NCBI GenBank assembly: GCA_964552635.1 | Contig: CAZKHB010000015.1 | Location: 15,619-79,618 of the forward strand | Length of the DNA: 64,000 nt | Origin: an uncultured Chthoniobacterales bacterium | Lineage (GTDB): Bacteria > Verrucomicrobiota > Verrucomicrobiia > Chthoniobacterales > Terrimicrobiaceae | Reading direction: 5' to 3' | Part shown: positions 1 through 64,000 of the stretch, in pieces | Position numbering within the stretch: position 1 is the first letter of the stretch | How the letters are laid out: each line of letters opens with the position of its first letter | The notes under the pieces: generated by a model | Seen by the model: the letters and a program-made list of their open reading frames with translations, nothing else | Told to the model about the DNA's origin: nothing | Databases searched by the model: none | Made by a program: the position numbers and the translations under genes

Positions 1-1362
1 CCCGAGCGCTGTGAGGGCGGTGGCCATGATCAAAAACGCAACCGGAATCACCACGAGGTTCGCAATGAGCGCCGAGAAGGAAACCAAATGGAAATACACG
101 AGGATCAACGGAAGCGAGCCGATCCACGCCGCGAGCGAGACGCCGATCGACGAGGCGACCACCGCCGCAAGACCCGCCCGGAATTTCTCGCCCCGCGTGT
201 GCAGGCGGACGGGAATGAACGGATCCGGGGCAAGCGCGTGCTTCACAAGAGCAGAGACCGGACCCGCCAGGAGGAGGATCGCCAGCACGACAAAGAACGA
301 CAACTGGAACCCCGGGTTGAACAACTCGCTCGTCCATCCCGCAAGAATGAGCACTCCCGCCGCGAATAGCGAATTCACCGGCACCGGCGGGCGCATCACG
401 AAGAGGGAGGAAAGGAAGATCGCCGCCATGACGGCCGCGCGGATGCTCGGGGGTTTCCAACCGGTGACCAGCGCGTAGAAAAAAAGCGCGGGAATGACCA
501 CACACACAGCCGTGCGGCGCCCCACGCCGAGCAACATCAGCACCCCCCAGAGCAACACGCCGATCATTCCCACATGCAGGCCGCTCACCGAGAAAAGGTG
601 GAATGTTCCCGTATTCCGGAAGTCTGCCTGCAAGTCGTCCGGGATTGCCGCCGTGATGCCGAGCACCATGCCCGCGAGCAACTCGCAAACCACAGGATCG
701 CCGCCGATGCCTTCTCGCAGTGTGGACTGCATCCAAGAGCGGGACCGATCGGCCACCGCACCGAGGGACCATGCCGACGGTGCGCGGAGGAGTGTGATAT
801 CCTGTACGGACGGCACCTCGGCCTCCGCGTGGATTCCCCTCAGGGCAAACCATGCCCGCGCATCGAACGCCTCCGGATTCCGCGGCGGGGGGATCGCCCG
901 CAACGCCGCACGCACACGGATTACCGCGCCCCGGGCGACCGGGGCATCCCGCGGAGTCAGAACGGCGAGACGCACACCGCGGCCGAAAGACGGACCGTCG
1001 CCAGCGAGGGAAAGAACCTCCCCCGCAAAGCGAAGCCGCGTCGCGCCGAAGGCCGAGGGCTCATCGAGCACCCGCAATTCCATGACGGCGGTTCGTGATC
1101 CCGGACCCAATGCCCCGGCGAAGCGCCGGGATGAGGACTCCGTCGTTTGCCAGAGGTGGACGGCCCCGAACGCACATCCCGCCGCGAGAAAGATCCAAAC
1201 CGCGCCGCGCCGCACAGTCCACACCGCGAGACAGGCCAGGCAGACCGTCGCAAAAACGATGGATCCGACGCCGAGGCGTTCGGCGGTCACAATGCCGGCG
1301 GCGGCGGCGAGAAACAACCCCGCGAAGGGAAGCCGCTGCGCGAGGAGCGTTTTCACGCCTGA
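1..1362 (-). CDS. comEC: ComEC/Rec2 DNA internalization channel (partial, continues past window start); GTG start at 1362
   Basis: Minus-strand translation is strongly hydrophobic and contains HLFSVSGLHVGMIGVLLWGVL, which matches the ComEC HLxxxSGLHV signature. N-terminus reads VKTLLAQRLPFAGLFLAAAAGIVTAERLG. Plus-strand ORFs here are R/P-rich shadows. Confidence 0.6.
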
Positions 1363-1910
1363 CCGCAGAATTTGAAAAGCACGAGCGTCGCCCGGTGGTT
1401 TTCGAACGCAAAAAACCTCAAGCCGCCATCACATCCGCGCACGTCCTCCGCCACGGCGCAACTTGCGCGCCGCGAGTGGATCTGGTGCAGCCCCGGTGAG
1501 CGGTTCAGGTAGGGCATTCCCCACGCCTCGAGAAAACGCGCCCCGCGGGCGAGCTCCAGCAGCAGCGCCTCCGCCGACTCTCTTTCGTGGTGCTCGAAAA
1601 ACAGATTCCGCGAGGCCTCGAGGTCGGAATAGTCGAAGCGTTCGAGGACCTCGACGCCCGGCGCGGGCGGGGTCTCGCAGTGCTCGCGCACAACGGCCAC
1701 GCGCACCCTCGGATCAAACCCCGCGACGCGATTCCGTTTCGAGAGCGTGTTTACCGACACCGTGACGCGGTCCCATCCGGGAACGCTCATTGTGAGATAC
1801 ACGTGGTCGATTTCGTCCGGGTTCGGATGCGTCTCGACACGCGCCGTTACTTCGGTGCCGGTGGCGCGCACCAGCGGGGCATCGGGAAGACGGAACCCTC
1901 GACGCCTCAC
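1353..1910 (-). CDS. hypothetical protein (upstream of comEC, 10-nt overlap)
   Basis: 185-aa ORF with a balanced composition, co-directional and tightly packed with comEC. No family recognised. Confidence 0.45.
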   Translation of the reverse strand: MRRRGFRLPDAPLVRATGTEVTARVETHPNPDEIDHVYLTMSVPGWDRVTVSVNTLSKRNRVAGFDPRVRVAVVREHCETPPAPGVEVLERFDYSDLEASRNLFFEHHERESAEALLLELARGARFLEAWGMPYLNRSPGLHQIHSRRASCAVAEDVRGCDGGLRFFAFENHRATLVLFKFCGQA

Positions 1911-1922
1911 CCCGGGCGGGCC

Positions 1923-2426
1923 TCAGTTGAAGGAAAACGGACTGTAGAGCGACTCCTCGTAGGCGGAATCATACCAATCGTCGATCACCGGCGGATTGTA
2001 GGCGAAGGGCTGCTCGTCCTGATAATACGGGCTGTTGTAGTAGCGGTCCTTCTGCATGCGGGCAGAGGCCGTTTTCGGCGCCGCACTCGCGCTGCCATAG
2101 AAGCCTTCGGATTCTTGCAGGTAGTTCAGGAGTTGTGGGGTGGCACCCTCGGACTTGAGGCCGGCCAGCTCCGCACCGCTGAGGTTGTAGACCTTCCGCG
2201 TGCTGTTGAGGTAGGCGATGATGACGTTCGAGGGCACCCCGCGGGACGTGAGGTTCTCGATGTCCTGCACGTCGAGCGCGCGGCCGGACTGCATCTTGAG
2301 GACCGTGCCGGAGTTCACTCCCCGCGAAGACGCAGCAGAGAGAAGGCCGGGATCGACCTGCGGGCTGGAGGCGCAGGCAGTGAGCAAAAGCGCACTGGCG
2401 AGCAGGAGAAGGGAAGAGGATTTCAT
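1923..2426 (-). CDS. putative lipoprotein
   Basis: N-terminal MKSSSLLLLASALLLTAC signal peptide with a lipobox; 12 nt upstream of the next gene. Confidence 0.55.
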   Translation of the reverse strand: MKSSSLLLLASALLLTACASSPQVDPGLLSAASSRGVNSGTVLKMQSGRALDVQDIENLTSRGVPSNVIIAYLNSTRKVYNLSGAELAGLKSEGATPQLLNYLQESEGFYGSASAAPKTASARMQKDRYYNSPYYQDEQPFAYNPPVIDDWYDSAYEESLYSPFSFN

Positions 2427-2477
2427 CGCGGGGTTGCCTTCCGTGTATCCCAGCCCGGGCGCCTTGGCAAAGTCAAA

Positions 2478-2888
2478 TCAGCCCACCCACTCGAAGGTCA
2501 CGTCTTTCTCGATGTCGGGATGCAGGCTCAGGAATACCGGACAGCCCAGCGCCGCGGCCTCCAAAGCGGCCCGGTGCGGATGGTCCGGCGCAAGCGGCAC
2601 ACGGACGACCGCGACGATCTTCGCGATACGCCGCGGCGGCGCGGACGACATGATTTTGTCGAGGGCCACCGTCATTCCCTCGAGGGCGATACCACTCTTC
2701 GCCGCAAGAATGCCCATCACCGTCGCCATGCAGGCTCCGAGCGAAGTGGTTGCCAGATCGGTCGGCGAGAAAGCTTCGCCTCGGCCATGGTTGTCCACCG
2801 GCGCATCCGTGACGAGTTTCGAGTTGGACGGACCGTGGATAGCCTCGCAACGAAGGCCTCCCGTGTAAGTGAGATCGACGTGAACCAT
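2478..2888 (-). CDS. OsmC/Ohr family peroxiredoxin-like protein
   Basis: MVHVDLTYTGGLRCEA...GACMATVMGI...ALGCPVFLSL is typical OsmC architecture and size (136 aa). The upstream extension in the track ORF is non-homologous. Confidence 0.65.
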   Translation of the reverse strand: MVHVDLTYTGGLRCEAIHGPSNSKLVTDAPVDNHGRGEAFSPTDLATTSLGACMATVMGILAAKSGIALEGMTVALDKIMSSAPPRRIAKIVAVVRVPLAPDHPHRAALEAAALGCPVFLSLHPDIEKDVTFEWVG

Positions 2889-3029
2889 CCCTCCTAGAAA
2901 CCACGGGGGCTTCTCCTTCGCAACTCCAGAGCGAGCGCGCCGCGCAAAAGGGCTGAGTCTGTCTCCAAACCCGCATCCGATTCCGGCGTGATGCCTTGAC
3001 ATCAAATTCAGGGGCATCACATTGGAAGC

Positions 3030-3290
3030 ATGCGAACCACGCTGACAATCGAGGATGACTTGGCGGCGATTCTGGAACGGGAAATGCGACGGAAAGGGAT
3101 GACGTTCAAAGAGGTGGTGAACGCCACGCTACGGAGGGGGTTGGAACACGAAGAGATTCTGCCTCGGCGGAAGCGCTTGGTGACCCGGCCTCATGCCTTC
3201 GGATTCAAGGCCGGGGTGGATTTGGACAAGCTCAACCAACTCGTGGATGAACTGGAGGCCGGGGAGTTTTCCAAGGGAGGCCGTTTGTGA
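3030..3290 (+). CDS. vapB: type II antitoxin, VapB-like (RHH)
   Basis: 86-aa MRTTLTIEDDLAAILEREMRRKGMTFKEVVNATLRRGL; 4-nt overlap with the downstream PIN gene. Confidence 0.6.
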   Translation: MRTTLTIEDDLAAILEREMRRKGMTFKEVVNATLRRGLEHEEILPRRKRLVTRPHAFGFKAGVDLDKLNQLVDELEAGEFSKGGRL

Positions 3291-3715
3291 TTTTGCCGGA
3301 TATCAATCTGCTCATCCATGCGCACAACAGCGACTCTCCGCGTCATGAAGCGGCGCGGCGCTGGTGGGATGCGAAGTTGGCGGGGACGGAGGGCGTCGGG
3401 TTGGCGTGGGTGGTCATTCTCGGATTTGTGCGGATCACCACACATCGGGGTATCCTTTCCAACCCGATGACCGTCAAAGAGGCTGGTTCGCGCATCGAGG
3501 AGTGGCTCTCTTTGCCTCACTTCCACATCCCGGTTCCCGCCGAGGGGCACTTCGCGCGGCTGCGGGCTCGGTTGGAGCATCTGGGGACTGCGGGAAATCT
3601 GACGACGGATGCGCATTTGGCGACTCTCGCCACCGAGCGAGGCTACACGCTGCACAGCACGGACGCTGACTTCGCGAGGTTTCCGGGCTTGAAGTGGGTG
3701 AACCCGATCGGCTGA
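3287..3715 (+). CDS. vapC: PIN-domain toxin VapC
   Basis: ILPDINLLIHA...TDAHLATLATERGYTLHSTDADF carries the PIN acidic-residue pattern; GTG start overlaps the vapB stop. Confidence 0.7.
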   Translation: MILPDINLLIHAHNSDSPRHEAARRWWDAKLAGTEGVGLAWVVILGFVRITTHRGILSNPMTVKEAGSRIEEWLSLPHFHIPVPAEGHFARLRARLEHLGTAGNLTTDAHLATLATERGYTLHSTDADFARFPGLKWVNPIG

Positions 3716-3798
3716 GCTTCCGCTGTTGAAGCCGACGCATCGCAACCCCCGGTGGCCTTGACGCGCGCCGGACGGCTCGCTTGATTCGGTGGCGCACC

Positions 3799-4920
3799 AT
3801 GAACCACGCGCCGCTTGCCATTCCACCCGACGGCACACACGGCCGCATCCACCCCGAGCCCGCGCATTCCTACCGCAACGAGATCCAGCGCGACCGGGCC
3901 CGGTTGATCCACTGCACGGCATTCCGCCGTCTCGATGGCAAGACCCAGGTTTTTCTCAACGGCACGGGCGACCACTATCGCACGCGGCTCACGCACACGA
4001 TGGAGGTCGCCTCAATCAGCCGCACGCTGGCACGCGCCCTCGCGCTCAACGAGGACCTCGCGGAATCCATCGCCCTCGCACACGATCTCGGGCATCCGCC
4101 CTGCGGGCACACAGGCGAGGAGGCCCTCGACCGCCTGCTCGCCGGCCATGGCGGCTTCGACCATAACGCCCAAAGCCTCCGGATCGTCGAAGTTCTGGAG
4201 GAAAAGTATCCCGGTTTTCCCGGGCTCAACCTGACGTGGGATGTCCGTGAGGGCATCCAGAAGCATGCCAGCGGTTACACGGATCCGGCCACCGGCGAGA
4301 TTTATCCCTCGCCGTCGCTGGAGGCTCAGTTCGTCGACCTCGCCGACGAGATCGCTTACTCAAGCCACGACCTTGATGACGGGCTTGATGCAGGCCTCCT
4401 GTCTCACGACGTCCTCGCTGCGGTGCCGCTCTGGCAGCAGGCGCTCAGCCGGGCGGGGAACGAAGCGCCGGGATTCGACCCCGTGCGCTACAGAGGGTTT
4501 GTGATCCGTTGTCTGGTGAATTTCCTTGTCGACGAGCTTGTCACAGAAACCCGGAAGCAACTGGCCGCAGCGGGCGTGACCTCGGCAGCAGCTGTGCGCA
4601 AACACGCGCAGCGCCTTGCGCGCTTCAGCACCCACGTGCGGAAGGAACTCTCCGAGCTCCGGCGATTCCTCTTTGCCCACCTCTACCAATCGCCCGCGGT
4701 CGCTGACGCCAACCGCCAGGCAGCCCGCCGCATTGAGGACCTCTTTGGTCACTTCATGAACCACCCGGAGCGTATGGGACGCAAGGCCATTGCGCGCATC
4801 GCGCACGACGGCCTCCCGCGCAGTGTGGGTGATTACCTCTCGGGGATGACGGACCGCTATCTTGCGCTCCGCTGGAGGGAACTCACGACTCCGCAGGCTT
4901 CGGTGCCTCCCACGTCCTGA
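3799..4920 (+). CDS. dgt: dGTP triphosphohydrolase-like HD-domain protein
   Basis: RDRARLIHCTAFRRLDGKTQVF...HYRTRLTHTMEVASISR...AHDLGHPPCGHTGE is the Dgt-family HD motif region. Confidence 0.75.
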   Translation: MNHAPLAIPPDGTHGRIHPEPAHSYRNEIQRDRARLIHCTAFRRLDGKTQVFLNGTGDHYRTRLTHTMEVASISRTLARALALNEDLAESIALAHDLGHPPCGHTGEEALDRLLAGHGGFDHNAQSLRIVEVLEEKYPGFPGLNLTWDVREGIQKHASGYTDPATGEIYPSPSLEAQFVDLADEIAYSSHDLDDGLDAGLLSHDVLAAVPLWQQALSRAGNEAPGFDPVRYRGFVIRCLVNFLVDELVTETRKQLAAAGVTSAAAVRKHAQRLARFSTHVRKELSELRRFLFAHLYQSPAVADANRQAARRIEDLFGHFMNHPERMGRKAIARIAHDGLPRSVGDYLSGMTDRYLALRWRELTTPQASVPPTS

Positions 4921-6796
4921 TCACGTGAACCTTCGTGCTCAGCACATCGTGGTCGGTGAACGGCGCGATCTTCGCGATGCGCACGGTGCGGGCTCCGTTC
5001 TCGGCGGGCAGTGACACTTCTTCTCCGGCCTTGTGCCCGAGGAGGCTCTGGCCGATGGCCGCCTTGTAGGAAACAATCCCGAGATCGGGCGCGCTGTCCC
5101 ATGCCCCGAGGATGCTGTACGTCTCGGTGCCCTCGGCGGACTCAAGCGTCACAACGGTGCCGATCGACACCTGCGTGGTGTCGGGATTTTCAAAGCTGGT
5201 GCCGCGCGCGAGTGCGAGGTCGCGCTCGGCCTCGACCTTCCGGCGCTGGAGGACGCGTTGTTGCTCCTTCGCCGCCTTGAATCCGAAGTTCTCCCTCAAG
5301 TCGCCCTGCTCCTTCGCGACGTTGATATCGCGCAGGTTCTGCGGAATCTCCCGCTGTACGAGATACTCGTAGTCGTCTTTGCGTTTCTCGAGGCTCGGCC
5401 ATGAGACGGTCAGATTCTCATCGCGGGCCTCGGGGGCATCGCCCGTGATGAGGTTCTGCGTCTCCGGGTGCTTCTTCACGATGCGCGCCATGAGCGAGCG
5501 CTTGCTGAGATCGTCGAAGACCGGTGTGAGGATGAGCTTGCGCATGATGTTGCGCGCCGTGTCGCGGTCCGCACCCTCCAGCAAATCCGCGAGCAGCGTC
5601 TTGTCATCGACCAAAAGGTCCTGCAGCCGCGAGCCGCGTTTCTCGTTGAGTTGGTCCTGCTCGAGGGCACTGAAGACGGAGGCGAGAAGCTCCGGGTTGA
5701 AAAGCTCGGGAAACGCCGCCCCGCGTTCGCGGCAAAGCCAGATGAGCACCTCGGTGCTGATCGACCGTTCGCTGATCCAGCGTGCGAGCGTCTGCTGGAG
5801 GAAGTCGAGGCGCCCGGCCTGCTCGAAAAGGCGGTAGATTTCCACGACGAGTCGGGCATTGGATTCGCGCATGAGCCGCACGGCCTTGTCCGTCCAACGG
5901 TCGCCGAATGCCGCTTCGAAGGCCTGAAGTGTGCGACGGTGCTTGGAGGCCGGCAGGCTCTCGAAGAGGACGGCGAGCCGCCCGTCCTCGGAGACGAGGA
6001 TGTCCGCAACGCGGGGGGCATCCGGCGCCAGCGCAAGGGCGTCGTGGCGGGCGACGATCTCATCGCGGGCGATAAGAAGCTCGACCGCGGCGGCCGGTTG
6101 GAGCTTGCGCCCTTTCTGGGCGGATTCCTCGATCTGAGTCGCGAGAACGCGAAGTTCCTCGATTTCTTTCGCGAGGTCGTCGAGGGCCTTGGTGATGAGG
6201 TCGAGGGCGAGGATTTGATCCTTCAGATGCCGGGCCGAGCGGAACTTCTCGATGAGACCATCGCCTGCACTCACGGCGGTTTCGAGCAGGACAAAGGGTT
6301 CGGTCTTCTTCGCGGGCAACGCAAAGTGCCCGTCGGCCTTCATTTTCTTTTTCGCGGTCTCGAGCCACTTTTTTGCTTCCACAGCGGAGAACACTTCCGG
6401 CTGGAGAGTGGCGAGGATCTGGTCGGCGGTGGCACGGCCGCCGAGGTCGGAGAGAATTTGGCGGGCCACGGCGAGAGGTTCTGCAAGGGCCTGTTGCCGA
6501 ACCTCGCCGGCTGCGGTCGCCTTGCGGGCGAGAATGTGACCTTCGGGAATCGGCGTGAGCGTCTCGGCCGCGTACTGGACCTGCATCGGATGCTGCTTGC
6601 GTGTCCCGAAATCGATGAGGATCTGGCCGCCCAAAAGGTTCCAGCCCGCCACGCGTCCGAATCCCCAGCTCTTGTGCTGGCAGAAGGCTCCGGGCGCGAG
6701 ACGGCCAAGGGCTGTGGCGATCGTTTCGGTGATCTGGCCGCTCTCGACGGCCTGCTTCAATTCTTCGGTCATGTCTCCGTTGTCCCAAGTTCGCAT
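4883..6796 (-). CDS. GreA/GreB-like C-terminal domain protein with long N-terminal extension
   Basis: The C-terminal ~150 aa (KEQGDLRENFGFKAAKEQQRVLQRRKVEAE...VSIGTVVTLE...ETYSILG...GIVSYKAAIGQSLLGHKAGEEVSL) match the GreA coiled-coil tip plus FKBP-like domain. The N-terminal ~480 aa are unrecognised. Confidence 0.6.
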   Translation of the reverse strand: MRTWDNGDMTEELKQAVESGQITETIATALGRLAPGAFCQHKSWGFGRVAGWNLLGGQILIDFGTRKQHPMQVQYAAETLTPIPEGHILARKATAAGEVRQQALAEPLAVARQILSDLGGRATADQILATLQPEVFSAVEAKKWLETAKKKMKADGHFALPAKKTEPFVLLETAVSAGDGLIEKFRSARHLKDQILALDLITKALDDLAKEIEELRVLATQIEESAQKGRKLQPAAAVELLIARDEIVARHDALALAPDAPRVADILVSEDGRLAVLFESLPASKHRRTLQAFEAAFGDRWTDKAVRLMRESNARLVVEIYRLFEQAGRLDFLQQTLARWISERSISTEVLIWLCRERGAAFPELFNPELLASVFSALEQDQLNEKRGSRLQDLLVDDKTLLADLLEGADRDTARNIMRKLILTPVFDDLSKRSLMARIVKKHPETQNLITGDAPEARDENLTVSWPSLEKRKDDYEYLVQREIPQNLRDINVAKEQGDLRENFGFKAAKEQQRVLQRRKVEAERDLALARGTSFENPDTTQVSIGTVVTLESAEGTETYSILGAWDSAPDLGIVSYKAAIGQSLLGHKAGEEVSLPAENGARTVRIAKIAPFTDHDVLSTKVHVIRTWEAPKPAES

Positions 6797-6859
6797 CCGG
6801 CTGGCAAGGCGAACAACGTTTGCGCGCGGCGGGATGGCGGGCTACAGGGAAGGGCCCGC

Positions 6860-7492
6860 ATGCCGAACGAACCCCGCCGCATCTCCGACGACCTCCGCCT
6901 GCTGCTCGCGGCCGCCGACGGAAAGCCCCTGCCCGTCCGCGAGATTCTCGCCCACACCCAAGGGCGCGGTCTGCAAACCATCGCCATCATTCTCTGCCTG
7001 CCATTTCTTTCTCCGGTCTCTGTTCCGTTCCTTTCCATCCCCTTCGGCGTGGCGATCGCGATCTGCGGGCTGCGCATTGCCTTCCGTCACGAGCCGTGGC
7101 TGCCCGCCTTCGTGCTGGACCGGAAAATCCCGTATGCGGTGCTTGAGAAAATGCTCGGCGTCGGCATCGCGATCCACTCGCGCATCGAGCGCTCGCTGCG
7201 GCCGCGCCTTCCGTTCTTTGTCGAGAGCCACGCGGCGACGCTGGCGGCGGGGTTCGCAATTGCGCTCGCCGCATTTTTCCTGAGTCTGCCGATTCCGCCA
7301 CCATTCCCGCTCACGAACACGCTGCCCGGCGTCGCCATCATTCTGTTCTGCCTCGGCACACTCGAGCGCGACGGCCTGCTTGTGGTGATCGGTTACGCAC
7401 TCACGGCGGTCGCCGCGGTTTACGTGACCCTCATCGCCCTGCTGGGAAAAACGGGCGTCGAGCTCCTCTGGAAATGGCTCGCCGGCGCGTGA
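6860..7492 (+). CDS. exoD: ExoD family membrane protein
   Basis: 210-aa 3' part of a long read-through ORF; MPNEPRRISDDLRLLLAAADGKPLPVREIL...LPFLSPV followed by TM segments typical of ExoD. Confidence 0.55.
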   Translation: MPNEPRRISDDLRLLLAAADGKPLPVREILAHTQGRGLQTIAIILCLPFLSPVSVPFLSIPFGVAIAICGLRIAFRHEPWLPAFVLDRKIPYAVLEKMLGVGIAIHSRIERSLRPRLPFFVESHAATLAAGFAIALAAFFLSLPIPPPFPLTNTLPGVAIILFCLGTLERDGLLVVIGYALTAVAAVYVTLIALLGKTGVELLWKWLAGA

Positions 7493-8608
7493 TCAGGCGC
7501 GGCCGAGGAGGTAGTCGGGATTCAGCTTTTTCAGCGCGGGAACGGTGAAGAGTCCGTTCTTGCGGATGAGCTTACCATCGAACCACACCTCGCCGCCGCC
7601 GTAGTCGGGACGCTGGATGCAGACAAGGTCCCAGTGGATGCGGCTGGTGTTGCCGTTGCCGCCGATTTTGTAGGCCTGGCCGGGAGTGAAGTGGAACGAG
7701 CCCGCGATCTTCTCGTCGAAGAGAATGTCGCGCATGGGGTGGAGGATGTGGGGGTTGAAGCCGAGGGAAAACTCGCCGATGAAGCGGGCGCCGGCATCGC
7801 TGTCGAGGATGCGATTGAGGGCGGTCGTGTTGTTGGCGGTGGCCTTGACGATCTTCCCCTTCTCGAATTCGAACGTGACGTTGTCGAAGGCGATGCCTTG
7901 GTAAATGCTGGGGACGTTGAAGGTCACGCGGCCCTCGACGCTCGTCTTTGTCGGACACGAGAAAACCTCGCCGTCCGGGATATTCCGGTCGCCGCCGCAC
8001 ATCACCGAGCCGATACCCTTGATCGAGAAGTGGAGATCCGTGCCCGGACCCTTGATGTGAACGCGGTCGGTGCGGTCCATGAGGCTCTTGAGGGCCTTCA
8101 TGCCGGGTGTCATCCTGCCGTAGTCGAGCGTGCAGACGCGGAAGAAAAAGTCCTCGAAGGCCTCGGTGCTCATCTGGGCTTGCTGGGCCATGGAGGCGGT
8201 GGGCCACCGGAGAACGACCCATTTGGTTTTGTTGATCCGCCAGTCGAGCACCGGACGCATCACGCCGCTGATGAGCTGCATTTGCCGCTCGGGCACATCG
8301 GACATCTCGGTGATGTTGTGGCTGCCGCGGACGGCGATGTAGGCGTGCATTTTCTTCATGCGCGCGAGTTCGAGCGACTTGGAAATTTCAAGTGCGGGCG
8401 CGGTGGCGCCGAGTGCAAGCTCGCGACCGATGCGGGCATGGTGGGTTTGCACGTAAGGCACGCCACCGGCGGCGCGGATGGCCCGAATGAGGGCGATTCC
8501 GATGTCATCGGGCGTGTCGAACAGGTCCACGAGCACATGTTCGCCCCTGCGGAGTTTTGTGGAATGTTTGACAAGCACCTCGGCCAGACGGTCGCAACGG
8601 GAATCACG
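7493..8608 (-). CDS. aminopeptidase, M29 family (AmpS-like)
   Basis: [21 protein letters not shown]...[11 protein letters not shown]...[10 protein letters not shown] is the thermophilic metalloprotease M29 pattern. An alternative start lies at 8638. Confidence 0.7.
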
Positions 8609-8772
8609 CATTCCGCGAACATCCCGCATCCCGCGCAAAAATCAACACTCCTCCACCGATCGCTGCCGGAGCCGGCTTCCCCGCACCTCTCCCCGAAAGC
8701 AAGCAGGCGTTTCCGGTGTTTGTCTTGCCATCGGGTCCGTGGTAAGGGTCCGGGCGTTCACCCCGATTCCCG

Positions 8773-9504
8773 ATGCGCCTTCTATACGTCGCCGACCTGC
8801 ACTATTCCCTGAAGCAGTTCGACTGGCTGCTTTCCCAGGCGGGAGCCTTCGACATGGTTGCCGTCGGCGGCGACCTTCTCGATCTGGCTTCGCCCTTGGA
8901 TGCAGATGTCCAGATCGCCGTCGTTGAGCGGTATTTCCATCTGCTCTGCGCCAAATCGCACCTGCTGGTCAGCTCGGGAAATCACGACGGCGACTCCCGC
9001 AACGAGGCCGAGGAGTCGGTCGCGCAATGGCTGCAGGAATCCCGCGAGGAGGGGATCACGGTCGATCACGGCAGCTTCCAGGCAGGCGCCACGAAGATCT
9101 CGGTTTGTCCCTGGTGGGATGGCGACGTGACCCGCGCGCAGCTTGAGAGCTGGCTCGCTTCGGAGGCCGCCGGGAAACCCTCCCCATGGATCTGGATTTA
9201 TCACGCACCGCCGGACGGCTCGAAGGTGTGTTGGACCGGAAAAAAATCCGCAGGCGACGGTTTCTTGAGAGCGCTCATCGAGCAGCATTCTCCGACGGCT
9301 GTCCTCTGCGGGCACATCCACAATTCGCCATTCTACCCGGAAGGTTCGTGGGTCGACCGCATCGACTCCACCTGGGTCTTCAATCCCGGCCGTCAAATCG
9401 GGCCCGAGCCTTCCCGGATCGTGCTGGATCTGGAGGCGATGACTGCCGAGTGGACTTCGTATGAGGGCTGCGAGGTGCGTTCACTCCTGCCCGCCGAGGG
9501 TTGA
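8773..9504 (+). CDS. metallophosphoesterase (calcineurin-like)
   Basis: MRLLYVADLHY...VAVGGDLLD...SSGNHD...CGHIHN motif series. Confidence 0.6.
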   Translation: MRLLYVADLHYSLKQFDWLLSQAGAFDMVAVGGDLLDLASPLDADVQIAVVERYFHLLCAKSHLLVSSGNHDGDSRNEAEESVAQWLQESREEGITVDHGSFQAGATKISVCPWWDGDVTRAQLESWLASEAAGKPSPWIWIYHAPPDGSKVCWTGKKSAGDGFLRALIEQHSPTAVLCGHIHNSPFYPEGSWVDRIDSTWVFNPGRQIGPEPSRIVLDLEAMTAEWTSYEGCEVRSLLPAEG

Positions 9505-9963
9505 GTCCGGAGGTCTCACGCGCTGGCGTGGATGCCGGTGCATCAGAGTATCCAGGAGCGAGTCCAACATCCCCATGTGGTCATGCCCGGCGAATTGCTG
9601 CCGGACGTCGACAAGGTAGCGGTTCATGGCATCGAGCCTTCGGGCCAGAAGCTCGCACAGATGCAGGCACACTCCGGGAGTCTCATTGAGAAACTTCTTC
9701 GGATCCTCGATGACGAAAAATCGCGAGGTCTTCGAGGCCTGCACAGTGGCGGTGTGGGGGATGTCGAGCAGGGCGGACAAATCACCGAACATCGCGCCCG
9801 GCTCCGAGGTTTTCGCCACCCGCACACCGTCTTTCAAGACCTCGACCCCTCCTTCGATCAGAATGAAGAGGCAGCCGGTCTTTTCGTCGGTGTGCAGCAG
9901 AACCTCGCCCGCCGCGATCTGCCGCTCCGGCCGTCCTGCACAGGCTTCCAGAATCGAGCTCAT
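9481..9963 (-). CDS. cyclic nucleotide-binding domain protein
   Basis: GEVLLHTDEKTGCLFILIEGGVEVLKDGVRV...GAMFGDLSALLDIPHTATVQA is a cNMP-binding fold signature. Confidence 0.5.
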   Translation of the reverse strand: MSSILEACAGRPERQIAAGEVLLHTDEKTGCLFILIEGGVEVLKDGVRVAKTSEPGAMFGDLSALLDIPHTATVQASKTSRFFVIEDPKKFLNETPGVCLHLCELLARRLDAMNRYLVDVRQQFAGHDHMGMLDSLLDTLMHRHPRQRVRPPDSTLGGQE

Positions 9964-10082
9964 CGTGCTTCGTTCTGTGCTACGGCACCGGGAGTTTGCC
10001 AAGCCGAAACTTCAGGTTGGCCCGGGCGGGAGCGCCTCTGCCCACCCTGCCCCCCCCACGGCGCGCACGGTTCTGGGTCCGA

Positions 10083-11930
10083 TCACTCCACGGTCACGCT
10101 CTTGGCGAGATTCCGTGGTTTATCCACGTCGCACCCAAGGGCGTCCGCGATGTGATAGGCGAGGAGTTGGAGAGGAATGACGTTCAGAATCGGCGCGAGG
10201 TAGTCGGGGGCGTGCGGCACGAGGATGACGTCGTCGCAGACCTTGGCGAGGTCGGTGTCGCCTTCGGTGCCGATGGCGATGACCGGTCCCCGCCGGGCTT
10301 TGACCTCCTCGATGTTGCTCATGTTCTTCTCGAACACCGCATCGCGCGGGGTGATGAAAACCGAGGGCGTCTCCTCGTTGATCAGCGCGATCACACCGTG
10401 TTTGAGTTCGGCGCTCGGGTAACCGGACGCCGCGATGTAGCTGATCTCTTTGAGCTTGAGCGCGCCTTCGAGGGCGACCGGGTAGTTCGCCTGCCGGCCC
10501 ATGAAGAGGAAATTCTTCGCCCGCGCGTATTTGAGGGCGATCTTCTTCACCGCGGCGTCGAGTTCGATCGTGCGCGCGACGAGGTCGGGGAGTTTTTCCA
10601 ATTCGGAAATGATCGTCCGCCCTTCGCCGTGCGAGAGGTGGCGGATCCGGCCAAGGAGCAGACCCAGCAGCGTCAGGATGACGAGTTGCGAGGTGAAGGA
10701 CTTCGTGGCGGCCACGCCGATCTCGGGCCCGGCGTGCATGTAGACGCCGCCGTCGCTCTCGCGCGCGATGGTGCTTGCGACGTTGTTGCAGATGCCAAGC
10801 GTGCGGTGGCCTTTCCGCTGGCTCTCGCGCAGGGCGGCCAGTGTGTCGGCCGTCTCTCCGCTCTGGCTGATGACAAAGACGAGCGTATCACGGTCCATCG
10901 GGAGGTTCCGGTAGCGGAACTCGCTGGCGATTTCGCATTCGACGGGAATGTGGGCGAGTTGCTCGATGAGATACTCGCCCGCAAGGGCGGCGTGGAAGGC
11001 GGTGCCGCATCCGCTGAGCACGATGCGGTCGATCGCGCGAAGCTCGGCATTCGACATCTCCAGTCCGCCGAGTTTGGCGGTCGCTTCCTCGGGCGAGAGG
11101 CGGCCGCGCAGGGCGTCGCGCACCGAGTTCGGCTGCTCGTAGATTTCCTTGAGCATGAAGTGCGGGAACCGGCCCTTGTCGACCGCATCGGCACTGAACT
11201 CGACCTTGCTCACCTCGAAATCGGCACCTGTGCCGCTCACGGTCGAGATTTCGAAGCCTTTTTCGCCAAGAGCGACGATCTCGTAGTCGTTCAGGTAGAC
11301 GACGTCCCGCGTGTGCGCGACGATCGCGCTCACATCGCTGGCGAGGAAATGCTCGCCGTCCCCGATGCCCAGGACGAGCGGGCTCCCGCGCCGCGCACCG
11401 ACAAGCACGCCGGGCACGTCCGCATGCAGCACCGCGATGCCGTAGGTACCGATCACCGAGCGCAAGGCGGACTGGACTGCCGCGACAAGAGCGGCCTTGC
11501 CGGAGGCGGCCTGTTTCTCAAACTCCTCACCCACCAGATGGGCCAGCACCTCGGTATCCGTCTGTGAGGCAAAGGCATGACCGCGCTCGATGAGTTGATC
11601 GCGCAGCGTCTGGTAGTTCTCGATGACGCCGTTGTGCACAAGGACAAGGCGGCCGCTACGGTCTGTATGCGGATGGGCGTTCTCGTGCGTCACCGCGCCA
11701 TGCGTGGCCCACCGCGTGTGGCTGATGCCCGCCGAGCCGGAAACCGGGCTCTTCTCGATTTCGAGGGCGAGGTTTGCGATGCGGCCGACGGATTTCCGGA
11801 TCGCGAGCGACGACCCGTCGAGCAGCGCCACCCCGGCCGAGTCGTACCCGCGGTATTCAAGACGCCTCAACCCGTCCAACAAAACCGGCAGGGCCTCCGC
11901 GCGCCCGATGTATCCGACGATTCCACACAT
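10083..11930 (-). CDS. glmS: glutamine--fructose-6-phosphate aminotransferase
   Basis: MCGIVGYIG N-terminal Ntn cysteine; tandem SIS domains; C-terminal ...KPRNLAKSVTVE. Confidence 0.85.
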   Translation of the reverse strand: MCGIVGYIGRAEALPVLLDGLRRLEYRGYDSAGVALLDGSSLAIRKSVGRIANLALEIEKSPVSGSAGISHTRWATHGAVTHENAHPHTDRSGRLVLVHNGVIENYQTLRDQLIERGHAFASQTDTEVLAHLVGEEFEKQAASGKAALVAAVQSALRSVIGTYGIAVLHADVPGVLVGARRGSPLVLGIGDGEHFLASDVSAIVAHTRDVVYLNDYEIVALGEKGFEISTVSGTGADFEVSKVEFSADAVDKGRFPHFMLKEIYEQPNSVRDALRGRLSPEEATAKLGGLEMSNAELRAIDRIVLSGCGTAFHAALAGEYLIEQLAHIPVECEIASEFRYRNLPMDRDTLVFVISQSGETADTLAALRESQRKGHRTLGICNNVASTIARESDGGVYMHAGPEIGVAATKSFTSQLVILTLLGLLLGRIRHLSHGEGRTIISELEKLPDLVARTIELDAAVKKIALKYARAKNFLFMGRQANYPVALEGALKLKEISYIAASGYPSAELKHGVIALINEETPSVFITPRDAVFEKNMSNIEEVKARRGPVIAIGTEGDTDLAKVCDDVILVPHAPDYLAPILNVIPLQLLAYHIADALGCDVDKPRNLAKSVTVE

Positions 11931-11983
11931 AGTGTTTTGAATCGTGACAAGTCGGGGCCGGAGCGGCAAGATACAAAGCCCGT

Positions 11984-13279
11984 ATGAGCCTCCCAGCGCA
12001 TGCCCTCCCCACGTCGAAAACTCTCGCGATCATCATGGGAGGAGGTGCCGGAACACGCCTTTTCCCCCTCACGCAGGAACGCGCCAAACCCGCCGTCCCG
12101 CTCGGAGGAAAATACCGCCTCGTCGACATCCCGATCAGCAACTGCCTGAACTCCGGCCTGCGCGGCATTTACATTCTTACCCAGTTCAACAGCACGTCCC
12201 TCCACCGGCACATCAACGCGAGCTACAAGTTCGATGACTTCACGCCGAGCTTTGTCGAGATTCTCGCCGCGCAGCAAACCCCCGAGGGATCGCGCTGGTA
12301 CCAGGGCACGGCCGATGCCGTCCGGCAAAACATGCGCTACTTCCTCGAGCGCCCGTACCAGTATTTCATCATCCTGAGCGGGGACCAGCTCTACCGCATG
12401 GACTACCGCGACATGCTCCGCCAGCATGTCGAGTCCCATGCCGATCTCACCATCGCCACGATCCCGGTGAATCGCGAGGCGGCGACCGGTTTCGGCCTCA
12501 TGCTGACCGACGAGGAGCGGCGCATCAAACAATTCGTTGAGAAGCCAAAGGATCCCGCGCTGTTGGATTCGCTCCGCATCCCCTCCGATCTCCTCCAGCG
12601 CATCGGGCACCCCGCCGACGCCGATCTCTATCAAGCCTCGATGGGGATCTACATCTTCAACCGCTCCGTGCTCGAGCACTGCCTCGACAACGACCTTGTC
12701 GATTTCGGGAAGAACATCATCCCCGAGGCGATCAACAGCCACAAGGTGATGGCCTTCATTTTTCAGGGATATTGGGAGGACATCGGCACCATCCGTGCAT
12801 TCTTCGAGGCGAATCTCAACCTCGCCGACACGCATCCCCAATACACGTTCTACGAGCCCGGCGCTCCGGTGTTCACGCATCCGGGGTTCCTTCCCGCCAG
12901 CGTCATCTCCGCCTGCCGTGTCGACCGCGCCATGATCTCCGACGGGTGCATCATCGGTGACGCGACATTGGAGCGCTGCGTACTGGGCATCCGAAGCGTC
13001 ATCCGCGGCGGATCCACGCTCCAGAACACGATCATGATGGGGGCCGACTACTACGAGACCGAAGCCCCCGCGCCCGCGCCCGGCGCCCCGCCCATCGGTG
13101 TCGGCCACGGGTGCACGATCAACGGCGCGATCATCGACAAGAATGCACGCATCGGGAACAACGTCGTCATCTCCCCCGAGGGGAAATCGCAGGATGCCGA
13201 GGGCCCGGGCTACTTCATCCGTGACGGCATTGTCGTGATCCCGAAAAACAGTGTCATTCCCGACGGAACTTGGATATAG
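11984..13279 (+). CDS. glgC: glucose-1-phosphate adenylyltransferase
   Basis: LAIIMGGGAGTRLFPLTQERAKPAVPLGGKYRLVDIPISNCLNSG is the canonical GlgC N-terminus. Confidence 0.85.
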   Translation: MSLPAHALPTSKTLAIIMGGGAGTRLFPLTQERAKPAVPLGGKYRLVDIPISNCLNSGLRGIYILTQFNSTSLHRHINASYKFDDFTPSFVEILAAQQTPEGSRWYQGTADAVRQNMRYFLERPYQYFIILSGDQLYRMDYRDMLRQHVESHADLTIATIPVNREAATGFGLMLTDEERRIKQFVEKPKDPALLDSLRIPSDLLQRIGHPADADLYQASMGIYIFNRSVLEHCLDNDLVDFGKNIIPEAINSHKVMAFIFQGYWEDIGTIRAFFEANLNLADTHPQYTFYEPGAPVFTHPGFLPASVISACRVDRAMISDGCIIGDATLERCVLGIRSVIRGGSTLQNTIMMGADYYETEAPAPAPGAPPIGVGHGCTINGAIIDKNARIGNNVVISPEGKSQDAEGPGYFIRDGIVVIPKNSVIPDGTWI

Positions 13280-13286
13280 GCGGGGG

Positions 13287-13856
13287 ATGAGGATCGTTGC
13301 CCGTCTTGCCGTCGCCCTTGTCGCGGCTGTCGCTCTCGCCGGTTGCTATTTCGATAATCCGCTCACGGGCTGGCCGTCGAAAAATCTCAACACGTGGCTC
13401 CTGGGCGTGTGGGAAAGCAAATCCGAGGACGGCCGCATCTCGCGGGTGATGGTCACACCGATCGACAACGGACGCTACTTCGTTGACCTTGCCCTCGCCG
13501 GGAAGAAACCGCGCGAGACCCGCCGTTACCAACTTGAGGCCTGGCCCTCGCGCGTGGGCGACACAACATTTCTCACATTGAAATGCCTCGAGGGTTCCGG
13601 CGAGATGCCCCCCGGAGCCTACGCGTTCATCCAGGTGCAGTTGCTCAACCAGAACACCGTTCGCATCCGCACCCTGAAGCTCGACTCCGCGCCCGATGCC
13701 TCTTCCTTCGAGCTCCGCAAAGAAGTGCGCCGCAAGCTGAAGGACCGCACACTCTACTCCGACGAGGCCACCACATGGTCCCGCGTGGAGGAAGTCTTCT
13801 GGAGCGGGGACGGCGAAAAGCCGACCTTCACCCCGCTGCGGAACCCGACCTACTGA
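13287..13856 (+). CDS. hypothetical lipoprotein
   Basis: MRIVARLAVALVAAVALAGC signal peptide with lipobox. Confidence 0.5.
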   Translation: MRIVARLAVALVAAVALAGCYFDNPLTGWPSKNLNTWLLGVWESKSEDGRISRVMVTPIDNGRYFVDLALAGKKPRETRRYQLEAWPSRVGDTTFLTLKCLEGSGEMPPGAYAFIQVQLLNQNTVRIRTLKLDSAPDASSFELRKEVRRKLKDRTLYSDEATTWSRVEEVFWSGDGEKPTFTPLRNPTY

Positions 13857-13889
13857 TCCGGCCGCCCCTCGCCTGACGCGATAACCGCA

Positions 13890-14342
13890 GTGCTCCTCGC
13901 CAACTTGGTCTGGCCCGCACTGTATATCGCGGAGCGCTATTACTCATGGTGGGCAATCGGAGCGGGACTGGTGCTCGAGACGATCGTGCTCGCGAAGCTC
14001 ACACGCCGCTCGGCGGGGTGCAGCCTCCTCATGGCCGCCGTTGCGAACGCCGCCTCGGCCATTGTCGGAATCCTTGCCTACCGGTGGCTCGGATTCGCGT
14101 GGGAATTCGTCCTCTCCTTCACGATCTACCAGATTCTCCCCCTCGGAACCTTCAACCCGTTCGGTTGGCTCGCGTCCGTGCTGCTCGCGGCCCTTCTGAG
14201 TTCCGTCATCGAATGTGCTGTGCTCCGGCTCGGGTTCCGCATTCCGATCACTCGCCGCTTCTTCCTGCCGTTTCTTCTCGCAAACATCGCCACAGCCGCC
14301 GTGGCACTCGTCACCGTCTGGACCCATCCACCAGAAGTGTGA
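13890..14342 (+). CDS. hypothetical membrane protein
   Basis: Four predicted TM helices; no family recognised. Confidence 0.4.
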   Translation: MLLANLVWPALYIAERYYSWWAIGAGLVLETIVLAKLTRRSAGCSLLMAAVANAASAIVGILAYRWLGFAWEFVLSFTIYQILPLGTFNPFGWLASVLLAALLSSVIECAVLRLGFRIPITRRFFLPFLLANIATAAVALVTVWTHPPEV

Positions 14343-14600
14343 GCGTCCAGTTTTCGACTCATCCGTGCGGGCCTGCCCCGGGGCACGGGTCGCGGGTATC
14401 CACCGGGACGAGGCTGCTCGTAGGGTGGGTCACAATCCGCACTCGGAAAAACGGCGCGGAGTGCACTCGAGACGTTCCGCCGGCGTCTCAAGGAAACGGC
14501 GTGGCGCTTCAACCATCGCTGTGATAGGATTTCCGGTCTAGTTAGAAAGCATCCCCAGCTTCCCTCCCACACCCACTCCCACTCAGGAAGGATCCCCACC

Positions 14601-17600
14601 GTGCCACCCCGCATCGCCCTCGCTTTGCTCGGGGTTTTCGCGGGCTTGAGTCGGGCCGACGCGCAACCTCTGCCTCCCGCCAATTTCGTCGTCGCCCCGT
14701 CCAACGCCAGCGGCGATGTCGCACTCTCTTGGTCCGCGTCGGATAACGCCACGGGTTACATCCTGCGACGCGCCACCTCCCTTGGCGGCAACTACACCAC
14801 GCTCGCCGCCTCGCTCTCGGCCAACACAACCTCCTTCACCGACTCGACCGCTCAGGCCGGCGTGCGCTATCACTACGCGATCGGCAGCCTCGCATCCGGC
14901 GGACCCGTGCCCGGTATCCGCGGTGTCTGGGCCTCACCCGCCATCCTGCTCGACAATTCCGGCGCAGGAAACGTTGCCGCGGGTGTCTCCTTCTCCGGCA
15001 CGTGGGCCACATCCTCTCTCAACGGATCCTTCGGCAGCCCCTCACTTTTCGCCGCCGCCGTGTCCGGCACCACGCCCAGCGCCACCTACACCTTTGCGCC
15101 CACCCTTCCGGCGCGCGGACTCTACGATGTTTACCTGCGCTGGACCGCCGCGGCCAACCGCGCCAGCAACACGCCGGTCGACGTCGAATTCCCCGACGGC
15201 AACCGCACCTTGGCCGTGAACCAGCAATCCAACGGCGGTGTCTGGAATTACCTTACCACCATACCCGCCGAGGCCGGTTCCAGCGCCTCCGTCACCATTC
15301 GCAACAACGGGGCCAACGGAAATGTCGTAGTGGACGGAATTCAGTTCATCCCCCGCCTCTCCCCGTGGGCACCCTCAGCGGACGCGCCGCAGGACTACAC
15401 CGTTGCGACCATCGAGGAGAATTTCGACGGTGTCGCGCTCGATCAATCACTCTGGAGCACCTCCTTCGGACGCAGCGCCTACGTCGTCTCAGGCGGCAAT
15501 CTGCGCACCCGACTGCAATACACGGGCCCCGTCCCGCTCGCCAACGCCACCACCGAAGACCTCGAGAACGAGGCGAACTGGAACGAGGGAGGCATCATCG
15601 CCAACCAGGCCCAGAAATTCGGCTACCACGAAGCCCGTCTCCGCCTTCCGCCCGCTGCCGCCCGCGGCGTGGATACCGCCTATTGGCACAATGCCACCGA
15701 CGAATACATCCACGGCTACGAGATCGATGCCCCGGAGTTCTTCAACAAAGACACCAGTGGAGCCCAAAACAACTTTGGCTTCGGCAACTGGGACCATTTT
15801 CTTCCCACCGTCCGGCGCATTAATCCCGACACTGGAAAACTCCTTACAGAGGGCCGCACGTGGGACTACGACCGCAAGACCGTTGCGACCTTCGGGGATC
15901 TCACCCAATACATCACTATCGGCTTGGAATGGCGGACCGATAACACACAGGTCGTCTATCTCAACGGGCAGAAGGTCTACACCGCGCCCGCCTCCGGCAT
16001 GAACGACATTGAGTCCATCCTGCCCGCCCAGATCATCCTCAGCACCAAAGTCCTCGACTGGCTGCGCCCGAACGCCGCACTCGACGGCGCCGAGGCCCTT
16101 TGGGACTACGTGCGCTACTACCAGAAGCCCGGCTTCACCGGCGCCGCCGACGGGGATTGGTCCAAGGCCGCCAACTGGGGCCCGGACGGCCTGCCCGGCG
16201 GTGGTGTCACCGCGGTCTTCAACCAACCCTTCGCGCCCGCTTCTGTCACCCTGCCCACCGACCAAAGCCCGCAGACCATTTACCTCGAGGGCGCCTCGCT
16301 TCCGGCGCACGTGTTTGCCGGTCCGGGCAAACTGTTTCTCGGCTCGGCCAAGGCCGGCGACGATTCCGTCACCCATGGCGGCATCCTGGTGAACACGAAT
16401 GTATCGGCAAACCAAACGTTCCAGACCGACATCGTCGGGTTACAGAATCTCCAGTTCGCGAACCTCAGCCGCAGCCCGGGTGTCACCCTGCTTCTCAACG
16501 GCTCGATTACCGGCGACGGCGCGGCCCCGCGCGACGTGGATTTCCTCTCCTCCCTCGCCACCAACACCGGCCTGGGTGCCATCGTGCTCGCCCAGCCGCT
16601 GGGTGCGGGCATCCGCCACGTCAACCGCGCCGGCGACTGCGTATTCACGCTTCCCGCAGGCAGTCGGCACACCGGCGAGCTCCGGATCGCCCGCGGCCCC
16701 GTTGCCATCTCCGATCTGTCCGCGCTCGGCCTCACCGCCAACGCCACACTGGAGTTTGGTCCTCGCTATCAGCACTCCGACAATTGGCGACCGCGTCTCA
16801 CCTACAACGGCACGACCGCCAGCTCGGTGCGCCCCATCCGGCTCACCAATTGGGCCATGGACGGCGTGCTCGAATCCTCCGGCAGCGGCCCGCTCACATG
16901 GAACGGAGACCTCGTCATCGTCCCTGTCTCCCGCACCAACGACAACGAGCTGAGCAACGACGCCCGCTTTACTCTCGGCGGTAGCCACTCCGCGACCGAC
17001 AACGTCTTCGGCGGAACCATATCCGCGGCCCCGCTGAGCGGCTGCGTCGTCGGATACACCGCACCCGACGGCACACGTCAATTCCGGCCTGCCCTCTTCG
17101 ACCTTGTAAAATCCGGCCCCTCCACGTGGGTATTGTCCGGTCCGGTTTCCGTGAACGACACGATCGTCGTTTCCGGCGGCAGACTCATCATCGGCCAAGG
17201 CACCGCGGCCTCGTTCTCCGCGCCGGGCATCACGGTTGCTTCCGGTGCCGAGTTTGGGTTCGGCGCCGACACCGCCATCGCGTTCGGCTCGACAATTTCG
17301 GGCGCGGGCGGCTTCCGCAAACGCGGAGCCGGCACGCTCACGCTCTCCGGCAACCACACCTACGCCGGTGCCACCTTCCTCGACTCGGGCACGCTCGCGC
17401 TCGCGGGTTCGCTTCGGGGCGCAGGCACCTTCACCGCCTCTGCGAATGCCACCCTCTCGGGCTCCGGTTCCGTCGGTGGCACCCTTTCGGTCAACGGCAC
17501 TTTCGCCCCCGGCGCTTTCGCGGTTGGCGGTGCCCTGCAACTCCGCGCCAACTCCTCGCTCCGCGCCGCTTTCACCGGCAACAACGGCGCCAGTCTGCCC

Positions 17601-19451
17601 TCGGTGTCGGCCTCCTCGCTCAACATCACCTCGGGTGCTCGGATTGATGTCGTCCTCAACCAGCCCGGCTCCACCGCCAACTTCATCCAGTCTTTCTGGC
17701 GCACCGCCCGTAGCTTCCCGCTCATTACCTCCGGCAGTCGCTCCGGCACGCTCGCACTCGGCTCCGTGTCCGCCGACTCCGCCGGCAATGCCGCGTCCAC
17801 CTACGGTTCTTTTTCCCTCCAACACACGCCCACCGGCGTCAATCTTCTCTGGACTCCTCTCGCCGGTTTCCCCGTCGTCGACGATCCGACCGTCACGCTC
17901 TCCAGCCCGGTCCCGAATCCCTCCTCGGGCCCGCTTGCCCTCGCTGACTCTGCCTCCGCCCTGCGCCTTGTGATCAGCATGGGCGGCGGCCCCACCAGCA
18001 CACTGGATTGGACGCAGATTTCCGGCCCCGGAGTCGCCACTTTCGTCGGCTCAAACTCGACCGACACCTCCGTCGCTTTCTCCGCACCCGGCACCTACGT
18101 GCTCCGCGCCACTGTCTCCAACGCGCTCGGCTCCGCCTCGACGGATCTCACTGTGATCGTGGCTCCTCCGGAAACCGTCGTGCTTCGCCAGGGCGTGAAC
18201 GGCTATGCCCACGCCGCGACTTTCCTCCGCGCCGATTCGGCCTCCTGGAATTCGGGCGCGCGCGATCAAATGCTCGTCGGACGAAACTCCGGCGCATTCC
18301 GCTCGCTCCTCGGCTTCGATCTCACAGGGGTGCCAACCGGCGCCACCGTCACCTCCGCCACACTCGATGTCTGGACCGATGCCATCGGCACGGGTGTGGT
18401 CGGCGACATCGAGTTGCGTCCACTCCTTCGCTCCTTCGCCGAAGGCGCAGGCAGCGGTTCCTCCGCGACCGACGGGGCCGGCACAGGTGCCGATTGGAAT
18501 ACCCACGACGGTGTCAACAGCTGGACCACCGCCGGCGGCCAGATCGACACCACTGTCCTCGCCAGAGTTTCCGGCTTCTCCGCCAACCAAACATTCACGC
18601 AGAAAACCTTCCCGAGCAGCGCCGCCTTCGTCTCCGCCGCGCAGTCTGCGGTGACGAACTCCGCACCACTCAACCTTGCCATCGTTTCCCCGCTCACCGA
18701 GTCCGGCGCCAGCAACAACTTCGTCCGTTTCGCGTCGGACGACAATGTCTCCACGGCCCGCCGCCCTCAACTCAAGCTCGCGCTCACCTATCTCTTCGCG
18801 CCTTCGCCCGATCCCGGCTCGGCCCCGGCTGCCACCGCCGGCCAGCCCGCGAGCCTGCTTGGCAGCGTAGCCAACGCGACCTCGTCGCTCTGGTCGCTCG
18901 TCAGTGGCCCGGGCTCCGCCCTCTTAGCCGACGCCACTGCACCGGCCACGAGCGTCACATTCTCTGCCGCTGGCAGCTACGTGCTGAGACTTTCCGCCTC
19001 GAACGCCAACGGTGAAACCTCCCGCACACTCACCGTTCTGGTCGCCTCCCCTCTCGACTCGTGGCGCCTTGCAAACTTTGGTTCCTCCGCCAATACAGGA
19101 AACGCCGCCGACACCGCCGATCCGGACGCTGACGGCTTGCCAAACCTGCTTGAATTCGCCTTGGGATCGAACCCGATGCAGCCCTCTTCAGGTTCGTTGC
19201 CGGTTGTCTCGGCGGATGCCACGACCTCGACGCTCCGCCTCGACTACACCCGCGCGCGGTCAGCGCTGGGCTCGGTCACCTTCACCCCCGAATGGACGGC
19301 CTCACTCGGAACCCGGCCGATTGTGTGGTCTGCGAACGGCGTGACAACGACCGTCTTGTCCGACAACGGCACCGTGCAGCAGGTCCGCTCTTCCGTGCCT
19401 CTGCCCTCGACGGGTGCCCGCTTCCTCCGACTTCGCGTTACCACCCCGTAA
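14601..19451 (+). CDS. giant secreted multidomain protein: signal peptide, FN3, golvesin/Xly-like CBM, GH16 glycoside hydrolase, autotransporter-associated beta-strand repeats
   Basis: GTG start. FN3-like PPANFVVAPSNASGDVALSWSA...GYILRR. CBM-like SGTWATSS...LYDVYLRWTAAANRASNTPVDVEFPDGNRTLAVNQQSNGGVWNYL. GH16 motif HGYEIDAPEF (ExDxxE). Repeats such as GTLTLSGNHTYAGATFLDSGTLALAG are of the autotransporter-associated type. C-terminal DADGLPNLLEFALGSNP calcium-type motif. Confidence 0.7.
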   Translation: MPPRIALALLGVFAGLSRADAQPLPPANFVVAPSNASGDVALSWSASDNATGYILRRATSLGGNYTTLAASLSANTTSFTDSTAQAGVRYHYAIGSLASGGPVPGIRGVWASPAILLDNSGAGNVAAGVSFSGTWATSSLNGSFGSPSLFAAAVSGTTPSATYTFAPTLPARGLYDVYLRWTAAANRASNTPVDVEFPDGNRTLAVNQQSNGGVWNYLTTIPAEAGSSASVTIRNNGANGNVVVDGIQFIPRLSPWAPSADAPQDYTVATIEENFDGVALDQSLWSTSFGRSAYVVSGGNLRTRLQYTGPVPLANATTEDLENEANWNEGGIIANQAQKFGYHEARLRLPPAAARGVDTAYWHNATDEYIHGYEIDAPEFFNKDTSGAQNNFGFGNWDHFLPTVRRINPDTGKLLTEGRTWDYDRKTVATFGDLTQYITIGLEWRTDNTQVVYLNGQKVYTAPASGMNDIESILPAQIILSTKVLDWLRPNAALDGAEALWDYVRYYQKPGFTGAADGDWSKAANWGPDGLPGGGVTAVFNQPFAPASVTLPTDQSPQTIYLEGASLPAHVFAGPGKLFLGSAKAGDDSVTHGGILVNTNVSANQTFQTDIVGLQNLQFANLSRSPGVTLLLNGSITGDGAAPRDVDFLSSLATNTGLGAIVLAQPLGAGIRHVNRAGDCVFTLPAGSRHTGELRIARGPVAISDLSALGLTANATLEFGPRYQHSDNWRPRLTYNGTTASSVRPIRLTNWAMDGVLESSGSGPLTWNGDLVIVPVSRTNDNELSNDARFTLGGSHSATDNVFGGTISAAPLSGCVVGYTAPDGTRQFRPALFDLVKSGPSTWVLSGPVSVNDTIVVSGGRLIIGQGTAASFSAPGITVASGAEFGFGADTAIAFGSTISGAGGFRKRGAGTLTLSGNHTYAGATFLDSGTLALAGSLRGAGTFTASANATLSGSGSVGGTLSVNGTFAPGAFAVGGALQLRANSSLRAAFTGNNGASLPSVSASSLNITSGARIDVVLNQPGSTANFIQSFWRTARSFPLITSGSRSGTLALGSVSADSAGNAASTYGSFSLQHTPTGVNLLWTPLAGFPVVDDPTVTLSSPVPNPSSGPLALADSASALRLVISMGGGPTSTLDWTQISGPGVATFVGSNSTDTSVAFSAPGTYVLRATVSNALGSASTDLTVIVAPPETVVLRQGVNGYAHAATFLRADSASWNSGARDQMLVGRNSGAFRSLLGFDLTGVPTGATVTSATLDVWTDAIGTGVVGDIELRPLLRSFAEGAGSGSSATDGAGTGADWNTHDGVNSWTTAGGQIDTTVLARVSGFSANQTFTQKTFPSSAAFVSAAQSAVTNSAPLNLAIVSPLTESGASNNFVRFASDDNVSTARRPQLKLALTYLFAPSPDPGSAPAATAGQPASLLGSVANATSSLWSLVSGPGSALLADATAPATSVTFSAAGSYVLRLSASNANGETSRTLTVLVASPLDSWRLANFGSSANTGNAADTADPDADGLPNLLEFALGSNPMQPSSGSLPVVSADATTSTLRLDYTRARSALGSVTFTPEWTASLGTRPIVWSANGVTTTVLSDNGTVQQVRSSVPLPSTGARFLRLRVTTP

Positions 19452-19495
19452 CCGCCCGGCCGGTGACCTCCCTCCGCTTTGGTGGGATGCTTCAC

Positions 19496-19518
19496 CCGCC
19501 GGAAGTGTGAACCCCGGC
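19496..19518. terminator. candidate bidirectional terminator hairpin between convergent genes
   Basis: cgccgg-aagtgtgaacc-ccggcg: a 6-bp perfect stem between the giant gene stop (19451) and the pheS stop (19520). Confidence 0.3.
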
Positions 19519-19519
19519 G

Positions 19520-20527
19520 TCAGAATTGCCGCAGGAACCGGAGGTCGTTCTCGACGAGCATCCGGATGTCCGGGATGCGGGCGAGATTCATTGCGAGCCG
19601 GTCGAGTCCGAAGCCGAAGGCAAATCCGCTCACGCGCTCCGGATCGTAGAGCCGGTCGCCGCGGCGATCGCAGATCGCCTCAAAGACGGCCGGGTCGACC
19701 ATGCCGCAACCGGCGAGTTCCATCCACTGCCCGCCAAGCGCCTCGGCACGGATGTCGATCTCGTAGCTGGGCTCGGTGAACGGAAAGAAATGCGGACGAA
19801 ATTGGATTTCGGTGCCGGAGCCAAAGAGTTCGCGGAAGAAAAACTCGAGCGTCCCCTTCAGGTCGGCGAGGCTGACGTTTTCGGCAACGTAGAGGCCTTC
19901 CATTTGGGTGAACTGGGCCAGGTGCGTCGCATCGACCTCGTCGCGCCGATAGGCGGCACCGGGCGCAATGATACGCACCGGGGGCGGTGTCGACTCCATC
20001 ACGCGGATTTGGATGGTCGAGGTGTGCGAGCGCAAAAGGCGCCCGTCGGGGAGATAAAAGGTATCCTGCTCATTGCGCGCCGGGTGGTCCGGCGGCGTGT
20101 TGAGCGCATCAAAACAATGCCACTCGGTCTCGATGTCGGGTCCGTCGGCAATGGCGAAGCCCATGCGGCGGAACGAGCGCACGGCGCGGTCGAGGAGCTG
20201 GGTGAGGGGATGCAGGGTGCCAGCGGCCGGCGCGGTGCCGGGAAGGGTAAGGTCGAGACGCCGCGCGGCGGCGGCATCCTCGTCGGCGAGGAACGCGGCA
20301 CTGCGTTCCTCAAGGGCGGACGCGACGGCCGAGCGCAGCTCGTTGAGGAGCTTGCCCATGGCCGGGCGCTCCTCCTTGGGCACGTTGCGCATCCCCTCGC
20401 TGAGCGCCGTGAGAGCTCCGCTTTTGCCGAGCAGACGCACACGGGCGGCCTCGAGAGCGGCACGGTCGGCGGCGGCGGTAATCTCCGAGAGCGCCCCGGA
20501 GCGGAGGGACTCGATCTGCTCGATCAT
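19520..20527 (-). CDS. pheS: phenylalanine--tRNA ligase alpha subunit
   Basis: ...FRPHFFPFTEPSYEIDI...GCGMVDP...GFAFGFGLDRLAM are class II aaRS motifs of PheS. Confidence 0.85.
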   Translation of the reverse strand: MIEQIESLRSGALSEITAAADRAALEAARVRLLGKSGALTALSEGMRNVPKEERPAMGKLLNELRSAVASALEERSAAFLADEDAAAARRLDLTLPGTAPAAGTLHPLTQLLDRAVRSFRRMGFAIADGPDIETEWHCFDALNTPPDHPARNEQDTFYLPDGRLLRSHTSTIQIRVMESTPPPVRIIAPGAAYRRDEVDATHLAQFTQMEGLYVAENVSLADLKGTLEFFFRELFGSGTEIQFRPHFFPFTEPSYEIDIRAEALGGQWMELAGCGMVDPAVFEAICDRRGDRLYDPERVSGFAFGFGLDRLAMNLARIPDIRMLVENDLRFLRQF

Positions 20528-20567
20528 CGGATACCGGGCGGGAGTCGCCTCCCGCCCGATGAAGTCC

Positions 20568-20951
20568 TTACTTCGCGGCGGCGGCCGGAGCCTTCGCCCC
20601 GAGTGCCTCGCGGGCTTTCCCCACGATGAGGTTGAAGGTTGCCTCGTCCTGGATTGCGATGTCCGAAAGAACCTTGCGGTCGATCGTGATGTTCGCGGCT
20701 TTCAGCCCCTCGATGAAGCGGCTGTAGGTGAGGCCCTGGGCACGCACGGCGGCGCTGAGACGCGTGATCCACAACGCGCGGAAATTCCGCTTCCGGGTCT
20801 TCCGGTCGCGGTAAGCCCAGTATTTTCCCTTCATCTGCGCGTCTTTCGCGTAGCGGAAGAGTTTGGAACGGCGGCCGCGATACCCTTTCGAGGCATCGAT
20901 CACGCGCTTGCGGCGCGCGCGGCTGGCGGGAGCATTGGTTGCTCTTGGCAT
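20568..20951 (-). CDS. rplT: 50S ribosomal protein L20
   Basis: MPRATNAPASRARRKRV...KGYRGRRSKLFR...RFIEGLKAANI. Confidence 0.9.
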   Translation of the reverse strand: MPRATNAPASRARRKRVIDASKGYRGRRSKLFRYAKDAQMKGKYWAYRDRKTRKRNFRALWITRLSAAVRAQGLTYSRFIEGLKAANITIDRKVLSDIAIQDEATFNLIVGKAREALGAKAPAAAAK

Positions 20952-21072
20952 GTCTGTTTTCCCGGTTTGTCACCGGGTCTCCGTGGAGCGGCTGTTCGTT
21001 TCGTAGGATCCCCGGACTCGCCGGCTCCGTATCCCCCGCCGGTGCGGGGGCAGTCCGTGGGATCGAAAAAGG

Positions 21073-21285
21073 CTAGTTGTGGAAGGGCAGGCAGGCCTTG
21101 ATGCGGTCGACGTCCGATTCATGGACGACGGCGGCCTTGGCGAGCTTGCGCTTGGTCTTGGCGTTCTTGCTGGAGAGCAGGTGACGGCGCTTCGCCTTCG
21201 AGCGGACGAGCTTGCCGGTCCCGGTGACCTTGAAGCGCTTGGCCACGGACTTGCGCGTTTTGCTGCGTGCGATGGGTTTTGGCAT
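21073..21285 (-). CDS. rpmI: 50S ribosomal protein L35
   Basis: MPKPIARSKTRKSVAKRFKVTGTGKLVRSKA, 70 aa. Confidence 0.85.
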   Translation of the reverse strand: MPKPIARSKTRKSVAKRFKVTGTGKLVRSKAKRRHLLSSKNAKTKRKLAKAAVVHESDVDRIKACLPFHN

Positions 21286-21347
21286 GGGAAAAGGGTCAAG
21301 AGGCTACCAGTGCCCCCGCCGTTAGCAACCCTTTTCTTCGCCCCCAG

Positions 21348-21671
21348 TCACGGAACTTCGATCGCCTCGCAAACATCGCGCCAACCCGGGAAGTTCCATC
21401 CGTTCGGAAAATCCCGGCACTGCGAGGGCTTCACGGGCTGAATGGCGCAGTCCCGACCCTGCAGGAAGATACACGAGCCGTCCGGGTGGTCAATGAGGGC
21501 GAGCCCGTCGCGGTTCGGGCGGAGTCGGGTGTGGGTTTGGATGAAGGTGTGCTCGTCCATGCCGAGATGGCCGGCGATGGCCGCGACGTCTGCATCCGTG
21601 ATGCGCACGAAGCCCGGCCACCGGCAGCAATTCGTACAGCGCTGGCAGAGATACGTTGGCGGTTTCTTCAT
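21348..21671 (-). CDS. YkgJ family cysteine-cluster (Fe/Zn-chelating) protein
   Basis: CQRCTNCCRWPGFVRITDADV...SCIFL...CAIQPVKPSQCRDFP is the UPF0153 CxxCxxCC pattern. Confidence 0.6.
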   Translation of the reverse strand: MKKPPTYLCQRCTNCCRWPGFVRITDADVAAIAGHLGMDEHTFIQTHTRLRPNRDGLALIDHPDGSCIFLQGRDCAIQPVKPSQCRDFPNGWNFPGWRDVCEAIEVP

Positions 21672-21766
21672 GTCCTCCTGCCATTCCGCCGGTGCCTGCC
21701 GGGCACGTCAACCCGGTTCGCGCAAAAATGTTGGCCGAATCCCTCCCCGCAGGATAAAAAGCCCCC

Positions 21767-22885
21767 GTGAGCGAAGAATCCCCCGCGATCGAAGTGGTGG
21801 ACCAGCAGGAGGTCCGCACGCTCGAGCATGTTGACCAGTATCTGGCCATTGGCAAAGAGTCCGAGGCCTCCGACATTCACCTCTCTGTGAACTCCCGCCC
21901 GGTGTGGCGCCGGTTCGGTCTTCTTGAGCCGATCTGGCAGCAGGCTCCCATGCTGACGGCGGAGGACACCGAACGGCTGGCGATGGGGTTTTTGAATGAC
22001 GCCCAGCGCGCACTTCTGGAGGAACGTGGCGACGTGGACTTTGCGTATTCGAACGCCATGGGCCGCTTCCGTACAAGCGTCGTCCGCCAGCGCCTCGGCT
22101 ACGAACTCGTATTCCGCATCATCAACAGTACCGTGCGTTCGATGGACGAGCTCGGGCTTCCTCCGCAACTCAAGCTCCTCACCCAATACCACAACGGCCT
22201 CGTGCTCGTGACGGGATCGGTCGGCAGCGGAAAGAGCACGACGCTCGCCGCCCTCGTGGATGAAATCAACCGCGCCCGCCGCGACCACATCATCACGCTG
22301 GAAGATCCCATCGAATACATCATCCCCTCGAAAGGATGCCACGTGACGCAGCGTGAAGTGCACACGCACACGAAGTCCTTCGCCAACGCCCTCCGTGGTG
22401 CCCTGCGTGAAGACCCCGACGTGATCATGGTCGGGGAAATGCGCGACCTGGAGACGATCTCGCTCGCCATCACCGCCTCGGAGACCGGCCACCTCGTGCT
22501 CGGTACGCTGCACACCAGCAACGCCGCCCGAACGCTCGACCGCGTGCTCGACGTCTTCCCCACCGACCAGCGCGACCAGATCCGCATCATGGTGAGCGAA
22601 TCCCTGCGCGGCATCGTCTCCCAGCAACTCATCCCCCGGGCCGACGGCCGCGGCCGCGCACTCGCCATCGAGATTCTCATGAATACGCCCGCCGTCGGCA
22701 ACGTCATCCGTGAGGCGAAAACGTTCATGCTCCCCGGCATTATCCAGACCGGCCGCAAGCTCGGCATGCAGCTCATGGATGACTCCATCAAAGAGCTCTA
22801 CGAGGCCGGCACCATCTCCGCGGAAGAGGCCGTCTACCGCGCGGAACAGAAACAACTGATGCTGCAAATCACCGGACAACTCTGA
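21767..22885 (+). CDS. pilT: type IV pilus retraction ATPase PilT
   Basis: GLVLVTGSVGSGKSTTLAALVDEIN...IITLEDPIEY...DPDVIMVGEMRDLETI...GHLVLGTLHTS. Confidence 0.85.
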   Translation: MSEESPAIEVVDQQEVRTLEHVDQYLAIGKESEASDIHLSVNSRPVWRRFGLLEPIWQQAPMLTAEDTERLAMGFLNDAQRALLEERGDVDFAYSNAMGRFRTSVVRQRLGYELVFRIINSTVRSMDELGLPPQLKLLTQYHNGLVLVTGSVGSGKSTTLAALVDEINRARRDHIITLEDPIEYIIPSKGCHVTQREVHTHTKSFANALRGALREDPDVIMVGEMRDLETISLAITASETGHLVLGTLHTSNAARTLDRVLDVFPTDQRDQIRIMVSESLRGIVSQQLIPRADGRGRALAIEILMNTPAVGNVIREAKTFMLPGIIQTGRKLGMQLMDDSIKELYEAGTISAEEAVYRAEQKQLMLQITGQL

Positions 22886-22888
22886 GCC

Positions 22889-24067
<1,179 letters not shown>

Positions 24068-24075
24068 GTCCCCCC

Positions 24076-24999
24076 ATGCGGGCCCTGCTCCACATCCGCC
24101 CCCCGGCCGGCGAACCGTTCGAAGTCGAGATCGGCAACACCGCCACCATCGGCCGCGGTCGTGACAACACGGTGAGCCTGGCGACGAGCCCGCTCGTCTC
24201 GCGCCAGCACGCCATCATCCGCTGCCACAACTCCTGGCAATACCAGATCATGGACCTCGGCAGCCGCAACGGGACGTTTGTGAACGGCCGCCGCGTCATC
24301 ACCCCAGTGACCCTCGACGAAGGTGCGGCCATCCGGGCCGCCGATACCGAGATCACCTTGCGCCTTCTGGAGTCCCCCGAGGCCGGGCCGCTCGCCGAAA
24401 TGACGATGGCCGCCGGGACGTCGGTCGCCGGCGACCACACAGCTACCGTCGCCGTCATGGTCTGCGACATCCGCGGCTTTTCCACGATGTCCGAGATCCT
24501 TCCCGAGGACCAACTCGCCCGCACACTCGGCGATTGGTTCCGCCAAGCGGGTGACATTTTGCAATCCGAGGGCGGCTCCATCGACAAATTCATCGGTGAT
24601 GCCGTCCTCGCCTATTGGGTGCAGGCGGCGGGCGAGCCCGGTGAGGAAGCCCGCCGTGCTTTTGCCGCCGGTGTGCGACTCCTTGAGACCGCCGCCGGAC
24701 GCCGCTGGCCGCACGATGCCACCGCCCCGTTCCGCATCGCCGTCGCGCTTCACCACGGGCCCGTCACCTGCGGAAACATCGGTCTCGTCGCCCAGCGCGA
24801 CGCCACGATCATCGGCGACACGGTGAACACGGTTTTCCGCATGGAGGGTGTGATGAAGCAATTCGACCAGCGCCTCACCGCCTCGGCAGATTTCGTCTCT
24901 CTCCTCGCCACGCCGGAACGCGAACGCTTCGAGGACCTCGGCGAACACCAACTCAAGGGCAAGAACCAGCACGTCCGCCTCGCCGGACTCCGCCCCTGA
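24076..24999 (+). CDS. FHA domain / class III adenylate-guanylate cyclase fusion protein
   Basis: N-terminal FHA (TIGRGRDNTVSL...VSRQHAIIR...IMDLGSRNGTFVNG). C-terminal cyclase (VMVCDIRGFSTMSE, KFIGDAVLAYW, GDTVNTVFRME). 8 nt after pilU. Confidence 0.75.
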   Translation: MRALLHIRPPAGEPFEVEIGNTATIGRGRDNTVSLATSPLVSRQHAIIRCHNSWQYQIMDLGSRNGTFVNGRRVITPVTLDEGAAIRAADTEITLRLLESPEAGPLAEMTMAAGTSVAGDHTATVAVMVCDIRGFSTMSEILPEDQLARTLGDWFRQAGDILQSEGGSIDKFIGDAVLAYWVQAAGEPGEEARRAFAAGVRLLETAAGRRWPHDATAPFRIAVALHHGPVTCGNIGLVAQRDATIIGDTVNTVFRMEGVMKQFDQRLTASADFVSLLATPERERFEDLGEHQLKGKNQHVRLAGLRP

Positions 25000-25003
25000 T
25001 CCC

Positions 25004-25414
25004 ATGCGCCACTTCAAACCCGGACGCGGCCCCTCGGCCATGGGTGCCTTCGGGGGCATCATCGGCGTGCTCTTCGGCATATTCTGGACCGTTATGGCCT
25101 ACTCGATGACGCGGAATGCCCCCGAGCCCTTCGCCACATTTTTCCCGTTGTTCGGCGTCCTGTTCGTCCTCGTCGGAATCGTGAATGTCGCCTACAACCT
25201 CTACAACGCGACGCAGAAGAAACGTCTCTCACTCCTCGATCTCACCTCGCCCTCCGAAGAGGCCGATCCGCTGGGGGAAATCGTCGACCGGACCGGGGGC
25301 GACGATGGCTCGGTCGAATCGAAACTCCGCGAACTCAATGCCCTCCGCGACAAAGGTCTCGTCACGGACACGGAATACGCCGCGCAACGTCAGCGCATCC
25401 TCAACTCCCTCTGA
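25004..25414 (+). CDS. membrane protein with C-terminal SHOCT domain
   Basis: Two TM helices, then KLRELNALRDKGLVTDTEYAAQRQRIL (SHOCT-like); 4 nt after the cyclase gene. Confidence 0.5.
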   Translation: MRHFKPGRGPSAMGAFGGIIGVLFGIFWTVMAYSMTRNAPEPFATFFPLFGVLFVLVGIVNVAYNLYNATQKKRLSLLDLTSPSEEADPLGEIVDRTGGDDGSVESKLRELNALRDKGLVTDTEYAAQRQRILNSL

Positions 25415-26141
25415 TCCCGCGCGGCGGGCGGAACGCCTGGAACCGCGTGGCCGGTGCGCCGCATTCCTCGAGGTCCCGCGAGAGGTCGCACAGATCGGAT
25501 TCCGTGAGCCCGTGGACCGTTGTGCGGAGTTCGAAGGGCTTGCCGCTGCGAAGGATGGCGGCCAGTGCGCTGCGGACGGATTCCTCGGCACCCCGCCGAC
25601 CGGTGAGCCGGCCATACCGCGCATCGAGCGGTGCCTTGATGTCGAGCCCGATCCAATCGAGATCGGGCAGGAGAGATTCCAGCCGCTCGGGGAAAGCTCC
25701 TGCGGTGTGAAGGCCTGCGAGGAATCCCATCGCGCGCACCTCGCGAATCGCACGTCCAAGTCCGGCCTGCGCCGTCGGCTCGCCGCCGCTGAAGACCACG
25801 GCTTCGAGAAATCCTTTGCGCTCGGCCAATGAGTCGCGCACCTCACTCCAAGTGAGAGTTCCCGCATGGAACGCTTGCAGGTGGGCATTGTGGCAATACC
25901 CGCACCGCCACGGGCAGCCCTGGCAAAAAACAACCGCTGCAAGACGGCCGGGGAAATCCACCGTTGTAAACGGCACGAACCCCCCGACCCGCAACTCGCA
26001 CGCCCCGCTCAAGCCGCTTTGCGGCAGGCGTGCGTCCGCGCCTCGACAAACGGCGTGCGTTCGCGGTGTTCGCTTTGTTTCCCGGCATTGAACTGCGAGA
26101 CCGGGCGGTGGTAGCCCATCACGCGCGTCCAAACTTCGCAT
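25401..26141 (-). CDS. nrdG: anaerobic ribonucleoside-triphosphate reductase activating protein (radical SAM)
   Basis: FTTVDFPGRLAAVVFCQGCPWRCGYCHN is the NrdG CxxxCxxC region. The true start is probably downstream of 26141 (TTG near 25994 possible). Confidence 0.7.
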   Translation of the reverse strand: MRSLDARDGLPPPGLAVQCRETKRTPRTHAVCRGADARLPQSGLSGACELRVGGFVPFTTVDFPGRLAAVVFCQGCPWRCGYCHNAHLQAFHAGTLTWSEVRDSLAERKGFLEAVVFSGGEPTAQAGLGRAIREVRAMGFLAGLHTAGAFPERLESLLPDLDWIGLDIKAPLDARYGRLTGRRGAEESVRSALAAILRSGKPFELRTTVHGLTESDLCDLSRDLEECGAPATRFQAFRPPRGIRGS

Positions 26142-26174
26142 TTCGTGCGTTCGGTTCGTTGGGTTTTCATGGAT

Positions 26175-27887
26175 TCATGCCGCGGCGGAAGGCGAAGCCG
26201 CGATCTCGGCATCGCACACGGGACAATACTCGTGCTCGCCGGCGAGGTAGCCATGGTGCGGGCAGATCGAGAACGTCGGGGTGATCGTCAGGTAGGGCAG
26301 CCGGAAGTTTGTGAACACCCGACGAATCAACTCCCCGCACGCACGGGCCGAGGAGAGCCGTTCGTTCATGTAAAGATGAAGCACCGTGCCGCCCGTGTAG
26401 CGCGTCTGGAGGTCGTCCTGATGCCGCAAAGCGACAAAGGGATCATCCGTCCAGCCGACCGGGAGCTGGGTGGAATTCGTGTAGAACGGGGCCTCCGGCG
26501 TCCCTGCTTGCAGGATACCCTCGAGATTCCGCTGGTCCATCCGCGCAAACCGGTAAGTCGCGCCCTCGGCCGGCGAGGCTTCCAAGTTGTAGAGGTGGCC
26601 GGTTTCCTCCTGGAACGCGACCATGCGGACCCGCATGTGATCGAGCACACGCAGGGCGAAGGCACGACCCCACGGCGTTGCGATGTGTTCCGAGTCCTTC
26701 GTGAAGTTCCGGATGCACTCGTTCATGCCGTTGATGCCAACCGTGGAAAAATGGTTCCGCAGCGTGCCCAGATACCGCCGCGTGAAGGGATACAGTCCGC
26801 GATCGATATGCTCCTGAATCACCCGGCGCTTGATCTCCAGACTCTGCCGCGCAAGCTCCATGAGGTGGTCGAGTCGCTCCAGAAGCGCCTCTTCGCGGCC
26901 CGAGAAAAGATACCCGAGCCGGGCGGCATTGATGGTCACCACGCCAATCGAACCGGTTTGCTCAGCCGAGCCGAAGAGGCCGTTCCCCCGCTTCAGCAAC
27001 TCCCGGAGGTCCAACTGCAACCGGCAGCACATCGAGCGCACCATGTTCGGCTTGAGCTCGGAGTTGAGAAAGTTCTGGAAATACGGCAGCCCGTACTTCG
27101 CGGTCACCTCAAAGAGAAGCTGCGCTGTCTCGCTCTCCCACGGGAAGTCCTCGGTGATGTTGTAGGTGGGAATCGGGAATGTGAACACCCGCTCGCGGGC
27201 ATCGCCGCGCGCCATCACGCGCAGGAACGCCCGGTTGATCAGATCCATCTCCGCACCCAACTCGCCGTAGGTGAACCCCGCCTCGCGTCCTCCGACATGC
27301 GCCGGCGTTTCCCGCAGGTCCTCCGGACAGACCCAATCGAATGTCAGATTCGTGAACGGCGTCTGAGTGCCCCAGCGCGAAGGCACGTTCAGATTGAATA
27401 CGAACTCTTGCAGGCCCTGCTCAACCTCCTCCGGCGACAATCGATCCGCCCGCACATACGCCGCCAGATACGTATCAACCGAACTGAACGCCTGCGCGCC
27501 CGCCCATTCGTTCTGCAGCGTACCCAAAAAGTTCACCATCTGCCCGAGTGCCGTGCGGAAATGCCGCGGCGGCGCCGACTCGACCTTGTTCGCCACGCCA
27601 TTGAACCCCTCCGCCAACAACTGCCGCAGCGACCACCCCGCGCAGTAACCCGAGAACATATCCAGATCATGAATGTGGATGTCCGCGTGCCGGTGCGCCT
27701 GGCCCACCGGCGGTGGATAAATGTGGTCCAGCCAATAGTTCGCCGTGAGCTTCCCCGCCGCATTCAGAATCATCCCCCCCAACGAATACCCCTGGTTCGC
27801 ATTCGCACTCACCCGCCAGTCCGTCCGACCGATGTATTCCTCAAGAACTTTCGCGGGATCAACAGACGTGGTCGGGATGTCGGACAT
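26175..27887 (-). CDS. nrdD: anaerobic ribonucleoside-triphosphate reductase
   Basis: 570 aa with a C-terminal glycyl-radical region (...RMDQRNLEG...) and zinc-ribbon tail CPHHGYLAGEHEYCPVCD. Confidence 0.85.
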   Translation of the reverse strand: MSDIPTTSVDPAKVLEEYIGRTDWRVSANANQGYSLGGMILNAAGKLTANYWLDHIYPPPVGQAHRHADIHIHDLDMFSGYCAGWSLRQLLAEGFNGVANKVESAPPRHFRTALGQMVNFLGTLQNEWAGAQAFSSVDTYLAAYVRADRLSPEEVEQGLQEFVFNLNVPSRWGTQTPFTNLTFDWVCPEDLRETPAHVGGREAGFTYGELGAEMDLINRAFLRVMARGDARERVFTFPIPTYNITEDFPWESETAQLLFEVTAKYGLPYFQNFLNSELKPNMVRSMCCRLQLDLRELLKRGNGLFGSAEQTGSIGVVTINAARLGYLFSGREEALLERLDHLMELARQSLEIKRRVIQEHIDRGLYPFTRRYLGTLRNHFSTVGINGMNECIRNFTKDSEHIATPWGRAFALRVLDHMRVRMVAFQEETGHLYNLEASPAEGATYRFARMDQRNLEGILQAGTPEAPFYTNSTQLPVGWTDDPFVALRHQDDLQTRYTGGTVLHLYMNERLSSARACGELIRRVFTNFRLPYLTITPTFSICPHHGYLAGEHEYCPVCDAEIAASPSAAA

Positions 27888-28075
27888 GGGGAGAAATCGG
27901 TGTTAAGCTCTACATCTGGTGGGTGGACTCCAAAAAATGTGCCGCATCTTGTGCACACGCCCGCCCGGACTTCCTTGATCGCCATCAAGCCCGGGTAGGA
28001 AAAAGCGGGGTCCTTTGTGCGAATCTCTCAGGAAGGCTTTGAGCCGGAACGCGGCTATCTTCTTTTCCTGACCCG

Positions 28076-28678
28076 TCAATCGTTCGACGGTACTACAATG
28101 GCTTCGACGGTGGCTTGTTTGCGCCCAAGCCGAGCAATACCAACAACACTAGCGATGAGAGCGGCAAAGTAGAGCGCAGCCCAAGTGGTCGGTCCCCAAG
28201 TTACCGAACCTCCAAAATCAGACAAGGAACCTTGGTCGTTCATGATTCGAATTGCAAAGAGGAGCGCGGGTGCGAAGAGCACCAGCGCGACTCCCTTCAA
28301 AATCTTCGAGACTGGGCGACGTATAACGATCAAAATGGCTGGCACGACGCTTCCAAGCAGAAGCGTGAACCATGCCACTGCTTTCTTACCAAAGAGTAAC
28401 CCTTCAATCTGCCGCTGTGCTTCCTGATGCACTCCGGCCATCGCTCCCAGTGCGGAGACGTCGAAGGAGATATTCAGAAGGGGAAAAAACAGTAGAATGA
28501 AGATGCTGACGTAAAACCCACCCAAAAAAGTCCTGCGGCCCGTAAGGTCGTCGGGTTTAAATGGGGAGAAGTTTATGTTTGGTTTGATGGTCTCGTTTGT
28601 GGTATTCATCGAATCGTTTGGGTTGGCGTGGAAATCTCGTAGCGAATGCTCATCTTGTTGCCGTCCGTCCCGACGCAC
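28076..28678 (-). CDS. hypothetical membrane protein (first gene of low-GC island)
   Basis: Four predicted TM helices; local GC about 53-58% against 65-70% in the flanks. Start uncertain (28678 or 28609). Confidence 0.45.
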   Translation of the reverse strand: MRRDGRQQDEHSLRDFHANPNDSMNTTNETIKPNINFSPFKPDDLTGRRTFLGGFYVSIFILLFFPLLNISFDVSALGAMAGVHQEAQRQIEGLLFGKKAVAWFTLLLGSVVPAILIVIRRPVSKILKGVALVLFAPALLFAIRIMNDQGSLSDFGGSVTWGPTTWAALYFAALIASVVGIARLGRKQATVEAIVVPSND

Positions 28679-28706
28679 GCCGGGGAATCACTGATCGGGC
28701 TTCTCG

Positions 28707-29348
28707 CTATGGAGCGCCCGGTCCGATGTCTTGTGTGAACTGCTGTCCACCATTCGCGAGAACGAGGGTGATTTTGTGAATCTTCAGATAGACCACCTTG
28801 CGTGTGGCGTAATTGATCGTTTCCTCCACGGATTTGTCGAGGGTGCCCGTGTATGTAATCGCGACGGTGCGTGACGACTTGAGAGCTGTGGCAGCCTTCT
28901 TGGCCTCCTCCAGTGGCACGGAGATATGGCTGACTTCTTGAGGGTTCGTGAACCGAACGACATAGTCGCCACGGAAAGGAATGAAGGAATCGGGCGCCGT
29001 GCCAGTCGGGAAAGCCTTTCTGGTGAAATCATAATCCTCAAGTTGCGTGCCTACGGTCACAGTGAAATCTTTTGTTTCCGCTGCCTCCTTGATGCGTCGA
29101 TCGATGACGGGGTTCAACTTCTCCAGAAATTCATGGCGCGAAAACTCGTCGCGCTGTTGGCGGTAGTCTGCACTCATCGACTCTGCGATGCGTTCTCGCG
29201 GCGTGGGGATGTCAGCCTTTACCTCGTAGAGTATGGCGACGGTCTGGTCTGTGATTTCACTTCCAGTGGCGATTCCCGCCAGTGCAATGCAAAGGAAGGA
29301 CGGCAACAGGCGGCGGGTCAAGTTCTCAAGGATGCTGATCATTCTCAT
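28707..29348 (-). CDS. hypothetical secreted protein
   Basis: MRMISILENLTRRLLPSFLCIALAGIATGSEI signal peptide; low-GC region. Confidence 0.5.
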   Translation of the reverse strand: MRMISILENLTRRLLPSFLCIALAGIATGSEITDQTVAILYEVKADIPTPRERIAESMSADYRQQRDEFSRHEFLEKLNPVIDRRIKEAAETKDFTVTVGTQLEDYDFTRKAFPTGTAPDSFIPFRGDYVVRFTNPQEVSHISVPLEEAKKAATALKSSRTVAITYTGTLDKSVEETINYATRKVVYLKIHKITLVLANGGQQFTQDIGPGAP

Positions 29349-29394
29349 CACACAAGCACGCGCAAAACCAACCGGCGGACGGACAGGCACAGGT

Positions 29395-29782
29395 TCAGAT
29401 TCCGCTGATCAGGACGAAGAGGAAAGCGACGCCGGCGAGGGTGAGAATTGCTGCATTGAGCAGAATCCCCGAAATGCCCAGTTTTCGGGCATTCATCGCA
29501 AAGGAAACGACTCCGAGCACCAAACCGACCAAGTGCACGATGAGGCCGAAAAAAGCCCATTGCCAGCAGTATCAGAAGATTCGCCCCTTCTCCGGGGGTT
29601 GCAGCAGCGAGGCATACGAACGCAAACGCGAGCAGGGGAAGGATACCGACCAGAGCGATGACGACAGAACAGACGCCGAAAATTCTCCCGCGCGATTTCG
29701 GGGTTGGTGGAAGAGGCGTCGGTGTCTGCACTGTGGGTGCGGGTTGGGGAACAGGCTCGTTGGGTAGTGCTTGATCACTCAT
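29395..29782 (-). pseudogene. small proline-rich/4-TM membrane protein gene (DUF4190-like) disrupted by +1 frameshift in A6/T6 homopolymer (29549-29554)
   Basis: Frame 0 reads MSDQALPNEPVPQPAPTVQTPTPLPPTPKSRGRIFGVCSVVIALVGILPLLAFAFVCLAAATPGEGANLLILLAMGFF, then R-rich junk. The -1 frame continues cleanly as GLIVHLVGLVLGVVSFAMNARKLGISGILLNAAILTLAGVAFLFVLISGI*. Deleting one T/A restores a 128-aa ORF. Confidence 0.5.
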
Positions 29783-29823
29783 CACTACAACCCGCGTGGA
29801 ACCAGGCGGAAAACGGACAGCGC

Positions 29824-30663
29824 TCAGTTCACGCCAAAATTCTGGACCCAGTAGGGGCCGCAGTTGCCGACGCCGAGGGTTTTGGCTTCGCGCCGAAGAA
29901 TGTTCTGTCGGTGGCCCGGGGATCGCATCCACATCGCGACGACTTCCTCTGGATTGGCTCCACTTTGGGCGATGTTTTCGCCTCGGGCCTTCAAGCTGAA
30001 GCGGCGCATGCGGGTTTGAGGATCGAGGGTGCCGGTTTTGCCGAGAGTTCGGTGATCAAAGTAGCGGAAGTTGGCCATGTGTGCCGCATGGAACCTCGCA
30101 GCGCGGGCGAGGTCCTCATCCCACTTCAGCGGCGGAAGGCCCCGCGCAGCGCGCTCGGCATTGGTGAGAGTGAGCACCCGCTTTTCTCTATGAACGCAGG
30201 CGGCACGAATGTCCTCCCGGCCGGTCGGAAGATCGGGCACAGGTGGCGCACGGAAGGCAACGTGTTGGACCGGCGTGCGTGAGCTGCGACTCCCGCAGCT
30301 CGGACGCTGAAGGGTCACCATACGCTCCCGTTGCGCCTGGGCTTCGACGAAGGCGGGAATGACTCCTGTGGCCTTAACATCCGAAGCGTTCACCCATGTG
30401 CTCCCGCTTGCCGCTCGGACCTCCGTACGGCCGTTCTCAGTGCGAAGGATGAGAACCGGGGTGCCAGGTTGCAGCACCGCGCTCCCTACAACCTCGCCGT
30501 GCAGGAATAGTGAAATGGGCGCTTGCGCGGTGAGCACGCCTCCTGTTTCCGCCCACACGAACAAGGGTGCCAAAAGCGTCAGAAGGGCTGCGATTTGAAG
30601 AGGTGCGTGACGCGTTAGTGCTCTTGAGCGGAAGTTTGGAAACTGGGCCACGACGTTTGTCAT
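29824..30663 (-). CDS. secreted SH3b-like + CAP/SCP (YkwD-type) domain protein
   Basis: Signal peptide LLTLLAPLFVWAETGGVLTAQA. SH3b-like GTPVLILRTENGRTEVRAASGSTWVNASDV. CAP domain LTNAERAARGLPPLKWDEDLARAARFHAAHM...MWMRSPGHRQNIL. Confidence 0.65.
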   Translation of the reverse strand: MTNVVAQFPNFRSRALTRHAPLQIAALLTLLAPLFVWAETGGVLTAQAPISLFLHGEVVGSAVLQPGTPVLILRTENGRTEVRAASGSTWVNASDVKATGVIPAFVEAQAQRERMVTLQRPSCGSRSSRTPVQHVAFRAPPVPDLPTGREDIRAACVHREKRVLTLTNAERAARGLPPLKWDEDLARAARFHAAHMANFRYFDHRTLGKTGTLDPQTRMRRFSLKARGENIAQSGANPEEVVAMWMRSPGHRQNILRREAKTLGVGNCGPYWVQNFGVN

Positions 30664-30684
30664 AGCGAGGGCGCCTCTGGAGCC

Positions 30685-31428
30685 TCAGTTCTGAGGACTT
30701 GCACCTTTACTCAGGGCGGTCTTCAGATCCTCGAAGCCGATTGCATCGGCGATTGTTTGGGCGGTAGGGTTCACGATTTTTGTTCCGCCGATCTCGATCG
30801 GAACGGGAATACCGGCTGGTTTTGCTGGGTTCGCACCGTGTTTCACCAGAGCCCTCACCAACTCGACCACCTTGTAACGATCGAGTTTGCCCCGCCCCTC
30901 GGCCAGCATTCGAACAATGCGGAGGAGCGGCGGTTCTTGGGGCATACACACACCTTGGTTCGGGTCCGCTCCCGCATCGAGCAGATACTCCAACTCACCC
31001 GGGCTCAGTTTTTCGGGGTAGCTGACGGCATTGTAGGACACGCGGGGGTCCGACAGACGATTTTGAACAAACTTCGGATCGGACCCACTTTCCACAAGGA
31101 GACGAAAGACGTCGATCCGGGACTCACTTTTGGGAACAAGATCCACAGCGGAACAGAGTGCATTCGTATTTAATCCATCCACAACAAACCCTGCGCTGGC
31201 GACTTCAGGGTGCTCCTTCAAACACGCTCGGATGGAACCAATTTCGCCCGACTTCAGGAGCTGAAGAAACTGCTCAACAGCATCGGGCGCTGCTGATTCA
31301 GCAGGCAGTGGTGCACACGCGAGGACGCTAACAAGAACCACGCCCAACGTAGCAATGCATCGTTTACGAATTGCAGCCAGAGGGGGTGAGGTATTCACAA
31401 TATGTAACGCGTGAGAACGTCTGCGCAA
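30685..31428 (-). CDS. secreted ankyrin-repeat-like protein
   Basis: Signal peptide followed by repeated helix-turn-helix segments such as LLVESGSDPKFVQNRL, YLLDAGADPNQGV and LVKHGANPAKPAG. Confidence 0.5.
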   Translation of the reverse strand: MRRRSHALHIVNTSPPLAAIRKRCIATLGVVLVSVLACAPLPAESAAPDAVEQFLQLLKSGEIGSIRACLKEHPEVASAGFVVDGLNTNALCSAVDLVPKSESRIDVFRLLVESGSDPKFVQNRLSDPRVSYNAVSYPEKLSPGELEYLLDAGADPNQGVCMPQEPPLLRIVRMLAEGRGKLDRYKVVELVRALVKHGANPAKPAGIPVPIEIGGTKIVNPTAQTIADAIGFEDLKTALSKGASPQN

Positions 31429-31473
31429 CGGACATGCTGTCTCGATTTTTTCATTCTCCCTGCGAAGTGGCCT

Positions 31474-31665
31474 TCACCGAACTAAACGGTTGCTTCTCGT
31501 GACGTGGCCCTCCGGGCAGACGTAACGCAAACCCTCCGTCGTGGCTCCCGGCTCATAGACTGCCGTTTTGCCGCATACGACGCAGGGGATTCCTCTTGTC
31601 GCTGGTTGACAGCCCGGGTGACCGAGTCCAAGGAATACCAGAAGGATAACAATGATGACGAGCAT
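31474..31665 (-). CDS. small signal-anchored zinc-ribbon-like protein (63 aa)
   Basis: MLVIIVILLVFLGLGHPGC then CVVCGK...YVCPEGH (CxxC...CPxxH). A truncated paralog lies at 36820-36912. Confidence 0.4.
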   Translation of the reverse strand: MLVIIVILLVFLGLGHPGCQPATRGIPCVVCGKTAVYEPGATTEGLRYVCPEGHVTRSNRLVR

Positions 31666-31759
31666 AGGTTGATCAGGTTGTTGATGATTCCACGAATCCG
31701 CATCCCTCGCGACGAGGACTCACTGAGATCGTGCGCAGAAAGCCCCATGAAACGGGCAA

Positions 31760-34700
31760 CTATTCCGTTTGCTTCGGGGGTTCGGCCAACGATTCTTTGG
31801 GAGAAAGCCCGAGATTCACGCGGATGAGCTTCCCGAGCAGCTCCGCGTTGATGTCGCCACCGATGGTTTTATGGCCCATCTTGAAGTCCTGGCGTGGTAG
31901 CATCCTCACGCGTGTGACATTTCCATTCGGCAAAGTCTTTTCCTGCACTGGGGCATCCGGAACGCTGCTTGTGATCAAGTCTCCCACTTCGTCATCGCGA
32001 TACTGGGCCACCCAATCCCAGGCCTCCTCACCTTTCAAAAATGAGTCGGTTCTCATTTGCCCATCTTGGTTCATCCAACCCTTTGCAGCCAAAAGCATGG
32101 TGCGTTCGAGTGTGGGAATCCCGCCGACCTCGGGCAAGAAGGCCTCCGTGGGGGAGATGAGCAAGAAACTGAGGGCAGGGTCATTGACGAGCTTCGGGTA
32201 GTCCCAGAGCACGAGTCCGGCCCCCAAAGAATTACCGACAATGAGAAACTTCTCGATCCCTGTTGCTTTCCGAATTTGCGACACGACGCTCTCTGCGATG
32301 CCCGGAAGGGGAAGCCTCACGGACTGATCACCGCCACGGTAGGTTTTAATCGTCTCGTTGACTTTATCAAATGGCGGTGCGTCGGGATAGCTCCAGAGGA
32401 AAAACGAGCACTGGTCAGGCAACAAATCCCCGAACCACTTCTCGTCCTTCAAAAGGGTGGCCACCATCTCTTGAGAACCCGAGTGACCGAAGAAAATCAC
32501 ACCAATGGGTCCTTTTCCAAGACGGGTAACCTCAAGCACCTGACCACTGACAGTAATCGGGAGCAGTGTGTGCAGACTGGTCGCGACCGCATCTCGTTGG
32601 CTTTGGGATCGCTGAACAGCTCCGGATGCCGAATTGTGTGACTGTTCTTTGCCCGTGGGACTGCTGGAATCTTGATTCCCGGAGCTCGTCATGCCTGCTG
32701 AGGATGTTGCAGGTTTTGTCAAAACAAAGGTTGTTTCCGTAAGTCCGCCTTCAGTGACTCTGTAGAATAGAGCAGAGGGTTTCAGCGGGTCGAAAGGAAT
32801 TGGGATTTCGAACCATTCCTTATAAGTCGCATAGGGTCTTTTCGGACAAACGACAATCTTTCCATCTTTCTGGAACGCCTGCCACTCTTGCAGTTCTATT
32901 TCCGCATCATCAACACTCTGAGATCTGCTACCTGACCAGATAGGAAAACTGCGGATGACCTCGCCGCTGGATTTGAAATCGTAAGTGTGTGCTGTGGCGT
33001 GGGTTCCTGTTTTCCATGGGCCGACAAGCTCACGTGGAACCCCGGGAGTCGAACCTTGCGACGAGGGAGGGCCAAGTATGGCACTGCCTGAAGGCTCCTG
33101 CCGGTTCCTTTCAGCTTTTGATTCTGCACCCTTGGTAAAGAAACCGACACGGCTGATCGAGCCTTGAAATGATTTCCCGTTCCGCGGGAAAGCAAAGAAC
33201 GACCGCCCCTCTCCTGCTTTCATCACAACGCCTGCGGGCAGTTCGGTGCGGGTCGTTTGACCATCCACGCTGAGTTCGAGCGCCCCATCTCTGCACTCGG
33301 CAACTATGTTGTGCCATGTGTCGGGTGCCGCAGGAGCGGTTGCAATGGTGTACCCGTTCTTGTGGTAAACGATGAAACTCACAGACCGCCGATCCGCCAT
33401 ATAATCCACTGCGAAAACAGCACAGCGAAGAACAGGAACCGGCCCATCCATTGAGGAGGAAGGGTTCATTCCCATCTCGATCCGGATCGGTTGGCCTTCA
33501 GCCCAGTTGAACTCATCCAACGAGCCGAGTGCTTGCTCGGTCCCGCCGTACAGCCGCAGACTGCGACCACCGGGCGCGGAGCGATCATCCTCAAGGGAGG
33601 CCCAATCCTTCAGTTTTGCCCCCTTCGTAGAGGCTTCGAGCCCCTTTGTTCCCGAGACACTTATCTTTGATGCGGAGGCTCGTGCTTTGCTGAAATCCCA
33701 TATCATCACTTCTTCACTCAGATCTCCGAGACCTGAATGGGTCGATCTCGCTACGGAAGGCTCCGCAAGCGCAGGCGGAGGAGCACCTGCCTCTTGGTCC
33801 GTAAAGCTCTGTGATGCCGGAGGGGCAGGGCCTGCTTCCGCTGCTGGTAGAGCTGGACTGGCTGCACTTCGTGTCGTCACCCGGATTTTTCCTATCGAGC
33901 CTGAGAAGGCTTGATTCTCGAAGGAGTGTGTTACAAGAGCTTTGGCGCTCCCGGCTCGCATGATGATGTCGCTGGGTAAGTTTTTCCGGACGGTTTCACC
34001 GTTAACAGTGATTTCAAGCAAGCCTTCTTTGTAGGCTGCTTTGACGTTGTTCCATGCGTCAAACGTGAGCTGAGTATCGACCTTCGAGTATTTGTTTGAC
34101 TCGTTCCAGACAAGGAATTGAAGAGTTCTTGACTCGGAGAGGAGGCGAAGCTCAAAAGAATTCGCGAACCGTAAAATGCGCACCGTGGATCTATTTGCCT
34201 CGGAGGGATTAAGGTCGATCTCGATCTGAACTTCGGCTCCTTTTTCGATATCGATCGAAGCCTTTGAAGAAAGTTTCTGATTCGCGGTTCCGTCGAAGCG
34301 CACTGCCCTACCGTTTGGTGCCTTCTCATCAACGACAACATTTGCCCAGTCAGGACCTTCACCAACCAGCGATCCCCCGAAAAGATCTGGCTCATTCGGA
34401 ACAGTGATCGAATCTTTGCTTTTACGTGCTTTGCTGAAATCCCAATCAGCGAGGGTGCTTCCGCCAGTAAAGGTCGTCCCACCTTTTGCCTCAGGTGCTG
34501 GAGCAGCCGAGACAGTGGTGGCAGCTGGTTTGGACGATTCCAACTGCTCGGTCAACTCAAGGACTGCGAGATCCACCCAGTTATCAAGATTCTTCCAACG
34601 GATGTGAACTTGGTGATCCTTCCTTTCCGCAATGGTGACGACTGTTCCTGGCGGCAAAGTCATCGTTCCCGCAGCTTTACCATCGACCTTCACCGTCATT

Positions 34701-34897
34701 GAAACGGAGACTTTCAAACGCGCCGCTTTGCCAGAAGACCTTTCCAAGCCTTGGGCCGGGGTAGAATGGGATACTCCAGATGCCACTTGCTGCTGAGCGT
34801 GAAGGTGAGGGCTGAAAGAAACTACCAGCAGCGTGATCCAGAGTTGGAATTGAGCTTTCATTGGGTCATTGGGTTTACGGAATGAGATCGGACTCAC
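31760..34897 (-). CDS. giant secreted protein: signal peptide, SH3b-like, two LamG-like (concanavalin-type) domains, C-terminal alpha/beta-hydrolase (esterase)
   Basis: Probable start at MKAQFQLWITLLVVSFSPHLHAQQ (34861). LamG repeats WDFSKARKS...RILRFANSFELRL... and MIWDFSKARASAS.... Esterase FFGHSG ... LIVGNSLGAG (GxSxG). GC about 47-52%. Confidence 0.65.
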   Translation of the reverse strand: MSPISFRKPNDPMKAQFQLWITLLVVSFSPHLHAQQQVASGVSHSTPAQGLERSSGKAARLKVSVSMTVKVDGKAAGTMTLPPGTVVTIAERKDHQVHIRWKNLDNWVDLAVLELTEQLESSKPAATTVSAAPAPEAKGGTTFTGGSTLADWDFSKARKSKDSITVPNEPDLFGGSLVGEGPDWANVVVDEKAPNGRAVRFDGTANQKLSSKASIDIEKGAEVQIEIDLNPSEANRSTVRILRFANSFELRLLSESRTLQFLVWNESNKYSKVDTQLTFDAWNNVKAAYKEGLLEITVNGETVRKNLPSDIIMRAGSAKALVTHSFENQAFSGSIGKIRVTTRSAASPALPAAEAGPAPPASQSFTDQEAGAPPPALAEPSVARSTHSGLGDLSEEVMIWDFSKARASASKISVSGTKGLEASTKGAKLKDWASLEDDRSAPGGRSLRLYGGTEQALGSLDEFNWAEGQPIRIEMGMNPSSSMDGPVPVLRCAVFAVDYMADRRSVSFIVYHKNGYTIATAPAAPDTWHNIVAECRDGALELSVDGQTTRTELPAGVVMKAGEGRSFFAFPRNGKSFQGSISRVGFFTKGAESKAERNRQEPSGSAILGPPSSQGSTPGVPRELVGPWKTGTHATAHTYDFKSSGEVIRSFPIWSGSRSQSVDDAEIELQEWQAFQKDGKIVVCPKRPYATYKEWFEIPIPFDPLKPSALFYRVTEGGLTETTFVLTKPATSSAGMTSSGNQDSSSPTGKEQSHNSASGAVQRSQSQRDAVATSLHTLLPITVSGQVLEVTRLGKGPIGVIFFGHSGSQEMVATLLKDEKWFGDLLPDQCSFFLWSYPDAPPFDKVNETIKTYRGGDQSVRLPLPGIAESVVSQIRKATGIEKFLIVGNSLGAGLVLWDYPKLVNDPALSFLLISPTEAFLPEVGGIPTLERTMLLAAKGWMNQDGQMRTDSFLKGEEAWDWVAQYRDDEVGDLITSSVPDAPVQEKTLPNGNVTRVRMLPRQDFKMGHKTIGGDINAELLGKLIRVNLGLSPKESLAEPPKQTE

Positions 34898-34988
34898 CCA
34901 TACATGCGCGGAATCGGGGGGCTAACGGACAGGACAATAGCCGAAAGCCACTTGTCCGTTTATACGAAATTTTTGCGCATGAGAAAGC

Positions 34989-36014
34989 ATGAGAACTTCT
35001 CAATATCTCTTCTTAGGCCTCATTCACAGGAGAAAGCCTTTTGGTCCTTGGTACGCACTTCGCAGCCTCTTTTGCGGAATGGTTATCGCTTGTGTCAGCA
35101 TGGCTGCCGGTTGGACAGCAGACTTTAAGCCAGCAGGGCGCTGGGAGGGTGCTGGGAAGGGAATTTTCGGGATGCGATACGAGATGCGGCTCGACTTGGC
35201 TGAAGATGGATCGGCCACATTGGTGTATGCCGATGAGGAGCCACCGCATACCCTGAATTCCGATTTTCAGCGCAACCTCATACGGGCCACCGGTCAATGG
35301 TCGTTCGCAGACGATACTGTGCATCTGGACATTTCCGTCCGAGAGTGGAAGCGGCAATTAGGAAACGATGAACCGGTTGATGTGGAGCCGACTGATGTCG
35401 GACTCTCATTGGATACAGCATTCAGTAAGCCAAAGCCGCCGCGTGGTCGTGGGATTAAGGACAGCGAACTGTTCCTCCAAAAAGATGGCACGCTACTGCA
35501 AGCGATGATGACCTTTACCGGTTCTTGGCCAATTGGGGCCGGCGCCATTCCTTTCGCTCGTATGGCCTCGGGGGTTAAGCTAAAACGGATCGACCAACTG
35601 AAGCAGCCCGATCCTGTCGGCGAGTGGATATTCGAAGATGCCGGTCGAGAGCTTTCCTTGTGCTTTTGGGAGTCCGGTGAGGGTGCTGGGGAGTTCTCAA
35701 CGCCGGATGGTGATGTCATCCAATTGGATGGAGAATGGGAGGTCATCACCGACGGACGGTGGAAAGATCACGTGCTATGGAGGGGAAGAGTGGTCTACTG
35801 GGCCAAGTCTGGCAACCCAGTGACACCCTCGGATGGACAGTTCGAATTCGTGCTATCGGTAGAACCGTCGAAACTCAGTCTGATCCGAGGCGGAAATCTC
35901 AAGGCTGCGGACGGAACAGAACTTCCGATCCACGGCCCGAACGGAAATGCCAGCCCGGTTTTCCGAAGGCAGAACGACCAACGCCCCACCCACCGCACAC
36001 CGGGGAATGCGTGA
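34989..36014 (+). CDS. hypothetical protein with internal two-fold repeat
   Basis: Only plus-strand gene in the island. Repeated modules GQWSFADDTVHLDISVREW... and GEWIFEDAGRELSLCFWES.... Likely start MVIACVSMAAGW. Confidence 0.4.
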   Translation: MRTSQYLFLGLIHRRKPFGPWYALRSLFCGMVIACVSMAAGWTADFKPAGRWEGAGKGIFGMRYEMRLDLAEDGSATLVYADEEPPHTLNSDFQRNLIRATGQWSFADDTVHLDISVREWKRQLGNDEPVDVEPTDVGLSLDTAFSKPKPPRGRGIKDSELFLQKDGTLLQAMMTFTGSWPIGAGAIPFARMASGVKLKRIDQLKQPDPVGEWIFEDAGRELSLCFWESGEGAGEFSTPDGDVIQLDGEWEVITDGRWKDHVLWRGRVVYWAKSGNPVTPSDGQFEFVLSVEPSKLSLIRGGNLKAADGTELPIHGPNGNASPVFRRQNDQRPTHRTPGNA

Positions 36015-36055
36015 TGTTCCTTCAGGCGAAGCTCTCGTCTCGCGTTTATTGACGA

Positions 36056-36613
36056 TCAACGCGACCTCACATACACCGTGCGCGACTCGATGTGGAGCCA
36101 GGCACCAATCAGAAGCAGGATGATCGCAAGGGCGACCGCGACGATGCCAAGAAAGTAGAGGATGGGTGCGAGGATAGCGCCGAAACCCGATGTGACAAGC
36201 AGAGCTGCTCCTCCGCGAAGCAGTCCCACCCGGCGGATGACGAACCATATGAGACCTCCAGCTGTAATGACGGCGGCGGCAAGAAGCAGTGTCCAGCCAG
36301 TTGTTTCTGACGAGCGCAGCGAGAGCGCACCGTAGAAGGCCCAGAGCGCGACACCCGACCAAAGACACGTGAACCAACGAATCGGCTTCCAGTCCCGGTA
36401 GGGTTCGTTACGGCCGCGAAGAAGGTGGTTGAGTCCATTGACGGTCATGACGAAGACGGCCACGAAAAGGGCGATCAATAGCAGGAGCGCCAAGACGACT
36501 CCGATTCCCACCCACAGCTTTTGCTCGGAGGAGATGGTCTCATAGAAAGCGGCAGCCTGTTCAAGGAGTGGATCGAGTTTCGCAATCCATACGCTGATAT
36601 AGTGTTCACTCAT
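36056..36613 (-). CDS. hypothetical polytopic membrane protein
   Basis: MSEHYISVWIAKLDPLLEQAAAFYETISSEQKLWVGIGVVLALLLLIALFVAVFV... with several TM helices. The track ORF reads in-frame upstream into a pseudogene remnant. Confidence 0.5.
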   Translation of the reverse strand: MSEHYISVWIAKLDPLLEQAAAFYETISSEQKLWVGIGVVLALLLLIALFVAVFVMTVNGLNHLLRGRNEPYRDWKPIRWFTCLWSGVALWAFYGALSLRSSETTGWTLLLAAAVITAGGLIWFVIRRVGLLRGGAALLVTSGFGAILAPILYFLGIVAVALAIILLLIGAWLHIESRTVYVRSR

Positions 36614-36669
36614 AGGGGTTAGGTTTGGGAATCGTGGAGGCACATCCGGCAACAGATCGGGCGTCAATG

Positions 36670-36765
36670 GGAACCGAAGTTCTGGACCCAGTAGGGAAAT
36701 CGGCGCTTGCGCGGTGAGCACACCTCCTGTTTCGGCCCACCCAAGCAAGGGTGTCAAGAGCATCA
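36670..36765 (-). pseudogene. internally deleted remnant of a CAP-protein gene paralog (signal-peptide region fused to last ~9 codons)
   Basis: 36699-36769 is about 85% identical to 30511-30581 (encoding WAETGGVLTAQAPISL). 36676-36697 matches the CAP gene 3' end (PYWVQNFG, 29845-29866), out of frame. Confidence 0.5.
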
Positions 36766-36819
36766 GATGGACAACGACGCGGGAAGCCGCCAGACCTTTG
36801 GATTTTCCCAGCAGCGGAG

Positions 36820-36912
36820 CTAGAACTTGCAGGGGATTCCTCTTGCCGATAGTTCACAGTCAGAGTGACCGAGTCCGAGGAAGACTAGAAGGATAACAAT
36901 GAGGACGAGCAT
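36820..36912 (-). pseudogene. truncated paralog of the small zinc-ribbon gene (30 codons then stop)
   Basis: Encodes MLVLIVILLVFLGLGHSDCELSARGIPCKF*. 36835-36930 is about 85% identical to 31580-31675. Confidence 0.5.
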
Positions 36913-36966
36913 GAGTTGACCAGGTTAGGTTTCGCAAGTTTCCGGTTCTCGTTGCTGCGAGAGAGT

Positions 36967-39900
36967 TCACTGGGGAAGAACGGGCTGGCTTGGATTCTCC
37001 GCGCGCTGGGTCGCCTCATACCGCCTGCGGGAGGATACGGGGTCGGGTTCCGGTTCACTGCTCCAGCGAAGACAGCCGATGGATCCGGCGAACGACCGAC
37101 CCTCGGACGCGTGGGCGGTCAGGAGTTGAGCAAGCCCGGCCTGCATCTTCATATCCTCGGGGAGAGGTTTGCGGACCGACTTCCCGTTGATCGTCAGCTC
37201 CAGAGCATCCTCTCGATACTCCGCGACGACCTTGTTCCAAGCGTTGAAGTCCACGCTGGCCATGACGACGGCACTCTCCTGGTGAGCGCGCCAAATGATG
37301 AACTCGATGCCTCCTTTTTCGGTTCGGAGGCGGAGTTCGAAGCAGTTCGCAAAGCGAACCAAGCGTCTGTTGGAGTCATTGGCATCCGAGGGGTTGATAT
37401 CCATTTCGATTTTGAAGTTTTGTCCTTCGGCCAGTTCGAACTGCCTGCTGGATGCGAGACGTTGATCGGGGGATCCAGAGAAGCGGACGGCGCGGCGTCC
37501 GGGCGCGGCGGGGTCGTCGACCACCTCGGCCCAAGCGGCGTTTTGACCCATCAGATTCACGGGAGCCTTGCCAACGCCCGGGATGATGAGTGAGGAACTC
37601 AACCTCTTTGCTTGGCTGAAGTCCCAACTGGCAATGACATTGCCGGGTTGGTGATCTCCATCGGCTTCCGAGAGAGGCTCGGGCGCAGTGTTAGATTTCA
37701 CGCTGGGAGTGGCCGTGCCGGGGAGGCTGTCAAACAGCGGGCGAACCTCCCGGAGGAGGAGCCAGTTGACGATGTCGGGACCATCAAAGGCGTTGCGGCC
37801 CTTGTAGGGTTCGGCGTCGTCCTCGGGGAGGTTGAGGGATTGTCGGGCGAGGTCGTAGGCGGCCCGGGCCGCTGTGGGGTCGCCGATTTTCAGGAGGCAG
37901 GCGGCGCGGAGGATGTGGATGCCGGGTTGTTTATTCGAAATCTCGGCCTCGCCCGACTCCGCGAGCGCTTGATCGAAGATCCGGAGGGCGTCCGTGAAGT
38001 TGCCGTCGCGGTACTCGACGAGTCCATTCATGAAGCGCGTCCAGTGAGGCGAGCTGTTTCTGAGCTCGGGCGCATTTTTGGCGGAGCGCGTCACGGCACA
38101 GCGGGCCAATACTTTGCGAGCACCGTCGATCTGCGCCGGGACTTCAACGGGGGTCAGAAGGGCGGTCAGGACCGCGCGCTCAGCGATATCCGGCCGCGTA
38201 GGCATGTTGTCGCAATTCGCCACGGCATAGGCGAGCATGCGCTGCCGTGTGCGACTGTAGGCCTCCGTTTTGCCGAACCAGACCTCGAGGCCTCCGAGCA
38301 TCATATTGACGAGCGTATCATCGTTCATCCACGGGCCACACTGCTGAAGTTCGGCGAGACCTTCCTGCGTTCGCCCGAAATGAAGAAGGGCGCGGCCGAG
38401 AAAACTCCGGGCGTGCGCAGTGCTGCGGTTCTCTTTTCCCAACACGCGGTCCATTCGCGGGACGAGATCTTCGCCGATCCGGAGAGCGCGGTCGGGCACT
38501 TTTGAAATGTAAAGCCGCTCCAGCAGTCGCGACTCGGAGGCGAGGGTGTCGGCGTGGTCGGGCCCGAAGATGCGTTTTCTCGCTTCCGAGAGTTCTTCTT
38601 GAAGCCGGATGGCATCGCGCCAGCCCCCGCTGCGCCAGTTGAAGAAGGCGAGGGTTTCCTTGTCTTGGATGGTGATGAAGTGGGTGGGGCCGTATTTCCT
38701 TTCGAGGATATCAACGAGATCTCTCTGCACCCGGATCGCCTCCTGTCCACGACCGGATCCATAGTATGTGTCGGCGAGTTTTCTGAGGACTTGGATCGTG
38801 TCGGCGCTGTCCGGTCCGGTGTTCACCCGGCTGGCTTCGAGTTCCGCTTCGAGGCTGACAATGCGCTGGCGGGCGCGCTCGTGGCGTTCCTCGTCCGTGG
38901 GTGGCGGACCAGAAGGCTCCGGGCGGTTGATGCGAGTTGGTGTCGGGCGGGGTTTTGCCCCGGTGGAAACAAGCAGGCTCTCGATCTGCTGCTGCAAAGC
39001 CTCCATCGTGCGGGGATCAGCAGTGCCCGAGCGGGTCCGCAGTTCGACCAGCCGCCGAGAAGCGGTCAGCGCCTCGGAGTAGTAGCCCCGGGCATTAAGA
39101 AGGTTGGCCAGACGAGTGAGGATTCCGAGGGACTGCGGCGAATCCTCCCCGGTGGCTTGAGTCGAAAGAGCCAGTGCCTCTTTGTAGAGTTCTGTGGCTT
39201 CCGGATAGGCTCCGAGGTTCATCTGAGTGTCGGCGAGCACGGCTTTGAGAAACGCCTTGCGCTCTGGTTGGTCGGCGGGCAAAGCATCGAGCTTGGCATT
39301 GGCCTTCTGCAGCGCCTCGGCAAGGGTGATGTTGCGGCTGTTTTTCTCGGGATCGGGAAGGCGAAAAACGTCGACGAGGAGTCCGCTGACGGATTCGGAG
39401 TTTTGCAGGGCGCGTGCCTTCTCGGACTCCGCTCTCTGGGATTCCGCAAGCAAACGCCGTGCTTCGGCCTCTGCGTGAGATGCGCGAATGGCCAGCAGTG
39501 CGCTGACTACTGTCGCTGTGACGAGGATGGCTGCGAGTAACCCTGCGATGAACAACCCAGTCCGATGCCGACGGGCGAAGGTCGAGAGCAGGTAGGCCGG
39601 AGTGGGAGCGCGGGCCGTAACCGGTTGCTGCGTGAGAAATCTTTCAACGTCTGCCGCAAACGCGTCGGCCGACGCATAACGCCGGTCGCGGTCTTTTTCC
39701 AAGGCCTTCACCGCCACCCAGTCCAATTCCTTCGTCAGGCTGACGGGAAGCGTTTCGGACGTGAGAACCCGAGCGGCTGCGATCTCAGCGCGGACTTCCT
39801 GCGGGAGCTTGCGAAAACGCAGCGACGGCCGGAGCGGCTCCGATTCCAAGACGGTACGGCGCAACTCGTCTACCCCACCCACGAGGAGGGCCTTCGGGTC

Positions 39901-40719
39901 GAACGGCGGAACACCGACGAGCAGTTCGTAGAGGACGACGCCCAAGCTGTAAACATCCGTGCGGGTATCGACATCTCGCCCCGCCAGTTGCTCGGGGCTC
40001 ATATAAGCGGGCGTACCAAGCCCAAGTGGGGCGATGGTCACCAGCGTGACATCCGCGAGGCGGCCCTGAACCGCCTTGGCGATGCCGAAGTCGATGACCT
40101 TCACCAAGGGGCCATCCGGTCCGTCCGTGACGAGAATGTTCGATGGCTTGAGATCGCGGTGGATCACTCCCTTCTGGTGGGCGTGGCTGACCGCCGAGCA
40201 AACACCGAGGAAGAGCTGCAGACGGTCCCGCAGAGTCCGGCGTCCGGCATCGCAATACTCCGTGATCGCCCGTCCCTCGACAAACTCCATCACGAAAAAC
40301 GGCCGTCCGCGCGATGTCTCCCCCGCATCAAATACACGGGCAATGTGCGGATGTTCCATCCGTGACAGCGCCTCGCGTTCGGCTTGGAAACGCGCGAGCA
40401 CCTCCGCGGTGTCGAGGCCGGCTTTGAGCACTTTCATGGCGACGCGGCGGCGAATCGGCGTCGCCTGTTCGGCCAGCCAAACAATGCCGAAGCCGCCTTC
40501 CCCGATCCTCTCGATAAGCCGGTAGGGACCAACTGAATCGCCCGGCTTTTCCTGGGAAACTTCCACGGAGGCCACGGGGTGGTTCGCCAGCGTGGGCTGA
40601 TCGCCAAAGAAGGCCTCGGCTTTCTCCGCATCGGTGAGAAGTCTCTCGACTTCGCCACGCAGCTCGGCGTCGCCCCCGCACGTCGAGTTGAGAAAGACAG
40701 CACGCGCGTCCGGCGACAT
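36967..40719 (-). CDS. Ser/Thr protein kinase with TM helix, TPR-rich region and C-terminal LamG-like sensor domain
   Basis: Hanks kinase motifs GPYRLIERIGEGGFGIVWLAEQ...AMKVLK...HRDLKPSNILV...DFGIAK...GTPAYMSPE. TM segment GLFIAGLLAAILVTATVVSALLAI. C-terminal VIASWDFSQAKRL...RLVRFANCFELRL... is homologous to the giant protein's LamG domains. Start could lie upstream (40875). Confidence 0.75.
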   Translation of the reverse strand: MSPDARAVFLNSTCGGDAELRGEVERLLTDAEKAEAFFGDQPTLANHPVASVEVSQEKPGDSVGPYRLIERIGEGGFGIVWLAEQATPIRRRVAMKVLKAGLDTAEVLARFQAEREALSRMEHPHIARVFDAGETSRGRPFFVMEFVEGRAITEYCDAGRRTLRDRLQLFLGVCSAVSHAHQKGVIHRDLKPSNILVTDGPDGPLVKVIDFGIAKAVQGRLADVTLVTIAPLGLGTPAYMSPEQLAGRDVDTRTDVYSLGVVLYELLVGVPPFDPKALLVGGVDELRRTVLESEPLRPSLRFRKLPQEVRAEIAAARVLTSETLPVSLTKELDWVAVKALEKDRDRRYASADAFAADVERFLTQQPVTARAPTPAYLLSTFARRHRTGLFIAGLLAAILVTATVVSALLAIRASHAEAEARRLLAESQRAESEKARALQNSESVSGLLVDVFRLPDPEKNSRNITLAEALQKANAKLDALPADQPERKAFLKAVLADTQMNLGAYPEATELYKEALALSTQATGEDSPQSLGILTRLANLLNARGYYSEALTASRRLVELRTRSGTADPRTMEALQQQIESLLVSTGAKPRPTPTRINRPEPSGPPPTDEERHERARQRIVSLEAELEASRVNTGPDSADTIQVLRKLADTYYGSGRGQEAIRVQRDLVDILERKYGPTHFITIQDKETLAFFNWRSGGWRDAIRLQEELSEARKRIFGPDHADTLASESRLLERLYISKVPDRALRIGEDLVPRMDRVLGKENRSTAHARSFLGRALLHFGRTQEGLAELQQCGPWMNDDTLVNMMLGGLEVWFGKTEAYSRTRQRMLAYAVANCDNMPTRPDIAERAVLTALLTPVEVPAQIDGARKVLARCAVTRSAKNAPELRNSSPHWTRFMNGLVEYRDGNFTDALRIFDQALAESGEAEISNKQPGIHILRAACLLKIGDPTAARAAYDLARQSLNLPEDDAEPYKGRNAFDGPDIVNWLLLREVRPLFDSLPGTATPSVKSNTAPEPLSEADGDHQPGNVIASWDFSQAKRLSSSLIIPGVGKAPVNLMGQNAAWAEVVDDPAAPGRRAVRFSGSPDQRLASSRQFELAEGQNFKIEMDINPSDANDSNRRLVRFANCFELRLRTEKGGIEFIIWRAHQESAVVMASVDFNAWNKVVAEYREDALELTINGKSVRKPLPEDMKMQAGLAQLLTAHASEGRSFAGSIGCLRWSSEPEPDPVSSRRRYEATQRAENPSQPVLPQ

Positions 40720-40801
40720 CTCCAGCGCTTCCAAAAAAATATCTTCTGCCGAACTCTTCACTGATTCCTCATGCGCTGTAGCGAGCCCAGAGCGGACACT
40801 G

Positions 40802-41350
40802 CTATTCGTCCGAGGTGAGTTCCCTGTAGAGCCAGACCTTCGCAAGCGTCCAGTGCCGCCGAACAGTCTTCTCATTGACGCTGAGAAGGGCGGCGATTTC
40901 GTTGTGTTCCATCCCACTGAAAAAACGCAACTTCACGATCTGGGCTTTCTGGGGATCCTCGGCCTCCAATCGATCTAGGGCTTCATGAACAGCGAGCAAT
41001 CGCTCGTCCGTTGCCGCCGAACCCACCTCGATGCCCTCCAGTGGCAATACATCAACCCCTGCCCCTCGCTTGACTGCAAGCCGCCTGCGTGCAGCCTCCA
41101 CGAGGATTCGCCGCATCGCCTCTGCTGCAGCAGCAAAAAACTGGGCGCGATCGCGCCAGCGATCCGGAGAACTCTTCTCCAAACGAAGCCAGACCTCGTG
41201 CACTAGGGCAGTCGTGTTCAGAGTGAGCTGGGCTTTTTCATGCACAAGCCGACCATGAGCCATCTGCTTGAGCTCCCTGTAGAGCCGCGTGATCAAATCC
41301 TCGCCCGGGATCTGGGTGAAATTGTCGAATCTTTCCGGTACGCCTTCCAT
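40802..41350 (-). CDS. ECF-type RNA polymerase sigma factor (STK-associated subgroup)
   Basis: 182 aa; sigma-2 region LVHEKAQLTLNTTALVHEVWLRL and sigma-4 region IVKLRFFSGMEHNEIAALLSVNEKTVRRHWTLAKVWL. Confidence 0.75.
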   Translation of the reverse strand: MEGVPERFDNFTQIPGEDLITRLYRELKQMAHGRLVHEKAQLTLNTTALVHEVWLRLEKSSPDRWRDRAQFFAAAAEAMRRILVEAARRRLAVKRGAGVDVLPLEGIEVGSAATDERLLAVHEALDRLEAEDPQKAQIVKLRFFSGMEHNEIAALLSVNEKTVRRHWTLAKVWLYRELTSDE

Positions 41351-41523
41351 GGACAATTGGCTCTCCGGGTTGCTTAGCCGAACACCCGTCCTCTGGATAT
41401 CGAAAACTGGAGAGCCTCTTCGGATGGGTGGCCCTGTGGCGCGGTGTTGAATCCCCACCCCGAATGCCAACGCGGGCGTCATTTCCCCTTGCGCGACGGG
41501 GGGTTTGGGGTTCCATTCGCGGC

Positions 41524-42178
41524 CATGTCGCACACGATTCCCGCTTCGCAGCTTTTGGAAGGTCTCCGCTGGCGCTATGCCACCAAACAATTCGATGCCT
41601 CGAAGAAGATCCCGCAGGAGACGTGGGAGGCGCTTGAAGAGGCGCTGGTGCTCTCGCCCTCGTCGTATGGTCTTCAACCGTGGCAGTTTTTTGTGGTGAC
41701 GGATCCGGCGACGAAGGCGGCACTGCGCGAGCATTCGTGGAACCAGGCGCAGGTGACGGATTGCTCGCACCATGTGGTGTTCGCAATCCGGACGAATATC
41801 GACGAGGCCTACGTCGATCGGTTCATCGCCCGGATGGTCGAGGTGCGAGGCGGCACGGCCGCTGCGCTCGATTTTTACAAGGGGATGATGATGGGCGATG
41901 TGATCAACGGCCCACGCTCGAAATGGGTGGAGGAGTGGGCTGCCCGACAGGTCTATATCGCGCTCGGGAATTTCATGACCTGCGCGGCCGTGCTCGGCGT
42001 CGACACGTGTCCGATGGAGGGGATGGACCCCACAAAATACGACGAGATCCTCGGCCTGCCGGAAAAAGGGTTCCGCGCCGTGGTGGCGTGTCCGGCAGGT
42101 TACCGTCATGCGGACGACAAGTATGCGGTGCTGCCCAAGGTGCGCTTTGAGAAATCCGAACTCATTCAACACATATGA
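41524..42178 (+). CDS. NAD(P)H nitroreductase family protein
   Basis: LRWRYATKQFD...SSYGLQPWQFFVV...HHVVFAI...TCPMEGMD. Confidence 0.7.
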
Positions 42179-43077
42179 ACGCCCTCAGCCGCACACTGGT
42201 TCCAATCCTGATCCTTCTCATCGCGGGTTTTGTTCTGCTTGGGAGCATGACGGTGGTCATCGAGAGCGGACACGTCGGTGTCGTGCGTTCGCTCGGGGCG
42301 GTTCAACCCGAGGCGCTGCCCGAGGGCCTGCACTTCAAGCGCCCGTTCATCGATCAAGTCGAGCAGATGGACATCCGGCTCACCGCGAGCCACGCGAAGG
42401 CCTCCGCTGCGTCGCGGGACTTGCAGACGGTGAGCACGGAGGTCACGACGCAGTATTCGCTCAACGGATCGCTCGCACCCCTGACGTATCAACGCATCGG
42501 GAATCTCGGGAAAGTCTCGGCCTCGCTCGTCGAGCCCGGCATTCAGGAATGCGTGAAAGCGGTGACGGCAAAGTTCACCGCCGAGGAGCTCGTCACCAAG
42601 CGCGAGTTGGTCAAGGCACAGATCCAGGAAGCTCTCGAGGGATTTCTTAACCACACGCTGAAGGAGAAAGGCGTCGACGGGGCGATCACGATCGCCAACG
42701 TCGCGATCACGGACTTTGATTTCTCCGACGATTTCAACCGCGCCATCGAAGCGAAGGTGAAAGCCGAACAACAGGCTCTTCAGGCAAAGAACGAGAAACT
42801 CATGCGCGTGACTCAGGCGGAGGCCAGTGCGGCCGAGCGCCAACTCGCTGCGGATGCAGAGGCGTACTCGACCGAGGTGCAGTCGAAGGCGCGGGCGGAT
42901 GCCATCCGGCGCGAGGCCGAGGCACTGCAGGCCAGTCCGGAGCTCATCCAACTCCGTGCCGTCGAGAAATGGGACGGCGTCCTTCCGCGCATTGGCGGGG
43001 GCTCGAATGTCGTGCCATTCATGAACATCGATCCGCTGGCGGCGCCGGCGCGGCGCACGCCGAAAGACGAACGCTGA
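42175..43077 (+). CDS. SPFH/band-7 (prohibitin-like) domain membrane protein
   Basis: N-terminal TM; VVIESGHVGVVRSLGAVQPEALPEGLHFKRPFIDQV; C-terminal coiled coil; 4-nt overlap with the upstream gene. Confidence 0.7.
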   Translation: MNALSRTLVPILILLIAGFVLLGSMTVVIESGHVGVVRSLGAVQPEALPEGLHFKRPFIDQVEQMDIRLTASHAKASAASRDLQTVSTEVTTQYSLNGSLAPLTYQRIGNLGKVSASLVEPGIQECVKAVTAKFTAEELVTKRELVKAQIQEALEGFLNHTLKEKGVDGAITIANVAITDFDFSDDFNRAIEAKVKAEQQALQAKNEKLMRVTQAEASAAERQLAADAEAYSTEVQSKARADAIRREAEALQASPELIQLRAVEKWDGVLPRIGGGSNVVPFMNIDPLAAPARRTPKDER

Positions 43078-43080
43078 GGC

Positions 43081-43962
43081 TCAACTCTCGCGGCGGAGCA
43101 TTTTCTCCGCCAGGGCGCGGAGGAAAGCTCCACGCGCCCCGAAGGGCTCAAGGGCACGAAGGGCGGACCGCGTGAGGCGTGCGGCCTCTTTGCGTGAGGC
43201 GTCCAGGCCCATCACGGAAGGATATGTCGTCTTGCCGGAAGCGACGTCCTTTCCGGCACTCTTGCCGAGCTTTTCACTCGTCTGCGTGACATCGAGAATG
43301 TCGTCAACGACTTGAAAAGCGAGGCCGAGGTTTTCTCCGAAGTCGGACAACGCCTGAAGTTCGCGCGGCGTGGCATTCGCGCTCATCGCGCCGAGCCGGA
43401 GGCTGGCGACGATCATCGCAGCCGTCTTCCCGCGGTGAATAAAGCGGAGTTCGGCCGGAGTGGAGCGTTTGTTCTCCGCCTCGAGATCCGCGACTTGGCC
43501 GCCCACAAGGAACCGGCTCCCTGCGGCGCGGGCGAGTTCGGCGACGCCATCGGCCGCATCGTAACGTGCGGTGGGCTTTGCGGATGCCAGCAACGCAAAG
43601 GCGAAGGTGAGGAGGGCGTCGCCGGCCAGCACCGCGACTCCCTCGCCGAAGACCTTGTGCGACGTGGGCCGCCCGCGACGGAGGTCGTCGTCGTCCATGC
43701 AGGGAAGATCGTCGTGGACGAGCGAGTAGGTATGAATGCACTCGACCGCGCAGGCGGCGGGCAGAGCCCGGGCGACCGTGCCGCGGCACGCCTCCGCGGC
43801 TGCAAGGCAGAGGGCGGGCCGCAGGCGCTTGCCTCCCGCAAAGATGCTGTAGCGCATCGCGCGGTGCAGCGTCACGGGCCGATCGGATTCCGAGGGAAGC
43901 CACGCGTCGAGCGCGCGGTCCACGCGGCGTGTGTACGAGGAGATTTGCTTGTCGGGATGCAT
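43081..43962 (-). CDS. polyprenyl (farnesyl/geranylgeranyl) diphosphate synthase
   Basis: First DDxxD LVHDDLPCMDDDDLRRG and second FQVVDDILD motif. Confidence 0.75.
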   Translation of the reverse strand: MHPDKQISSYTRRVDRALDAWLPSESDRPVTLHRAMRYSIFAGGKRLRPALCLAAAEACRGTVARALPAACAVECIHTYSLVHDDLPCMDDDDLRRGRPTSHKVFGEGVAVLAGDALLTFAFALLASAKPTARYDAADGVAELARAAGSRFLVGGQVADLEAENKRSTPAELRFIHRGKTAAMIVASLRLGAMSANATPRELQALSDFGENLGLAFQVVDDILDVTQTSEKLGKSAGKDVASGKTTYPSVMGLDASRKEAARLTRSALRALEPFGARGAFLRALAEKMLRRES

Positions 43963-44025
43963 GGCTGCAGACGCCGACCCTACACCGCACGGGCGGCGTC
44001 GGGCGACGGAAAACCGGAAGCCATG

Positions 44026-45104
44026 CTAGGCCGCCACGCGGCGTCCCATGCCCTCTGTCACCGCGGGCAGGATGTCGTCCAAGCGGTCGACCACCGTGAA
44101 GGCTTCATGCACATCCATCACTCCCATGAGCTCGATGAGCGGAGTCCAGAACCGCTTTCCGCCGGCATCGAGGCGGTCGAAGACGATCACGGGCTTGCCG
44201 TTCATGATCGGGTGGTGCTGGTGCTTGAGGATGAGGAGCGCAAGGAACTCCTGCACCGTCCCGGCACCTCCGGGAAAAATGACAAAGGCGTCCGAGCGCT
44301 CAATCATTACCTCCATGCGGGTGTAAATGTCGGGCCGCAGCCAGAAGCTGGCCAACCCGTCGGGCAGGCCTTCGAGCTCGATAATATGCGGGACATTCGA
44401 TCCCCCGGTCCATCCCCCTGCTCCGACAGCGCCTGCGACGACGGCTCCCATGATGCCGGAATTGCCCGCACCGGAGACGCATCCGTAGCGATTCTCCGCC
44501 AACGCCGCACCGAGCGCGCGACCATCATCGAGGTAGGCGGGATCGGTGATGCTCGCCGAGCAGAAGACACACACATTCCCGCGAAGCTTCGCGGCGGGCG
44601 GCACATCGAAGGACTCGACCTTGGACGGCGTCGCATGCGCATGGTGTTCGCCAACCCTCGCATCGGGCAGCCCGGTGGCGCGCACCTTCTCCAGCAGAGA
44701 GACAACGCCCTCGGGTCCTCCAGCCAGCAGAAGATACTCCCGGTAATCCTGACGGATTGTTCCCAACTCCTGCAGGTGCTCGAGCAAACGGAAAAACGGA
44801 GTCCAGGAATCGTCGGAATTCACGATCACCGTCGCCTTGCCGGCGAGGTTCTTGTCGAGGGTCTGGTAGCCGACAAAGATCGAAACGGCCTTGAAGAGGT
44901 CCTCGAGGGTGGCACCGGGCGCGAAGACGAACGCGTCGGACTCCACGATTTTCTTTTCGATGTTCGAGAGTGTGATGCGCTGGTCGCCGTTGGAGTTGTA
45001 GAGATCCCAACCGCCGGCGAAAAGATGATAGAGGAGAGTGGCGCGTGAGGCGCGGTTCGGGTCGTCGGCACCGCGCACAGTGCCCGAGATACGTGCAATA
45101 GGCA
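44026..45104 (-). CDS. tandem LOG-family (nucleotide 5'-monophosphate nucleosidase-like) protein; N-terminal copy degenerate
   Basis: C-terminal half GCVSGAGNSGIMGAV...SDAFVIFPGGAGTVQEFL (LOG GGGxGxM and PGGxGTxxE). N-terminal half parallels it (SDAFVFAPGATLEDLF) but lacks the catalytic motifs. Confidence 0.55.
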
Positions 45105-45223
45105 TTATGTTGTTTTTTCTGTCCGGTCCCTTAGCCCTGCCGGGTGAGATGCGCAAGCAGGCTCTGTGCCGTCCGTCGCAGGTTTTGGGTTTTCACCGCG
45201 CGTGAATCCGCTAGGGATCGGGG

Positions 45224-46159
45224 ATGCGCAAGGTGCTTCTCATCGCCGCGGTTGTCGTTTCGCTCCCTTCAGCCGCCCGCGCGTGGGACCCGCTCGGGCA
45301 CATGCTCACGATGCGCCTCGCGCAGGACCAACTCACGCCGGAAACACGCAAAGCCGTCGAGGAATCGATCGCACGCTTCAACGCAGCGGAGAATCCCGAC
45401 GCCCCGTACGACCTCATCACAGCGGCGTGTTGGATGGATGACGCGCGGGCCCGGACGAAGGAATTCAACGAATGGCACTATGTGAATCTGCCGTTCACGC
45501 CGGACGGGCTTCCGCTTCCTGACGGATCCGCCGCGGCACCGCATGTGATCTGGGGCATCGACCACTGCACGGATGTGATCGCCGGTCGCGTCGAGGATCC
45601 GACTCTCACGAAAGACCAAGCCCTCATGATTCTCCTGCACCTCGCGGGCGATGTGCACCAACCCCTTCACACAACGAGCCGCGACGATCTCGGTGGAAAC
45701 CGGACGCCCGTCGCGAACCTCGACGATGCGCAAGTCGATCTCCTCTTCTCGCGCGGCGGAAATCTTCATTTTTACTGGGACAGCGCCTATCGCCGCATGT
45801 TCTCGAACGCGAAGGCCGGGGTGGAAGCCGCCGCGCCGATCTATCCCCGCCAGACCCCCGTGCGCGGCCACCTCGCCGCCCGGCCCGTTGTGGACAAGTT
45901 GGCGGCGGGCATTGCGGCGGATTTTCCCGAGGCCAAGAACGAGAATGGCGGCGGCGCAACAGATTGGGCCCTCGAGAGCCACGCCCTCGGCTACGCGATG
46001 GCCTACGGACACCTCCCCGCGGCGACCGGTCCCGCAGGGGTGGAACTCGATGCGGAATACGTCTCCACCTCGCGGGCGATCGCCCGGCTCCAACTCGCCC
46101 GCGCCGGTGCCCGCATTGCCGTCTTGTTGAACGCCCTCTACGGTCCCGCCACGAATTGA
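45224..46159 (+). CDS. S1/P1 nuclease family protein (secreted)
   Basis: Signal peptide then WDPLGHMLTMRLA...LHLAGDVHQPLH is the S1/P1 zinc-ligand pattern. Confidence 0.65.
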   Translation: MRKVLLIAAVVVSLPSAARAWDPLGHMLTMRLAQDQLTPETRKAVEESIARFNAAENPDAPYDLITAACWMDDARARTKEFNEWHYVNLPFTPDGLPLPDGSAAAPHVIWGIDHCTDVIAGRVEDPTLTKDQALMILLHLAGDVHQPLHTTSRDDLGGNRTPVANLDDAQVDLLFSRGGNLHFYWDSAYRRMFSNAKAGVEAAAPIYPRQTPVRGHLAARPVVDKLAAGIAADFPEAKNENGGGATDWALESHALGYAMAYGHLPAATGPAGVELDAEYVSTSRAIARLQLARAGARIAVLLNALYGPATN

Positions 46160-46205
46160 TCCGCCGCTGGCCGTTCTGGAAAAGGGCGCAACAATCAGGC
46201 TCGCC

Positions 46206-47309
46206 ATGGGTCAGGATTGCCTCCATGCTTTCCCCGTGACCGACAAGATTCCTCCCCGGGAAAAGAAACAGACAACCATTTATTCCCTCGCTCAGGAGTT
46301 CGGGGTGAGTCCGGGAACAGTGAGTCGCGCGCTCAGGAACCGTCCGGAGATCAGCGCCGAAACGCGTCGCATCATCAGGCAACGTGCGAGCGAGATCGGT
46401 TTCAAACTTCGGAACTTCGAGACGCGCGTTACGAACATCTGCGTCGTCGTCGAGACGCGCCCCGGCCAGCAGAGCCTCTTCTCGACGTTCATCGACTCTG
46501 TCCTCGACGGCGTGTGGAAATACTGTGGCGAAAAGGGACTGGAGTTGTCGCTCTATGGTGAGGAGGAGGAACGCCTGAGCACCTGCGACCTTGTGCGCGT
46601 GCTGGGCCGCCGTGGGGTGAACGGCGCGGTTTTCCTGAACGCCTCGACAACGAGTCGGTACTTCCGCGCTTTGAACGACCAGAATTTTCCCTACTGCTGC
46701 GTCATGAACGCGCCCTCGGAAGCGCGCGATTGGACGATCACCTCCGACGGCGAGAATCTGGCTTTCAAGGCCACTGAGCACCTCCTGCACCTTGGCCACC
46801 GCCGCATCGCCTATCTCGACAGCCTCGTGGGTTGGCAGATCGGTGAGGCGCGAAAGCGTGGCTACGAACGCGCCCTGCAGAAAGCAGGCATCACCCCGGA
46901 ACGCGAGTGGGTTGTCTCCTCAAGGGACTCGGGAGTCGGTGCCCTGGACGATTTCGAGTTCGCCTCGCAAGCCGTGCGCACGCTCACCCAGCGCTCCGTG
47001 CCCCCCACGGCTTTCCTCACCATGAGCGACGAAGCGGGCGTGGCCGCCCTGCACGAACTCCGCGCCCGTGGCTGGGATGTGCCCGCGCGGGCCTCCGTGA
47101 TTTCCTTCGACGAGTCCCGGCTCTGTTCGTTCGTTTCTCCTCCGCTCACTGTTGTGAGCGTCCCCTACGAGCGCCTTGGCCGCGAGGCGGCGGCCATCGT
47201 TCACCGTCGGTTGGATGAAAACATCAGCCGTCACATCGGCAACCCGCTCCTTGTGAGTGGAGACCTCATCGTGCGCGGCAGCACCGGCCCGGTGCCAACA
47301 CAGGCCTGA
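46206..47309 (+). CDS. LacI-family transcriptional regulator
   Basis: HTH TIYSLAQEFGVSPGTVSRALRNRPEISAETRRIIRQRASEIGF followed by a periplasmic-binding-like sugar domain. Confidence 0.75.
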   Translation: MGQDCLHAFPVTDKIPPREKKQTTIYSLAQEFGVSPGTVSRALRNRPEISAETRRIIRQRASEIGFKLRNFETRVTNICVVVETRPGQQSLFSTFIDSVLDGVWKYCGEKGLELSLYGEEEERLSTCDLVRVLGRRGVNGAVFLNASTTSRYFRALNDQNFPYCCVMNAPSEARDWTITSDGENLAFKATEHLLHLGHRRIAYLDSLVGWQIGEARKRGYERALQKAGITPEREWVVSSRDSGVGALDDFEFASQAVRTLTQRSVPPTAFLTMSDEAGVAALHELRARGWDVPARASVISFDESRLCSFVSPPLTVVSVPYERLGREAAAIVHRRLDENISRHIGNPLLVSGDLIVRGSTGPVPTQA

Positions 47310-47312
47310 GCC

Positions 47313-48353
47313 TCAGGGCTGCCCGGGCAGGCAGGGTCCGTCAGCCAAGCAGCGCTCGACGAGTGCTGATTTCGACGCCTTCGCGAGGCAAATCGAACTG
47401 TCTGCCGCGCCGTAGTAAACCCAGAGTTCGTCTTCCGACTCACCGGAAACGGCCGCCGTGGGGAAGACCACCTGCGGGACGTTGCCCCGGAATTCGTAGT
47501 CTTCTTCCGGCCACATCAGGCAGGCCCGCATTTTTCCAATGACCTTGGAGGGATCCTGCAGGTCCAGGAGCATCACACCGGCGTTGTACATGATGCCATT
47601 CATGTGCTCACGGCAGCCGTGGTAGAGGCAGAGCCAGCCCTTGTCAGTCTTCACCGGCGGTGCCCCGGGCCCGATTTTCAGGCTCTCCCAGTAGCGGGTG
47701 CCTTTTTGGAGAACCAGCTGGGTGCGCCCCCAGAAAATGAGGTCGGGCGAGTAGGAAAGATAGATGTCCCCGCCAGTGGAGCCTTCCCCGTTCGGCCGCT
47801 CCAGCCGCGCGTAGAGCCCGTTGAACTTTTCAGGGAAAATCACGCAATTCCTGTGGTCAATCGATGTGATGAAGCCGAGGTCTTCGAACTCCTCAAAGTC
47901 CTGCGTGCGAATGAGACGTATGCGCCCGCCCAACCCGGAAGACACATTGTAGGTGATGTAATGCCAGCCATCGAGGGTCGTGATCCGCGTGTCGAAGATC
48001 CCTTCCCGCCGTCCTTTATAAGGATACTCGTCCGGTGGCGTTGCGATGGTTTTGGAGCCGATGGAGAAGTGCACCCCGTCCCGTGTGCGGGCCACAAGAA
48101 AGTGAGGAACCCACTCGGAATCCCAGCAATTCAGGATCATCACGATCTCGTCCCCGACCCGAACCGCCCCACTGTTGAAGCAACATTCCGCATCAAAGGG
48201 TAAGTCCGCAGCCGATATGATTGGGTTATCCAAGCTCCGCTCAAGCAGGGGAGAGGACTTTTCAGATGGAATGTTCCATGAACTATCAACCGCAAGGGGA
48301 ACCGCTGAAGCCTTCATTTGCACGATATTCGGATCATCTCTCGCAGCCGTCAA
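47313..48353 (-). CDS. glycoside hydrolase family 130 (beta-mannoside phosphorylase-like)
   Basis: FNSGAVRVGDEIVMILNC..., WHYITYN..., GWLCLYHG..., VYYGAADSSICLA are GH130 5-bladed propeller signatures. Confidence 0.65.
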   Translation of the reverse strand: MTAARDDPNIVQMKASAVPLAVDSSWNIPSEKSSPLLERSLDNPIISAADLPFDAECCFNSGAVRVGDEIVMILNCWDSEWVPHFLVARTRDGVHFSIGSKTIATPPDEYPYKGRREGIFDTRITTLDGWHYITYNVSSGLGGRIRLIRTQDFEEFEDLGFITSIDHRNCVIFPEKFNGLYARLERPNGEGSTGGDIYLSYSPDLIFWGRTQLVLQKGTRYWESLKIGPGAPPVKTDKGWLCLYHGCREHMNGIMYNAGVMLLDLQDPSKVIGKMRACLMWPEEDYEFRGNVPQVVFPTAAVSGESEDELWVYYGAADSSICLAKASKSALVERCLADGPCLPGQP

Positions 48354-48464
48354 ACTTTTTGTTGTGCTGTGTTACGTTCTCTGCGTTTTTGACGCATTTT
48401 TCGGATCGCTAGCAATCACCGTTGACACACTTCATTTATTGCTTTTTGTTACGTGGCGTCCCCC
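48354..48464. promoter_or_regulatory. divergent promoter region of GH130 and GH5 with duplicated TGTTACGT motif (candidate LacI operator half-sites)
   Basis: TGTTACGT at 48370-48377 and 48447-48454; TTGACA at 48421-48426. Seen in sequence only. Confidence 0.25.
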
Positions 48465-49664
48465 ATGACTCAGACTTCCGATTTCTCGATCCGGCACGTA
48501 TTTCGTCTCGCGATAGGCCTCGCGTGTGCGTTTGCTGCGACAAACTGTGCGCCAAAACCGCTGCCGCCCCCGGGGTTGCAGGTCAAAGACGGGAGGTTTT
48601 TCCTCGGGGGGGAGCCTTATCGGGGGGTGGGTGTGAACTACTACGATCTCTTCACCCGCCTGGCGGCGAAGCCGACGGACGAATCGTCTCTTGAGGGTTT
48701 ACGGAGATTGTCGCAGGCCGGCATTCCCTTTGTGCGGTTCAATGCGGGAGCTTTCCAACCCAAAGAGTGGCAGCGGTATCTGGACAACAAGGAGGCGCAT
48801 TTCGCCGCGATGGACCGCGTGGTGCGCGCCGCGGAGGAGGCAGGGATCGGGTTGATCCCTGCACTGTTTTGGACATCGAACCTCGACAAGGTGGCGGGCG
48901 AACGCGGGGAGGCTTGGGGGGACCCGAAGAGCCGGACGATGGAGTTGATGCGCAACTACACAACAGAGGTCGTGACCCGCTATAAGGACTCTCCGGCGAT
49001 CTGGGCGTGGGAATTCGGAAACGAATGGAACCTGCACGCCGACCTCCCGAATGCCGCCGACTTCCGCAAGGAGGGGGAGGATGAACGGGACGACCTGAAG
49101 TCGCACCATCTTGTCACTCTCCTCAATGAGTTTGCGAAGGCGGTCCGCGCGGTGGACGGCACGCGTCCGCTCATGACAGGGCATTCGCATCCCCGTGCTT
49201 CGGCTTGGCACAACACGCACGAGAACAGCTGGAAGCCCGATTCTCCGGAGCAGTGGCGAGAGATCATCCTCCGCGACAACCCGCCCGCCTACGACACGAT
49301 CGGCATCCACATTTACGCGGACACCGAGGCGAATGAAGCCTGCGGGAAGTGGACGACGGGATGGCTGGATTACCTCGGGCGGCTGCGGGCGTTGGCGGAT
49401 GAGAAGAAGATCCCGGTCTTCATCGGAGAGTTCGGATTGGCGGAAGGCGGGAAACGCTCACCCGGGGAGGTCAAGGTGCGGTTCCGCGAGATTCTGGATG
49501 CCATGACGGCCACGCACGTCGATCTGGCGGCGGTGTGGGTATTTGATCTCGCGAACCAGAGCAAAACATGGAACATCACCTTCACGAACGAGCGGGCCTA
49601 CATGCTGGACGACGTGATCGCTGCGAACCGCGCGTGGAAGGCTGCGGCCTCTCACTCCCGATGA
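48453..49664 (+). CDS. glycoside hydrolase family 5 lipoprotein (mannanase/cellulase-like)
   Basis: Lipobox LACAFAATNCAP; IWAWEFGNEWNL (acid/base) and VFIGEFGL (nucleophile). Likely ATG start at 48465. Confidence 0.7.
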   Translation: MASPMTQTSDFSIRHVFRLAIGLACAFAATNCAPKPLPPPGLQVKDGRFFLGGEPYRGVGVNYYDLFTRLAAKPTDESSLEGLRRLSQAGIPFVRFNAGAFQPKEWQRYLDNKEAHFAAMDRVVRAAEEAGIGLIPALFWTSNLDKVAGERGEAWGDPKSRTMELMRNYTTEVVTRYKDSPAIWAWEFGNEWNLHADLPNAADFRKEGEDERDDLKSHHLVTLLNEFAKAVRAVDGTRPLMTGHSHPRASAWHNTHENSWKPDSPEQWREIILRDNPPAYDTIGIHIYADTEANEACGKWTTGWLDYLGRLRALADEKKIPVFIGEFGLAEGGKRSPGEVKVRFREILDAMTATHVDLAAVWVFDLANQSKTWNITFTNERAYMLDDVIAANRAWKAAASHSR

Positions 49665-50449
49665 ACTCCCCCGTTTCCTACCGCCGCGACGGCGGCTTCA
49701 CATTGATCGAGATGCTGATTTCCGTCGCCATCATCGCCGTGCTCGCCGCACTGCTCATCCCCGCCATCAACGGGGTGCGCGACCGGGCGGCCCAATCGAA
49801 ATGCATCAGCAACCTGCGCTCCCTCGCGACGGGCGTGCTGGCGTATGCCGGCGACAACGACGGAGAACTGCCGCAGGAATACAACAACGTCGCGCCGAAG
49901 GGGGGGTCGGGCAGGAACCGATGGAACCTTCAGATCGCACCCTACGTCGGCTACGACACCATGCAAAGCGCCTCAGGCACCGCGGTCGAATCGGCTCGCC
50001 GTTTCCCGACCATGTTTTGTCCGTCTTGCTCGGCGTCGTGGCGGGGAAAGAGTTGGTTCCTCTCGGACTATGCCCCCAACGGGAGGATCATTACGAACGC
50101 GGGAACGGGGATGGCTCCGCTACGACTGGCTTCGATCATGAATCCCTCCCAGAAGGTCCTTCTCGTGGAAAACGGTTCGCTGGCGAATCCTCTCAACAGC
50201 GGCAGCGGGGAGTTCTTCGTGAACAGTCTCATACTCACCGGGGGCTATTCGGTGCCGACCACGGCCCAAGCCACGCGGGCATCGGACTTTGGCTTCCGTC
50301 ACCCTCCCGTGCGAAACGGGAGTCTGGCGAACTCGGTTTGTCACGTCGCCTTTGCCGATGGCCGTGTGGAAGGCATCAAGCCGAGTGATGAACGGCTGTC
50401 TACCCTGGCAAGGCGCCTCCTTCTACTGGATCCAACGACGACCCCGTGA
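49661..50449 (+). CDS. prepilin-type N-terminal cleavage/methylation domain protein, H-X9-DG (DUF1559-like) family
   Basis: GFTLIEMLISVAIIAVLAALLIPAING prepilin N-terminus; C-terminal SVCHVAFADGRVEG; ATGA overlap with the GH5 stop. Confidence 0.7.
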   Translation: MNSPVSYRRDGGFTLIEMLISVAIIAVLAALLIPAINGVRDRAAQSKCISNLRSLATGVLAYAGDNDGELPQEYNNVAPKGGSGRNRWNLQIAPYVGYDTMQSASGTAVESARRFPTMFCPSCSASWRGKSWFLSDYAPNGRIITNAGTGMAPLRLASIMNPSQKVLLVENGSLANPLNSGSGEFFVNSLILTGGYSVPTTAQATRASDFGFRHPPVRNGSLANSVCHVAFADGRVEGIKPSDERLSTLARRLLLLDPTTTP

Positions 50450-50475
50450 GCCAACACTCGGCTGCTCTTTGGCCG

Positions 50476-50742
50476 ATGAGATTCCACGCGACGACAATTG
50501 TTCTTGCCGAAAGGAACGCTCCGAGTGCGCAGCAGATGCCCCTTCTGGCTCGGCCGGACTACGGGGGGGCACTCGGAACCGAAGACAAGGATGTTCCACA
50601 GTTCACTGTCTCTCTGCCTGCTGAGGGCAAAGCCGCAGGTTCCTGCACGGTTGTGCTGCCGGGCGGCGGCTATGGATCCCCAACTCCTCTATGGGACACC
50701 GGGCTTCTGCGCCGGTTGAAAGATTGCGACTTTCTACCGTGA
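50476..50742 (+). pseudogene. probable 5' fragment of an alpha/beta-hydrolase (esterase) gene
   Basis: ...PQFTVSLPAEGKAAGSCTVVLPGGGYGSPTPLW resembles an esterase N-terminus up to the oxyanion-hole motif, then terminates after about 90 codons. The next ORF is in another frame. Confidence 0.3.
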
Positions 50743-51338
50743 AACGTCTCTGGATTGCGCTCTTTACCCTCGCCACCCTCGGGGTTGCGCGGGCGTCGGA
50801 CATTGCGACGACCCTTCACTTCTCACCCGACCTCGCACGGGAAGCCAACCCTCTGGTGCTGTGGTTTGGGGTGGAACTCAAGAGCCTGCTCGTGGGCAAC
50901 GTCCTGATTGTCCTCTTTCTGCTCGTGGGCCCGCTCGCCATCTACGCCTGCCAAGGGCCCATCCGACTGCACCCAACACCGGCCACGTTGCGGGACCATG
51001 TCTGCCTGCAACTCCACGGCCGGAAACTGCCCTTCCCCCACTTCCTCGGTATGCTGTTGTTCCTTGTTCCGTTTCCTAGAAACTACCTCCAGCTCCTGCG
51101 AGTCATCGGGCTCGCCCTCACATGGGCCGTCATCGCGGGCAGCTTCGCCGCCGTCTTAGCGTGGTGGGCAACCTTCGGCTGGCATTGGGCGGCTTACGAT
51201 CGAGTCCGAACCGCCCTCACGGTCCACAGGGTGCCCCTGCTCGAGACGCTGGCCGGCACGGCAACATTCTGGTTGGTCGCTCTTCTGCACTTTCGCTTCG
51301 AATTCGGGGAGTTGCGCCGGGGACGAGGGGAATCCTGA
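50691..51338 (+). CDS. hypothetical membrane protein
   Basis: Several TM helices (LVLWFGVELKSLLVGNVLIVLFLLVGPLAIYA...). Alternative GTG start at 50739. Confidence 0.4.
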   Translation: MGHRASAPVERLRLSTVKRLWIALFTLATLGVARASDIATTLHFSPDLAREANPLVLWFGVELKSLLVGNVLIVLFLLVGPLAIYACQGPIRLHPTPATLRDHVCLQLHGRKLPFPHFLGMLLFLVPFPRNYLQLLRVIGLALTWAVIAGSFAAVLAWWATFGWHWAAYDRVRTALTVHRVPLLETLAGTATFWLVALLHFRFEFGELRRGRGES

Positions 51339-51444
51339 AGCAAGATTCGATGTGCAAACAGACCACGATACTGTTGTGCAAGTCATCAATTCCCAAGAAG
51401 TCGAGACCCAGCTGCCGCGACGGGGAAGTTGAAGCGCGGTGGGG

Positions 51445-51825
51445 TCATTGCAGCGGGGTGGAACGTTTCACGAGTTGCACCGCCAGCCCCCAGGGATCGC
51501 GCAGCATCACCAGGTGCGACCCGGCGTCCGGAGAGATCTCACTGACGAACACCGCGCCTGCCGCCACCAGACGCTGCGTGTCGGATGCCGGGTCCTTGCT
51601 TGTGAAGGCCAGGTGAAAAACCAGCGGGTCCATGCTGCGATAGTCCGGCACGGCGTCGGGCGGATTGCAGTAGATTTCCAACACTGCGCCGCCGGAGTCA
51701 GCCAGAAAATGCGTCTGGGCGGGTTTCGGTATGTGCCGCGCCACCGTGAGGCCGAGGTGACGGCAATACCAGTCGGCCACCGCCACAGGGTCGGAGACGT
51801 TGAATGCCACGTGTTCGATTTTCAT
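51445..51825 (-). CDS. VOC (glyoxalase/bleomycin-resistance) family protein
   Basis: MKIEHVAFNVSDPVAVADWYCRHLGL...GGAVLEIY is the VOC beta-alpha-beta-beta-beta module. Confidence 0.65.
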   Translation of the reverse strand: MKIEHVAFNVSDPVAVADWYCRHLGLTVARHIPKPAQTHFLADSGGAVLEIYCNPPDAVPDYRSMDPLVFHLAFTSKDPASDTQRLVAAGAVFVSEISPDAGSHLVMLRDPWGLAVQLVKRSTPLQ

Positions 51826-51879
51826 AAGCGTGGGTTTTATTAGGCGGATACTGGATTCCTTTGGGAAACCATGCCATGG

Positions 51880-52036
51880 ACCGGGCGTTGGCCTCCGCCA
51901 TCCTCGCGTGCGAAGCGGGAGTCTGGCGAACTCGGTCTGCCACGTGACATTTCAGACGGGCGGGTTGAAGGACAGAAACCGAGTGATGGCCGGTTGGCCC
52001 CCTTCGCAAACTGCCACCTTCTTCTCGATCCGGTGA
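51880..52036 (+). pseudogene. 3' remnant of a second H-X9-DG prepilin-like gene
   Basis: 51880-52030 is about 75% identical to 50301-50450. Encodes ...SGSLANSVCHVTFQTGGLKD..., where the DG motif is mutated. No N-terminal prepilin part. Confidence 0.45.
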
Positions 52037-52078
52037 TCGCTCCGTGAAGGGAGGAGAGCGCTTTAGCAGACAGACGCT

Positions 52079-53767
52079 TCACGCGAGCCAGAAGCTGAAG
52101 TACAGGTAAATCGCCACGACGAGGCCGATCACCAGCACGCTCAAGATCTTGTTTCCCAGATCCCAACTGGCCCGCAACTCGTCTCCAGCCTCGGCCCGGA
52201 TGGACTGCCACGTGAGGCCCTGCACCCGCTCCAAGGCCGGAGGGGCGGTCGCCATGGAAAAGCCGACAACCACGGCCGCACTCACGAAAAAGAGCAATCC
52301 TGTCGCGTAGAGAAAGTTGAAATCGCCGATGGTGGCCAGGATACTCGGCTCCGGAATCTTCCCGTCGCCGAAGAAAGTCTGGATCGTCAGCTTCAACATT
52401 CCGAGCACGAAGCCGACCCCGAGACCCCACACGGCACCATGGGCGTTGATGCGGCTCCAGAAGAGGCCGAGGAGAAAGACAGCGGCGATGGGAGGCGCAA
52501 GATATCCCTGCACACTTTGTAGATACTGGTAGAGGCCCCCGCCGGATACACGGGCCATCACGGGAATCCAGAGCATGCCCAACACCACCACCACCAAGGT
52601 GGCCAGCCGACCGACCATCACGAGATGCTTCTCGGAGCAACCGGGGCGCATTTTCCCGTACATGTCCACCGTGAAGAGCGTGGCTGCCGAATTGAAGAGC
52701 GAGGCCAACGAACTCATCAGCGCAGCCATGAGGCAGGCCACCACAAGACCGCGGACGCCCGGAGGCAGGAGTGACGTCACAAGAGTCGGAAAAACCTGGT
52801 CCCCGCTGAAGACCATCGTGCCGGCGACTTCGTGGCTCGGGATGGCAATGATGCCTTTCTGGTGCAAGGCGTAGCCGATCATTCCGGGCACGAGGAAGAT
52901 GAAGATGGGCGCGATCTTCAGGAGACCTCCGAAGAGGGCACCCCGCCGCGCCGTCGTCAAATCACGCGCCGCCAGCGTCCGCTGTACGATGTATTGATCG
53001 GTGCACCAATACCAGATGCCGATGATCGGCGAGGCGATCATCACTCCCAGCCAGGGAAACTCGGGGTCCGAGAGCGGTCGCCACAGCGAGAACTGCGCCG
53101 CGTCCGCTTTGAGGACGGCTTGCAGTTCGCCCCAACCTCCGAGCGCCTGGAGCCCGAAGAACGTGATCAGCGACGACCCGAGAATGAAGATGACCGTCTG
53201 CATGGTCTCGGTGTAGACCACGGCCCGCATCCCACCGAAAACGGTGTAGATCCCCGTCACCACGACCGTACTCACTGCACCGACCCAGAATGCCGCCTGC
53301 GGCGAGCCGAAAGTGTCCGGAAGGAGCGTCTGAAACACCAGTGCTCCGGCGTAAACGGTGACGCTGACCTTTGTCAGCACGTAGGCGGTGAGCGAGACGA
53401 GCGACAAGATCCAACGTGCGCGTCCGTCAAAGCGCTTCTCGAGGAACTCCGGCACGGTGAACACCCCGGAGCGGTAGTAGAACGGGACGAAAAAATAGGC
53501 GAGAAGGACCATGATCCATGCGTGCAACTCCCAGTGGGCCATTGCCATGCCCGATGTTGCCCCCTGCCCGGCGAGTCCCACGATGTGCTCGGAGCCGACA
53601 TTCGATGCCAGCAGAGAGCACCCCACGGCGAAGAACCCGACGTTGCGCCCCGCGAGAAAATAGTCCTTCCGGTTCTCCTGGTTCCGTGACGACTTCCACG
53701 CGATGAACGCGATGAGGCCGAAGTATCCGCAAATGACCGACCAGTCGAGAAGGGTGAGGTTTTGCAT
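52079..53767 (-). CDS. sodium:solute symporter (SSF/SGLT family)
   Basis: 562 aa, about 13-14 TM helices; YFLAGRNVGFFAVGCSLLASNVGSEHIVGLAGQG is the SSF signature region. Confidence 0.8.
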   Translation of the reverse strand: MQNLTLLDWSVICGYFGLIAFIAWKSSRNQENRKDYFLAGRNVGFFAVGCSLLASNVGSEHIVGLAGQGATSGMAMAHWELHAWIMVLLAYFFVPFYYRSGVFTVPEFLEKRFDGRARWILSLVSLTAYVLTKVSVTVYAGALVFQTLLPDTFGSPQAAFWVGAVSTVVVTGIYTVFGGMRAVVYTETMQTVIFILGSSLITFFGLQALGGWGELQAVLKADAAQFSLWRPLSDPEFPWLGVMIASPIIGIWYWCTDQYIVQRTLAARDLTTARRGALFGGLLKIAPIFIFLVPGMIGYALHQKGIIAIPSHEVAGTMVFSGDQVFPTLVTSLLPPGVRGLVVACLMAALMSSLASLFNSAATLFTVDMYGKMRPGCSEKHLVMVGRLATLVVVVLGMLWIPVMARVSGGGLYQYLQSVQGYLAPPIAAVFLLGLFWSRINAHGAVWGLGVGFVLGMLKLTIQTFFGDGKIPEPSILATIGDFNFLYATGLLFFVSAAVVVGFSMATAPPALERVQGLTWQSIRAEAGDELRASWDLGNKILSVLVIGLVVAIYLYFSFWLA

Positions 53768-53792
53768 GGTTCGGGGGTTGCTGTCCGTCCGT

Positions 53793-56084
53793 TTACTTCA
53801 CCACGAACTTTGCTTCCAGCGGAAGATCGGCGGCACTCGTGCCGGCGCGCACAGTGAAAGAGCCCGGCTCGATCACGCGCTCCATGCGGTCATTCCAGAT
53901 CCGCAACTCCGCTGCGGGAATCGAGAGCACGACGGTCTCGGTTTCACCCGGCGGGACGGTGACGCGGCGGAAGGCCTTGAGGCGGAGCTTCGGCTGCACC
54001 ACGGAAGAGACGTCATCGCGGAGGTAAATCTGGACGACTTCGTCGCCTCCGACAGAGCCGGTATTGGTCACATCCACGGAGACCTTGACCTCTCCTGCGC
54101 CCTTCTGTGTGACGTCGGAGGCGAGCTTGAGATTTGACAAGCGGAATGTCGTGTAGCTGAGGCCGAAGCCGAACGGGAACTGGGGCTTTGCATCGTCGTC
54201 CCAATACCGACCGCTGCGGCCTGAGGGCGCCTCGCTGTAGACGAGGGGGACTTGGTTCACCGAACGCGGGAAAGTCATTGGCAACTTCCCGCCGGGATTC
54301 ACATCGCCGAAGAGAACGTCTGCGATTGCGAGTCCTCCCTGCTCACCGAGATATCCCATTTGCACCACGGCGGCCACCTTGGGGAGCCACTTTTGCATCG
54401 TCACCGGGGCACCGGTCACAAGCACAACGACGACCGGTTTGCCGGTGGCAGCGAGTTGGAGGATCGTGGCCTGCTGATCGCCCGCCTTCACCTCGCTTTC
54501 GGCTTGTTCGACGAGGATCGTGTGCTCGGACTCAATCGCCTTCGGCTTTTTGGCTCCTGTGAATACCGGCAGGTCGAGGTTGGCGCGGTCGGAGCCTTCG
54601 CCTTCGGCGATCGTCGCAAAGAAGACGATGACATCCTGGGCGTTCGCCCAAGTCGTGAGATCGCCAGTTCCATCGAAGAGGGATAGACGGCCTTCTTTGC
54701 CGACGCGCTCCTGCAATCCCCGCCACGGTGGAACATCCGTCGGGAGAGTGTAGCGTCCGTAGCCGCCGGCGAAGAACGTGGCGGCCGCCGGGCCGGCCAC
54801 GCCGATGCGGGCGGACTTCGAGAGGGGGAGGATGTTTTTCTCGTTCTTGAGAAGAACGATCGACTTGCGCGCCGCCTCGAGGGCGAGGGTGACATGCTCG
54901 GGTGAACGCACCACCTTCGCCGCGACCGCCGGATCGGCATAGGGCTCGTCAAAAAGACCCGCCAGAAATTTGACTCTCAACACGCGTTCGACCGCGCCGT
55001 CCAGATCCTGCATGGGAAGAGCACCGGTGCGGACGGCTTCCGGAAGGTGCTCCATTCCGTTCGGCAGCGAGACGTCCACGCCCGACCGGACGACGCGAGC
55101 GGCGCCCTCGACAGGATTCGCCGTGATGCGGTGCAGGTGGGTGAGGCCCTTGCCATGGTCTCCGTAATCGGACGTCACGATACCTTGGAAGCCCCACTCC
55201 CCACGCAAGACGTCGTTGAGGAGGTGGCTGTTCGCATGCATGGGGATCCCGTTCACGGAATTGTAGGAAGGCATCAATCCGAGGGAGCCTCCTTCCACGA
55301 TCGCCGCCTCGAACGGCGCGAGCCAGTATTCCCGAAGTTCGCGGTCGGAGAAATAGACTGAGGCACTGTCGCGACCTCCGTCGCCGTAGTTGGCCACGAA
55401 GTGTTTCGTCGACGTGACGACTCCGCGCTCGCTGAACGGCCGGGCCGCAGCGACCGCCATCCGCGACGTCAGGAAGACATCCTCGCCGAATGTCTCCTCG
55501 GTGCGCCCCCAGCGGGGATCCCGGACGAGATTCGGCACGGGCGGGCTGAGAAGATGACGGATGTTCATCGCTTTTGCTTCATCCGCGATGGCGGCGTACA
55601 CGCGCCCTGCCAAGTCGAGATCGAATGCACCGGCCAGAGCGAACGATGTTGGGAAAAGCGATGCGGGGACCGTCGTCACTCCATGGTGACCCTCGGTGTG
55701 GATGAAGACGGGGATGCCGAGGCGGTGACCCTCGATCGTCTGCTTCATTTCCGCGTTGTTCTGGACTGCGATTTGATCGGCTTCGCCCGGTTTCGCCCGC
55801 GCGTAGTTCACGATGAACCCGACGTTCGGATCACGCGGTTGCTGCTTCTCATCCAACTTCGTTTTGTCGTTGATGAACTGGCTCTGAAGCTGGCCGATCT
55901 TCTCCTCCACGGTCATTCGCGAAAGGAGATCCTTGACCCGCGCTTCCACGGGAAGACGCGAGTCCCGATAGGCAGGCTGCATCTCTTCGGCGACAAGCGC
56001 GGAAACCGAAGCTGCCGCAAGGCATGCGATCAAGGGAACGCTCAGCAATCCCGCGAGGGGGATTCCCGGGGAGGTGTTTTTCAT
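53793..56084 (-). CDS. glycoside hydrolase family 3 (beta-glucosidase-like), secreted
   Basis: KHFVANYGDGGRDS and GFQGIVTSDYG are GH3 catalytic regions; C-terminal FN3-like domain. Confidence 0.85.
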   Translation of the reverse strand: MKNTSPGIPLAGLLSVPLIACLAAASVSALVAEEMQPAYRDSRLPVEARVKDLLSRMTVEEKIGQLQSQFINDKTKLDEKQQPRDPNVGFIVNYARAKPGEADQIAVQNNAEMKQTIEGHRLGIPVFIHTEGHHGVTTVPASLFPTSFALAGAFDLDLAGRVYAAIADEAKAMNIRHLLSPPVPNLVRDPRWGRTEETFGEDVFLTSRMAVAAARPFSERGVVTSTKHFVANYGDGGRDSASVYFSDRELREYWLAPFEAAIVEGGSLGLMPSYNSVNGIPMHANSHLLNDVLRGEWGFQGIVTSDYGDHGKGLTHLHRITANPVEGAARVVRSGVDVSLPNGMEHLPEAVRTGALPMQDLDGAVERVLRVKFLAGLFDEPYADPAVAAKVVRSPEHVTLALEAARKSIVLLKNEKNILPLSKSARIGVAGPAAATFFAGGYGRYTLPTDVPPWRGLQERVGKEGRLSLFDGTGDLTTWANAQDVIVFFATIAEGEGSDRANLDLPVFTGAKKPKAIESEHTILVEQAESEVKAGDQQATILQLAATGKPVVVVLVTGAPVTMQKWLPKVAAVVQMGYLGEQGGLAIADVLFGDVNPGGKLPMTFPRSVNQVPLVYSEAPSGRSGRYWDDDAKPQFPFGFGLSYTTFRLSNLKLASDVTQKGAGEVKVSVDVTNTGSVGGDEVVQIYLRDDVSSVVQPKLRLKAFRRVTVPPGETETVVLSIPAAELRIWNDRMERVIEPGSFTVRAGTSAADLPLEAKFVVK

Positions 56085-56118
56085 GAAGCGACGAGATGTT
56101 GCGGATTGGAGTCCGCCA

Positions 56119-56895
56119 TCATGGCGCCACGACCAAGAGAAGGACGCCGCCGGATTTCTTCAGCGAAAAGCGGCCATTGTCCACGACATCGCGTTCGTGG
56201 AGCGTGACGAGTTCGGGCATTGGCCCCTCGATTCCTCCCTTCGTGCGGATGAGTTGATATTCGCCTTCGGGAAATGTTTCCGCCTCGACGATGGCATCGG
56301 CCCCGAAGCGGAGTTGGATCTTGGCCCCGGGCTGGACCTCAAGTTTTCCTTCGAGGTCAACCGGTTCCGGTCGGCCGGCCAGAATCCGCTGCGTAGCGGC
56401 CTTGTCATGGATTCGGAAAGCCATCGTCCCGTTCGGTGAAAGCACGAGTGTGCCACCATCAACGATCGATTCCGAGTAAAGCAACTCCAAGGCCGCGGTG
56501 TTCGACGACCCGCCACTTCCCAAAACAGCCGTGCCACCCCAAGTGAGTTTTCCCCTTTGCGGACCAAGTGTGCCGACTTCGACAAAGACATCCTCTGCGA
56601 CATTCATCGATGCCATTTGAAAGTACAGCGCCGGGGAGACCGTGCGACCGCTTGTGGTGTCCACGACGAGCTTCAGATTGGCACACTCGTAGGTTTGCTT
56701 GTCGGGCGGTGCAATGGCCATTTTTCCGCGGATGACGAGATCGGTGCTCTCATCCAGCGTGCCACCCGATGCCTCGAGGAGCGAAGCGAAGTTGCCCACT
56801 TCCGGACCGTCCATCGTCCCGGAAAGGGTGAGTTCAGAAGCCGCGGCCGTGGACAAAAGCGCCGCGGCGCATAGCAGGGAGGGCAGGTATTTCAT
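56119..56895 (-). CDS. hypothetical secreted protein (tandem paralog 1)
   Basis: Signal peptide MKYLPSLLCAAALLSTAAAS. Paralogous to the next gene (MAFRIHDKAATQRILAGRPEPV against LTFRIFRGLNAQKLAAGNAEPV). Confidence 0.5.
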   Translation of the reverse strand: MKYLPSLLCAAALLSTAAASELTLSGTMDGPEVGNFASLLEASGGTLDESTDLVIRGKMAIAPPDKQTYECANLKLVVDTTSGRTVSPALYFQMASMNVAEDVFVEVGTLGPQRGKLTWGGTAVLGSGGSSNTAALELLYSESIVDGGTLVLSPNGTMAFRIHDKAATQRILAGRPEPVDLEGKLEVQPGAKIQLRFGADAIVEAETFPEGEYQLIRTKGGIEGPMPELVTLHERDVVDNGRFSLKKSGGVLLLVVAP

Positions 56896-56910
56896 AGAAG
56901 TCTTGGGCGT

Positions 56911-57669
56911 TCACTCGGCCACATTCAAGAGCAACTCCCCACCGCGGATCTCCAAGGAATACCGCGTGTTGGGTTCTTCGCTCTCACCCCGCTTGAGACG
57001 AAGTGAGGGAAGCGTTCCGTCAATCGAGGCTGCGGTAATGAGCGGATACGAACCGGGTGGCAGGTCCGCGAGTTCCGACACAGCCATCGGATCGAAGACC
57101 AGCGTCACGATCACGTCCGTGCCCAACGAGAGAGCGCCCGTCAGTCGGACGGGCTCCGCATTCCCGGCCGCCAGTTTCTGGGCATTCAGGCCCCGGAAGA
57201 TTCGGAAGGTGAGATCCGAAGCGCTGCCGATGGACCACGCGTCGCCCTCTGCACGGGAATCGCCCAAGACATATTCAAAGGCCCCGATGCGGCGCCCCGT
57301 GGGGTCCGGCTCCAATACGGCGTTCCCGCTCCACTGGAGACGACCGCTCTGGACGGCAAGCAATCCTCCCTGCACCAAGATGTCCCCGTTCACCACTAAA
57401 GCCAGACGGTCCATGTAAAACGCCGAGGGTTTTCCTTCCGCACTGCGCAGAACCAAGCCCGCAAGCGTCAGGTTTGTGGTCTCATCCGCAATCACTTTCC
57501 CCTCAAGCACCAGCGTATCCTGCTCGGAAAGCGTTTTTCCCTCGAGTGCCAGCATTTGCTCCATCGTACCCACCTCGCCATCCAACCCAGGCCAGTGCAA
57601 GAGCACCTCCGCCCGGGCAAAATATGCGAGAAGGAACAGAAGCGAGGCGGCAAAAAGGGTCGGTTTCAT
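56911..57669 (-). CDS. hypothetical secreted protein (tandem paralog 2)
   Basis: Signal peptide MKPTLFAASLLFLLAYFARA; same length and architecture as paralog 1. Confidence 0.5.
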   Translation of the reverse strand: MKPTLFAASLLFLLAYFARAEVLLHWPGLDGEVGTMEQMLALEGKTLSEQDTLVLEGKVIADETTNLTLAGLVLRSAEGKPSAFYMDRLALVVNGDILVQGGLLAVQSGRLQWSGNAVLEPDPTGRRIGAFEYVLGDSRAEGDAWSIGSASDLTFRIFRGLNAQKLAAGNAEPVRLTGALSLGTDVIVTLVFDPMAVSELADLPPGSYPLITAASIDGTLPSLRLKRGESEEPNTRYSLEIRGGELLLNVAE

Positions 57670-57716
57670 GGAGGGAAGGGGTAAAATCCTCCCTTAATTC
57701 ACAACACTATGCAATA

Positions 57717-60485
57717 TTAATCTTCGAGAGGCCGCCTCTCGGCCAGAAGATCGAGGCGGATTTCGAGGCCCTCGGGCGGTTCGACCGTGATGTGGCACTC
57801 CGCAGGATGACGGACGCCCAGTGCGAGGATGTCGTCTGCAAGCGACCACTCGACGTCGATCGGTCCATGCGGAGTGGCGACGCGCCCGCGCGCCCAAGAG
57901 AGGCCATGGGGTTGAGGGCGAATGACGAACGAGCGGCTTCCCGGTCCGACAGGCCGCACACCGAGGAGGATACGAGGCAGGAAGTCCATCGGACACGCGG
58001 ACCAGCCATGGCAATGGCTGCGCGTCGGGAATCCGGCCGGGCTGGTACGGGAGCCGGGCAGAGCCTCCCACAGCGTGGTGCCGACTTTTGTCATCGGCGC
58101 GAAGTATTTCCGGATGAGCGCGAGGATCTCGGCTTCGCGGCCATGTTTCTCCAAGGCCTCGCAGTAGAATTGGAGGGCGAACGGCGAGGCAAGGCCTTCG
58201 AGGGAAGCGTCGGTGGCGATCCGGTCGAGCAAGGTTCGGCTGCGCTCCGCATTCGCAGCCCCGTAGAGTGCTGCCAAGAATTGCGGATGAATGCTGAAGC
58301 GTGAGCTCAGCGAACCATCGCGGTGGACGCTCTCCGCGTAGAGTCCGTCGCTCCAGAGGGAGTTGATTCCATGGACGAGGCGTTGCTCGAGAGAGGCCAG
58401 CCAGCCGCGCATCTCGGGGTCGCCGATCACGGCTTCGATCTTCCGCGCGGCCTGCACGGCTCCGAGGAGGAACTGCGTCACGTAGAGAACCGTGCGCTGC
58501 TCGTTGTCGACATGAGCCCACTCGAAGAGATTCCACCACGGTGCCTCAAGGAGTCCTCTTTCGTTAAGTTGGTAGGCTGCGGCCCGGAGCGTTTTCTTCG
58601 CGGCAGGCCACATCTCGCGGAGGACGTCTTCCTCTGCGCAGTAGTCGTAGTAATCCCACACCGAGACGACCCAGAGGAAACTCCAGACCGGCAAGATGTT
58701 TTCCCAACAGCTCGGCACCTGCGAGAGCACCATCGGGGCGCGGGAGGCGGACTCTGCGGCGAGTCGCATGCTGCGAAGCGAGATGTCGCGGGCGTCGTAA
58801 GTGCGGAGGGCATAGAGTTGCTGGACGCGCGCATCGCCGACCCAAAGCGTCTGCTCGTAGAGCGAATCGATGAAGACGTCGTCCATCGAAAGCTGCATCG
58901 TCCGGTGGGCAGCGGCCCAGATGTCCGTGAGCTCCGGATCGCTGCACGCGAACGGCACCGGAGCCTCGGCAGGGTAGCGGGATTCGATGACGGCAAGTCT
59001 GGCGATGTGGACCGGGCGCGTGGCCCCCCGGATGGTCAGAAACACGTGGCGGCCCGAGCGGCGCTGGCGGGCGAGGAATTCCTGGCGGCCCTCGCGGGCG
59101 ATGTAGCGAAGGCCATTCCGGTTGCCGGTCGTATGCTGGATCGTGCCGTCCTCACGGAGAAACTCGACAAGCGCAAGGTCGACGATTGTTCCCTCGGGCG
59201 CGTCGATCTCGAAGGTCTGGAAGCCCGCGATCTGGTCGCCGAGGTCGAAGTGCAGCTCGATATCGTATCCGGGAGCAAAGGGCACCATCCATTCGCCGGA
59301 TCCTCCCGCGATCTCAAGAGGCCCGACCGGTTGCCGCGCACGAAAATCTCCGTCCGGATCGCAGGTAAAAAGCGTCTCGTGCGGAAGCGCGAGGGCCTCG
59401 GCATTCAGCCACTGCCCGAACGTCTCTGCCTCGGATCCCGCAGCAATCCAGCGTTCCTTGTGCTCCTTCCAGCGAGTTTCCAGCTCGTCGTAATACGCGG
59501 ACGGATGCCCGAACCAATAACGGTCGTCGCCTTGGAAGCGAATGTCCTCGGGCGCAAGCAATCGCCAGGTCGGTGAGTCCGAGCCATCCGGTGCCGTGAG
59601 GCCAGCCGGCGGACCGAATGCGATATCCACGCGGTCATCAAAGAGCCGCGCATAGACGGCCACGATCCGGCACGGCCCAGCCGACGGATTCCATGTAACG
59701 GGATCGATTTTTTCACCGTTCACATGGACTTCCCAGTCTTCGCCAACAAACCAGGGGTGGGGTCCAGCCACCGTCACAACGGCCTCGGCCGCGAGGGCGA
59801 ACCCGCGCGTCATGTGGCTCGCCTGCGAGAAGACATCGGGATACAGCGTGCGGAGCGTGGTGAAGTTCCACACCGGAGCCCGGGGCTCAAGCTTCGTGGC
59901 ACGAGGCGGAGTCTCGACGGGAACGACCTGTCGCTGCGGGAAACACACATCGCGCCACCGGTCGAGCGTCCACGGCACGGGGCCCTTCAGCCGTCGGGCC
60001 GCACGCCAGTTCCGCAAACCGGCAAGCCGGGCGTCGTAGATCTCGAACTGCGCAAGCTGCACGCAGATGCGCGGGGCGTTTGCCACATACTCGGGAGCGT
60101 CGGAGACCTCCCAGTCCGCATCCGTCGTCCACACGGGGTCCCCGTCTTCCCGCAGCAACGCAGCGAGTCCACCGCGTTGCGGAATCACATGGAAATTCCC
60201 GCAGCCGAAAAAGTGGACAAGGACAAGGACTTCGTTTTCGCCCACGCGGAGGTGGGGGGTGATGTCGAGGTCGTCGGCGAGATACTTCTCCGGCCAACCA
60301 CGCGCGGGACCATCGGCCACCCACGTGCCATTCACCCAGAGCCGGTAACGCGTGTCCGCCGTAATTGCGAGGCGCGAAGTGCCTCCCCGCGGGGTCCAAC
60401 GTTTCCTGAACCAACGCGAAGCATTGTAGGCCCGCGGCGGCGAGTCGTCCCAGATCCAACAGGAGTTCAACTCGGAGGGGTGCAT
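57717..60485 (-). CDS. glycoside hydrolase family 78-like (alpha-L-rhamnosidase)
   Basis: 922 aa. N-terminal RYRLWVNGTWVADGP (rhamnosidase N-domain) and a central (alpha/alpha)6 region ...SLYEQTLWVGDARVQ... Confidence 0.65.
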   Translation of the reverse strand: MHPSELNSCWIWDDSPPRAYNASRWFRKRWTPRGGTSRLAITADTRYRLWVNGTWVADGPARGWPEKYLADDLDITPHLRVGENEVLVLVHFFGCGNFHVIPQRGGLAALLREDGDPVWTTDADWEVSDAPEYVANAPRICVQLAQFEIYDARLAGLRNWRAARRLKGPVPWTLDRWRDVCFPQRQVVPVETPPRATKLEPRAPVWNFTTLRTLYPDVFSQASHMTRGFALAAEAVVTVAGPHPWFVGEDWEVHVNGEKIDPVTWNPSAGPCRIVAVYARLFDDRVDIAFGPPAGLTAPDGSDSPTWRLLAPEDIRFQGDDRYWFGHPSAYYDELETRWKEHKERWIAAGSEAETFGQWLNAEALALPHETLFTCDPDGDFRARQPVGPLEIAGGSGEWMVPFAPGYDIELHFDLGDQIAGFQTFEIDAPEGTIVDLALVEFLREDGTIQHTTGNRNGLRYIAREGRQEFLARQRRSGRHVFLTIRGATRPVHIARLAVIESRYPAEAPVPFACSDPELTDIWAAAHRTMQLSMDDVFIDSLYEQTLWVGDARVQQLYALRTYDARDISLRSMRLAAESASRAPMVLSQVPSCWENILPVWSFLWVVSVWDYYDYCAEEDVLREMWPAAKKTLRAAAYQLNERGLLEAPWWNLFEWAHVDNEQRTVLYVTQFLLGAVQAARKIEAVIGDPEMRGWLASLEQRLVHGINSLWSDGLYAESVHRDGSLSSRFSIHPQFLAALYGAANAERSRTLLDRIATDASLEGLASPFALQFYCEALEKHGREAEILALIRKYFAPMTKVGTTLWEALPGSRTSPAGFPTRSHCHGWSACPMDFLPRILLGVRPVGPGSRSFVIRPQPHGLSWARGRVATPHGPIDVEWSLADDILALGVRHPAECHITVEPPEGLEIRLDLLAERRPLED

Positions 60486-60489
60486 GAGC

Positions 60490-61683
60490 TCAGCGGGCTT
60501 TGGCAGAAAGTCGTTCGTTGGCCTGCCGGATCAAGTCGAAGACAAATGCATTCTCGTTTCCGGGAGAGGCATTCCAGACGACGAGGTCGGGATTCGGCGT
60601 ATCGAAAACCCAGTAGGCGGAGAGAGGTATGTCGAGTTCCTCGATCAACTTCAGGAACTCTTCCACCTGAGCACGGCGGGCGGCAACATCCATCTCCCCG
60701 CCCCCCGGCCCGAACTCTCCGAGCCACGTCGGTTTGCCGCTGGTTTTCGAGACCTCTTGGACGGCCGTGAGAATCTCGCGAAGCGAGGCACCCTCGATGC
60801 CATAACCATGGTAACCTCTGTCGTTCGCGCGGGGATGGTAAAAGTGAAGATTGACAGTGCCTGTCGGGTTTGCGCGCTTGAGGGCCTCCATCCATTGCTC
60901 GCGCGAGTCGCGTGCCCAACCAAGACCCCGCGCGAGGTGCCAGGAACTCACACGTGGAGCGGCATCGCCCGTGAGGATCGCCCGCGTGGCGTCGATCTGC
61001 TGGACGACGTCCGCAAACTCGCGGTAAGCGTCGATCGCTGCCTGACTCGTGAGTTTGTCTTTGTCCGTGCGTGCGTGCGCCGTCTGCATTTCCGGCACCA
61101 CCCACATTTTGGGATCCTTCGGCCCGGGCAGGTCGGCCTCGTTGAGGAACTCGTTGCCGAACTCCCACGCCCAAATCGCGGGAGAGTTCCGGTAGCGGCC
61201 GACAACTTCGCGTGTGTAGCGACGCATGAAATCCCGCGTGCGACTCTGCGCGTCACCCCATGCGGAGATCGGCTCCCCGACCAGATCGGGCACACAAAAG
61301 AAGGACCAAAACAGCGAGGGAATCAGACCGATTCCGTGTTTTTCAGCCTCCTTCACCACGGAGTCGAGGCGCTCGAAATACGCGTCCGGGTTCTCCAAAT
61401 ACAACTTCATCTGTGCGGGGAAAAACCCACACGCCGCGAAACGCACAAACGGGACCTTCTCCCTTGCAAGCACTGCGAATCCTTCCTTGTAGGCCTCGCT
61501 TGGGGCGGTGTTCGGCTCGGCCACGGGCAGCGTGCGCATGAAGGCGTCGTAGTAGTTCATCCCGATCCCGCGATACGGTTTGTCCTCGCGCAGAAACTGA
61601 CCATCCCTCACCTCAAGCGGGGCTGCGCAGAGAAGGCCCAATGGAAGACCGACGGTGAGAACAATAAGGGAGAACCGGTTCAT
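60490..61683 (-). CDS. glycoside hydrolase family 5 (paralog of 48453-49664)
   Basis: IWAWEFGNEFLN and WLGEFGPGGG, with the same layout as the other GH5. Signal peptide MNRFSLIVLTVGLPLGLLCAAP. Alternative start at 61725. Confidence 0.7.
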   Translation of the reverse strand: MNRFSLIVLTVGLPLGLLCAAPLEVRDGQFLREDKPYRGIGMNYYDAFMRTLPVAEPNTAPSEAYKEGFAVLAREKVPFVRFAACGFFPAQMKLYLENPDAYFERLDSVVKEAEKHGIGLIPSLFWSFFCVPDLVGEPISAWGDAQSRTRDFMRRYTREVVGRYRNSPAIWAWEFGNEFLNEADLPGPKDPKMWVVPEMQTAHARTDKDKLTSQAAIDAYREFADVVQQIDATRAILTGDAAPRVSSWHLARGLGWARDSREQWMEALKRANPTGTVNLHFYHPRANDRGYHGYGIEGASLREILTAVQEVSKTSGKPTWLGEFGPGGGEMDVAARRAQVEEFLKLIEELDIPLSAYWVFDTPNPDLVVWNASPGNENAFVFDLIRQANERLSAKAR

Positions 61684-61751
61684 GAGGGACGCAAATTCGT
61701 CGTAAGAAAGCGCTCGACGCAACAAATTACAACTTTTATTCTCAGAATCTC

Positions 61752-63134
61752 ATGTCCCCTCATTCAGAACCTGCGGGCACACGGCTGCCCGCCAAAACGA
61801 AAGCGTCGTGGGCCAGCGGCGCGATTGCGGATGTCTTCATGGCGAACGCATTCAGCTACCTCGCCCTGCCAATTTACAATGTCGCGCTGAAAGTGGATCC
61901 CGCCTTTCTGGGGTGGGCGATGGGGATTCCGCGCATTTGGGACGCGATTGCGGATGCGTTCGTTGGGAATTGGTCGGACAACACCCGGAGCCGCTGGGGG
62001 CGTCGGAGGCCGTTCATTTTTTTCGGGGCGCTGCTTTCCGGGATGTTCTTTGCCTTGATGTGGATGCCTCCGGCGGCGGCGGGTCCGGGTGTGGTCGGGC
62101 TGTATTTTCTCGGGATGTCGATCCTCTACTACACGGCGTATGCGGTTTTCACCGTTCCCTGGGGTGCGCTGGGACTTGAGCTCAGCGACAATTACCACGA
62201 GCGGACGAATGTTCAGGCATGGAAGAATTTTTTCCAGGCTTTCGGCGGCATTTTCCTGGGTTCCATGTGGTGGCTTTCGCTTCAGATGGGCGAAACCGAA
62301 GTCGAGGGTGTGCGGTGGGTCGGGTTGATCTTTGGTGTGGTGATTGCCGTGGCCGGTGTTTTGCCGGCGATTCTCGTCAGGGAACGCACGGTAGATCCCT
62401 CGCGGGAAAAACTCCCCTTCCTGCGCGCTCTGAAGGACACATTCAAGAATCCGGCCTTTCTGTGCATCGTCGGCTTCACGCTCTGCATCATCTTCGGAGT
62501 CTTCGTCGTGAATGCCTTCGCGCTATACATCAACATCCTGCACGTCTTCGGCGGAGACAAGGCGGGCGTCTCCGCGCTGAACTTCGTGATGAACGCGGTA
62601 TTTCAAGTGGTGGGGCTCGCCATGAGTCCGCTCGTGGCCGGAGTCGCACGCAAGCTCGGGAAACGCCAGACGCTTGCGGCGGGGCTTGTTTTCATCATGA
62701 TCGGCTTCGGCGTGTCGTGGTGGACCTACACACCCGCGATGCCCTACCTGCAGGGCGTCTCGCTCGCGCTCATCAGCCCCGGCCTTGCGTGTCTTTGGAT
62801 CATCGGGCCCTCGATGCTGGCAGACGTCTGCGATCTGGACGAACTCAAGACCGGGCTCCGCCGCGAGGGAATGTACAGCGCGACCTTCACATGGACGATC
62901 AAACTCAGCATCGCTCTCACCATGGTGCTCAGCGGTTACATGCTCAACTGGGCGGGCTACGACGCCGCCAAGGAGGCGGCACAAGCACCGGGCGTGGTGG
63001 ACCGCCTGCGCATCCTTTACATGATCGTCCCCGCTTCTACGAGCGCCCTCGGGCTCCTGTTCGTCTTTTTGTATCCGCTTACTGAATCGAAAAGCCTTGC
63101 GATCCGGGAGCAACTGGCCGCGAGAAAGGGGTAA
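61752..63134 (+). CDS. MFS transporter, glycoside-pentoside-hexuronide (GPH/MelB-like) family
   Basis: 12 TM helices; IWDAIADAFVGNWSDNTRSRWGRRRPFIFFGAL is a GPH family motif. Confidence 0.75.
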   Translation: MSPHSEPAGTRLPAKTKASWASGAIADVFMANAFSYLALPIYNVALKVDPAFLGWAMGIPRIWDAIADAFVGNWSDNTRSRWGRRRPFIFFGALLSGMFFALMWMPPAAAGPGVVGLYFLGMSILYYTAYAVFTVPWGALGLELSDNYHERTNVQAWKNFFQAFGGIFLGSMWWLSLQMGETEVEGVRWVGLIFGVVIAVAGVLPAILVRERTVDPSREKLPFLRALKDTFKNPAFLCIVGFTLCIIFGVFVVNAFALYINILHVFGGDKAGVSALNFVMNAVFQVVGLAMSPLVAGVARKLGKRQTLAAGLVFIMIGFGVSWWTYTPAMPYLQGVSLALISPGLACLWIIGPSMLADVCDLDELKTGLRREGMYSATFTWTIKLSIALTMVLSGYMLNWAGYDAAKEAAQAPGVVDRLRILYMIVPASTSALGLLFVFLYPLTESKSLAIREQLAARKG

Positions 63135-63266
63135 CGCCTTTTCAATCAGCCAGAGCCCCGCAGTGACGAGGGCAATCGGACCGCAGGTTTTCTGTCGTGA
63201 CGCGCGTCGCTGTCTGACTCCTCAACGGCACGTGCGGGGGATCGATTTCTATGGGTCCCGATACAG

Positions 63267-63302
63267 AAAAGGCGACCACCCGGGGATGGGAGGCCGCCTT
63301 TC
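63267..63302. terminator. candidate bidirectional terminator between convergent MFS and PEP-CTERM genes
   Basis: aaaaggcg-N20-cgcctttc: a 7-bp stem with flanking A/T runs. Confidence 0.3.
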
Positions 63303-63313
63303 GGAGAGACAGG

Positions 63314-64000
63314 TCAGGCTTGTGAGCGACGGCGGGCGAGAAGCAGAACTCCGAGCCCGAGGCCAATGAGCGCCCATGTGGTCGGCTCCGGAACGGCTTG
63401 AATGACAAGGTCGTTGCCGCCAGTGAAGGAGTTTCCTGCCGAATCACCGGTGTAGCTGATGAGAAACTCCTGCCCCCCGACGAGGAACGACGCGCCTTGA
63501 GTGAGCGTCGTGGCAACGCCGTTCAATTGCGAAAAGGTGCCCGTGATTGCCGTTGATGTCCCCGTGTTGTTCACAAGGAAGTAGAGCGAGTTCACCGTTG
63601 GCGTGAAGCCGAGGCTGAGAGCGAGGTTGCTCGTTCCGCTCAGCGTGAATGCGGCCGAGGCTCCAGTCAGGGCGATCTGGTCGTAACCCGTGCCGACAGT
63701 GGCCCCGTTGAGTTCAAAGCTCAGGGAACCATCGAGCACGCTCAGGGAGTTGTTCACCGTGAGCACACCGGGGCTGTTGCCGGGGGCAAGGGTGCCGCCG
63801 GAATTCACCGAGACGGCTCCGTTGATGGTGCCGGACCCGCCGAGTGTGGCTCCTGAATTCACCGCGACGGCACCGCCGGCGATGGATCCGTTCACGAGGA
63901 GGGTGCCGGCGTTGACGGTTGTCGCTCCGCCATACGTGTTTGTGCCGGCGAGATTCATGGTGCCGGCTCCGGCTTTCGTGAGGCTGGTGTTGGTGAACGT
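63314..64000 (-). CDS. PEP-CTERM-anchored beta-helix repeat protein (partial, N-terminus beyond window end)
   Basis: C-terminus [26 protein letters not shown] (PEP-CTERM sorting signal). Upstream autotransporter-associated beta-strand repeats ([20 protein letters not shown]...). Confidence 0.7.

Follow-up and report, generated by a model that had tools for sequence, protein, structure and literature searches.

Composition and edges of the low-GC stretch

The window analyzed here is a 64-kb stretch of DNA from a soil-type Verrucomicrobium of the Chthoniobacterales. Positions 28076 to 36950 hold a run of genes for exported and membrane proteins, bounded on the left by nrdD (26175 to 27887, minus strand), which encodes an anaerobic ribonucleotide reductase (PF13597, 567 bits) and has a host-like composition (GC3, 0.80), and on the right by the gene for a Hanks-type Ser/Thr kinase. 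The GC content of this island is 55.4%, versus 62.9% in the rest of the window; a sliding-window scan places the start of the minimum-GC 8.9-kb segment of the 64 kb at 27801; GC3 is 0.55 to 0.67 in island genes and 0.70 to 0.86 in flank genes; and the GC-normalized dinucleotide distance (delta*) reaches 71.7, the highest value in 39 other 8.9-kb segments being 53.1. A preliminary description had proposed a GC-poor 9 kb at this position, and these data bear it out, GC being nonuniform and lowest here. The same description set 60-nt blocks of 45 to 58% GC against 65 to 72% in the flanks, a contrast that holds in direction but was overstated in size (10th to 90th percentiles, 48 to 63% in the island versus 55 to 72% in the two flanks; Mann-Whitney p=4e-32). 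It had also put the right edge inside or next to the kinase gene; with a GC3 of 0.70 in the LamG part of the kinase, the edge lies next to that gene and not inside it. The dinucleotide signature, the most deviant in the window, is equally compatible with foreign DNA and with fast turnover. Within the dip, the CAP gene forms a bump of 62% GC.

Pfam and NCBIfam scans matched no mobility gene among the island proteins, integrase and transposase included; the 64-kb window has no tRNA, an RNA family scan gave no Rfam match, no direct repeats were found flanking the stretch, and PADLOC defense-system models matched nothing in the island. The earlier claim that integrase, transposase, and tRNA are lacking at both edges thus stands. 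The nrdD relatives compared (L002, L003, L004, L036, and L073, with L002 and L004 of Chthoniobacterales type) have in common with the window only nrdD, plus nrdG where the contig reaches, which marks the position of the island as a synteny breakpoint.

Assemblies from two different runs cover these junctions, each with a single mismatch and no gaps: L083 covers 26967 to 44881, both island edges included, and the Logan contig L001 covers 26096 to 37887, including the left edge. As the source is apparently an uncultured organism and L001 stops just beyond nrdD, one might suspect that contigs of two organisms had been wrongly joined within a metagenome bin; coverage of the edges in different runs, and the ancestral genes that flank low-GC genes on both sides (see below), make such a join exceedingly improbable. 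The window sequence is not an assembly chimera.

Exported and membrane proteins of the island

All island features described below lie on the minus strand except P341, the sole plus-strand gene of the stretch. Hydrophobicity and signal scans place export signals or transmembrane (TM) helices on all island products, in agreement with their first description as exported or membrane proteins, and GC2 is below GC1 in every island ORF listed, the pattern expected of coding sequence. TM200 (28076 to 28678; GC3, 0.55) is a 4-TM membrane protein with four hydrophobic segments, for which an alternative start at 28525 would yield 149 amino acids (aa); it has no match in Pfam, NCBIfam, or PADLOC. A 227-aa exported protein (28707 to 29390) combines an N-terminal hydrophobic segment with a DUF4852 domain (PF16144; score, 35 bits; cutoff, 22.8), which the preliminary description did not name. 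The exported Ank-like protein (30685 to 31428; 247 aa; GC3, 0.55) carries a signal-like segment at residues 20 to 38 and three LLxxGADPN-type motifs, and its Pfam Ank match, limited to 14 residues, only just clears the cutoff (22.1 versus 21.1 bits). Searches of viral contigs found no relatives of either the DUF4852 or the Ank-like protein. Zn63 (31474 to 31665), a 63-aa peptide, has an N-terminal TM helix and a zinc-ribbon-like CxxC...C..H tail that zinc-ribbon models match weakly, below cutoff. Relatives of TM200, the DUF4852 protein, the Ank-like protein, and Zn63 are absent from all fetched loci.

The secreted CAP/SCP protein (29824 to 30663; PF00188, 75 bits) resembles bacterial YkwD-like CAP proteins with SH3b-type modules in its PF00188 domain, its signal peptide, and a small all-beta N-terminal module that has an SH3 fold in a fold-level comparison. 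It differs from them in that its best NCBIfam match, TIGR02909 (YkwD), falls under the model cutoff at 93 bits, in that Pfam SH3 models miss the module, and in that the module recurs in LamG-hydrolase proteins and in the kinase P0057.

The largest gene of the island (31760 to 34897) encodes LamG1045, a 1,045-aa protein that reads as a signal peptide, an SH3b-like module (again with fold-level support and no Pfam SH3 match), two LamG domains (Laminin_G_3, 43 bits; Laminin_G_2 also matched), a middle domain, and a C-terminal alpha/beta serine hydrolase domain. Its ORF is intact, its relatives are 57 to 79% identical, and an exhaustive HMMER search found 149 related clusters, the best being P0044 at 57%. 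Because the Ser of a GNSxG motif, an Asp, and a His are invariant in 20 sequences, the AF2 model of the C-terminal domain has a pLDDT of 93, and its Foldseek matches are all alpha/beta hydrolases, the hydrolase domain is probably active. The core fold, the GxSxG nucleophile elbow, and the conserved Asp and His are those of Abhydrolase_1-like serine hydrolases; unlike these, the domain is very divergent (under the Pfam Abhydrolase_1 cutoff, with TM-scores of only 0.3 to 0.4 to its structural neighbors zearalenone lactonase, valacyclovir hydrolase, and XC6422) and is always C-terminal in modular extracytoplasmic proteins or kinases.

Among the domains first proposed for these proteins, CAP, the LamG pair, and the alpha/beta-hydrolase fold are upheld, Ank is borderline, Abhydrolase_1 is subcutoff, and SH3 is recognized by fold only. 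Their characterization as eukaryote-like is not supported, as the YkwD-type CAP (subcutoff), Laminin_G_3, and the SH3b-like module are common bacterial versions, and the proposed role in host interaction is likewise unsupported.

Ancestral genes, rearrangement, and decay

The closest relative found, and the sole close relative compared, is locus L082, a comparison that leaves the direction of rearrangements unpolarized. Both loci contain a nitroreductase (NTR)-Band7-polyprenyl-LOG-S1P1-LacI block (80% nucleotide and 77 to 94% amino acid identity), beside which L082 carries CAP, p185, two LamG proteins, and the P341 tail. The island CAP protein is 70 to 73% identical to CAP267 of L082, which adjoins the same nitroreductase block. 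The membrane protein p185 (36056 to 36613), classed as a 4-TM gene and with three strongly hydrophobic segments, has an L082 homologue that is 79% identical in amino acids and 81% in nucleotides, in the same orientation to the block. P341 (34989 to 36014, plus strand), an exported protein without a Pfam match, ends in 34 codons that are 76% identical to residues 1006 to 1039 of the L082 RCC1 protein (the 3' end of a LamG-RCC1 gene), while its N-terminal part resembles the product of a gene from L088, an ECF-kinase locus (29% identity across 209 aa). L082 has no counterpart of TM200, the DUF4852 protein, the Ank-like gene, Zn63, the LamG-LamG-hydrolase, or most of P341, so that ancestral genes are interleaved with lineage-specific ones in the island. 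On this comparison, about 20% of the stretch (CAP, p185, and the P341 tail) is ancestral to the locus and rearranged.

The preliminary description had reported one frameshifted gene and two duplicate remnants in a cassette that had since decayed, and we find all three, which constitute the visible decay. At 29395 to 29782, a small 3-TM membrane protein gene is interrupted near a T6 run (29549 to 29554), where two neighboring frames, each coding for hydrophobic helices, meet at GGGCTTTTTTCGG; the sequence is identical in two further assemblies, and the gene is a probable pseudogene. A remnant of a second Zn63 copy (36829 to 36926; 86% identical to 31582 to 31679) runs for 30 codons before a stop cuts it short (translation, MLVLIVILLVFLGLGHSDCELSARGIPCKF*). 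A remnant of a second CAP copy (36674 to 36777) is internally deleted: 36692 to 36770 matches 30508 to 30586 at 86% and 36674 to 36696 matches 29834 to 29856 at 91%, fusing the signal-peptide region to the last ~8 codons with loss of ~650 nt between them. This remnant holds the place that the intact CAP gene occupies in L082, directly upstream of p185. An ORF of 235 aa that extends p185 up to 36763 runs through the CAP remnant and was rejected as artifactual.

These features, together with the chimeric ORF tail, the artifactual ORF extension, and several ORFs without detectable relatives, could be read as largely nonfunctional DNA, in which AT-biased mutation and relaxed selection at a rearrangement scar have left mostly relics. 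Against this stand the intact 1,045-aa ORF with its invariant catalytic residues and its similar relatives, the coding pattern of GC1 and GC2, and the retention of CAP and p185 at 70 to 79% amino acid identity to L082. We consider such wholesale decay distinctly improbable.

The adjoining sigma factor-kinase pair

The kinase gene (36967 to 40719, minus strand; Pkinase, 143 bits; TPR_12; Laminin_G_3, 26 bits), whose longest ORF extends to 40917, has a GC3 of 0.70 to 0.72 and encodes one TM helix (residues 457 to 475), with TPR repeats and a C-terminal LamG domain (about 37030 to 37650) on the extracytoplasmic side. The kinase orthologs compared, of 1,002 to 1,080 aa, have no LamG, and neither does the closest, P0003 (76% identical; 1,030 aa). 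Residues 1074 to 1294 of the window kinase align with residues 106 to 324, the N-terminal domain, of the downstream gene in L082, and the 325 nt missing relative to L082 (3n+1) put the kinase and LamG frames in register. By this alignment, the LamG domain is one captured from the downstream gene through a deletion of ~325 nt; because the LamG identities between the window and L082 are only 38 to 40%, the orthology of the fused domain is argued from position. L085 likewise has a kinase tail followed by LamG (identities, 53% and 54 to 61%). The LamG domains of the island are, by sequence comparison, paralogous to this sensor domain of the resident kinase.

Paired with the kinase is an ECF43-like sigma factor (40802 to 41350, minus strand; PF07638, 132 bits; TIGR02999, 174 bits, cutoff 126) with NTTA in place of the canonical ECF DAED, the Thr of which is kept in all seven sigma factors compared. 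ECF43-type sigma factors similarly lack DAED in region 2.2 and carry xTTA with a conserved Thr (PMC8999054, PMC13147305). As in EcfP-PknT of Vibrio parahaemolyticus and EcfK-PknS of Xanthomonas citri, the sigma factor adjoins a transmembrane Hanks kinase without an anti-sigma factor. ECF43 kinases have varied extracytoplasmic sensor domains, as here, and their known targets lie beside the pair (polymyxin resistance genes for EcfP, a type VI secretion system [T6SS] for EcfK), a likeness to the window in gene adjacency. The window module differs in its verrucomicrobial host, in a sensor of TPR repeats plus a recently captured LamG, in its fast-changing neighbors (SH3b/LamG/Sel1/RCC1-hydrolase and CAP proteins), and in that its phosphorylation and regulon would be as we infer them below.

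Similar loci elsewhere also join hydrolase-family genes to such pairs. Of 13 independent hydrolase-family loci, 6 (the window, L088, L089, L093, L099, and L104) have an ECF-kinase pair no more than 6 kb away, an adjacency that has no chance baseline, since such genomes probably encode many ECF-kinase pairs; in 5 of the 13 no pair was seen in the available flanks. A kinase fragment adjoins the family gene in L085, and in P0057 the hydrolase domain is fused to a kinase. The accessory repertoire that recurs beside such pairs comprises SH3b-like, LamG, Sel1, RCC1, FGE-sulfatase, GYF, and alpha/beta-hydrolase. GC3 in accessory genes versus the pair is 0.58 to 0.62 versus 0.74 to 0.80 in L082, 0.52 to 0.59 versus 0.73 in L088, 0.27 to 0.49 versus 0.56 to 0.61 in L093, and 0.56 versus 0.70 in L099; L087, a short contig with no visible pair, has a family member at 0.71 and its only neighboring gene at 0.90.

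Origin of the island

The preliminary description took the stretch for an acquired cassette. A classic horizontally acquired island, a 9-kb block from a lower-GC donor inserted between nrdD and the kinase gene and later decayed, would account for the GC, GC3, and dinucleotide deviation and for the majority of genes missing at the L082 locus. The island's 55% GC matches the contigs of the nearest hydrolase-domain relatives (L089, 54%; L088, 56%; L099, 55%; L085, 58%), and an ISL3 transposase adjoins the homolog in L089. Hydrolase identity to the window, moreover, does not follow that of the sigma factor and kinase, being 73%, 67%, and 38% for hydrolase, ECF, and kinase in L089 and 50%, 72%, and 43% in L088. 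The stretch itself, however, has no integrase, transposase, tRNA, flanking direct repeats, or viral-contig or defense-model matches; it contains ancestral CAP, p185, and RCC1-tail sequence; its LamG modules and the sensor of the resident kinase are paralogs; and its low-GC accessory pattern is repeated at ECF-kinase loci of the same type, where relatives of its largest gene also lie. Atypical composition and lineage-specific content thus survive from the cassette claim and a discrete single cassette does not, and we judge one insertion unlikely.

We lean, if only slightly, toward reading the stretch as a flexible arm of accessory genes belonging to an ECF43-like sigma factor/Hanks kinase locus at a synteny breakpoint, a mosaic produced by turnover and not by a single insertion. 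The ancestral fifth would comprise the SH3b-CAP gene, the p185 gene, and the LamG-RCC1 tail that now ends P341. The ECF-kinase module would have been relocated and inverted, steps that call for two inversions or more; duplication of a Zn63-CAP segment would have given two copies, one of which then decayed; the ~325-nt deletion would have joined the LamG of the downstream gene to the kinase reading frame; and the remaining genes would be lineage-specific exported and membrane proteins drawn from a modular repertoire. Low GC may stem from rapid gene turnover, with genes recombining or being transferred between related Verrucomicrobia that have this kind of locus and are often of lower GC, and weak codon selection may add to it.

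The TPR-LamG region of the kinase may sense an envelope or extracellular cue, upon which the kinase would phosphorylate the conserved Thr in the NTTA motif of the sigma factor, and the activated sigma factor would transcribe the adjacent exported-protein genes, including the serine hydrolase with its sensor-paralogous LamG modules. Promoter searches yielded no motif that would tie the island genes to the sigma factor; it is by adjacency that the accessory arm is read as the probable regulon of the module. Seen this way, the low-GC stretch is a flexible region of a rather ordinary type. It resembles genomic islands and flexible genomic islets in its lower GC, atypical dinucleotides, surface and exported content, position at a synteny breakpoint, and decay, and differs from them in lacking integrase, tRNA, and direct repeats, in being interleaved with ancestral genes, and in its content of clade-native domain families linked to a neighboring regulator.

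Base composition of the low-GC stretch

Base composition clearly sets window positions 28076-36950 apart from their surroundings. The GC content of this stretch is 55.4%, against 62.9% for the remainder of the 64-kb window, which serves here as the host comparison, and the lowest-GC 8.9-kb segment of the window begins at 27801, confirming the dip that the preliminary description had placed here. In 1-kb windows, GC runs at 0.61-0.67 in the flanks and 0.50-0.58 over ~27.5-37.5 kb, with a local rebound to 0.61-0.62 at 29.5-31 kb inside the stretch. The contrast claimed for 60-nt blocks is correct in direction, but its figures were exaggerated: the 10th to 90th percentiles span 48-63% in the island, against 55-72% over both flanks (p=4e-32). 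The drop resides in codon choice, third-position GC (GC3) being 0.55-0.67 in island genes and 0.70-0.86 in flank genes. The dinucleotide signature is also the most deviant within the window, with a GC-normalised delta* of 71.7 against a maximum of 53.1 among the other 39 segments of 8.9 kb.

The right edge had been placed inside or next to the neighboring Ser/Thr kinase gene (36967-40719, -), and only the second wording holds. The LamG part of that gene (37030-37650) combines a lower overall GC with a host-like GC3 (0.70); we therefore set the compositional edge at the kinase stop codon and rejected an edge inside the gene. In evolutionary terms this LamG part is nonetheless a captured piece. 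Two smaller GC dips (55-59%) occur at 47313-48371 (-), at a GH130 gene, and at ~61000-62500, close to where an MFS sugar transporter gene begins. Both lie inside a polysaccharide-utilisation region that encodes LacI, GH130, GH5, GH3, a rhamnosidase, SSF and MFS transporters, and a DUF1559/N-methyl protein.

Gene content of the stretch

Every gene described here lies on the minus strand, with the sole exception of P341. Beyond nrdD (26175-27887) at the left edge, the stretch encodes TM200, with four TM helices (28076-28678); an exported DUF4852 protein (28707-29390); a small 3-TM gene (29395-29782); a protein with an SH3b-like module and a CAP domain (29824-30663; PF00188); an exported ankyrin-like protein, Ank247 (30685-31428); Zn63, a peptide with a TM segment and a zinc-ribbon-like motif (31474-31665); the 1,045-residue LamG1045 (31760-34897); P341 (34989-36014, +); and the membrane protein p185 (36056-36613). 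All island products carry a signal-like or TM segment, as had been anticipated.

The domains first assigned to these products fared unevenly. CAP is secure (75.4 bits against a cutoff of 21.1, residues 164-266), as are the two LamG domains of LamG1045, which score 43.1 against 27.6 and 23.9 against 22.9 (Laminin_G_3/Laminin_G_2). The LamG copy in the kinase falls just short (26.0 bits against a cutoff of 27.6), but it aligns to these two with 20 invariant columns. The ankyrin assignment is borderline: the Pfam Ank model reaches 22.1 bits against 21.1 over the whole protein, through a single matched stretch of just 14 residues, Ank_3 and Ank_4 remain under their cutoffs, and three LLxxGADPN-like motifs can be picked out by eye. 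The SH3 assignment fails by Pfam, whose SH3 models do not match the N-termini of CAP or LamG1045 even at E<=10, but holds by fold. CAP, LamG1045, and their relatives share an N-terminal module of ~65 residues that is predicted to form an SH3-type barrel (AF2 pLDDT 89, from a 5-sequence alignment), and the top 50 Foldseek matches to this model in the PDB are all SH3 domains, including the bacterial structures 2krs, 2kt8, and 3npf, at target-normalised TM scores of 0.5-0.7 and weak E-values of 0.02-0.1.

The two duplicate remnants of the preliminary description are real, and its frameshifted gene is probably so. Duplication of a Zn63-CAP segment, one copy of which has since decayed, left a 98-nt copy of the 5' end of Zn63 (86% identity) and a CAP copy that has lost ~650 nt internally (86-91% identity); a 235-aa ORF at 36056-36763 is p185 artefactually extended through the CAP remnant. 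The small 3-TM gene is frameshifted in a T6 run (29549-29554), and because the run is identical across three assemblies, the frameshift is probably real. These traces are what a region undergoing nothing but decay would leave, but the 1,045-aa gene is intact and conserved, as are CAP and p185, and we consider pure decay quite improbable.

Long antisense ORFs lie opposite real genes, including one of 617 aa opposite nrdD (26145-27998, +) and another of 1.4 kb opposite the sigma factor and nitroreductase genes. Their high GC1 and low GC3 are typical of shadow ORFs in high-GC genomes, and we do not count them as genes.

Comparison with relatives

We compared 80 genome loci anchored on nrdD, five of them in detail. 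The best nrdD relatives belong to uncultured Chthoniobacterales/Chthoniobacter (89% and 82%) and Spartobacteria (75%), and the five relatives, L002 (89%) and L004 (75%) among them, share with the window nrdD alone, plus nrdG where the contig allows. The closest relative of the kinase locus, the 62-kb contig L082, likewise has an unrelated left flank: GT4, STAS, and GT2 genes in L082 stand against nrdDG, SHOCT, FHA-cyclase, and T2SS ATPase genes in the window. Since the left flanks are unrelated and only nrdD (with nrdG) is common to the five relatives, the low-GC stretch sits at a synteny breakpoint.

The nrdD-nrdG pair (25401-27887, -) is the sole block common to the window and loci L002, L004, L036, and L073, with both sides differing. 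Many proteobacterial NrdDs share 70-75% identity with the window protein, almost as much as those of other Verrucomicrobia do, and the nrdD-nrdG pair may itself be mobile or lie in rearrangement-prone DNA. Generic kinase domains occur near nrdD/nrdG in L002 (12930-13559) and L036 (8395-9264).

To the right, synteny is extensive. Beyond the kinase, the window encodes an ECF sigma factor (40802-41350, -), a nitroreductase, Band7, a polyprenyl synthase, a LOG-family protein, an S1/P1 nuclease, and LacI, followed by the polysaccharide-utilisation region. The L082 order is ECF (+), a LamG protein of 433 aa (-), kinase (+), a GYF-TM-LamG-RCC1 gene (+), p185 (-), CAP (-), and then the nitroreductase, Band7, polyprenyl synthase, LOG, S1/P1 nuclease, and LacI genes, with 80% DNA identity and 77-94% protein identity across the right-hand block. 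The L082 kinase (P0003; 1,030 aa, without LamG) is the closest ortholog of the window kinase, at 76% identity.

L082 also harbors counterparts of genes inside the low-GC stretch. p185 is 81% identical in nucleotides and 79% in amino acids, CAP is 72% and 70-73% identical, respectively, and the final stretch of P341 (34 codons) matches the 3' end of the RCC1 gene in L082 at 76% identity and is still convergent with p185. The CAP remnant lies immediately upstream of p185, precisely where L082 carries its intact CAP gene. These matches and the position of the remnant mark CAP, p185, and the RCC1 tail as ancestral residents, which together occupy ~1.75 kb (20%) of the low-GC stretch. Relative to L082, the ECF-kinase module is inverted and is found between the nitroreductase gene and the CAP remnant. 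Two inversions, or one inversion together with a transposition, are the minimum needed to explain the difference; with a single close relative for comparison, either arrangement may be the derived one.

Insertion hallmarks and assembly

The preliminary description found no integrase, transposase, or tRNA at the edges, and broader scans agree. Pfam, NCBIfam, and PADLOC detected no integrase, transposase, conjugation, or phage gene among the island ORFs; the 64 kb contain no tRNA or tmRNA; and no direct repeat pair brackets the island edges. No Rfam family reached its gathering threshold in the window, including any riboswitch upstream of nrdD. A prophage or viral origin was rejected, there being no phage genes and no viral relatives of the DUF4852 protein or Ank247 in IMG/VR. 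We also rejected a defence-system reading: PADLOC returned nothing for the island proteins, and only generic kinase-domain matches elsewhere (the kinase against PD-T4-6 and similar systems).

The left flank is nonsyntenic in every relative, so that no empty site exists, and absence of the island as a block is not what L082 shows: it lacks most island genes, yet at this locus it has the P341 tail, CAP, p185, and LamG proteins. An assembly artefact, in which the stretch would be a chimera, was rejected and is exceedingly improbable, since two other assemblies, from different runs, match the window across the edges, L083 covering both of them and L001 the left one, with one mismatch each.

These data bear directly on the earlier reading of the stretch as an acquired, eukaryote-like cell-surface or host-interaction cassette. 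That reading survives in part: the composition is indeed atypical, and most island genes have no L082 counterpart, as a single foreign insertion would predict. Ancestral genes, however, are interleaved with the others, insertion hallmarks are all absent, and the domain families are native, and we judge a single insertion unlikely. A discrete foreign cassette does not fit the interleaved CAP, p185, and RCC1 tail, and the labels "eukaryote-like" and "host-interaction" are unwarranted for a region that is native and rearranged. We class the low-GC stretch as flexible accessory DNA that adjoins a signalling module of a known class. It offers a caution for island calls: a clear GC dip combined with exported, seemingly eukaryote-like domains corresponds here to native, rearranged accessory DNA.

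Origin of the kinase LamG domain

In L082, L084, L088, and L089, the orthologous kinases are 1,002-1,080 aa long and end after the TPR region. The window kinase continues further: its residues 47-1076 align to the L082 kinase at 72% identity, and its residues 1074-1294 align at 39% to positions 106-324 of the product of the following gene in L082. Between these two matched segments, L082 carries a further 325 nt, missing from the window, that include the kinase stop codon and encode a GYF domain and a TM helix; as 325 is 3n+1, their removal brings the two L082 reading frames into register. In both the window kinase and the L082 gene product, the LamG domain follows a TM helix and is extracytoplasmic, so the fusion keeps the topology. 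In L085, a kinase-tail fragment (53% identity) precedes a gene with a LamG domain that shares 54-61% identity with that of the window kinase. In these alignments the kinase has visibly captured what appears to be the LamG domain of its downstream gene, and a 325-nt deletion would have fused the two in frame.

An ECF43-like sigma factor paired with the kinase

The ECF sigma factor gene lies directly upstream of the kinase gene on the same strand, without an anti-sigma factor, and the pairing recurs in L082, L084, L088, L089, L093, L099, and L104. In region 2.2, the canonical ECF motif DAED is replaced by LNTTALVHEVWLRL (the DAED alignment was made by eye); the context reads LNTTALVHEVW, and the acidic DAED is absent. 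The second Thr of NTTA is invariant in 7/7 sigma factors of this type compared from other contigs. The ECF43 group is defined by a neighboring Hanks kinase and an uncharged QTTA-type motif, the Thr of which is phosphorylated, which permits binding to RNA polymerase (PMC8999054; PMC13147305). The NTTA motif of the window sigma factor, with its conserved Thr, matches this phospho-switch motif, and by its PF07638/TIGR02999 assignment and motif the protein is ECF43-like, the kinase-associated groups ECF59-62 and ECF217 being possible alternatives.

No promoter motif common to the ECF upstream region and the island intergenic regions was evident by inspection, and sigma-70-like promoters and terminators showed no enrichment over shuffles. 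Beside nrdG, window positions 22889-25414 (+) encode a T2SS/T4P-type ATPase (T2SSE), an FHA-domain adenylate/guanylate cyclase, and a SHOCT-domain protein; the cyclase is a second Ser/Thr-phospho-signalling element near the kinase locus.

The LamG1045 hydrolase and its family

The C-terminal domain of LamG1045, initially called an esterase, scores below the Pfam cutoff (19.5 against 25.8), but structure prediction, fold search, and invariant residues place it with the alpha/beta hydrolases. Its AF2 model has a pLDDT of 93, all Foldseek matches in the PDB are alpha/beta hydrolases, and all 20 relatives compared retain a G119-N-S121-x-G123 (GNSxG) motif, D130/D182, and H240. We regard the alpha/beta hydrolase prediction as confident despite the subcutoff Pfam score, and the serine hydrolase is probably active. 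A sequence search of the PDB with LamG1045 returned nothing significant.

A word-indexed search for LamG1045 homologs returned just the query, and exhaustive HMMER was required. With the whole protein it yielded 149 related clusters, and about 100 of the 149 represent an uncharacterised family of modular, extracytoplasmic serine hydrolases. Most clusters match the C-terminal hydrolase domain alone, which is joined to varying N-terminal modules (Sel1, LamG, FGE-sulfatase, RCC1, GYF, and HHH). In P0057, the hydrolase domain forms the C-terminus of a kinase.

An ECF-kinase pair lies within 6 kb of a hydrolase family member at 6 of 13 independent loci, the window included. The pair is divergent from the hydrolase gene in L088 and convergent with it in L089, lies <=6 kb away in L093 and L099, and is immediately followed by it in L104; a kinase fragment adjoins a hydrolase-family gene in L085, and the pair is absent from the available flanks of L097, L098, L101, L102/103, and L105. 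Counted over these 13 loci, the enrichment is no more than indicative, and the repeated adjacency of an uncharacterised hydrolase family to phosphorylation-controlled ECF sigma factors in Verrucomicrobia represents a testable link. L088 also encodes a relative of P341 (29% identity over 209 aa).

In L089 (3140-4756), an ISL3-family transposase gene lies directly upstream of the Sel1-hydrolase homolog (domain 73% identical), which is convergent with the ECF-kinase pair; the transposase is a possible vehicle for accessory-gene exchange. On other Verrucomicrobia-like contigs, GYF, RCC1/WD40_RLD, Sel1, LamG, PKD, and hydrolase modules occur clustered in varying combinations (L105, 2770-17415; L104, 4847-7791), which points to a repertoire of shuffling domains and away from fixed gene families.

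A proposed mosaic accessory arm of the signalling module

We favor, with slightly better than even confidence, a model in which the stretch is a mosaic accessory arm of the adjacent signalling module. The kinase would sense an extracytoplasmic cue through its TPR-LamG region and phosphorylate the Thr of the sigma NTTA motif, and the sigma factor would then transcribe neighboring genes. That it drives the adjacent island genes in particular is a tentative step, which we would sooner doubt than assume. The LamG type common to sensor and enzyme suggests a related ligand for the two, which could be a glycan in view of the organism's polysaccharide-degrading repertoire. For a sigma class with mostly unknown signals and targets, the locus supplies a concrete candidate regulon as well as an instance of sensor-domain evolution.

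A broader and distinctly speculative reading, to which we attach low probability, is that the exported proteins at ECF43-like sigma/kinase loci of Verrucomicrobia form a GC-poor, fast-diversifying cassette, built from SH3b, LamG, Sel1, RCC1, and FGE-sulfatase modules plus a dedicated serine-hydrolase domain, whose ligand-binding modules are swapped between targets and kinase sensor. The LamG of the window kinase and the hydrolase domain of P0057 would be two examples of such exchange. If true, it would be a general route to new input specificity matched to output genes.

Low GC at other ECF-kinase loci

A GC deficit is typical of such accessory genes in several genomes. Accessory GC3 is 0.58-0.62 in L082 (kinase/ECF, 0.74-0.80), 0.52-0.59 in L088 (ECF/kinase, 0.73), 0.27-0.49 in L093 (ECF/kinase, 0.56-0.61), 0.56 in L099 (ECF, 0.70), and 0.71 in L087 (sole neighboring gene, 0.90). 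This recurrence fits either fast turnover or weak codon selection.

The 55% GC of the island matches the contigs of its nearest hydrolase relatives (54-58%), and hydrolase identity is uncoupled from that of the ECF and kinase: these are 73%, 67%, and 38% identical, respectively, in L089 and 50%, 72%, and 43% in L088. Together, these two observations lend some support to transfer of accessory genes among related lineages.

The dip is far deeper in L093 than in the window. There, two Pfam-less genes (~300 aa and 541 aa; 4266-6844, equivalent to 8-2535 in L084), divergent from the ECF-kinase pair, have a GC of 35-37% and a GC3 of 0.27-0.31, against 47.5% GC for the contig and 52-55% for the pair.

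Follow-up and report, generated by a model that had tools for sequence, protein, structure and literature searches.

The gene of a 185-aa multi-pass membrane protein (TM185) in an uncultured Chthoniobacterales bacterium is separated from the kinase gene upstream of it by a 353-bp (~350-bp) spacer, and the question raised by this locus is how the spacer came to consist of degenerate pieces of two genes that also exist intact at a distance of 5-7 kb. The window, that is, the whole stretch of DNA that was analysed, is 64,000 nucleotides long; the spacer occupies positions 36614-36966 and is read on the minus strand. The two genes are a small zinc-ribbon gene and a gene for a secreted protein of the CAP family, and both reside intact in a region of lower G+C content that is referred to here as the island. 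The spacer is probably what is left of a cassette of these two genes, with its CAP part at the ancestral CAP-TM185 locus.

Composition of the relic

On searching the window by blastn with positions 36400-37100 as the query, three blocks of similarity were found, and the result was cross-checked by Smith-Waterman alignment, by a self-blastn of 27000-41500 and by nhmmer, all of which were concordant. The first block (36926->36829 against 31679->31582; 85.7% identity over 98 nt, E 1e-27) belongs to the small gene, the second (36770->36692 against 30586->30508; 86.1% over 79 nt, E 4e-21) to the signal-peptide region at the 5' end of the CAP gene, and the third (36696->36674 against 29856->29834; 21 of 23 positions, E 0.001-0.007) to the CAP 3' end. 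By nhmmer, the CAP 5' block reaches 36690-36792, which is equivalent to island CAP codons ~19-53, and a possible upstream extension of the small-gene block to 36949-36973 was obtained with low posterior probability only. The 23-mer of the CAP 3' block has the island CAP 3' end as its sole match in the window at up to four mismatches, and the other blastn matches of the relic block in the window are island genes only. All blocks lie on the same strand as their island matches, and the order small gene, CAP 5', CAP 3' is common to the relic and the island.

A reading of the sequence alone (the sequence-only reading) had described three island segments that recur here at about 85% identity. This recurrence is real by all of the methods named, and the self-alignment proposed there as a check gave similarity well above background (E 1e-27, 4e-21 and ~1e-3). 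The positions it gave are right to within a few bases, except for the third segment (29845-29866), which is about 10 nt off. Its view of the block as degenerate paralogous pieces of the small gene and the CAP gene is supported by the similarity blocks; the absence of the CAP body between the signal-peptide piece and the 3' end was borne out, and the 30-codon truncated ORF that it mentioned is present (36912->36820, MLVLIVILLVFLGLGHSDCELSARGIPCKF*). From the kinase gene to TM185, followed by the two intact paralogs, the features are:

36967..40917, minus strand: kinase-TPR-LamG gene, 1316 aa, the upstream neighbour, with its stop TGA at 36969-36967 (ORF list, Pfam)
36927..36966, minus strand: spacer after the kinase stop, with the left AAACCTAACC copy (36932->36923) (10-mer count; low-confidence small-gene extension by nhmmer)
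36829..36926, minus strand: remnant of the small zinc-ribbon gene, 14 nt upstream and codons 1-28 (85.7% over 98 nt)
36793..36827, minus strand: filler of 35 nt between the small-gene and CAP remnants (no island similarity above chance)
36692..36792, minus strand: CAP 5' remnant, signal-peptide h-region, cleavage site and first mature residues (...LLTPLLGWAETGGVLTAQAPISL) (86.1% over 79 nt; nhmmer)
36692..36696, minus strand: deletion junction with the microhomology CCCTA (comparison with island CAP)
36664..36696, minus strand: CAP 3' remnant, PYWVQNFGSH*, with the old stop TGA at 36666-36664 (21/23 to island)
36614..36663, minus strand: original CAP-TM185 spacer, with the right AAACCTAACC copy (36626->36617) (aligns with L009 9957-10000)
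36056..36613, minus strand: TM185, 185-aa multi-pass membrane protein (79% aa identity to P0002; no Pfam match)
29824..30663, minus strand: island CAP gene, 279 aa, intact paralog (Pfam PF00188, 8.7e-21)
31474..31665, minus strand: island small gene, 63 aa, intact paralog (ORF list; homologs P0020, L019-L021)

Of the small gene, only the hydrophobic N-terminus is kept, in a 30-codon ORF that ends at a new TAG, and the zinc-ribbon part is wholly gone. The relic retains ~35 N-terminal codons of the CAP gene together with its last 10 codons, and the CAP domain (island residues 164-266) is absent.

Integrity of the assembly

Paralogous sequences ~6 kb apart could mislead an assembler, and a collapse or a chimera between the two regions would then produce an apparent relic. 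The Logan assemblies SRR10912415-18 are, however, collinear with the window across the region at 99.89-100% identity, with no difference inside 36614-36966, and the ORF of 235 aa that runs from the relic into TM185 was found, like the island CAP protein, on contigs assembled separately from the four runs. The NCBI contig (79.6 kb) carries the same genes and is likewise identical across the relic. The copies, at 86% identity over less than 100 nt, are too diverged and too short to collapse, and the relic has substitutions of its own and a 3' end like that of the relative L009, discussed below. The probability of an assembly artefact is therefore negligible, and the worry about misassembly or collapse voiced in the sequence-only reading is dispelled by four assemblies that reproduce the arrangement.

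The CAP-TM185 locus in a relative

Among 5.8 billion proteins, TM185 has one non-self homolog cluster (P0002, 79% amino acid identity), and the small protein likewise has one non-self cluster in the protein database. One close relative, the locus L009, was found in the searched databases; two scans of genome contigs (with TM185 and with the nitroreductase) and one scan of metagenomes (with TM185) gave no further relatives. The gene order in L009 is polyprenyl synthase, Band_7, nitroreductase, CAP and the TM185 ortholog, where the CAP gene is intact (267 aa) and lies directly upstream of the TM185 ortholog, and where the nitroreductase gene is divergent from CAP, with 180 bp between the two. 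By blastn, L009 97-9016 has its collinear counterpart in window 50384->41480 (80% identity), and window 36696->35934 aligns with L009 9924-10693 at 81%; the latter alignment begins exactly at the internal junction of the relic (36696).

In a three-way alignment, the relic C-terminus, PYWVQNFGSH*, was found to be that of the L009 CAP (GPYWVQNFGSH*), whereas the island CAP ends in FGVN*. The position of the relic stop and the spacer that follows it match L009 and not the sequence after the island CAP, the spacer (36614-36663) aligning to L009 9957-10000 with one 6-nt indel. The start ATG of the TM185 ortholog of L009 coincides with that of the 185-aa form, and a 44-nt spacer lies between it and the CAP stop upstream. 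The island CAP and the L009 CAP share 70% amino acid identity, the next best CAP in the protein search reaching at most 49%, and the island CAP loses similarity to L009 at its last two codons.

Since the relic shares the C-terminus, the stop, the spacer and TM185 with L009, the CAP remnant is placed at the ancestral CAP locus. It is thus more likely that the parental copy is the one that decayed to the CAP remnant and that the island CAP is a daughter that survived, where the ancestral state is read from a single outgroup that is itself rearranged nearby. The earlier description of the block as a duplicate of island segments probably has the direction backwards, as the synteny with L009 puts the CAP 3' end, the spacer and TM185 at the ancestral locus. 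Neither a small gene nor an ankyrin gene was found by tblastn upstream of the L009 CAP, where the interval to the nitroreductase gene is 180 bp. As the small gene is absent from L009, the relic is the one witness to a former intact small gene at the TM185 locus.

Deletions and the read-through frame

The offsets between the relic and the island are 5247, 6184 and 6840 nt for the three pieces, which gives net losses of 937 nt and 656 nt. At the first of these, the 35-nt filler (36793-36827) replaces ~972 nt of the island copy, namely the remainder of the small gene, the ankyrin gene and ~18 CAP codons. The filler has no similarity above chance to island 31590->30600, 307 of 500 shuffles scoring at least as high as the observed alignment. 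The second junction lies in CCCTA (36692-36696), and the intact island end-points read TTTCACTA (30512-30508) and GGCCCCTA (29856-29852). The presence of CCCTA at both end-points is the pattern expected of a short-homology deletion, for which slippage is the putative mechanism.

The two CAP pieces are in different frames, with codon phase (mod 3) 1 before the junction and 0 after it, as 656 equals 3n+2. Owing to this frameshift, the signal-peptide frame passes the old CAP stop and by chance joins the TM185 frame (phase 1), and a read-through ORF of 235 aa (36056..36763) results, which is composed of TM185 and an open frame through the relic. TM185 is called as 185 aa by NCBI (P0001) and as 235 aa by the Logan gene caller. 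The earlier statement that the CAP remnant is in frame with TM185 is correct in that the ORF exists; the frame is, however, a by-product of the 656-nt deletion and is not conserved, the L009 ortholog having 185 aa. The 235-aa ORF is an artefact of the frameshifting deletion, and TM185 should be annotated as 185 aa. At the level of sequence comparison, the paralogy of the pieces, the loss of domains, the frameshift and the positional orthology of the relic 3' part are established.

Age and selection

The small-gene and CAP 5' blocks are equally diverged from the island (85.7% vs 86.1%), which fits a single duplication event. The synonymous difference between the relic and the island is ~0.22, with 10 synonymous and 13 non-synonymous differences; between the window and L009 it is 0.50-0.77 over 12 orthologous genes, among them the island CAP (0.65), and for TM185 by itself 0.30. 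As the divergence of relic and island lies below that of window and L009, the duplication is dated to a time after the lineages of the window and L009 had parted, and the protein search, with the L009 CAP at 70% and no other CAP beyond 49%, agrees with this. In the CAP 5' part, the distance to L009 is the same for the relic as for the island copy (differences at 8/9 and 9/9 third positions), so that the 5' pieces of the relic are unassignable to the resident gene as against a second copy.

The ratio pN/pS between the relic and the island is ~0.5 (P = 0.07 vs neutrality), and as the outgroup is saturated, the changes are unassignable to a branch. In the 16 codons of WAETGGVLTAQAPISL, a stretch that was picked after the data had been seen, there are 4 synonymous and 0 non-synonymous differences; codons 1-16 of the small remnant differ by 3 synonymous changes and 1 conservative one. 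The synonymous excess is weak overall and could stem from the island branch alone.

A central patch of ~250 nt in TM185 (36200-36444) is 87-95% identical to L009 in 60-nt windows and contains a perfect run of 47 nt, and 35948-36007, at the end of the 341-aa gene, was noted together with it; the rest of TM185 is 75-78% identical. This patch could be due to recent recombination between lineages or to constraint at the nucleotide level. The CAP 3' end and the spacer show ordinary divergence from L009 (58-67% in 60-nt windows). A change of history at the junction, considered on account of the low divergence of TM185, was rejected, the low divergence being confined to the central patch.

Origin of the relic

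The preferred reading of these data is the following. After the split from L009, a segment of ~1.9 kb would have been duplicated, containing the small zinc-ribbon gene and all but the last codons of the CAP gene, and probably the ankyrin gene as well. One copy would have stayed intact in the lower-GC island (31705->29834), and the copy before TM185, being redundant, would then have been gutted by two deletions. By the first (~0.94 kb net), the small-gene zinc ribbon would have been lost, together with any ankyrin gene and ~18 codons from the start of the CAP gene; by the second (656 nt at the 5-nt CCCTA), the N-terminal beta-rich domain and the CAP domain, together with a shift of frame that would have let the signal-peptide frame join that of TM185 to give the 235-aa ORF. 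The small gene and the ankyrin gene would thus once have been intact at the TM185 locus.

The sequence-only reading had pointed to a 10-bp direct repeat, GGTTAGGTTT, around the block, and this does bracket it, with exactly two copies in the 64 kb (36617 and 36923), which is mildly unusual (11/500 in a targeted shuffle). Together with the position of the intact copies in the island and the lack of the small gene at the L009 locus, the repeat speaks for an origin in which pieces of the island genes were copied in as a secondary, degenerate duplicate and the two repeat copies mark the insertion junctions. The right-hand ~80 nt of the relic (CAP 3' end, stop and spacer) are, however, collinear with the CAP-TM185 junction of L009 through the right repeat, and the relic ends in GSH* like L009 and not in VN* like the island. 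The right repeat copy lies 3 nt ahead of the TM185 ATG and agrees at 8/10 positions with AAACCGAATC in the TM185 leader of L009, and the left copy lies in the low-confidence extension of the small gene, where it stands opposite non-repeat island sequence in the nhmmer alignment. Around the block, neither terminal inverted repeats nor a transposase nor any ORF besides the gene fragments was found, and an empty site is absent from L009, in which the alignment is continuous from 36696 through the right repeat into TM185. Secondary insertion is largely refuted for the 3' part of the relic and quite unlikely as an account of the whole. The suggestion that the repeat is a junction duplication fails on the same grounds, as the right copy is ancestral leader, the collinear L009 sequence runs through it into the block and there are no terminal inverted repeats; nor does the proposed RBS-context motif hold, GGTTAGGTTT being found upstream of no other gene in the window. 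The repeat is read as a chance resemblance between the former leaders of TM185 and of the small gene. A perfect 10-bp direct repeat around a block resembles the target-site duplications of IS elements and MITEs; unlike such insertions, this block has no inverted terminal repeats, transposase or further copies, and L009 is homologous through the repeat without an empty site. An extra TM185 5' fragment at the kinase stop, suggested by short repeats (D1/D5), was also considered and rejected, since beyond the 10-mer the local alignment was no better than those of shuffles.

It has also to be considered that the relic is a chimera, in which a second cassette of small gene, ankyrin gene and CAP gene lay upstream of the resident CAP-TM185 pair and recombination at CCCTA fused its signal-peptide region to the resident CAP 3' end, so that only 36696 and the sequence downstream of it would be ancestral. 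Such an origin would explain why no small gene is present upstream of the L009 CAP and why the junction falls exactly where the similarity to L009 starts, and it agrees with the relic 5' piece being no nearer to L009 than the island copy is. It requires, however, an extra duplication step, and the signal-peptide region of L009 is synonymously saturated with respect to both copies, so that the data fit a simple internal deletion equally well; both models are compatible with the small-gene and CAP pieces being equally diverged. The chimera is given a small but real chance, and decay of a cassette whose CAP part was in place from the beginning is retained as the probable explanation.

Neighbouring genes and the island

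Beyond the relic, the region is made up of the following genes:

40917->36967, minus strand: Ser/Thr kinase-TPR-LamG, preceded by an ECF sigma gene (Pkinase 1.7e-41, TPR_12, Laminin_G_3)
34989-36014, plus strand: p341, 341 aa (ORF list, Pfam scan)
34897->31760, minus strand: 1045-aa protein with two LamG domains and a weak alpha/beta-hydrolase-like match (ORF list, Pfam scan)
31428->30685, minus strand: ankyrin-repeat protein (ORF list, Pfam scan)
29390->28707, minus strand: DUF4852 protein (ORF list, Pfam scan)
28678->28076, minus strand: 200-aa membrane protein (ORF list, Pfam scan)
27887->26175, minus strand: NrdD (ORF list, Pfam scan)

The G+C content of 28-37 kb is 51-57%, except for the bin with the CAP gene (30-31 kb, 61%), and that of the flanks 61-67%; no tRNA genes were found in the window. 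The block 28000-37000 encodes secreted and membrane proteins, mostly of unassigned function, and has no counterparts in the 20 kb of L009 that were compared. The island CAP protein is composed of a signal peptide, an N-terminal beta-rich domain and a CAP/SCP domain. Residues 59-109 of the 1045-aa LamG protein (34570-34720) resemble the N-terminal beta-rich domain of the CAP proteins and match L013 6115-6267 at 35% identity over 51 aa (E 3e-4); the secreted island proteins may have such a module in common. The ORF after the island CAP (29348-29932; 29395-29538, minus) looks frameshifted, with its N-terminal part (MSDQALPNEP...LLAMGFF) in one frame and a plausible transmembrane C-terminus in another; the 430-nt interval after the island CAP has no Logan gene call, and the four assemblies are identical to the window there. 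A relationship of this ORF (29348-29800) to TM185 was rejected, as the only match is one of 11 nt (ATGAGTGA-CA), which 107 of 500 shuffles equalled, and no tblastx signal was obtained.

The island small gene encodes a hydrophobic N-terminus followed by a CxxC...CPxGH zinc ribbon, and its homologs are P0020 (64% identity) and the JGI loci L019-L021. In this family, the C-terminal CxxC...CPxGH ribbon is the part conserved across distant genomes. In L018 (4270-4461), the zinc-ribbon module (CxxCGKTAVY...EGLRYVCPxGHVTRSNRLVR) shows 83% protein and 76% nucleotide identity, and genes for a TrwC relaxase, a giant PKD protein and an RHS protein lie on that contig; in L020 (603-1262) the ribbon is the C-terminal module of a 219-aa GYF-like membrane protein.

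Distant CAP homologs adjoin ECF-sigma/kinase/LamG modules (L013), p341-like genes (L016) and ankyrin genes (L010/L011), which makes this a recurrent neighbourhood. An ECF sigma (PF07638)-Ser/Thr kinase-TPR-LamG module occurs near a CAP gene and a gene for a small downstream protein in L013 (1-7351), in the window (36056-41351) and in L009 (9153-18972), and the orientation of the module relative to CAP differs among these three distantly related contigs, being co-directional, convergent or divergent. The window kinase (1316 aa) is 72% identical to the L009 kinase over aa 3-1023 of the latter and has, in addition, a LamG fused to its C-terminus (36967-37698 against L009 12761-13417). In L009, the LamG (39% identity) sits in a separate gene downstream of the kinase, which encodes a 1039-aa GYF-TM-LamG-RCC1/WD40 protein; the window lacks the RCC1/WD40 part. 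The last 34 residues of this 1039-aa protein are 76% identical to the C-terminus of p341 (L009 10616-10717 against window 35910-36011), and full-length homologs of p341 adjoin CAP genes elsewhere (L016). L009 appears to have been rearranged into a p341-like gene.

Possible present function

No Rfam match was found in 36614-36966 at E<=1, and the predicted fold of the relic (MFE -100.7 against a shuffle mean of -102.7, z = +0.40) is not unusually stable. Scans for sigma-70-like promoters and intrinsic terminators gave none within the relic, and one for an ECF-like GGAAC-N15-18-CGT motif gave no match there. The signal peptide is truncated and has no charged n-region. The relic is now probably only a spacer or 5' leader for TM185, and its apparent lack of function is read from the sequence. 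Exaptation of the remnant would mean that it serves as a 30-residue hydrophobic mini-protein or uORF that controls TM185, that it extends TM185 at the N-terminus, or that it acts as a promoter or leader. In its favour, both reading frames are uninterrupted, the start codon of the small remnant is preserved with 14 nt ahead of it, few non-synonymous changes are seen in the first 16 codons of this remnant (1, conservative) and in WAETGGVLTAQAPISL (none), and the 235-aa form is the one given by the Logan gene caller. The L009 ortholog, however, lacks the extension and starts at the ATG of the 185-aa form, the truncated signal peptide is without a charged n-region, the synonymous excess was chosen post hoc and could be explained by constraint on the island copy alone, and the promoter, terminator, ECF-motif, Rfam and folding scans are all without signal in the relic. 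Exaptation is hence considered very unlikely, and it would be just as improbable that the 30-codon ORF and/or the TM185 extension is translated and couples TM185 expression to the upstream ECF-sigma/kinase operon. If this were true, pseudogene fragments would have been recruited as a leader or uORF after the CAP-TM185 operon had lost its first gene.

Relation to known systems and significance

Gene relics in the spacers of Rickettsia and Mycobacterium leprae are the classic description of bacterial pseudogene remnants, and both gene remnants after duplication and loss and frameshifting deletions at short homologies are well-known phenomena. As in those spacers, the relic shows short similarity to an intact gene, the deletion of the catalytic domain, a frameshift and an intact ortholog in a relative; unlike in those organisms, the genome here is not a reduced one, and the loss followed a local duplication, with an intact paralog 6 kb away supplying the function. 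The locus is also similar to gene relocation by duplication and differential loss, in that the copy at the ancestral position is destroyed and the one at the new position survives, but the direction is read here from a single outgroup, in which the CAP gene but no small gene was found. The junction within a 5-nt CCCTA present at both paralog end-points conforms to deletion at microhomologies (by slippage or illegitimate recombination), a mechanism proposed here from the sequence, whereas the first deletion has 35 nt of unexplained filler and no clean junction. The remnant derives from a gene of the secreted CAP/SCP/YkwD family (PF00188), of which the signal peptide and the last 10 codons are left, but it differs from such genes in being without any CAP domain.

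The relic is regarded as an ordinary pseudogene remnant, the sole twist being that it was the copy in the ancestral place that was destroyed, and no new biological principle is involved. For annotation, the spacer is to be flagged as a pseudogene remnant of the CAP gene and the small gene. For the local history, a conserved pair of a CAP gene and a membrane-protein gene would have stood beside an ECF-sigma/Ser-Thr-kinase/LamG module in a region that has been rearranged; the cassette would have been duplicated into a lower-GC island of secreted proteins, and its original copy lost.
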